Positions 1 through 43,054 of a stretch of 43,054 nucleotides of DNA are shown here, piece after piece. Under the pieces are notes generated by a model, which worked only from the letters and a program-made list of their open reading frames with translations, made no database searches and was not told where the DNA came from. Numbering within the stretch: the stretch's first letter is position 1; each line of letters begins with the position of its first letter. Source of the stretch: Proteromonas lacertae (Eukaryota); NCBI GenBank assembly GCA_002245135.1, contig NGBS01000056.1, positions 1-43,054 of the forward strand, written 5' to 3'. The position numbers and the translations under genes were made by a program.

Positions 1-569
1 TTCGACTCGTGTACATTGTACTTAACGTATTAAATCTTTGAGAAAGTAAAATTTGGTTTGCTATATAAACATCACATCTACTTTCATAATATGCTTTTAA
101 TTGTTCTTGAAAACCTTTATTAAGTGTAACTACTGATCTTTTCGCTTTTACATAATCGTAGGCTTCATAGTAGGAGTAATGACATTTATTGATTAAATAT
201 GCTATTATTTGCTGCTGATCTAGATCTACCAGCTACACAATGAACTAAACAACTTCCATTCTTTAATGCTGTGTCGATAAACAACATAGCTAATGGCACA
301 ACAGAGAGAAGATTAGACTCCTCTTTATCGTGTATTTCAATTGTCATATATGTAAAATCTTTTGGATATGTTGGTGGTATGCCTGAGATATTTAAAATGT
401 GAGTTATATTTTGAGCTCTTAAACCCTCAATGTTAAAACAAGCATGTTTAGAACCAATAAAAAGATGTGGAATGATTTGAAAAGGTATGTTATCCTAGGT
501 GCTAAAGATTTATAGTTATACTTGAACTATATTGGTATCTAATGAAATTGGTTGTCTATCGATTGGCAT
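1..569 (-). CDS. Dual-specificity protein phosphatase (3' end runs off the window)
   Basis: Manual translation from ATG 569: IIPHLFIGS...NITHILNIS...VHCVAGRSRSAA (HCxxGxxR loop)...AYLI...AYDYVKAKRSVVTLNKGFQEQL. 27-nt intron 521-495 (contains an in-frame TAA). One frameshift near 208-210. Confidence 0.9.
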
Positions 570-1110
570 TAATTGCTTTCCTTATTCAAATTTAAAAAAT
601 GAAATTTAGATTTTTAAAAAATTATTCGTTTCATGTTTGTTACATTATTTTAGTCTATTAATTCCAATATAATCGTTTCAAAAATAGGTTTATCATGTTA
701 TTCAGTCTATTATAAAAGAATTCAGACCTTAAAATAATGTAGATTAAAGATGTTCTTTACTTATTATTGAGTATAAAATACACAGATGACTATTATTTCA
801 TCAAAAATTACTATTAGGAATATTTAATACATCATAATTCATGTAATGAAATTAATTATGGTTAAAACCAAACATATGAATATTAAAATCAGTCTTACTA
901 CTCTAAATATTTTATTTAGAATAGTATTAGAATTACAGATGATGTGTTTCTATAAATATCGATAAAAGCTTGTTTGCAGTGTAAGTATAAAATCTCAGAG
1001 AAGTTATTGTTGGTAAAATGATGACGTAGTTTTTATTACATTTAAAAAATCTTTGGTCATTGAATTGTTCTTAACAAACGATTGGTTGTTTTTCAATAAA
1101 TTCTTAGTTT

Positions 1111-3329
1111 ATGAAACAATCATATTTTGTGAGTAATATAAAAGAAGAAGTGCAGTTGAGAATGGGAAACGGTGTGGCTGGTATACCTGCTATTACTGTT
1201 GGTGAAGTATCACTTTTGTTCTACTGATTCTAGTCATTAATTGACATGGACAAAAAATACGGACAATGCATATCTCATGTTGATTGCAATGGTATTAAAT
1301 ATACATATCACGATTATTTCATTAATTCCTTCAAGTACACAATGATTTTTCTATAATTACTCTAGATTTGCCAAATCATTGATAAAATTAGGATTAAAAA
1401 GATGGGACGGTGTTGATTTAATAGGATTCAATTCATTTTGAATATGTATGTGCTTACACTGGTTCAATTATCGCTGGAGGTATAGCCACAGGAATATACG
1501 CCACAAATTCACCTGCCGCCTGTTTGGATGCTGCTAAAAGATCAGATTGTACATTTATCTTAGTTGAGGGAGAAAAACAACTGAAAAAGTATCTTGAAAT
1601 CCAACCAGAATTCAAACCATTAGCGTGTATTATGTATTTATTATATATTTCCTTGTTTTTATTATAATATATAATAATTATAGTTTATAGTCATGAAAAT
1701 TGTGAAAAACCAAAAAATGCAGAATTTCCAATATATTACTATGAAGAATTTCTAGAATTAGGCACAAACGATATATCAGACACTGCAATATACGATTCAA
1801 TCAAATCACAAAAGCCCAAACCAATGTTGTGCCATTATTTTCACAAGTGGAACAGTTAGTTTACCAAAAGCAGTTTTAATCTCTCACGATAATGGTTTAT
1901 GGACTGCCAGTGACATGTGTTTATAGTTGTTTAGATGTAAGAAGTGAAGAAGAAAGAGATAAATATGAATTATTAAGATTTGTTAGTTATTTACCTTTGT
2001 CACATATTGCTGCTCAGATTGTTGATATTTATGTACCATTAAGACAGAAAAGTGAAGTTTGGTTTGCAAGACCTGATGCATTGAAAGGATCACTTGTACA
2101 GACATTGAAAGCAGTATTAATTATTTATATATATTAAATAGTGTCATCCAATATTTCATATGGGAGTTCCAAGAGTATGGGAAAAAATTAAAGATCAAAT
2201 ATATAATACATTTAAAAATTCAGTATAATTTTATAATAATAATTATTATTTTAAATTATTATACAATAGAATGGTATAAAAAAGAGTTTAATAGAATGGG
2301 CAAAATCAAAAGGTCATATACAAAGTCAGAATCTGCAATATGGTGCTGTTCATCAACCAGTGAATTGCTTAGGAATGGCTGATAGTTTATTATTCTCTAA
2401 AATCAAACAGAATTTAGGATTTGAATATATGGTTACTGGTATATCATCAGCTGCACCGATATTACCTGAAGTTATTCAATTCTTAGCTGATTTAGATATA
2501 AGAGTATATGAATTATTAGGTCAATCAGAAGGATCTGGTCCAGTAGCAACAAATTCAAAACAACAATGGAGAGTATATAATATATATATATTTATTTATT
2601 TAGATTGGTACATCTGGTCATGCTTGTCAAGGAGTTGATTTAAAACTTATTGAAGAAACAGGTGAAATAATCTACTACGGCAGGAATGTATTTATGGGTT
2701 ATAAAGATGATGAAGAATTGACCAATACAACTGGAGATAGTAATGGTTATGTTCATACTGGTGATATTGGTATAATTGATAAAGATGGATTTGTGAAAGT
2801 TACTGGAAGGATGAAAGATATTATTATTACTGCTGTATATATTATTATTATTATTATTATTATTATTGTTAATATGGTTAAATAGGGTGGTGAAAATATT
2901 CCTCCATTATATATTGAAGATAAGATCAAGAAGATTATTCCATGTATTTCAAATTGTACGTTAATTGGAGATAAGAGAAAGTTCTTATCGATGATAATGA
3001 CGCTTAAGACAATGAGTGATACTGAAGGAAATCCAAACGATGAATTGAGTAGTGAAACATTACAGTTATTAGAGCAATTAGGGAGTAAATCTAAAACGGT
3101 AAGTGAAGCTATTAATGATTCTAAGTTAAGAGAATATATTGATAAACAAATAGACTTTTATAATAAGAATTTGTCTATTTCTCAAGCTCAGAATATTAGA
3201 AAGTGGATTTTATTGGATCATGATTATGGATTATCTAGTGGAGAATTGACACCAACATTGAAAATGAAAAGGGGAGTTATTGAAGCAAAATATAACAATT
3301 TAATCAGTAAATTATATGAAACACTTTAA
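1111..3329 (+). CDS. Long-chain fatty acyl-CoA ligase, ACSBG/bubblegum-like, multi-exon
   Basis: IGFNS..AGGIATGIYATNS, IFTSGTVSLPKAVLISHDN, SYLPLSHIAAQ, YELLGQSEGSGP, HTGDIG, VTGRMKDIIITA|GGENIPP, GELTPTLKMKR. Introns include 1207-1233 and 1335-1365. Frameshifts near 1437, 1817 and 1911. Confidence 0.92.
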
Positions 3330-3439
3330 AATCTAAACATTAATTTATTTATATTATTACTTTAATGTTTAATTACGTCTGTCTTGTGTTATAATAAAAA
3401 GAAGAACCATTGAAACGAATATATTTTCAGTAATTAAAA

Positions 3440-4425
3440 ATGAATTTTTGTTTATGCTTCAGCAATATAAAGAATATTACTCAATGTAAAAAGACACTAG
3501 CAAGAGATAATGCAAATAGAACTAAGAAAATGCTAGAAAAATTAGATTTACACAAAATACCATATTTAATCTTATTAGACTCTCTTATTAATATAGAAAT
3601 GGATGATTGAATGTATTTTTATTATATTACTATACTTGTTACAGTGATTCACCATTGTATTATGAAGATTATGAAATTAGTTTAGACCATATTGTTTTTA
3701 CTTCTAATATCTCCAAAAATATAAATGATCCATCCAAAAAGAGTTTAATAGTAGGAAAAGATAACAATGAATCAACAAAAATAGCCAAATTCTTTGGATT
3801 TACCAATTATATTACATTTCAAGACTATTTAAGTGAAAGACCATATTTATGTCCTAGTTATAAATATGAAAAACGAGATGGAATAACAGTAATTGAAGAT
3901 TACAAAGATGATAAAATGAGAATAGATCAAATTATCGTTTATTCGTTTAATTATGATTGGTTATGTTTATATCAAGTGTTAATAGACATATTACGAAGTG
4001 ATGGAATCCCTGAACCAGATCATGAATCAACAGAACAAAGAATAATATGTTATATTTTGAATAATAACATAACAAAAGAATCTGAATATGAAATACCTAG
4101 ATTTACTAATGGTGCTTTTGTTTTAGGTTTAAAGAATGTATATAGAGTATGTACAGGAAGAGATATTGATGTTATTTCATTTGATCAACCAAAATTAGGA
4201 TTATATGAATTGTGTGAAGAAAGATTGAAGAATGTGGATAAGATATATATGATTGATGATAAATATGATTTATAATCTATTGATAAATGTAAAAACTGGA
4301 AATCTGTTGTGATAAACACTAAATTGGATGAAGTCGATGATGTAAGTGGAGTTGAGAATGATAAATGTATTGTTGAAGTAGTAAGACAGATATGTGAAGA
4401 AAATAATGTTATATTGAATATATAA
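3440..4425 (+). pseudogene. HAD-IIA hydrolase (HDHD5/CECR5-like), degenerate; two in-frame stops
   Basis: KKMLEKLDLHKIPYLIL, DWLCLYQVLIDILRSDG, IPRFTNGAFVLGL, KIYMIDD...WKSVVINT. Intron 3613-3644. TGA at 3608-3610 and TAA at 4273-4275 interrupt the frame. No N-terminal DxD motif. Confidence 0.6.
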
Positions 4426-4606
4426 CACTTCGGTAGCATTGTAATTAATAATTAAAGAAAAATTAGTGTATTTATTATTTTCATCTATATTCTTTTGAAT
4501 TATCTTCTTACAAATGATGATAAATAAATTTCTCTATAACTCATATATTGATTTTATTCAAAATAAATTATCAAACTTGCTTGAATAAATAATTCTTGAT
4601 TTTCTG

Positions 4607-6014
4607 ATGGAATTGCTTGCTAAATTAGCAATTTGCTATGCATTATTTTTATTTCCAGCATTATATTTTGGTTTGAAAAGAACTTTGATGTATTCATTAT
4701 TCTTTTATAATTCTAGTCTGTTTCCAACTCAACTACCATTACATTCCAATATAATAAGAGAGCAAGATGTAATTGAGGTAAATATATACAGTAGAACTGG
4801 AGATCGTTTTTCAGTTCAGGATTATCTTGAGAAGAATATATTGAAACCTCAAAATCCTTCTGATTATATAGTTAAATACAAATTTCACCAAGAAAATAGC
4901 AAAACTGAAGAAGAATGTAGTAAAATTTCTTCTTTATCTACAAATCCAAGTATTATGGAATGTAAGAATGGTGATGAAATAGTCACAGTAGTGTATGGAG
5001 CTACTCACACATTTTATCATTCACATAAATCAAAGGAAGATTGTGTAAATTACATAAATCCAATATTATCATTGTTTTATTCCAGTTCATTTGATATAAA
5101 TCGAAATGAGTTAAATAATGAGAAAATAGAAATTGGTATAACTTACATGTATCCAGTATCTATATTACCTGATATTAAAATAAATACTTCCAAAATCGAA
5201 GATAATTTAAACAAAAATTACATCAATTCAAATACAGTATTACCTATGAAAATAAGTAGTAATATTTTGCCATATTCCGAACAACAGTTCAAAATAAATA
5301 AAAAACATTACAATATTCTTCATCAATATATATTAGATGAAATATCAAATAATTTACCACTGAGTTCCTATTTTTGTAATGATATAATTATAGTAACAGA
5401 AAATGAAGAAAAAGAATCACTTTATTATGATGATAATATGGGAATAAATATAATACCAATATCAAGAGATAGTGGAAATAATAATAATGAGAAAGAAGAA
5501 AAAACAATAGAAGGAGTTGTTGAAAAACATATATTGAATTGTTTATCAATAAAAAATGAGAATAAAGAATTGTTATTGAAATATCCTTCAATGATAAATG
5601 ATGTGATATATTATTCATTGTTTAAAATATATAAAAATGAATTAATAACTTATGAATTATATTTGAAAGATGTGAAGAGTAAATGGTTTTATATTTCAGT
5701 TCCAAAAGATAGTTATAAAATATTAAAAGAAGTCCAAAAAATAATAAATGAAAGTGAGAAAGAATCAAAAATGAATGTAATAAAGAATATGAATAAAGTG
5801 AATAAAATGTTATATAGTTTATTATATTCTCCTGAATTTGCTATTCATCAACCAAGTTTACCTCCTTATCATATATTTGCCTTGTATATTCAATAACTAT
5901 CTCTATTATATGAATAGATTAGCTCCAACTCTTTTACCTTTATTAAATTCCTGGTTTCGTTTGTTTAGAGCTTCTAGAAGTAAAAAGGTTGATGTAAAAA
6001 CTAAATCTGAATAG
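4607..6014 (+). CDS. GPI transamidase subunit PIG-S/Gpi17-like
   Basis: N-terminal TM, large lumenal domain, C-terminal YSPEFAIHQPSLPPYHIFAL|LAPTLLPLL TM resembling the PIG-S C-terminus, basic tail. Intron 5884-5917; stop TAG 6012-6014. Confidence 0.6.
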
Positions 6015-6237
6015 ATTATTTTTATTTTTATTTTTGTGAAACGGATTTTTTCAACATTAATAATTCAAGCCAAAAGCTTGTAATTATTCGTTATATTTTT
6101 CATTTTATATTTTTTGAAGTGTATATCGCTTTGTATATAAGATTATTATTAGCATTACCGAAGACATCAATAGAATTAGCACTACATATCAAGTACATTA
6201 CCCAAAGCTGTTCCAACGTGAATGTTTCTATCAAAAA

Positions 6238-6502
6238 CTGTAAGATAGAAATCCAGTAGATGTTAGATGTTTTGGATTTATGGATGATTATATTATTATG
6301 AATAATTAAATGACTATAAGTAATTAATAGAATAGAATTTGATATTGATTAATAATACAATAAAAATAGTAGAAGATAGAGTAATATTGTCTTAAATCTA
6401 CATCATATTCTATTCCATTGGTTTATATTTATTTAGTTACTTATAATAATAAAATCTTACTATATCCAAAATATCGAACACCTAATGGATTTCTACATAC
6501 AG
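6238..6502. repeat. Long imperfect inverted repeat (fold-back), MITE-like
   Basis: tagaaatccagtagatgttagatgttttggat (from 6246) matches the reverse complement of the arm ending 6495 with 4 mismatches. Similarity continues inward to a loop at about 6362-6384. Confidence 0.8.
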
Positions 6503-6695
6503 ATTATTAAATTTCTACAAAACAGAGAGTAAGAATACTGTATGTATATTAGAAATTGTGATTTTGTGAATTAAAGAAAGAGAAACTCTATATTAATTAT
6601 TATGAAATGAAATTTCTAATGTTGTTTGAATGGGTAGAGAGAAATAAAAACAAATTACATAATAAAAAATAATATCATTACAAGTTATTATCAAA

Positions 6696-7995
6696 TCAAT
6701 AATTACAGTGAGCAGGAATTCGATTCACTTCTCTTTGAATACTTTTATGAAATTCTGGAACAGGTAACTATAATAAAATAATATAAATAATAATATACAC
6801 TAAGATCTTTAGCAATATTTCTAGGATTAAAAGCATCTCTTAAAAATCCTCTTCCGACTAACACTATATCAGTTTCATCATTCTCAATCAAATCATTAGC
6901 AACTTTACCATCACATATTCCACCTACTGCTGTAGTTGGAACTCCAGCTTCATGGATAGCTTTAGCATAAGGTAATTGATGACCCCATAATTTCAATAGA
7001 TTTTGTTCAGGTGAAACACCAGCAGAACTACAATCGATTAAATCAACACCATACTATTATTAATCATAATAAATGAATAATATATACATTTTCATGAATA
7101 TCTTTACTTAATTTTATTGAATCTTCTAATGTTATTCCTCCATCCACATAATCTACACAACTCAATCTCACAAATAAAGGCATATCTTCAGGCATTACTT
7201 TTCTAACTTTTAATAATATTTCTTTCAAAAATCTTGTTCGATTTTCATAACTATCACAACCATATTCATCAGTTCGTTTATTAGCAACTGGAGATAAGAA
7301 TTCATGAACTAAATAACCATGAGCAGCATGAATTTCGATAAAATCATATCCACTTTTAATAGCTATTTCAGTTGATTTTACAAATTGATCTTCTATCTCT
7401 TTTATTTCTGCAATTGTTAATTCTCTTGGAGTGTCATGTGGTTCGTGTTTTATTGCACTTGGAGCTACTAATTCCCAGCCGCCTTCATCTTTACCAAGAT
7501 TTAAATTTCTTCCTTCTTGACATGGCCTTTGAGAGCCTTTTCTTCCACTATGGCTTAACTATTTAAAAGAATATATGTAATTCTATTATTTATACTTGAA
7601 CTCCAATCTTGCAATTCTCTTCATGAACAAGATTGGTTATTCTTTTGTAAGCTGCAATACAATTTTCGTCTATCATTGTTAAATCTCTATTCATTTTCAA
7701 ATAAAATGTAATATACCTTGGTGTTATTTTACCTTGAACACATACTGCAGTTGATTCTTGAATAATTAATCCAAAACCTCTAAAAGCCATGTTTCCTACA
7801 TCAAATTAAACTGATATCAAAAATACCATAATGAACAACTTGAATATCTTGCGGAATTCCGTCTATTGCATTACTCTATTAAAAGATATTAATTTTAAAA
7901 CAAAATACTGTGATCATGGGAGAAACACCCATTCTATTTTTGAATGTAACACCTCTCAACGTGAATGAAGTGCAAAGATTTGGTTTAGCAGACAT
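6696..7995 (-). CDS. NADH:flavin oxidoreductase / old yellow enzyme (YqjM/NamA-like), multi-exon
   Basis: KNRMGVSPM, GLIIQESTAV, IGVQ|LSHSGRK, DFIEIHAAHGYLVHEFLSP..NKRTDEYG, DIVLVGRGFLRD. About six ~30-nt introns. Confidence 0.93.
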
Positions 7996-8084
7996 TTTTT
8001 GATAAACGTAAAAATGTAATAATCTTGGTAATTTTAGGTAATTTATGGATTAAACAGTATAAAGCAAGAAACAACATATAAAAA

Positions 8085-9426
8085 TCAATCAGAAATTATT
8101 AATGACATTCTAGATACACTGTTTTCAAGTAAATAAACACTATCACTTCTTTCATCCAATAATACTTTCACATTTTTCACTATTTGATAATTGATTTTAT
8201 ATTTGGAAGTGATATAATCGAATACATCTTTAGACTTAACTTTTTCTTTATAAGGAATAAACTCATCATACAATAAAGCATTACATAAATGTAAATCTAT
8301 TTTTTCTATAATATCATTCAATTCATCTTCACTTTTTATCTTCATCTTAATATTATAAAGAAATTCTATTATTGAATTACAATTATCTAAATCTAATATA
8401 ATTCTTTTATTATAAATTAAATGGTTAAGAATCACATTCATATCATGAAAATTAACGCTAAATCCATTCTCAATAAAATGTAATAACAAATAACAATATT
8501 TAATTTTTCTTTTAACATTAGGATTGTATATTATTGTTCTATTTAATATACATTTAATACTATTTTCACTACAGTATATTTCATTACCATCATATCCAAT
8601 TTGATTGACATATATATCATGAGAAAAAATAATATCGTCTTTGTTAATGAAACTATATACAATTATATTGATTCTTTTAATAGGATAATCACTAATTACG
8701 GATATTACATGTGATGTGATAATAATATAAGGATTATAATGATGCAATATATCTTTAAAATATTCTATTATCTCTTTAATTCTGTTTTTGCTATTTTCAT
8801 GATTTAATCCATATATACAGATGTTTATTGAATTTATTGGTTTTTCTATAATATTCAAACATTTCAATATATATTCTCCTGTTACCAATATATTATTCCA
8901 CTTTATTTCATTAAAAATATTGTTACTAAACTTCATAAAGTTTTTAGTAAATGTTTTTTTTTCTTTAACAATATCATAAGTATATATTTTACCAAAATTA
9001 AACTCCAAACTATTACTTTTATTAATTATCACATCTTTTAATATATTCGATTGTACTTTCTTAAAGTACATAAATATATCAGGAGGAATTTCTGGTAGTA
9101 TTAATGATTTTTCAGAAATATATGTATTTGAACTTTTTCTGTTTGATATTTCTGATTGTATCACGTAAGGAGATTGTGCTAAAATATTAATCTTCATCAT
9201 ATCACTTGAACTATACAAAAACCAGTAGATCGATATATTATATCTACAATGACTGAGTTCTGTGCATCACTGTTCTTACTGATTTTATTACATCTTTACT
9301 AATTACAGGTTTCAATAAATTAGCAGTTTGTCTAATTGGTAAAGCTTCTGTTGATATGGTTCTGACCAATCTTTTATTTTCAACACTTTTAGCTATTTCT
9401 ATTGGTAATTTATGTAATAATGGCAT
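8085..9426 (-). CDS. Nucleotidyltransferase-fold-like uncharacterised protein, catalytic motifs degenerate
   Basis: ORFs 9244-9426 and 8085-9218 are joined in frame by a 37-nt intron 9247-9211. WNNILVTGEYILKCL...INICIYGL...SDYPIKRINII...HDIYVNQIGYDGNEIY resembles the W.NV.VAGG/DIDLFLYGL/FDVD...YDG family I recall from fungi, amoebae and giant viruses. Confidence 0.6.
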
Positions 9427-9535
9427 TTATAGAAGAAAAAAACACGATTAAAATATTGAAACGACTATATATTTTAAAATTAAAAAAATCATTTCTTTAA
9501 AATCGCTAATTAGATGTAATAATAAATAAAAATAT

Positions 9536-9585
9536 GAAATTGATATGAAGAAAGTAGTGTGAAATTGATATGAAGAAAGTAGTGT
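9536..9585. repeat. Exact 25-bp tandem duplication
   Basis: gaaattgatatgaagaaagtagtgt twice (9536-9560, 9561-9585). Confidence 0.9.
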
Positions 9586-10184
9586 CAAATAATGTGTTAT
9601 AATGAATAATAGGTATGCAATTTATAATAATGAAAGAAAGGCGGTTATAAGCACGTTTTTTTGTTTCATTTTTTTACAAATCTATGTTAGAATGTTAGAC
9701 TTTTGTCTATGTGATTGTTTTGACATGTTAAAAAGTAATTGAATTGAATTTGGGGATGACAACAAACCTTACAATTCAATTGGAGTTGAAATAGTTCATG
9801 ATTATACCCCTTCTCTTTTTTGATTGTATATTCTTATAATTCAGTCAAAGAGAAAAAATGAATTTCAGTATAAACTTAAGAATGTTATAATATTCTATCA
9901 AGATAAGAAGATATTTCAAAAAAAAATCAAGCTTGTCAAACTTGACAGTTTTTTTTTATTTCAGAAAATCAAAATGTAAGTACTATATATATATATATAT
10001 TATTCTCTATCTCTTAGCTACATCATATCATCGCTGCTTATATCAATAATGTAATTATTTCATCATTTAAACTACTTGATTCATATTAAAGACAGGAATT
10101 TAAAAAAATGAAAACATAATTTTAATCAAACCACGGCTTGTGTAAATTTTCGTATTTGCTGTATTTTTTCACGCAATAGGCATA

Positions 10185-10302
10185 TAATAACAAAATAAAT
10201 TGGAGGTCCTAACTGCAGTTATTATGCATTATAGTTTGGACCTCAAAATAATCATAAAATAAAGAAATAAAAGCCCTAATTAAAGGGCGCTCAAAATTTG
10301 AA
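10185..10302 (+). repeat. Dispersed degenerate repeat, copy 1
   Basis: 10185-10231 matches 16572-16618 at 41/47 nt; GCTCAAAATTTGAA at 10289 recurs exactly at 16786. Confidence 0.75.
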
Positions 10303-11158
10303 AGGCCGTTCAATTCGCAACTTTCCAAAGAAAGGTATTAATAATTCTATTGCCTGAATTAAGTATAACACTCTCCATATCTTTGTCGCTGTGTATAGGA
10401 GCTAAATGCTTAATTAATACATAATTTCGGTATAAATAAGGGTTATAGATCATGTCACATAGGATGGTCACTATATGATGTCATATCACACCCTAAGGGT
10501 CAAAAACCATTATAGGGTTTCCAATACAAAACCCCCAAAAAATAGGGGTTTCAAATTGTATTGATTTCCCTTTATTATTCATTATTATTTAGTTATAGAT
10601 ATAGTATATAATTGTTCTATTATATAGAATATTGTTGCTTAAAGTATTTGTAATATTTACTTTTGGGAAATGATTGTTGCTTTATTAAAACAGTTACTGG
10701 ATAACATAATAGATAATGTATTTGATGAATATATGCAATTAGCAATTGAAGAAGAACAGGTTGAAGAATTTACATTAACACTAAATTGTTTAAAATGAGA
10801 AATACAATTACAGAGAAGATTGAGATTTAACATATCATCATTATACAATAATAATCTTCAAAAACGTTGATTAATCTATATACATCAACACTCCTAAAGT
10901 TATAAAATTAAAAAAAATAGTCGGTTTGTTTTTGATTATTCTTCAATTTTATGGGTTTTAGGGGGAGCTATGGTAAAATAAAGTAATATTACATAATGTG
11001 ATCGTATTTTCCTTTCAAATAAACAAAAAAAAATTAAAATTACAAAATTCATTGGTTAATTGTTGGAATGATTTCATTGGTTATTATTCTATTGTTTATA
11101 TCTCCATTGTTATTAAAAATTCGGTATTTATTATCATTTATTCTTATTATTTAGATAA

Positions 11159-14100
11159 ATGAGTTCTATTTTAGACTGTTTGCCAGAAATTGATGATAAA
11201 GATGTGCCATTTGTAAGAACCAGGGAATTGTTAAACCAAAACAATTCAAGTTTATTAAAAATAGGTATTTATCAAAAAGAGTTGGTGGGAGTGTGGAAGA
11301 TTAGAATACAAGTGTATAAAGTAAAAGAAAAGCTTGGAATAGGGTATTCTCAATCAGCAAAAAACTTAAATTGCTCTAAAATGGTAAAGTTAATCAAAAC
11401 ACACTCACTAGCCGATCCGACAGATAATAATGGAATACTTGAAGTAGCAATAAGCAATTTGACAGAAGGTGCAATATATCAAATAATATACGATATGGAA
11501 GGACATACAATGTCAATTAAAGAAGATTGTAAGGAAGATGATTATGTTATATGTAGATTGGAAGGTATACCTAGCCCAATATATCCTTTATTCGTTTTGT
11601 TTGATAAAAATGATGGTATTCAATTCTTGGATATTGATGAACCACTAGAAAGTAGAAAATCAGAAGATAATTTTATTAAAGTAGTCAACAGCTTAACAGT
11701 TGTAGAAGATAGTAAACTTAATGAAAGAAATGAAATTATTGATGGCGAAACAAGGATGTATTTAAAATTTGGTGATGATATCAATATATTTCAATTCCCA
11801 AAGAAGAAAATATACATCAGAGATTGTTATTATGATATGTTTCGTGATATTTGTAAGTGTATGTCAAAATATAAATATACAATCGTTAATGGTCAGCCTG
11901 GTATAGGTAAAACATCGTTTATTTATGTTTTGTTATTCCTATTAAAGAAGAATTTATCCTATCAATTTGATGAAGAGGAAAAGAACTATTTACATTTACA
12001 AGAGTTAAATAAGGAAAAGAGAAGTATTAAAAATTATTATGAAAATATAAATGGATATGTACTATCGTCAAATATAATGACCAGAAAGAAAGAATATGAA
12101 AAAGAAAAGAATAGAATATGCAATGAGTTATTAGGGAAGATAACAGCTTCATTAAATAAAATAAATGCCTCATTAGATAAAATAAATTCCTCATTAACAT
12201 CAGATACTGAAAAAGTAAATGAAAATAATAGTAATGCAGAAACAAAAATTCAATCAAATAAAATAAAAAGAATTGAAGAAAAACTAATGTCAATGTCTGA
12301 TGAAATGAAAAAGTTTGGATTTAATTATTATATATTAGATGATAAAGTATGGAGAAGAGAGAATAAAACTGTTAAAGACATTTACGTAGTAAAAGGAAAG
12401 AAATATGAAGATGTCGGTGAAAGGAAGATATATTTATTTACAAATAGTCATCTCTATAAAATAGATATTAATGAAAGCGATATTAAAGATTCTATAATAA
12501 TAGTTGATACATTTAATGGTAACTTTGGATCTGGTAATATAGTTATATCGATCAGTTCTCCAGATGAACAAAACAATGATCACTATACAGTTGTTAATAA
12601 AACTATACAATTATATTTTGATTCTTTAACAGATGTAGAAATTTTAGAATGGTTTAAATACTGTATTGGTTTTGATATTGATGATTTAAAGAAATTTAAA
12701 GAAATATGCCAAAATTATGGTAATATTCCTCGACATATTTATAATCACCATTTATATAAAAGAAACTTTAATAGAGATTATTGGAAATATTATAAGCAGT
12801 TGATAGATGGTGCAGTAGGAACAACTAATTACAATAACTTTATACAAAATTATATGTACAAAAGTATGAATCAATTGGTGATAATATAAATGTAAGAAAA
12901 ATGGCATTAAAACAAATAATAGCATATGAGTTAAGTACTGAAATTATAAAGTTGATATATACAGATTCTAATAGTAAAGATACTGTTATTTTCCCTGATA
13001 CAAAATTCAAATTGAACTATGAAAAACAAGTCTATATTCATTATACTGGAAATGCATTACATTTAATTTATTACATATTGGATGAAATTAACTATTTTGA
13101 TTTGATAATTGAAGGAGTATTTATCAAAGTGTTATTAGATGATGAAGAGTTTGATAAAGAGAGTATACCTGATGATATAAGGAAAGAAATGGAAGAATCT
13201 ATAAGAGTATGGATATAATATATATTTATAATAAAATAGGAATACAGTGAGATTAAAAGTGGTGTATTTAAATATTGTTTAATAAGACAGCATAAAGTAT
13301 ATGGTTTTGATTATAGATTTCCTGTTACAGTACCAAAAGTATCATCATCATTATCAACACCAATACAAGCAGTAACAACATATGATGATGGTAATGACTT
13401 TGTGTTAATGAGAAGATGTTTCGATGGTATATTACAATATCTTAATCTTAGTATGAATTATGAAAATCAAAGAAATTTTTTAATATTTGGCCAAAAAAAA
13501 ATTGGTAAATCCAAATTAGCTAAAATTATTATAAACAAAATTCATGAAAATAATAAAGATATTCGAATAGATTTTAGATGTAGTGATGGGCAATCTAATC
13601 CTAGTAAGTATGATTATTTTGAATGTGAAAAAGATAATCCGTATATTGTTGTTTCTGATGGAGCTGTAATTGGAGAAGATGATTTTGCTGATGCAAAAAT
13701 GATAATAGTTTTAGCAAATCCATATGATGAAAAGTATAAAACATTTCAAAATAAAAGATGCCCTCTGATGATGTATATACCTCCATTTACAATAGAAGAA
13801 GTGAAACAAGTAATGAGATTGATAGAAGAGAGATCAAATGGTTGTAAAAATGAAATATTGGATTTATATCTTAAGAATTATGAATATTATGGAGGTATAA
13901 TTGGAAAATACGAAGATAATGAGAAAATATGTATGAGTGAAATAGAAATAGTGGATCAAAAACTAATTGAGAATATGATCCAAGGTATAAATATATCATC
14001 TATATCAAAAACAAAATATCAAAATATACTTATATATGAAACAGATGAAAATGATGTTACTAAATCTAATAATCTTCGATTTATATCTGATACAGTAAGA

Positions 14101-14802
14101 AATATTATATGTAATAGAGTATTAGCAATTGATACATTTGAAAAATGTGACAAAATGATAAATTTATTGTATGCAAATCCAACTGGAGATTTTGCTGGAA
14201 ATTTATATGAAAGAATAATATTATTTTTGATGAAAGAATCTACTGATTTTAGAAATTATATAGTTAATAAAATTAAAAAATTAAATAATTCTTTTAAAGG
14301 CAAAACAATTATTACAAATAATATAACTAATGAGAAAGATTTAAATCAAGAAATTGATTTATTCAAAAGATATCATGATGAAAATAAAATTCCTTTTATT
14401 GATTTAACTTATGCATCTTTCCCTGATATTAATGCATTAATTGGACCGTTTGGTATTCAAATTACTGTTAGTGATAAGCATAAATATGCACCTGAAATGA
14501 CAGTGGTTCTACAAAATTTATACTGGCTTTATGGACATAACTATAATTATCAAAGAGATTATTCAGTAACTAAGTTATGGTATGAATTTGGTTATATTGT
14601 AATAACTCCAAGAGAAAATGTTTATCTAATACAAGTAGATAGAAATATATGGGAATCATATCCAACATATTTTCAAGAGTTGACAAATGATCATTTAAAT
14701 GAGAATGAAAAAGAAAATTTAATGATAAAAACTCGTGATAAAGAACGAATAATGAAGATTGAATATGGAGAATTAAGAAAATATGTTAAAGTCAAAAAAT
14801 GA
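11159..14802 (+). CDS. Crinkler/RHS (CR)-like protein: SPRY-like N-terminus, two P-loop NTPase modules, C-terminal REase-like domain
   Basis: KIYIRDCY...IVNGQPGIGKTSFIY; second module FLIFGQKKIGKSK...MYIPPFTIEEV...YYGGI; GNLYERI...ASFPDINALIGPFGIQITVSDKH. The three track ORFs join through one frameshift (~12838-12887) and a 33-nt intron 13207-13239. Confidence 0.72.
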
Positions 14803-16571
14803 TTTTAGTAATATATATTTTCTTTTGTAGAATTTACATCTTTATATGAAAATTAGAACAAAATCTCCTCAGTAAGTTTATACATCCTCTCCATTCCAAT
14901 TCTTCTATCCGTTTTGCTCTCGTCTCTTGTACTGAAATCGACTTAATATCTCATAGGTAATTTTAACATCTTCCATAACCAAAATGCTATTCCTTAATAT
15001 GTAAAAATTTCATAATTACTAATGACATTCTATTTTTCCATTTTTTTGAAGAGATCTAAAATTATTTATATCATATCTGTTGTGCGCCGTTGAGCTAAAT
15101 GCGCCGTTGAGCGTTAAGAAGACTTTTTTCAATTCTAATATCATGAACGTAACCTCTGGCCTTTCAATATTAATAATCAACTTATTGCATTTACCTACTT
15201 AAAATTTATTTTGAAAAAACAGGCTTGAATGAGGCTTGAATAGATTTTTAATTTTTTCGTATTTAAGTGTCTTAACATCTAAATATGTGTGATTTAATTG
15301 CTTAAACAAACATGACTTTTGTTTATTTATTAATAATAATTATAATAATATTTCATTTGATGGACAGTTAATTATTATCACTCTTATTTATTTATTAAAT
15401 AAAAAGATAGATAACTTTGATAACGTATTATTATTTATAGATAATAATTTTAACAAATAATTCTTTTAATTACTTAATTATATATATTATTTATATTTTG
15501 TGTTTATTATTTATTTATTTATGCTGACAATTACTTTAATTATTGATTGATAAAAAAAATAAGATATAAAAATTTTTAGCTACTAAATACAAGCGAAAAT
15601 ATTGTTCATTTCATTTTTCATTCTACCCCATTCATAAATATTTGTAGCATGTGTTATTTTAACTATAATAATAACAACATAAATAATAAATAAATTATTT
15701 AATATTCAACAAGAAAAATCTACTTTCTATAATTCTTATTTGTAGTTCTTCCATTTCGAATGATAGATTTCTGTGTAAACTTAATTTAGTTTTATTATCA
15801 GCGAATATTATTTTTATGCTTGTCCCATTGCAGCATAGTGTATTAGGAAATAACATCTTGAGCGAATGACTTATAGTATTTGTAATATTCTTGACATATA
15901 TGTTGAAACTTTACAATTAATTATATTATACCTTTATATAGTCCGATTTCCTATTTAATAATACATTGAAATAAGTGACAACATAAGAAAAAAAAATAAT
16001 ATTCTTTTATATTCTCCGATTTCAAACTGTTTGTCATAATTTTTTGTATTTGATACTATTTTTGAATTGAATAATGTTAAACAGTAATAGAATTAATATG
16101 ATATTCGCCAGCATCGAACTTATTTTGTTAATATACCTGTGATTATATCGATTTCAACTAATGTTACACTTACTATCTATATATTATTATTTTCTAAATA
16201 TATTGAGTATAGTAACTACAGAATAAACTACAAAGAGCTATAGAGCCAACCAGACGAAATTGTTTCAAATATTCAAGTATTAAATCATATTTTGCTAAAT
16301 ATAACATTGAATCCTGTGATGCACAAACATAACTATATATGATAATACGAATTAGTCTCGATTTAGACATTTTAGGTCATTTTTATCATATTTCACTTCA
16401 TAGCTCCATATATTATCAGCCGTTAATTCACAATTTATAACAGAACCTATTAGATAAGTATATAGTGCATATACAATGCGTAGGCTCAAAAAATAAAAAT
16501 CAAGATAGTTTGTCAAATCAAAAGCTTGTGTTAAGAAATTTATTTTGCTTTTTTCTCATCCATTATCAGCT

Positions 16572-16799
16572 TAATAACAAAATAAACTGGAGATCCTAAG
16601 TGCAGTGATAATGCATAACTGATTTATGCACATAAAAGCGAAATGCAAAAATAGAGATTAATTATGTTTTCAATTAGAAATAAGAAAGCTTCAATTTTTT
16701 TAGAATAGATTAGTTATATGTTTTTGACCTAATTAAGTTTAATATCGAAGTTTAGAAACTATCGGACTAGCTAAAAAAAAGTAAGGCTCAAAATTTGAA
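16572..16799 (+). repeat. Dispersed degenerate repeat, copy 2
   Basis: Same orientation as copy 1, about 6.4 kb downstream. Confidence 0.75.
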
Positions 16800-17289
16800 C
16801 CTTAGGCTGAAAATACAAATTCTCCATTTTCTCTTATAAAATCCAATTCTCTCTCAAAAACCAACCTTATCTTATACAACAACATTTCTAATATGATATT
16901 GAATATTATGACTGTTCAATTTCCCTTTTTCTATGCTTAAGTTTGTTGTACATCTATTTAGCGATGATAAAAATTGATAAAGAAAATTTGAAAAAGTGAG
17001 GCTAAAATAATATTAAATTTCTATATAACACATGTTATATGAACAGATAGGTGATATAAGTATTTTTGGTAAAAAATATCTAGTATAGCAAATTGTATTT
17101 GATCATTTTATTCTAATGTGATATATTTATCTATAGCAAGTATATTCGTATATGTATTAACTTAATGAAGAAATGGTTCAATTAAACAATCATAATATAA
17201 CAAAATTATTATGTTGGAACATATAAATACACTATTAAAAGCTCTATTTCATAAACAATTAGTCTTTTCTTAATAGAAACAGCAAAATG

Positions 17290-20200
17290 AGATGAATTGA
17301 GTTATTTTGATGAAGTTCATACCATCCCATTCTATGTGATCGAAGAATGTATTGACAAAAAGTAAAATGGATTTTTGTATGTTTAGTTATAAAAACTCAT
17401 TAATTATCAAGTGACGATTAGTTATAAAAAACTTGAGCTTGAATAATATCTTCTGAAAATATCAAGATGAAGTTGAATTGTGATCCTGATATTGTTTGGA
17501 AAGAAGTATCTAAGAGAGCTGTTGAAGAAAGGGAGAGAAGACAATTCAGTATTCTTAATCATTTACTTGTTATTAGTTGAAACTAACAAAGGAGAATTAG
17601 CTGGCAAGAAATCCAATGCTACTAATGATGCTTGTGCAGGATTGACATATGATGAATTTTTAAAGGCTTGGAATGCAGTTATTAATCTTGAACTTCCAAC
17701 TGAGAAATTTGAAGATGATCCAATCTGTAAGATGTTGCATGAAGATGATTTGCCTAGAATTGTATATATCGATTCTTTCAAATTTCTAAATTAAAATAGA
17801 TTGATGCTACTAACCACTTATGGACTGAACTTGGGTATTTATTAATTGTATCATTACACGAACCAACTCGTAAATTGCTTCATCCATTGTTTAGAAGAAT
17901 TGAAACCATCTTTATAACATTATTAGGTAGTCATCACGATGCTTTAAGAGAAGGTTCTGTAAGATTATTGAATGTGTTATATGATGGTCATAACTGGCAG
18001 TCTTCAAAGGCATTTCCATGTAAAATGGCTTGTGTTGGTGATGATTTTGATGTCAAGTGTAGTATCAAAGATTACCATCCAGAAAATGAATATTACCTTT
18101 ATATTGCAACAACACCTTATAATTTCAAGGTTATTGAAGATTGTAACACCCCTGTTGCTGATTACGTTGAAGGATTTGCTCCAATAATAACAACACATAC
18201 ATTAAATGTGGTAAAAGAAGATGATGGAAAATTCTCATTAATTCCAACACACAAATTGATGGCCTTCCCGAAATCAGGTTATTTCGATTACAAGATCGTC
18301 GAAATCGAGAAATCCAGCAATGAAATAATCTGTAATATAATAAAGAATGGAAGATATGTGGTATATCGACAAGGATTACTAAATGAGAGATGGCATGAGG
18401 TTGTAATCGATTTAGAAGGTATTCAATGGGATGAAACTCAAGGAAACAACGGTATAATCACAAAAAGAGGAACATTTGCAGATGTAACTGACGCATTGAG
18501 TGAATATAAAGAAGAAGACAATATCACTTCACTCTATTTAATGGGAGTATTAGATAGAGATAATGGTGGAGAAAGTATCAACGACAAATTAGTGTATAAA
18601 AGACCAGATGCTAGTCCAATTGCATTAATCGACAGGACTCAGATATGTAAGATGGTAGGTGGAGATCAACAATTACGTACCTTAATGGACACAGCTGATG
18701 AATTAGATATTAATGTCAGTATACAATATGAAGGTAATATTAGTGCAAGTAGATATCATCGAAAATATAGAGATTTGTTATGTTATACATTAGATTTAGA
18801 TGGACAAATAATCAACCACAAAGGTACAGATGGTAAAGAGAATCAATGGGAAGACCAATTGCTATTAAATTACCGTAAGATTGAGACTTGGGATATATTT
18901 ATTGATGATTTATTATACTTAATAAGAAGATATGGTATTAATGGTTGTCATATAAGAGAAGCTCAAAGTTATCCAATTATATTATATCCTGAACTGAAAG
19001 AATTAACAAGAAAAGACTCTGATAATCAAGATCATTATAATCTATTAGAAATAATACAAGGCTCAATTGTTGAAAGTAATATTGAAAATGGTTATTGGAA
19101 AACTCAAGCCGCAACAAGTTTTGGATATCCCAATCCCTTCTTTATTAGATTAAATAAAAGAATTGCTATTGAGAATGATTCATTCTTATTCACTGGAGAT
19201 TCACATTGGGATAGAGATCCATCTTTAGTGATTAGTGGAATATTACCATATTCCAACAAATTAGCATCTTCAATGGCATTATTATGCGATAGACAGATTA
19301 TGAAGAGTGGTACAGTCTTATACCATCCACATGAACATGATATTAATCCATTATATTCATGGTTAAAGAATGAATTATCAACATCATCATTAATACCAGA
19401 AGATTCATTTAAATACTGTATAAGATATAGTTGTAATGAAACATTACCATATCCTGCTTTATTATATGGAAGAGGTGCTTGGACAGCTGTTGATTTATTA
19501 TTCACATTACCTGGTATTCCAATGACATTTATTGGTGAAGAAAGAGGAAAAGTATATCGTGTAGATTTAACCAATGTTTATAGTACAAATAATAACTTTA
19601 TTGAAGAAGAAAGAAAGAGAAAAGAGTTAATAAAGAAGGAGAGTGAAGCTGAGCAACATTTCCTAGATGATGATGAATTATGTGATGTTACTATTTGTTA
19701 TAATGAAAAGAATAATTTAGAGAATGAAATCACTGATTCTATATTATCAGTAGCTGTAGCTGGTTCATTCAATGGTTGGAGTATAGAATCACATCAAATG
19801 AAGAAAGGTAAAGATGGAAATTGGAAAATTAACTTCAAATTAGCACCAGAACGTTATTTGTACAAGTTAGTTATTAATGGAAATAAGTTCATTAATGATC
19901 CTGAGAATGAAGAATTAGCTTTAGATGGATTTGGTGGTAATAATAGTGTATTAAAAGTAACAAGTAAAAATGATCCTAGACCAAGAACTGAATCAATTGG
20001 ACATGTATTAACAGCAACAGAAAAGGCAGATGCTTGGTGGGGTAATGTAGAAATACCAAAAATGAAATTTTTGAAGAATGCCCCAAATTCAGATTTGAAA
20101 GATGATAATAATATTCAAAGAGTTCAATCATGGAGTAGTTTACAATCTGCTAGATTAAATGACACACCCAGAATAAGATCATTTGCAACGATGGATTCAA

Positions 20201-23200
20201 TCAAAGGATTAAGTGCATTAGAAAGTAAGACTCGAGCAGAACTTGGTCCAGAATATGGATTTGATTTATTTAAGATTAAATTACACTACAACCATCGTGA
20301 ACATATAAGAGATACCTATCCCGTATTTAAAGTAGGTAAAACTGTGTTATTAGAACCACAATATGATAAATATGATATATTTACATTTGCAAGATGTGTA
20401 GATACTCAAATGGCAGTGATTATAACGAATACAAGTGATCAATATCGTTGTCCAGCTATTGATTTTAGACCACTCGAACAGTATGTAGTTAAAATGCAAG
20501 GATGGAGTAGTCCAACTGAATTTATAGTGAATTGTAGTGAAAATGATTTATTGAATATGAATGTATTATTAACAAGAAGAAATATATTCTCTGATGATCC
20601 TTCAGAAGTTATAACTCCTAGAGAATTTATATTAGGTCAATCACCAGCTGGATTAAAACCACATTCATCTGTATGTCACTTGTATGAAAAATTAGAAATC
20701 AATAGTCAACCAGAAGGTAAGATTACTGAAGAAGAAAGGAATTTATATTACAGTTCAATTCATCGATTAGAGCAAACATTAAAAGGTACTTCAACTATAG
20801 CTTATGTACGTAGTTGGGCTTTAGATGATAATGGAAGAATGTTGCCTTTAGAACCAGAAGTGGTACAACAAATTAGATATAATCATATCTTTGAATTATT
20901 ACATATGGCATTAAGAGTTACATGGGCTAAAGAAGACAAGAACCATTTGAAGATATCCTTAAATCCAACATTCGATTCAAAGACATTTGGTAGAGATATA
21001 TCATCAATTGAAAGAGTATTTGATTTATTATTACATAAATTATGGCTATGGGATGATGCTAATAAAGAAGAAGAAACTTTGAAGGAAAATATTAAGAAAT
21101 CTGCATTTACATTACGTCAAAGTTTGTTCTTAGCTGCTCATGATAACAATATACCAAGTAATGAGATTTATCAATGGATTATTCAATTATATGCTAATCC
21201 AAAAGGTATAATAATAATAATTATATATATTATTTTATAGTTAATAAATATATTAAGATATTATGTAATGAGTTATTAGAGAATAATAAGTTAGGTCCAA
21301 TATTGTTTGTTACTCCTGAATTAGGTAGATGGAGTACAGTTGGTGGATTAGGTATATATATATATATTATCATAATCTTATATTATACTATTCTCTTAAA
21401 ATTTCTCAATAATTATACATAGATGATTTTATCTAATTTTTTATACTCATCTTTTAGTTTATTTTCATATTTTATATTATATTTATTATTATTTATTATC
21501 AATTATCCAAAAATAATAAAAATGACCAAAGAATTGTATAGTGTTAATGAAATTATTATGATATTAAAAATTACACCTAACCTTTTTAATCTATCTATAT
21601 ATATTTCTCATCATCATCATCATCTTCTTCTTCTATCTAAACTCTTATAATAATATGTATTGAATATTTAATAATATATCAATATATAGGTGTAATGGTT
21701 GATGAATTGTCCGAAAGGATTAGCACAATTAGGTTGTGATGTAACAGTCATATCTCCATATTATAATTGGAATAGAAAAGGTGAAACAGGATACTTGGAA
21801 AGAGATGGTATAAAGTTCGACAGTACAATTGAAGCCAGTGTAAGTCATGGTGCAAAGATACCATTAGGTATTCACAAAGGTACAGTCGATGGTGTAAAGT
21901 TAATATTTATGCACAACTTTGAAGCATTCCCAAGACCTTATCCAGGTGGTGATCCTGCTTATCAAATCCACTGTTTAGCTGTAATGGCAAAAGGTGCATT
22001 AGAATATTGTTGCCAATATCAATACTTCCCATCTGTAGTAATAACTAATGATTGGTTTACTGGTTTAACTGCTGGTTATGCAAGAGGAGGTTACTTTGGT
22101 GATCCATCTCCATTTAGAGATACATCATTCTTACATATTGCACATAATTTAGATCCAAGTTATGAAGGTAGAATCTATCCAAGTCCAGCTCAAGGTACTT
22201 TAGAATTTATACATGAAATGCCTTGGAATATATTGAAAGATCCTTATTGGAGTGGTAATGTGTTAAATCCAAGTAGAGCTGCAATATTAATGAGTGATAA
22301 TTGGTGCACAGTAAGTAGAAGTTATAGAGAAGATTTAAAGAGATCTTCACCATTAGCTAATCTATTAAATAGACATCCTAAACCATTTGGTTATCCTAAT
22401 GGTGTTATTATTGCAGAGAGACAAGCTAGATTAATGAAACTCGAACAAACAACTCATGAAGGTGCAAAAGCATTATTACAACAAAGATACTTTGGTTTTA
22501 AAGAAGGTGATAATTCTATTCCATTATATGCTTTCGTAGGTAGAATTACTGAGCAAAAGGGAGTTCATTTAATTGCCAATGCTGCAGAACAATTGATAGG
22601 TGAAAATGGTGGAAGAATATTATTCTTAGTAGGAGGAATGGCAACTGAAACTGATCCATATGCTCACGATGTTGCTAATAGTTTGAGATATTTACATAAC
22701 AAATATCCTAATAACTTTTGGGCTGATCCTGGAATGTTTTTCACTGATGGTCCATTGGTTAATTTAGGTGCTGATTTTGGCTTAATGCCAAGCTTGTTCG
22801 AACCTGGTGGTATTGTTCAACATGAATTCTTTGTAGCAGGAACTCCAGTTATTGCATTTAAAACAGGTGGTTTGAAAGATACTGTTCATGAATATGTTAA
22901 AGAGACAGGTACTGGTAATGGATTTACCTTTGAAAGTCACACCCATAGTGATTACGTAAATGCTGTTCATCGATCATTAGGAATATTCTATGAGAAGGAG
23001 CATTATAATAACTTGAGAATGTTAGCTGCAGCTGCATGTATTGATTTGAGTGATGTATCTTGGGCTTGGTATACTGAGTTCAACAGAATTAGAAGATGTA
23101 TATTAGGAATGACACCTGTTATATTGAGATATAATTACAGTGGAAAAGAAGATCCTAAATGTGTGGAGATTACAGGATCATTTTCTGATTGGAAAGAAAG

Positions 23201-23381
23201 CTTTAAGATGGAGAAAAGTAAAATACCTGGAAATTTCGAATTACAGGTATATTTGAAACCAGGAGTTTATCAATATAAATATAAGGTAGATAATGAGTGG
23301 AAAATCTCAAGAGGTTATCCAGTTGGCAAGGATCCAAAGACAGGACAATTAAATAATGTTGTTACAGTTGAAGATTATTAA
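17290..23381 (+). CDS. Glycogen/starch synthase GT5 fused to a GH13 amylase-like domain and two CBM48 modules (start uncertain, ~17290-17468)
   Basis: GH13-like GTFADV..ITSLYLMGV..LLLNYR..LFTLPGIPMTFIGEE; CBM48 VAVAGSFNGW..YLYKLVING; GT5 VTPELGRWSTVGGLG|VMVDEL, NDWFTGL, FVGRITEQKG, MPSLFEPGGIVQ, TGGLKDTV; C-terminal CBM48 ITGSFSDW..YQYKYKVDNEW. Introns include 17762-17799, 21206-21240 and 21352-21689. Frameshift near 21715. Confidence 0.9.
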
Positions 23382-23643
23382 AATAATTCTATTATTTCTT
23401 TAATACTATATTATTCGATTCTTTAGTTCTTTTGGGTTTTAGAGTGGAAATTTTTCATTATGAAATTAGTTTGAAAGTTTAGATAAGAATTCCATATGTT
23501 ATTGCTCAAAACATTTATTTATTTACATCATATTTTCAAGGTATGATGGTTATACATCTAAAAAAATAGAAACACAATTAATGAATGTTTGTCAAAAGCT
23601 TGATTTAAACTTTTTTTTTGCATTTTAAAAACACACTTTTTTT

Positions 23644-26600
23644 ATGCGTTTGACAAGTTTATTGAGTATGTAGCCCTATTTTTATTATATAGTTTTGCTT
23701 GTTACGACTGTATCTGCACTTGAATGTTCATACGGAGTGGATAAAGTAAAAATTGGTTTATCTCAACCTTTTTTTCTTTTACCACCATTATGTGATTACA
23801 TTGATCCTCAATTTGTTTGTAATAGTGCTTTACCAGAAGGAATACAGTTTAATTCTACTTATGGAGGTTTTAATGGAGTTACCAATCAGAATGGCACAAC
23901 ATGGGAAGTGACTGTTGATGCATCATACTCAGGTCAGACTACTGCAATAAAGTTAACTTTTGAAGTAGGACAATTTGAAGATAATCAACCTGGTGTTACT
24001 GTGTTATATGCAGAAAGTCCAAGTAACAAAGAAATGGACCCATTATTCTTTGATAAAGTTTATTCAGGCCAACTATCATATGTTGCTTATCAATCAAATC
24101 AACTCAATATGAAGTGCTCAGACAGTGAGTATAAATCATGTCCATCTGCACTCGATATGGATATTACGAATATGTGGAACTATTGGTATTCATCTTTCAA
24201 ATCTCAAAATGACCAAGGATGGACATTCACAATGGATGTAGAAGATGAATATAACTTCTATATAGATAATGAACAATGTGTACTTGCAGAAAATACTGTT
24301 ACAAAAGTATTGTCAGAAGGTATTCATAATATCCAATTAAAAGCTATTAATTATGAATCAACTGCTAAATCATATGTTACTTATCAAAATACTGAAACAT
24401 CAGGTGAAACAGCAACTGAACCAGCTGTTGTTAGTTCTGAATACTTCAGTTCTTTGCCACCTGTTAATCAATATTTGAATTGGAGAACTTCTGATTTGAT
24501 ATTAGTAAAGAATCATTATCAAACTTTAACTGCTTATTATACTGGTTATTTAAGTTGGACAACTGAAACGAGTTTACCTGAAGGAATGTCAATTAAACAG
24601 TATGGTAGAATAGCTGGAACTCCAACAAAATTATCAGAAAATAAACCTTACAAAATCATTGGAAAATCATATGATAATACTTATTATAATACAACAATCT
24701 ATATGAAAGTATTAGATGACAAAAAAGAGAACATGATTCAAGGCTTAGATGGTTTATATTATGCATCTGCTGAAAGAGGTTGTGAATATAGAGAAATTGA
24801 TAGAACAATAGATTTCTTGAAATTTAGAAGAATTGATAAGAATGTGAATCATTTGAATGATGAACTTCAACAGTGGGATGGTTTAACAAGTACATTTGTC
24901 TCATCATTTACTGTTGATTGGACTGGTTTATTGAATGTTGAATATCCAGGTGATTATGTTTTCTTTATAACTGCAAATGGTGGTGTTAGATTTGAAATTG
25001 ATGGTCATTTAGTTGTTTCAAGTACTGAATGTTCAAAATCTACAAGTCAAGGTAAATATTCATTGAAATCTGGATTAGCTAATATTAAGTTATACTATTG
25101 GAAACCTGCTGGTGATTTGACTAAATTATTGAAATTAGAATGGTATCATTTATCATTAGGTAGACAAACAATTCCAGATTCAGCATTCTATCATATACCA
25201 AGATATCCAATATCTTATGATTATGAAACTTCTACTTATATCAAAGGAACACCAATTACTCAAAATTGTCCAACATTTGTTACTATTAATAAAAATGATT
25301 ATACTAATTATAAAATCACACCAAATTTACCATCTGGATTGAAAATGGATAGTAACACTCTTTGTATCAGTGGAACTATTGATGAAGAGAGAGAATCACT
25401 GAAAGATACATATTTTACATTGACTGCTGAACCAACTGTTGCTAGTGAGTTATCTCATCAACTTAGTACAAGATTTACATTATCATATGAAAGTTATTTA
25501 CCTCCTATTAGTATTACTTATCAACCAATCAATGGAAAGGTAGGTGAAGCTGTTTCATCCAAACCAATTATTGTTGGTGGTGGTTATTTAGTAGAAACAA
25601 GAAATGATTTACCAAGTGGTCTTAATTTGAATTCACAAACAGGTGAAATTTATGGATATCCATCTGAACCAGTTACTAATATGGTGGTTGAAATAATTGT
25701 TCGTAATGCAGCTGGTCAAATATCAGGATTTGTTACAATAACTATTGCTGATTGCGCAGCTGGAGAATATTTCTTTAGATTGAAGTACATTACTGGTTCT
25801 GGTAAAGGTTTAACTGTATCTGCAATGGCAAATGGCTATTCCTATTATATACAAGAAGATCATGAAGCTGATAAATTCTATGCAACTTATCAATGTATTA
25901 CTACTCCAAAAATCACTGTTAAATTCAGTCAAGTATCTGGAAGAGCTGGTACTTATAGTATTTATCAAAAATCAAATTATTTATTGGCATATGGTGAGTA
26001 TAATATTGGTAAACCAACTAATCTGGAGATTGATTTGGAAAATATTTCTGGAAAACCAGAAATTAAATATGATCCAATATCTTATTCATTTGTAGCTGGT
26101 GAATCTGTTTCATTTTACCCACAATTATTAAAATATGCTGTTACAGAGTATAGTTTATTTGAAGAATCGATTTTACCAAGTGGTTTATCTTTCAACAAAT
26201 CCACTGGTATGATATATGGTGAAGTTGATGCACAAACATCAGAAAGTGGATCGTTTAAGATTGTAGCAAAGAATAATGATGTTCAATCAGATGTAGTTAC
26301 AATTTCTTACACTCAATCATCAACATGTGAACAATCCAAAGTAATGGTTACTATTAAAGTGTTAGGAGGTAAAAGTGGACCAAATATGATATTAGTCGCT
26401 TCAGATTCATATGGCAATGTTATAACTAAATTATCAGGTTTAAAAGCTGGAAAAATTACACAGGTTAAGAAATGTTTAGCTGAAGGATCATACAATTTCC
26501 AATATGGTTCGTTAGATGGTTCAGCATGGGATGAATCATCATCAGTTGAATTATATAACAAAGATACGAAAGTAACAACATTACAGTTTATTGGTGGAAG

Positions 26601-29600
26601 TACAACTGCATTGTATAAGTTTTTATTACTTGAGCCAATTCCTACAAATGGACAATGGTCGTATTCATCAACTTATCAAGAAGATTGGAAAACTGCTCCA
26701 ACTGTATCATGGGAAAAAGCTGAAGGTGGAACATTCCCAAGACCAAATGCTACAAACACAATGTATTATAGATATAATATAAATATTGCTGATCCATCAG
26801 CTTATGGAAGATATGAAGTTGAAATAGATACTGATACAGGTTTTGTTTTTTATGTAAATGGAAGAGAACTTGTTAGAGATAGAATGCCAAAAGGTGAAAT
26901 AGCATATGAAACTAAATCTAATGCTGAAAAGAGTTTAAAGACTTTTACTATAATCGGTTTACCATCTGATTTTATTAGTGGAGATAATATAATTGCTGTT
27001 GAATCTCATAAAGGGGAATCTGAAGAATATGAAGAAGTAGATCCATTTACAGTAAGATTATCTCTCTATGATTATTCTTCAAATTGTTTAAATGTAGTTG
27101 GTAAATCAACTGGTAAAAATCCATCTGTTAAAGCTGTTTCTTCATCAAAAAACCCTGATTTAGAATGTGACACATGTGCTCAACGACTATTTGATGTTGA
27201 TGCCACAACGAAAATGTCTTTTAGTGTTTCTCTTGCTTCATATAGTCCATTAGAAATCGTTAGTAAGTTGATTAATAGATATACTGTATTAAACAGTTAT
27301 ATATTTGTCATAGCAGACGGTGATAGTTCAAGACATCCAAAGTCTTGGAAGCTTTATGCTACAACATATTTTGATAATGATAATACAAAATGGGAGTTGG
27401 TAGATGACAAATCATATATAAATTTACCTACAGAAAAATATACAAAGGTAACATTCACTGTTAATAATCCAACTACCAAATTATATAATGGATTTAAAAT
27501 CGCATTTACAGCACTTAGATATTCATGGTCAAATTACATTGAATTAGCCGATTATTATCCATCAATGTGTGGAGGTAATATGTGTTTAGCTACATATCCT
27601 TATCCTGCTACACCAGCTGGTTCAACTGCAAAAGTACCTTGTGTTGAAGGTTCTTCAAGCTATCGTACAAGATCATGTAAATCAGATGGAACATGGGATA
27701 ATGAAAATGTTAAGGAATGTACTGGAATTGATAGTTCCTTCTCATATCCAGATGTAGAAACATTAATGGTTTATGATTTAATAGATCCAATAAAACCAGT
27801 AATAAATGGATTAGTAGTGAATATAAGAGTAAGTGGATCTACACCATTACCTTCATCATTAACAGTTGATCCAGTTAGTGGTGAAATAAGTGGTATACCA
27901 AGAGAGACAATAACACCTGGTAAAAATTATTCAATAATTGCAGATACTCCAAGTGGTGAAATTACAGCCAATTTATTCTTAGAGATTAAAACTGCAAGTT
28001 GTGGAGATTCAGGAATATATCCAAATGAATTTCAAACCGTTAGATGTGAAATAGATCAAAGTGGTTATAGAACAAGAGAATGTTTACCAACATCACCACC
28101 TACATGGAGTAGTTGGGATGAAAGTGGTTGTACTAAAGGAAAAGCACCAAGATGCAATCTTACTATTACAGATTATATATTTACATTTAGACAAGCAATT
28201 ATTCCAATCAAACCAGATTGTGAAAATCAGTATAAAACAATTACTTTTGATAAGAATTTACCAACTGGTCTAACTGTTAATGAAAATGGAGAAATAGTAG
28301 GTACACCATTATCACCTATGAGAAAGTCACAGTATATAATGAAGATTATTACAGAAGATGGAGGTTATGATGAAATTACATTTTTCATTAGTGTATATGG
28401 TGTTTTGAAGAGTTGTAAATTGCCATATACAACAATTAATATACCACTAGATTCTTCAATAAAATTTGCTGAAGTTGTATGTGATGAATTAGTTGATGAA
28501 TATATTGCTGAAAACCTACCAAAAGGTTTTACAATTGATCCCAAAACATCCATAATAAGTGGTAAAGCAAGTGAAACAGGTGAATTTAACGCTAATATTA
28601 CTGCAGTTAATGTTTTAGGTTCTTATTCATTCACAGTTATTATTACAGCTGCTGATCTTGAAGATAATATATTATTGGTTGGAAGTCCAGATAAAACGGT
28701 TTATTCTTATGAAATGAATTCGTATGTAGATAAAGTAGTAAATGGTAACATGGAATTTGATTCAGCAGTAATGACAGAGAAATTTAGTGATTTTCATTCT
28801 GGTATTCCAGTAAATATTAATGGTATTATAAGAAATGAATATTTCTTATATGTTTTTTATGGTAATATAAGAATTGAAGAAGGCGGAACATATAAATTTG
28901 ACATTAAGGCAAATTATGATAAAGGTTTTTATATTGATGATATGTATAGTAACAGATGCGGTTATTCCACATGTGAAGTATCTGTTGATTTTGAAGCAGG
29001 AAGTGTTCATAAATTAGCATTCGGCTTTTATGATTCATTTACTAAACCAACATCTACAGTCTATACTGAATATAAATGGAAATGTCCGAAAATGATTGAT
29101 TATGAATTTATTCCTAATGAGATTTTCTTTAATACTGCATTATTTTTAAAGGAATTCTACTATCCTTCAAATGACTATATTTTTAATGTAAATCAGGATA
29201 TTGGTACAGTAAGTCCGATTATTGTAGGTTCATATACCAATATTACAGGACCAAAGAATTTACCAGCAGGATTATCATTAATAAATGGTGTATTACAAGG
29301 AATACCAACAGCTACAGTAAAAAGAACTGGTTATACAATCATATGTAATAGTAAAACATCTGTTATTGAAGTAAAGATTTTTATTACAGTTACTGATATT
29401 ACAATTGAAAATATGAATCATGGATTAGTAGGAAAATATTATACTTCTTCAGCTAGTATCCCTTGTAAGTATGAATCTGATCCAGATGAGGATAAATCAA
29501 ATACTTTATCTTATGAAAGAATTATCCCAACTTATTATCATGCACCATCAGCTGATGTTTGGGAAGGATTAAGTTCTGCATTTACATCTCAATATATAGC

Positions 29601-32600
29601 AAAGTGGGAAGGTTATTTGGATGTTACTGAAAGTGGAACATATGATTTTATCTTAGCAGCTGAAGATGGAGTAAGATTAATAATTGGAGATACAGTTATG
29701 ACAACTAAATCTTGTGGCTCAACCACTGTATCAAAGGAAGCTAGTTTAACTGAAGGTTTAACTCCAATCAAAGTCATTTACTGGAAAACAACAAACAGTG
29801 TTGTAAAAGCTGTTAGTATAAAATGGTCAAAATCAGCTAACAACCAAATTCCACTTCAAGAAATACCTGAAGCATCTTTATATTATAAACCAGCATCATC
29901 ATTGACTTACAATTATCCAATAGCAGTTTATCTTGTTGGTAGAGAAATACCAAAGAATGTTCCAATATTCTATACAATAGATCCAAATGATTTTAAATCA
30001 TTTTCTTGTAATCCTCCATTACCAAATGGTTTATTCTTAGATGCTACAAATGGTGAAATTACTGGTAAACCACTTCAAGTAGCTAAACTAGATACTTATA
30101 CAATTACAGTTGTAGGTAAAGATTATGATGAACAAACATTTACTATAAAAATTGCAGTAGATCCATATTCTCCACCACATAATTTAAAATACCAAGAAAT
30201 AAATGTATTGTTAAATGAAGAAGTAAATGTTAAACCAACAGTTGAGAATGGTGAAGATTTGACTTTCTATACAAATGATGTATTACCTCTAGGGTTGATA
30301 TTAGACAAAACTACAGGTGTTATTAGTGGTAATCCATCTTCTCCATATGATAATAGTATAACTGTTTATTGTTCAAATCCATCAGGTACAATAAATGCCA
30401 TAGTAAAAATAAAAATATCAGGATGTGAATTAACAACGACTTATGTTGAAATAGAATATTCAATAGGTAATAAAGAAATTGGATTTGTATTGATAGACAA
30501 AGATGACAATAGAGTTATAGAACAAACTAGTGGAAGTATTGATGCATATACAAGTAACAAACTAAAGTTTTGTATTGTAGAAGGTAAAATAACATTCATT
30601 TTAAATAGTACTGCAAAATTAGGTGGTTGTTATGCTATCCGTAATAATGGTAATCTTATCAGAAGTGGAGAATATAAAGATGTATTAGATAATATTGAAT
30701 TTGTTTTTGACACTTCAATTACTACACCAAAAATTTTAAAATATGAATCAGTAGATGATATATTCTACAGTAATATAGAATATAAATTCTATCCAGTTTT
30801 AGAAGGAGGTGCTTTACAATTCTTTATAGAAGATGAATATAAATGGCCAATTGGATTTTCATTAGATAAAAATACAGGTGTAATTACAGCAAAGTTAGCT
30901 TCAGGAACAAATAGTTATACATGTGATGTTTATGCAACATCTTCATCTGGTGTTAGGTCAAATACTTATTCTTTAAAAGTAGTAAGAACAGAATGTTTGG
31001 ATTCAATGGTAGGTGGTTATATATCAGCTGTAGAAGATGGAAATAATATGATTGTTGAAATGTTATTAGATGATAAAGTAGCTTTTTCATATTCAGGTTT
31101 ACCTTCAACATATTCTCGTTCATTTACATTTTGTTCATCTGCAAAATTAATAACAATGAAATATGGAAGTATTGATACAAAGAAGTGGAATAGTAACTCT
31201 ACCGTAAGTATTTTGCTTGTGAATAAGAAAACCAATTCATTAAATCATAAAGAAGATGGAGATATTGAAACTTTTACAAAGGAATTATATTCATTTGTAG
31301 ATGGAAAATCAAAATGGCAAGTTACAACCAATGAACCAGCTAGTAGTTGGATTGATGAATATCTAATCCCAACACCTAATGGATGGACTGAATATACATT
31401 TTCATCATTACCTCTTCGTGAAAAGATCACTACTTATTATAGAACCAAATTTACGTTTAATGATGATATAAGAAATATCACTTCATTGAATTTATATGTT
31501 ACATTTGATGCTGGTATAATATTGTATCTTAATGGAGTTGAGTTCTATAGAAGAAATTTACCATTAACTGGTGCTTATAATAACCGTCCAGCAATGAAAT
31601 ATTTTGATCCACCAATCGCAAAATCAATTTCAATTGGTCCACATTTGATAGTTAATGGAGATAATGTCTTATCAGTTGAAGTTCATAAACATGATAATAG
31701 TGAATATGCTGATCCATTAAATATGTTGCTATTACCAGTTTTTAATGAAATTGAGAATTGTCAAGTTAAGACTTTGTCAGCAACTGCTAAACCAACAATG
31801 AGAGCAGAATTGAAAGGTGCATCTCAAGAATATATTAATCCATTAGAAGGTGGTTATGATTTAAATCTTGAAACAAAATTTGTAACTGGTCAATTACCTT
31901 CAACAGTAAATGTTGATGTAAACTTTTATTGGCCTGATGACACAGCAGAATATTTCAATGAATTAGTATATATGAATTCTATAGATAGTCAAAGAGATCC
32001 AACAGATTATGAAATTTATGGTACATATGATGCTGATACTCCTGAATGGCTTTTATTAGGAAGTTATGGTCCAGTAGAAGATATTAGAGATTATACAACT
32101 ATCATAAATATTAATAATATTGACAGATCATATGAAGGATATAGATTCCATGTAAAAGCAGTAAGAGATACATCAACTGGTTGGGGACATTCATTGCAAA
32201 TTAAAGAATTTTTGGCTTTACAGTGTAAACCAGTTTATTGTGAAGAAGAAATGAAAAATGGAATAATGTGGAAGACTACAATTGCTGGTAATAGAGCTTA
32301 TGCTAAATCATGTGATGCTGATCAATATGGATTTAAAGAAAGATTATGCAGTAATAATAATAAAACTGGCGATATTTGAAGAAATAATAGATCATTGTGG
32401 TAAAAAACCAACCAAAATTGAATATCCAGAAATAATATTCTTTATTAATGAAAATTCTAATTTCACTCCAACAGTTGATGGTGGTATTGATAGTTATACT
32501 ATTGATTGTAAATTACCTCATGGTCTTCAATTTGAGACAAGATATGGTATTATAAAAGGAACTCCTGATATTACTGATGAAGTAAAAGATACTAAATGTA

Positions 32601-35437
32601 AAGTATATGGAATGTATGGAGATAATTATATTGTTGTAAATATTACTATTAGTACAAGATATATTCAATGCAAAGATGAGAATGGTATTTATCCTAATAC
32701 TGATGGTGGTAAATATGCTGAAGCTGCTTGTGCTTATGGATATGAAGGATTGAGAACAATTTATTGTGATAATTCTGATCCATTAGCTCCAGAATTTAAA
32801 AATGAAAATACTTCCGATTGTGTAATGTTAAAACCAACAATCAAATACTCCTTGGACACTATGACTTTACATTATGATGATCCAGTTGAATTTGAACCAA
32901 CAATATTTGGAGTAGAATATGAAGTATCATGTGATTCCTTGCCTAGTGGTTTGACTATAGATCCTAAAACAGGTAAAATCACTGGAAATGTGAAAGAAGC
33001 CACAGATTCAAACGGTAAAGTAGTTAAAGTTACTATTACAAATGCTGCAGGATCAAATACTGCTGAATTTACATTAATTATTAAAGATTATGCAGCTGAA
33101 TTAACTTATAGTTTCTCAAAATGGACATTCTATGTTGGTTTTAAGAATGAAACAACAGGTGTTTCTATAAATGGTACAAATGTGAAATTATTAAGAATGA
33201 ATCCTGAATTACCAAAATCTCTAACTGTTAATTTAGAGAATGGTGTTATATCAGGTAAAGTAGATGAAGGAACAAAGGAAAGTAGCGATACATATCAATT
33301 AATAGGTAGTAATTCTGAAGGTGAAGTAGAAAGTAATCCAATAACATTACAAATAATTCAACCAAAATGCCCTCAAAATGGAAGTTGGCCAGAGACAAAT
33401 AGTGGAGGAATAGCTATTTTAAACTGTCCAATTCATTATTCAGGAATTATGACTAGATTTTGTTCTAGAGAAATAAATCCAGTATGGCAAGAACCTATGA
33501 ATATGTGTGTGAAAAAAGAGTTATATTGTGAAGATGAAAATCATGTTTGGCCTAAAACTGAGGGAGGATATAATGTAACAATAACTTGTGGAAAAGGTTT
33601 TGTAGGTAATAGAACAAGAGAATGTGTATTAACAGATAATGATGAAACATATTTTGGTAATGAAGATAGAACTGGTTGTACAGCTGTTGATCCATCTATT
33701 AAATATGTAAGTGAAGATATGGTATTTGCATTAGATGAAGAATGTCCAGAGAATATTCCAGTCTTGAGAGACTTAAAACCTGATTCATATTTATATATTG
33801 TCCCAGCAATCCCAGAAGGAATGAGTTTTGATAATAAAACAGGTAGAATATCAGGAACACCAAGGAGATCTCAAATTAGAACAGATTATACAGTAGCAGG
33901 ATATGGCTTAGATGATGCTATGTATTCCACAACAGTTTACATTCAAATTACATCCGATTACACTAAATATATATTATATACTCGTCCTGATATGACATTC
34001 TATATTGGATTAAATGATTTGTCTCAAGAAGTTCCAAGAAAAGATGGTATAGTAAAGAAATGGTATGTTTTACCAGCATTGCCTAAGAACTTAGAAATAG
34101 GTACAGATGGTAAGATTTATGGAACAGTTGAGACTGGAACTCCATTATTAACAACTAAACATACAGTTTATGCTGAAGTAGAATTGACTAATCTAACTGC
34201 TCAAATAACTATAACAGTTAAACAGTCAGTTTGTGAAGGTGAAGTGTATAATGGTATTACTTGGCCAACAACAAATGGAAATGAAACTGCAATCGGTGAA
34301 TGTCCACCTAACTATGAAGGTACTCCAACAAGATTCTGTCCAATATCATCAAATGGTGATTGGTCAAATGATATTGTTGGTGAATGTATATCAAAAGCTC
34401 CATCATTTGAATATCCATCAACAACTTACAATTTAATTGTAAATACAAATATGACAAATATTGAACCAATCAATGTAAAGAATTCACCAAAATCCTATAT
34501 ATTAAGTTGTGATAATAGTGTTTTATTATTTGGAATTCGTTTTGATGATACTACAGGTATTTTCTCTGGTAGTCCAACTGACATATTTACAGCAAAATGT
34601 ACTGTTTATGCTAGAAACGATTTTGGTAGTTCTGCTGATGTTTCAATAATAATGAAAGTAACAAAGCCTCAATGTAAATATGAAAATGGATGGAAAGCAA
34701 CTGATGTTAATAGTTTTGCTATTTTACCATGTGAAACAGATTATGGTGTTATGTATAGAAAATGTTTAGAATTCAATGCAACTGATGGAGTATGGTCCAA
34801 CGAAATTGACAAGAGTCAATGTGTTAATAAACCTGTTGATCCTGAAAATGACTTTGTTAAATATGTATCATTAACATTAGATATAAGTGGTGTATCAAAT
34901 TCAGTTGATGATAATGCAGAGTTAGAAATTAAAGAGGCTGTTAGCAAAATATTAGGTATTGATGTAAGTAACATTTATATAAAAATATTAAGTAGAAGAA
35001 TGAGAAGATTTATGAGAAATTTACAAACAACTACTGCATCTACAAAGATTCAAGTTTACATTAAGACTGATGAACCAGAGAAAGTATCATCTGTTTTAGA
35101 AAGTGAAATAATTCAAACAGAAATAACAAATACATTAAAACAAAGTACAAAGACAGATATATTTAGAAACAGTGAAATAAAGATGGAAGTTGAAGCTGTT
35201 AATAATTCAGATGATGATAGTAGCAACTCTAATACAGGTGCAATAGTTGGTGGAGTTATAGGTGGTTTGGTTCTTTTGCTTATCATTGTTTTGGCTGTGA
35301 TATACTTCATCAGAACAAGCAATGCTGGAAGATTACGAGTAAAATCAAGAGCAAGGTCATTAACTCAGCCAATGAATAAAAGAGGTTCAATTGCTAAGGA
35401 TGAAGATGGTAAACAAACAGGAGTTGTTAGAATGTGA
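23644..35437 (+). CDS. Giant (~3,900 aa) type I membrane surface protein with He_PIG-type Ig repeats, PA14, jelly-roll carbohydrate-binding-like and HRM-like Cys modules
   Basis: Signal peptide MRLTSLLILLVTTVSA after removing 27-nt intron 23666-23692. Many LPxGLxxDxxTGxIxGxP repeats; PA14 FTVDWTGLLNVEYPGDYVF; WPxTxxG...C...RxC modules; TM GAIVGGVIGGLVLLLIIVLAVIYFI. The two ORFs join through one extra A near 32362-32365. Confidence 0.88.
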
Positions 35438-36282
35438 GTTTAAAAACTTATTATTATTATAACTATTATGAATATATATATATATATTTTCATATACTGT
35501 TTGCTGTTGGTTTAAAAAGGAAAAATAAAAAATGAACCGGATATATTTCCAAAATGAACTTGGCTTGAAAAAAGCTTGATTAACAATCTTTTCTAAAAAT
35601 GTCGAGAAGAACAATAGAAAATGAGTATAAAGTATGTCAAGCATATATGTATAACCGTAAGAATATCACTGTATGTGGGTAAACCGTACCAGACTATTCT
35701 TAGGTGCCTTCTACAGGTAAGAATAAGCGATTTGAGTGTGAATTAGTTTTTGGTACGGGTTATACTGGAGCAAGCGGTGAATTTAAAATTGTGTATATAT
35801 TTTAGTGTGTGAATAAATTTATGGGTTAAAATTTATTTTTATGTTTTTAATAGTTTGTAGTGTAGGATAGTAGAAATAAAGTGTATAAATAGAAAGGTAG
35901 CTACCTGTTCTACCCCGGCAGGGTAGCTACTTTATATAATAAGAAATGTATTTCTATGTAAGTAAGTAGCGTGTCCTGTGTAGCCTAGCTAGGACTTAGT
36001 GATTAAATAGTGTGGTGGCCAAGCTACAGAATACGTTCTTACTTTTTTTTAGTTATTTTTTCATTTATCAAATTAATAATGGATTTATATAGTGTAGTTA
36101 AAAACATTCAAAAGAATTTAAATAGTATCAAAAATATATATTTAAAGAATTATCTGCAGTATTCTATATTTTTTAATAAATCGAAATTCTGACGAGAAAC
36201 TGTTGTTATAAACAGAAAAAAGAAACAGTTTTGATTTTCCTGATATTTTAGAAAAACCGTTTTTATCAAAAAAATATAAAAT

Positions 36283-36762
36283 ATGTGTGCTTCAGTAAAC
36301 TTTGCTTTCTTTTGTTCATTTAGAAATAATGAAGATTATTTAGATAAGTGTATATGTGGAACATGTAAGTTTTACTTATATTTTAACCATAATATAAGTG
36401 CAGTTTTAGATAGTCCATTACCTAAGGAAGAGATAAAGTCTTATAATGAATTCTGTGCTATTTGTCATCAAAAGATGTGGACAAAGTACAGTGATAAGAG
36501 ATATTACATGATGCTTTTCGATATTAAACCATCAGTAAAACCAAGAGGATTAAATAGACATTATTTTGCAGTGTTTGATAAGTATATTGAATGGTTAACA
36601 CTACCTGAAGGAATGGGAAGTGTTCATTTGAAGAAGAATCCTATGCTGAAACATTATGTAAAGAAGAATTATATATTTGATGATAGTGATGATGATGAGG
36701 AAGAAGAAGCACAAGAAGAAGTTAAAGGAAACAATGATCAAACTACGATAAACATACTCTAA
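36283..36762 (+). CDS. Hypothetical viral protein with two CxxC pairs (putative Zn-binding) and an acidic tail
   Basis: CICGTCKF...FCAICHQKMW; DDSDDDEEEE; intronless. Confidence 0.6.
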   Translation: MCASVNFAFFCSFRNNEDYLDKCICGTCKFYLYFNHNISAVLDSPLPKEEIKSYNEFCAICHQKMWTKYSDKRYYMMLFDIKPSVKPRGLNRHYFAVFDKYIEWLTLPEGMGSVHLKKNPMLKHYVKKNYIFDDSDDDEEEEAQEEVKGNNDQTTINIL

Positions 36763-36897
36763 ATTTTAAAACGAATCTTTATCTTAAAATGATTTGGGAC
36801 AGGGTTTAAAAATATGCGTAATTTAATAAAAATCATATAATATAATAAAAATATAATAAATTTTATAATAAACATAATAAAATAATCATAATAAAGA

Positions 36898-37683
36898 TTA
36901 AAATGGTTCTGTAACACCTGTATCCATCCACTCTGTTATAATAACTTGAGGTGGGAATGCTTGATATGAATATGCATCAAGACCTTTTCGTTCTATATAA
37001 AGATTACATTTATTATTATTATTTCTTAATATAGGCCAAAAACATCCATAATCATTAATTGCAGGTTGTGAAGTTTCATTTATTACACCTTGTATAGGGA
37101 AGTATATTCCATTACTACCATCTACAAAGTATGTTTCTAATAATTTGTTATAATATTGTTGCAATAAATCTTCTTTACCTGGTTCAGCTTTAATAACATG
37201 ATTGTCATCTAGATATAATATAAATCCATAACCATCATCATGATTTTTTAAAACAAGGCCATTGTATATCTTGATTCTCATAAAATGTTCAAACATTTGT
37301 ATTTTTATAGGTACTTTTACAGTAGATTCATATTGATTGATCGAACCATCTTGAAATATATAGAAATTAACTGACCAATATGTATATTCAGTATGCAATA
37401 ATTTAGGTGATACAGAATTATTAACTATTGTAGTACTACCTCCAGAGCTATTATTTACAACATTATATATTTCTTGACATTTACCATATATAGTATTTGT
37501 AGTAGTTTTGATATCATTAACAGGTGTAATAATATTATTTATTTGAGTATCAGTATGATTATTAATAGGTTTAACAATAGTATCAGGATCAGTAGGTTGT
37601 ATATTTATTTTGTCAGCTATATCTTTAGCAAGCTTATCTGTATCAATATTTATATCTGAAGTATTTCGTTCCCCAATAAACAT
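36898..37683 (-). CDS. Hypothetical viral protein, possible fibre/spike
   Basis: Likely ATG 37683 (MFIGER). N-terminal I/N/T/D heptad-like stalk, SSGGS linker, beta-rich aromatic C-terminal domain. Last gene of the capsid module. Confidence 0.5.
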   Translation of the reverse strand: MFIGERNTSDINIDTDKLAKDIADKINIQPTDPDTIVKPINNHTDTQINNIITPVNDIKTTTNTIYGKCQEIYNVVNNSSGGSTTIVNNSVSPKLLHTEYTYWSVNFYIFQDGSINQYESTVKVPIKIQMFEHFMRIKIYNGLVLKNHDDGYGFILYLDDNHVIKAEPGKEDLLQQYYNKLLETYFVDGSNGIYFPIQGVINETSQPAINDYGCFWPILRNNNNKCNLYIERKGLDAYSYQAFPPQVIITEWMDTGVTEPF

Positions 37684-37727
37684 TTTTTGAATTAATAAAC
37701 AATAAAATAACAAAATTAATAAAAACA

Positions 37728-38489
37728 TCAAGAAACTTCAGAATGATCTTCAATCAAAATATTAAAGTTAGCTCTAAACACTTTTTTAACATTATCAATA
37801 TATAAGAAGTTATATTGTGGCTTAGTAACAGCTAAATATAACTCTTTAAATGTTTCATATTCAGGTATCCATATATTCAATGAGTTGTATAAGTCAAACA
37901 AATTTCTATTACTCAATCCATAAAATGTTAAACAATAATCTACTTGTGATCTTGCTGAAGGTACTATATCAGTAATATATTGACTACTAATTATAATTTT
38001 TGATTTTAAATGTCTATTTTCTTTCATTAATACTGGTATGATATTAGCTGTTTTCAACTCTAAACTAAGATCATCAAATATTATAATATGTTCTGCATAC
38101 TCAAAATTATCTTTGTTTGTATCATCAATTGATTTCATTAACTTCTCTACTAAATTATCTCCTGAATAAGGTTCAAATAATGAATCGTTTTCATCATAAC
38201 TAATTTCATTATAATCTAATAACTCTTTAATTGAATCATATATCCTATCTTGTTTAATTGTACCTACGAAAAAATGTACATGTTGTTTTTTCTTATATTT
38301 TGGATCTATAATATGTCTTAATATATTGTATATCAAAGTAGTTTTCCCACTGTTCTTACGAGCTACAATAAATATATTGCAGAAAGGCTCATTAAAGTAA
38401 TCATATCCCAGAATTTTCTTAGGATCAAAAGACTCACCACCATCAACAGGTTCAATTTGTATATTATTTATTTTTTCAAATTTAAACAT
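37728..38489 (-). CDS. A32-like (FtsK-HerA) virion packaging ATPase
   Basis: Walker A IFIVARKNSGKTT, Walker B HIIIFDDL, then KENRHLKSKIIISSQY and IVPSARSQVDY. Likely ATG 38489. Confidence 0.93.
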   Translation of the reverse strand: MFKFEKINNIQIEPVDGGESFDPKKILGYDYFNEPFCNIFIVARKNSGKTTLIYNILRHIIDPKYKKKQHVHFFVGTIKQDRIYDSIKELLDYNEISYDENDSLFEPYSGDNLVEKLMKSIDDTNKDNFEYAEHIIIFDDLSLELKTANIIPVLMKENRHLKSKIIISSQYITDIVPSARSQVDYCLTFYGLSNRNLFDLYNSLNIWIPEYETFKELYLAVTKPQYNFLYIDNVKKVFRANFNILIEDHSEVS

Positions 38490-38559
38490 AGTGTGTGTAT
38501 ATATTATGTAGTGAGAAATCAAAAAATAAAAATAGAAGTCAATAATAAAGTATTATTAC

Positions 38560-39977
38560 TTATACTACCTTTTCAACACCTCTTGGTCCAATAATCAATT
38601 GTTTACCAGTAATTATGTAGAACTTATGATGAATTGTATATGGATTATGATTAGCATCAAATCGTTGATTTGAGCAATCCAAAGTAATTTTTAAATCACT
38701 TGCTAAGTCTTTACCAGCTCTTAATTTTAATTCAGTTAATCGATCAGTACTGAAATTTAGAACATCAAAAATGAATTGGGAAATGATAATGTATTACATT
38801 TATCAAATATTGTATTTTGAATAATATTTCTCATATATTCCCATGTCTGATATTTTGCAGGATATAAATAATCAGGTGTATAAACGAAATCATTAATTTG
38901 CCATCTTATTCTATCTTGATCTTGATCAAAAGGAATAGTATCTCTATTATATGCATCATTATAATATGCTCTGTATAATATATATTTAACATAACTTCCT
39001 ATGCTACTATTAATACTGAAGTTATAGTTAAAAGTATTACTACCTGGAATTGGATCTTTAGTGATTTGAACTATATTAAAGTCAGTAAAGTCAATAGGAT
39101 GATGAGTTGAATAATTAATGGTATTAGCATTACATGTTGGATCTTTATTGTAACAAATGTAAAGTCTAGGATTAATAATTTTCATTCCTACATGCTGTTG
39201 CCATGAATTAATCCAAACAGAACCATTGCTATGATGAATCCAATTCATTATAGGAGCAAATGTGAATTGAATATAAATGACTTCACCAAAATAAATATCA
39301 TTCTTCAAAGCTAATATGGTATTATAGAAATCTGCAAAATGAAATCTACAGTATAGTTTTCCATGTAATATATCTTCTGTTGTTCCCATTTCTTCCCAAT
39401 AATTCCAAACACCTCCATTTGCATTTAAAGTAGAATTAGAATTACATATAGTTGTTTCAGCTATTTTATTATTTCTAATGCGTAAGCCATCAAATAAATA
39501 TTCATAATAATGATAATCTTTTATATCATAAGGATACTGGTTAGCAATTTGATGAGCTAAATCTCGATATTCATTATAACTACTATCTAAATCACATAGA
39601 AGTGTTCCAGTTTTATTGTATACTTTGATAGTTCCAAAATTCATTGAATTCCTTAAATTTATATGATCTAACATTTTACCAGTAGTAGAATCAGTTACAG
39701 GTGTAATAGGTAATTTCCATTGTCCTTTACCTGCATCTGCATGATCTCTTTTTTGACCTGTAGTATAATCTAATTCAAATTCAAAGTAACTTTTAGATAG
39801 ATTAACACAATTATCACCAGATATTTCAAATGTAATAGCATCACTGTTTGAATTTAAAGATAAAACAGTCTCATTTCTGCTTTGGTTAGGTGTAACTAAA
39901 ATATGATTGTAGACAGGTATATAAGCTGGCACAATGCTTTCATGTTTTTGTGAATTAGGTACAGCAGTGATTGACAT
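38560..39977 (-). CDS. Putative double jelly-roll major capsid protein (~470 aa after correcting one frameshift)
   Basis: DAITFEISGDNCVNLSKSYFEFELD N-terminus typical of PLV MCPs; beta-rich; sits between the penton-like and ATPase genes. Adding one T to the T-run near 38767-38771 extends the frame to ...KQLIIGPRGVEKVV* at 38560. Confidence 0.8.
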
Positions 39978-40030
39978 ATTTTATGTTATTTTTTAAAAAT
40001 CAAAAAATGCTTAAAATAGCAAGAAATTTA

Positions 40031-41002
40031 TTAATACAAAATAATCTCAAAATAAATAGGTAAGTTATTTAAATCAATTGCATAACCATCTTGTTGAGAG
40101 ACTGATATATTCATTCGTTGATATTCGTGATATTGCATCTTTTTAGTTGTCCATTCAATTTGTGGATTAGTGAATGTAGTATAATCTGCATTTATATCAG
40201 TTACAGGTATATTTGCTAAAACCATTGAATTCTCACCACTATTAACCCAGTCACATCTAATTTGTATGAATGACACCCATAGTAAAGAAGGCTGATTTGG
40301 TAACAAATTAGAATAATAATTAAAATCTTTACTGAAATATGCATCACTTAAATGATTTGCATGATAAATTGATATACTTTTATTTATTTCATCTAAACCA
40401 AATAACTTATATGCTAAGTTAGGGAATTCCATACTAAAATCTGTAAAGTAATATTTTCCGAAATGAGTAATATAATTAAATTGTAACTTTAATCTATTTT
40501 CTGAAGTTTTTTCAAATTGAAGTACATCTGTTTGATCATCTACTTTATGAAATGGAAATCTATTTGCAAAATCTTCATCAGGTAATGGTTCCACTCCATT
40601 ATCAAATGCATAAAAAGTAAAACTTAAGAGATTTCTAGCAAAATAATCTAATAATTCTTTTCCTGTATATTTTCTTTGAGGTATTTTAATATCAATAGTT
40701 TTATTATAAGGTCCATTTTGGTTTTCAGGGTATGCCCATTTTATTGGATTTGTTTCATCTGGATTAATGCAGCTATAATAAGTAAAATTAAAGAGTATAT
40801 GATCATTTACTTCATCTTGTACTGTATAGAAGTTATTTGGAATAACTGCAGTAATTAAACTCATATATTGATATTTTTCAGTTATAGTTGGAGTATTAAT
40901 ACATCTTGTCCATCTATTTGAAAATTTTGAATCATAGTCTGATGTAGTTAAGAACAATGATCTTCTATTATTTATAACATTATTACTATCTTTAGGTTGC
41001 AT
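40031..41002 (-). CDS. Putative minor capsid (penton) protein
   Basis: SLITAVIPNNFYTV, IKIPQRKYTGKEL, AYKLFGL, VLANIPV, ISVSQQDGYAIDLNNLPIYFEI match the motif order of PLV/virophage single jelly-roll pentons. Confidence 0.8.
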   Translation of the reverse strand: MQPKDSNNVINNRRSLFLTTSDYDSKFSNRWTRCINTPTITEKYQYMSLITAVIPNNFYTVQDEVNDHILFNFTYYSCINPDETNPIKWAYPENQNGPYNKTIDIKIPQRKYTGKELLDYFARNLLSFTFYAFDNGVEPLPDEDFANRFPFHKVDDQTDVLQFEKTSENRLKLQFNYITHFGKYYFTDFSMEFPNLAYKLFGLDEINKSISIYHANHLSDAYFSKDFNYYSNLLPNQPSLLWVSFIQIRCDWVNSGENSMVLANIPVTDINADYTTFTNPQIEWTTKKMQYHEYQRMNISVSQQDGYAIDLNNLPIYFEIILY

Positions 41003-41085
41003 TATGATTTATAATTGTTGAGAAATATTAAAATATAATTTTATTTGAATTATTCTTTAATTTATATATCGTTATATATATATAT

Positions 41086-42276
41086 ATGCAACCACAACCA
41101 CAAGTTAACAATTCAAATGATGAAGAAGATGAACCAACAGATGATGATTATGAATATGAAGAAGATGAAGATAATGTACCTATTGATATGAACAGAATAA
41201 GACATAGAAGAAGACATAGAAGGAATCAAGTCATACCATTTCAAGATATAAGCGAAGATGATTTGAATAACTATGTGAATCAAGAAGTGAAAAGATTTAA
41301 CAAAGCATTGATTATGCAATATAGACTAATTCCTATAGGATGGCCAAATCATGAATTTAATAGAATATATAATTTATATGATGAACATATGAAAATGTTT
41401 AATTGGTGTAAGAATTTATTTGTAACAGGTCCTTTTGCACATGGCAAACCATTAGAAGCTTATAATCCAAAATTAGCAGGAAATGAAAATTCTGCTAATG
41501 CAAGAGAATGTGGAATATTTAAAACTCGTATAGCAGATGGTATTGATAAATTGTGTATGGCATCTGATTTTATATTACAAAGAAATCCATTTGTTGTTTT
41601 ACATCCAAAAGAGAGAATAGGTGTTACACAACTAGAAAATAGAAGAATTAAAAAAACTCATTATGAAATTGATGAAAGACATCCAGAACCAGAAAATGAT
41701 TTTAACATAATGAATAATGAACATTATAATAGTGCAGCTGAAATAAGAGCGGAAAATGTTATGCAAAATAGACATGATAATATGGTAAGAGGAGTATTAG
41801 TAAATGCAGACAATGGAAGTAATGATAATAACAATAATAACAACAATGGAAATAATAACAATGATAATAATGAAAATAATAACAATGCAAATTATGATAT
41901 AATTAGCTTTTGCGATTCTCTGAAAGATAAGATAAAGTTCTACATAGGTCGTTTAATGAGAACTAAATTTTGGTATTTAACAAATCAAAAAGAAGAAACA
42001 GCTTATTCAATTGCATTAATCATATACAACTGTGTAACTGATTTGTATATATTAGCTTTATATTACATACCAATATTAAAAGATAAGTTAAGTGGTAATT
42101 ATCAAAATGATAATGAATATACTTTACCATATCATCCTGATAGAAGAAATTTTATGGGATTACCAGATGGTGATAATAGAACAGGATATAGATATAACTA
42201 TTTAGCAACTATACAAAAAATATTAACAGAAGCGCATGTACCACAAGGTCAAATCAATACAAATATATTTTGCTAA
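41086..42276 (+). CDS. Hypothetical viral protein (acidic N-terminus, basic RIRHRRRHRR patch, Asn-rich insert)
   Basis: 396-aa intronless ORF divergent from the capsid module. Confidence 0.65.
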   Translation: MQPQPQVNNSNDEEDEPTDDDYEYEEDEDNVPIDMNRIRHRRRHRRNQVIPFQDISEDDLNNYVNQEVKRFNKALIMQYRLIPIGWPNHEFNRIYNLYDEHMKMFNWCKNLFVTGPFAHGKPLEAYNPKLAGNENSANARECGIFKTRIADGIDKLCMASDFILQRNPFVVLHPKERIGVTQLENRRIKKTHYEIDERHPEPENDFNIMNNEHYNSAAEIRAENVMQNRHDNMVRGVLVNADNGSNDNNNNNNNGNNNNDNNENNNNANYDIISFCDSLKDKIKFYIGRLMRTKFWYLTNQKEETAYSIALIIYNCVTDLYILALYYIPILKDKLSGNYQNDNEYTLPYHPDRRNFMGLPDGDNRTGYRYNYLATIQKILTEAHVPQGQINTNIFC

Positions 42277-42292
42277 TCCTATAACTTTTTAG

Positions 42293-43054
42293 AATGAATA
42301 GAGCTTTAGATACGCAACTTAACCGTCAAATTAACATAGAAGATCAGTTCCAGCTTATGTTGGAATGAATGTTGCAGATCATAGAAATTGGAGATATGTT
42401 GCACCAGCTAATTATCCTCCTGCTCATCCATCAATTACTGCAGATTGATTGATAGAAATGTCAATGCATTTTATAATGGCATCACCTGCAAATAGTGATA
42501 GTGAAGATAATGATAATAATCCATCAAGTAGTGATACTGAAGAAGATTCAGACACTTATGATCTTGGTGATATGAGTAATCAAATACCACCTCCTCCTTT
42601 GCCACCAAGACCTATGCCAGCAAGAACTGATCAACAACAACCACCTCCACCTCCTCCTGTATCAAATGTATCTAGATCTAATGTAATTAGTTTAGGTAAT
42701 CAATTTAATCCTCATCATCTTATACATCTGATAGATTTTCATTTTTAGTATCAGATGATTTGCTTAATGCTATACAAATCCAAATAGAGACTTTAATAAA
42801 TCTCATAGATTTTTAGCTAATAGAGAAAATGGCGCAAAAATAGGTGTAACTAGGATAATACAAGAGTTTTATACACAATTGTTAACAAATAATGGTAAAA
42901 TCTATTCATTGATGCATTTATACATAACCATAATCCACCTTGTACAATTGTAGATGAAAATTCAAGCAAGAGTTATATGTTCTTTACTGATTGGGTTAGA
43001 GAAGAAAACATCAATTTACCTTTATTACCTAGATCTAAATTTAATGCAACTGAA
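42293..43054 (+). CDS. Fragmented, frameshifted hypothetical viral ORF with acidic and poly-Pro segments; runs off the window
   Basis: Coding-like segments in alternating frames from ATG 42293 (MNRALDTQ; YVGMNVADHRNWRY; PPPPLPPRP; RFLANRENGAKIGV; MFFTDWVREENINLPLLP). Confidence 0.45.

What the first reader, a model, noticed from the sequence alone, without database searches (positions are those of the whole stretch)
35645..43054. Endogenous Polinton-like virus integrated in a Blastocystis-like protist genome
Seen: about 200 bp after the stop of a host gene, architecture switches to intronless compact ORFs including a clear A32 ATPase and MCP-like and penton-like genes, read mCP>MCP>ATPase>fibre-like on one strand. 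Known: this trio is the morphogenesis module of Polintons, PLVs and virophages (Preplasmiviricota). Inference: an integrated, largely intact and divergent DNA virus of an anaerobic gut-type protist. No protease, integrase or polymerase is visible in the window; absence of a protease would favour PLV over Maverick or virophage. I cannot tell whether this lineage has been described.
Basis: partly seen in the sequence, partly recalled or inferred. Interest (0 to 1): 0.9.

Follow-up and report, generated by a model that had tools for sequence, protein, structure and literature searches.

The report
Integrated Polinton-type virus in gut protist
Beside intron-bearing genes of a single-celled eukaryote (likely a gut protist of the Blastocystis/Proteromonas group) lie a DNA-packaging ATPase gene and predicted capsid genes that likely form one end of an integrated Polinton-type virus, from a capsid family that has likely been catalogued already but not described.

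Summary
Real, but less new and less intact than claimed. The minus strand carries mCP (40031-41002), MCP (38560-39977), an A32 ATPase (Pfam Pox_A32) and a predicted trimeric fibre-like ORF. An intact homologue of the MCP (51% identity) folds as a double jelly roll (Foldseek E about 1e-11). In the window the MCP frame breaks near 38,770 and the last ORF is in pieces; three host genes also break frame, so assembly error is plausible. The window ends inside the element. Close relatives (36-92% identity) were found only in Logan contigs. By eye, the MCP matches the unnamed cluster of 285 endogenous MCPs listed for Proteromonas lacertae in the supplement of Bellas et al. 2023, where 10 Blastocystis assemblies had none. 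By profile comparison (probability 99.6%) it is a divergent relative of PaM1-type capsids. Those relatives often share the gene order and encode a protease (23 of 50 loci), so 'no protease, hence PLV not Maverick' fails. The junction, termini, integrase and host genus could not be tested. Verdict: new member of a known kind.

The parts
23674..35437 (+). Host gene flanking the element: giant membrane protein with He_PIG Ig-like repeats, PA14 and HRM domains; frame break near 32,370
   Evidence: Pfam He_PIG E 2.8e-54 and 4.3e-28, PA14 E 9.8e-15; break shown; He_PIG (IPR008009) proteins are an expanded family in Blastocystis ST7 (PMC3129679)
35641..36040 (.). Non-coding G-rich block with short palindromes; candidate left terminus (TIR) of the element, not proven
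   Evidence: GC 34% and G 23%, against GC 14-25% in seven other intergenic blocks; two exact GTAGCTAC palindromes, the only exact ones in the window, pattern chosen after seeing it; DNA fold of 35860-36040 z -2.0, 6 of 200 shuffles as good
36283..36762 (+). 159-aa ORF with two CxxC pairs and an acidic tail; probably viral, function unknown
   Evidence: only a sub-threshold zinc-finger hit, E 0.072; no PHROG hit
36898..37728 (-). Fibre-like ORF (276 aa from the first ATG, which overlaps the ATPase stop; 261 aa from the second ATG); predicted homotrimer through an N-terminal coiled coil
   Evidence: complex prediction on the 261-aa form, three copies: score 0.39, best control 0.00, pLDDT 45, runs share at least 52% of contacts, interface residues 15-77; Atlas hits all below 0.9
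37728..38489 (-). A32-family DNA-packaging ATPase, 253 aa, intact
   Evidence: Pfam Pox_A32; 107 homologues among 445 candidates; Walker A and B columns conserved in 21 aligned rows
38560..39977 (-). Major capsid protein, double jelly roll; reading frame broken near 38,770 (406 aa plus a separate C-terminal piece)
   Evidence: 7 homologues at 39-71%; homologue P0002 model pLDDT 75.9, pTM 0.79; Foldseek to PBCV-1, mavirus and Sputnik capsids E 1e-11 to 2e-10; both pieces hit the HMM of environmental MCPs, E 1.3e-22 and 0.0039
40031..41002 (-). Minor capsid (penton) protein, 323 aa, intact; assignment by homology and position, fold only weakly supported
   Evidence: 6 homologues at 36-59%; E 4e-9 to the HMM of the ORF family that lies beside the MCP in relatives; Foldseek best E 0.04 to adenovirus penton derivatives; VIA-align Z 4.4-6.6 to adenovirus and mavirus pentons, none at 8 or above
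41086..42276 (+). 396-aa intronless ORF of unknown function, divergent from the capsid module; not a protease
   Evidence: Pfam only RB_B E 0.099; no PHROG hit; no hit with the relatives' protease HMM
42294..43054 (+). Proline/acid-rich reading frame in several pieces, cut by the end of the window
   Evidence: three-frame translation; ORF lists

Best explanation
This is likely the left ~7.4 kb of an integrated linear dsDNA virus of the Polisuviricotina, a divergent relative of PaM1-type Polinton-like viruses, in the genome of what is likely an AT-rich opalinatan gut protist (Proteromonas or a Blastocystis lineage). Shown: the gene order, the A32 ATPase, and the double-jelly-roll fold of a close MCP homologue. 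Inferred: the missing right part carried a replicase (pPolB or primase-helicase), an integrase (rve type more likely than tyrosine recombinase) and possibly a protease, as relatives do. The element would have entered the chromosome through that integrase between terminal repeats. When a complete copy is activated, MCP trimers would build an icosahedral shell with mCP pentons at the vertices carrying the trimeric fibre, and the ATPase would package the genome. Whether this copy can still do so is open: the MCP frame break is either an assembly error or a real lesion (roughly 60:40).
For: ATPase family. MCP fold from P0002, 51% identical over 96% of the window's 406 aa. Profile-profile match to environmental MCPs: probability 99.6%, E 6.3e-24, 401 columns. 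One of those MCPs (L043, 518 aa) lies on the contig whose gene is the reference MCP of cluster MMPC_100/PC_0391 (PaM1) in Bellas 2023 Table S5. Same order and strand mCP>MCP>ATPase in 16 of 36 loci that hold all three genes. rve integrase plus pPolB in L024, rve plus primase-helicase in L054, C48 protease in L015. A homologous MCP cluster occurs 285 times in an opalinatan genome, so endogenisation of this family is the norm there. Element and host share GC and GC3. Three host genes also break frame, and Bellas 2023 reports that such breaks in endogenous viruses are often artefacts. MCP, mCP and ATPase clusters in Logan share longest-contig lengths (10216, 9425 and 5898 in all three), which suggests the trio travels together.
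Against: No reads across the junction, no second terminus, no target-site duplication and no integrase in the window, so integration rests on the assembly alone. The window's own MCP was not folded; a homologue stood in. The mCP model is poor (123 of 323 residues under pLDDT 50) and has no structural match at E<=0.001. Direct BLASTP of the window MCP to the PaM1 reference is weak (25% over 87 aa, E 7e-7). In 10 of the 16 same-order loci the protease lies just upstream of mCP on the same strand, and the small ~130-aa gene between MCP and ATPase is common; the window has neither there. The match to the Proteromonas sequence is by eye only. The right end has several breaks within 760 bp, more than the host genes show.
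Confidence: 0.8

Rival explanations
1. The copy is a decayed provirus: the MCP frame break and the broken right-hand ORF are real, so it cannot make particles and is at most complemented by other copies. This is a variant of the best explanation, not an alternative to integration.
For: MCP break near 38,770; several breaks in 42290-43054; many MCP predictions listed for Proteromonas are short, 304-371 aa against 450 for the representative.
Against: ATPase, mCP, fibre-like and 396-aa ORFs are open; the ATPase is 92% identical to a Logan protein with a short end branch of 0.049; host genes carry the same kind of break.
Confidence: 0.35
2. The join is an assembly chimera: a host contig was fused to another copy of a multi-copy element, or to a free viral genome from the same culture.
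For: The window ends inside the element; multi-copy elements mis-assemble often (PMC10120064); no read evidence was obtainable.
Against: The host gene ends cleanly with its stop and is followed by an AT-rich flank and then a distinct non-coding block where a terminus is expected; none of the 20 largest direct or 25 longest inverted repeats listed is a near-identical repeat at the join. Even if mis-joined, the virus would still belong to a host of this composition.
Confidence: 0.1
3. It is a virophage-like parasite that replicates only with a co-infecting giant virus and protects the host population. This concerns lifestyle, not ancestry.
For: Several PLVs behave this way (10.64898/2026.06.19.733378); hundreds of copies per genome fit this pattern.
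Against: No helper is known from what I read: gut egoviruses show no gene flux with Blastocystis (10.1101/2024.03.23.586382). Nothing in the window bears on dependence.
Confidence: 0.2
4. The genes are host genes or domesticated viral genes, not part of a mobile element.
For: No compositional contrast with the host.
Against: Complete morphogenesis trio in viral order, no intron candidate inside any of these ORFs on its coding strand, viral folds.
Confidence: 0.03

Closest known systems
Proteromonas lacertae endogenous MCP cluster (Bellas et al. 2023, PMC10120064, Tables S1, S3, S4; cluster 26 by my column count, marked 'new', no group name)
   Same: The printed 450-aa representative shares motifs in the same order along the whole visible length (by eye; two five- and six-residue window motifs retrieved that row); same Foldseek top hit (PBCV-1 capsid); host of the same group, genome GC 27.0% against 27.6% here.
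   Different: The representative looks only about 30% identical to the window MCP (estimate by eye), lower than the Logan homologues (39-71%). The main text does not mention the cluster and I saw no gene map. Whether this copy is one of the 285 was not determined.
PaM1 group of Polinton-like viruses (MMPC_100/PC_0391; Paulinella, dictyostelids, Physarum; likely the VC20 group of PMC7805220)
   Same: Full-length MCP homology, ATPase 26-39% identical over full length, homologous mCP, same mCP>MCP>ATPase order in 16 of 36 loci.
   Different: MCP identity only about 22-27%, at or below the 25% used to define the clusters; the window's ATPase forms its own 13-row clade (SH-aLRT 99); no ~130-aa gene between MCP and ATPase; no protease beside the mCP; larger mCP (315-324 aa against about 265-280 in the same-order loci).
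Blastocystis MELD virus (Starrett et al. 2021, PMC8502044)
   Same: A mid-size linear dsDNA virus with divergent virion proteins in a gut opalinatan; it has PolB and integrase.
   Different: No sequence was available to compare (supplement search found nothing); no NCBI-sourced protein appeared among the MCP or mCP homologues. Relationship untested.
Gosseviruses (GKS1) and Maverick-Polintons (Polintoviricetes)
   Same: Same morphogenesis module; protease in the wider group; PaM1 is placed inside the Polintoviricetes clade in a gene-content tree (10.64898/2026.10.13.758929).
   Different: The printed GKS1 MCP (576 aa) shows no visible similarity to the window MCP (by eye); pPolB, rve and protease are not in the window.

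Membership tests
Polisuviricotina / PLV in the broad sense | Double-jelly-roll major capsid protein | tested here: met
   Model of the 51%-identical homologue P0002 matches PBCV-1, iridovirus, mavirus and Sputnik capsids, E 1e-11 to 2e-10; the window's own broken ORF was not folded
Polisuviricotina / PLV in the broad sense | A32-like packaging ATPase | tested here: met
   Pfam Pox_A32 above cut-off
Polisuviricotina / PLV in the broad sense | Single-jelly-roll minor capsid protein | tested here: inconclusive
   Top structural rows are pentons but E>=0.04 and Z<=6.7 on a half-confident model; homology to the ORF family beside the MCP in relatives E 4e-9
Polisuviricotina / PLV in the broad sense | 15-40 kb linear genome with terminal inverted repeats | not testable with these tools
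   Window ends inside the element; no genome held; only a candidate left terminus
Endogenous viral element | Joined to host DNA, confirmed by reads, target-site duplication or empty site | not testable with these tools
   Contiguous with intron-bearing host genes in the assembly; no read data obtained
PaM1 group (MMPC_100) | MCP clusters with the PaM1 reference at 25% identity over 30% of length | tested here: inconclusive
   Window MCP against L043 MCP: 25% over 87 aa; P0005 against it 25.9% over 263 aa; profile homology certain. A relative, not shown to be a member
Proteromonas MCP cluster 26 | At least 23% identity over 100 aa to the cluster's MCP (the paper's assignment rule) | tested here: inconclusive
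   Clear motif-by-motif match by eye to the printed, cut sequence; no computed alignment
Maverick-Polintons (Polintoviricetes, strict) | pPolB, rve integrase and adenain-like protease in the element | tested here: inconclusive
   No protease hit in the 7.4 kb present and no Pfam hit of these kinds in its ORFs, but the element is truncated; present in relatives
Gosseviruses (GKS1) | MCP detected by the GKS1 profile | not testable with these tools
   Profile not available; printed GKS1 MCP looks unrelated by eye
Virophaviricetes | Virophage-type MCP and penton | tested here: inconclusive
   No Pfam hit for the window's MCP or a virophage family for the mCP; virophage capsids are not ahead of nucleocytovirus capsids in the fold searches; sequence relatives are PaM1 type

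The most novel reading that the evidence does not exclude
An unnamed lineage of Polinton-side viruses specific to gut opalinatans, derived from PaM1-type viruses of free-living amoebae and rhizarians. It has lost the small inter-gene and moved or lost the protease, is still circulating (intact MCP, mCP and ATPase variants on many Logan contigs), and is here integrated in an AT-rich Blastocystis lineage where earlier screens of 10 assemblies found nothing. It would be a resident DNA virus family of the commonest gut eukaryotes.
Probability: 0.3. Interest if true: 0.65.

Novelty: new member of a known kind. Interest (0 to 1): 0.4.

Why it matters
Endogenous Polinton-like viruses are common in protists, and a homologous capsid cluster is already tabulated for Proteromonas, so the integration itself is not surprising. 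What this adds is a placement that I did not find in print: the orphan opalinatan cluster is a divergent offshoot of the PaM1 group, with at least 13 ATPase variants at 47-92% identity in public sequencing runs. That gives probes for asking whether Blastocystis and its relatives carry active DNA viruses, and whether the Blastocystis MELD virus belongs to the same lineage.

Tried and rejected
No whole genome is held and no read data could be had, so copy number, right end and junction stay open. MCP-based scans of viral, metagenome and prokaryote-genome contigs found no close relative; only the ATPase alignment reached loci. Sequence search of the MCP against PDB gave 0 hits at E<=10; Pfam and PHROGs gave none for it. 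None of 9 window proteins is in the 15-billion collection as an exact sequence. The search of 50% representatives never ran (queue full six times). The wide VIA search of the mCP model did not run. The ATPase tree is the quick one; the careful search did not finish, and it holds no reference virophage, Maverick or Aquintovirus rows, so it shows a clade but no class. A recalled Blastocystis downstream motif is not enriched (103 matches against 94.6 expected), so it says nothing on the host. Rfam found nothing. The Atlas search of P0002 returned capsid-bearing clusters at 0.96-0.97 with low recognition (1669), weak support only. Earlier findings of this scan: none. Rejected: Gossevirus or virophage assignment; 'protease absent, so PLV'; host identification beyond the opalinatan level.
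Full report
Observation. The window is 27.6% GC and holds eukaryotic genes with short AT-rich GT-AG intron candidates: 16 candidates of 26-57 nt in the host part, some overlapping, against 2 beyond 35,440, neither inside a viral ORF on its coding strand. A giant He_PIG/PA14 membrane-protein gene ends at 35437. After 846 bp without a long ORF come a 159-aa ORF (+), four minus-strand ORFs (fibre-like, ATPase, MCP, mCP), a 396-aa ORF (+) and a fragmented frame that runs off the window. The MCP is not one frame: it stops after 406 aa, and the piece 38560-38793 in another frame matches the C-terminus of homologues.

What the genes are. The ATPase hits Pox_A32 above its cut-off and has 107 homologues among 445 candidates; 13 of them, all from Logan, are 47-92% identical. 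The MCP has 7 homologues among 819 candidates (39-71%) and the mCP 6 among 282 (36-59%), all from Logan. I folded the intact homologue P0002 with a 45-row alignment: pLDDT 75.9, pTM 0.79. Foldseek returned double-jelly-roll capsids: PBCV-1 E 9.6e-12, mavirus 4e-11, Sputnik 1.8e-10, and the same class in BFVD. The mCP model is half confident. It has no match at E<=0.001, though its top rows are adenovirus penton derivatives, and on realignment ranks 2-29 are adenovirus and mavirus penton entries at Z 4.4-6.6, with unrelated folds from Z 3.4 down. The fibre-like ORF was predicted as a trimer: score 0.39, best control 0.00, pLDDT 45, runs sharing at least 52% of contacts, with a heptad-like interface over residues 15-77. 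That mark was reached by 21 of 30 solved homo-pairs and 0 of 23 single chains in a calibration that used two copies. It supports, but does not show, a coiled-coil fibre.

Relatives with context. The ATPase alignment fetched 87 loci (7 viral contigs; the best 80 of 184 metagenome matches). A profile of the 8 close MCPs found MCPs among their 686 ORFs down to E 1.7e-22. The two MCP sets align over 401 columns at probability 99.6%. Of 50 loci with an MCP (some are duplicates), 23 carry an ORF with an adenain-like H/D/Q/C motif, 36 hold all three core genes, and 16 of those 36 have the window's order and strand; in 10 of the 16 the protease lies just upstream of the mCP. Pfam confirms a C48 protease in L015, rve plus pPolB in L024, and rve plus primase-helicase in L054; my tyrosine-recombinase label for L003 rests on a recalled motif and was not confirmed by Pfam. 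In a quick, unfinished ML tree of 98 ATPases the window groups with 12 Logan proteins (SH-aLRT 99). Left out were P0011 (short), P0061-P0114, five near-duplicate loci and loci without an MCP; no reference classes were included. MCP, mCP and ATPase clusters share longest-contig lengths of 10216, 9425 and 5898, from which I infer that the trio lies on the same contigs.

Comparison with print. In the supplement of Bellas et al. 2023 (PMC10120064; I saw passages, section 9, parts 27-28 and search rows of file 2, which is cut in the store) Proteromonas lacertae has 285 MCPs in one cluster and 10 Blastocystis assemblies have none. The printed representative matches the window's MCP motif by motif by eye, and two window motifs retrieved that row. 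By my column count it is cluster 26, marked new, with no group name; the main text never names Proteromonas. The same supplement uses a gene of the contig behind L043 as the reference of MMPC_100/PC_0391, the PaM1 group, and its 518-aa span fits L043's MCP. So the environmental relatives are PaM1 type. A 2026 preprint nests PaM1 within the Polintoviricetes clade (10.64898/2026.10.13.758929; abstract, first part of section 10, passages). Another places the protease-bearing gosseviruses and VC35 there and does not mention Proteromonas, Blastocystis or PaM (10.64898/2026.06.19.733378; parts 1-2 of 5 and passages); its supplements, which hold the HMM set, were not seen and may bear on the classification. 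A third notes PLVs in P. lacertae as a separate cluster (10.64898/2026.07.28.741278; passages). Starrett et al. 2021 describe a Blastocystis MELD virus with PolB and integrase (PMC8502044; section 3.4); I could not compare sequences. PMC7805220 (passages) describes the amoeba-linked VC20 group with pPolB and RVE in two elements. Searches for Blastocystis+Polinton (5 papers), Proteromonas+Polinton (1) and two broader ones showed no description of this lineage's genomes; most subscription journals are outside the library.

Host. Short introns and He_PIG proteins fit Blastocystis (PMC3129679; passages). Published GC values are 39-55% for human- and rodent-derived Blastocystis, 21.5-23.1% for tortoise isolates and 27.0% for P. 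lacertae (PMC12129017; passages and section 5). The window's 27.6% is nearest the last, but one gene-rich window cannot decide. I call the host opalinatan by inference.

Integration and intactness. The assembly joins host and virus, with a G-rich, palindrome-bearing block at 35641-36040 where a terminus is expected. There is no compositional step, no second end and no read check. Frame breaks also occur in three host genes, including one just before the AMP-binding motif of an acyl-CoA synthetase, so indel errors are plausible and the MCP break may be one. The cluster of breaks in the last 760 bp could be a poor contig end or real decay.

Mechanism. Most likely (0.8) this is one end of an integrated virus. 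Shown: ATPase family, gene order, capsid fold of a homologue. Inferred: integrase, replicase and termini beyond the window, and virion assembly from MCP trimers, mCP pentons and fibre with ATPase-driven packaging. Dependence on a giant virus is possible but unsupported; gut egoviruses show no gene flux with Blastocystis (10.1101/2024.03.23.586382; passages).

Verdict. A real endogenous Polinton-type virus fragment and a new member of a known kind. The added value is its link to PaM1 and to an undescribed set of close relatives in public runs. Interest 0.4.

Noticed in passing
window:11159-14802: Large host gene with two P-loop (STAND-like) NTPase regions, weak nSTAND3 and ATPase_2 hits, a coiled-coil insert and a frame break near 12,880. 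It recalls Crinkler/RHS-type architectures (recalled, not tested).
   Followed up: partly
window:17477-23381: Host gene for a very large alpha-glucan enzyme: amylase-like region with CBM48, then a starch/glycogen synthase GT5 domain and a second CBM, apparently one fused gene with short introns.
   Followed up: partly
window:6745-7900: Old-yellow-enzyme-type NADH:flavin oxidoreductase with short introns, Oxidored_FMN E 7.2e-33; a possible bacterial transfer, not tested.
   Followed up: no
window:10164-10229 and 16551-16616: A 66-nt direct repeat (77% identity) on either side of the STAND-like gene; could mark a mobile or duplicated unit.
   Followed up: no
window:~1,820; ~12,880; ~32,370: Frame breaks in three host genes, suggesting indel errors in the assembly.
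   Followed up: partly
window:37728-37730: The ATPase stop codon overlaps the first ATG of the fibre-like ORF by one base; which ATG is used is unknown.
   Followed up: no
P0023, P0032, P0033: Related ATPases (35-37%) come from a Lithocolla globosa data set in EukProt, one on a 10.5-kb contig, which points to PaM1-like viruses in a nucleariid.
   Followed up: no
L043 and 40 other loci: A conserved ~130-aa gene of unknown function sits beside the MCP in PaM1-type loci (42 ORFs in 41 loci) and has no clear counterpart in the window.
   Followed up: partly
P0002 (Atlas): The top look-alike cluster is 53% eukaryotic with Fornicata commonest, a lead to related capsids in anaerobic metamonads; low recognition score.
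   Followed up: no
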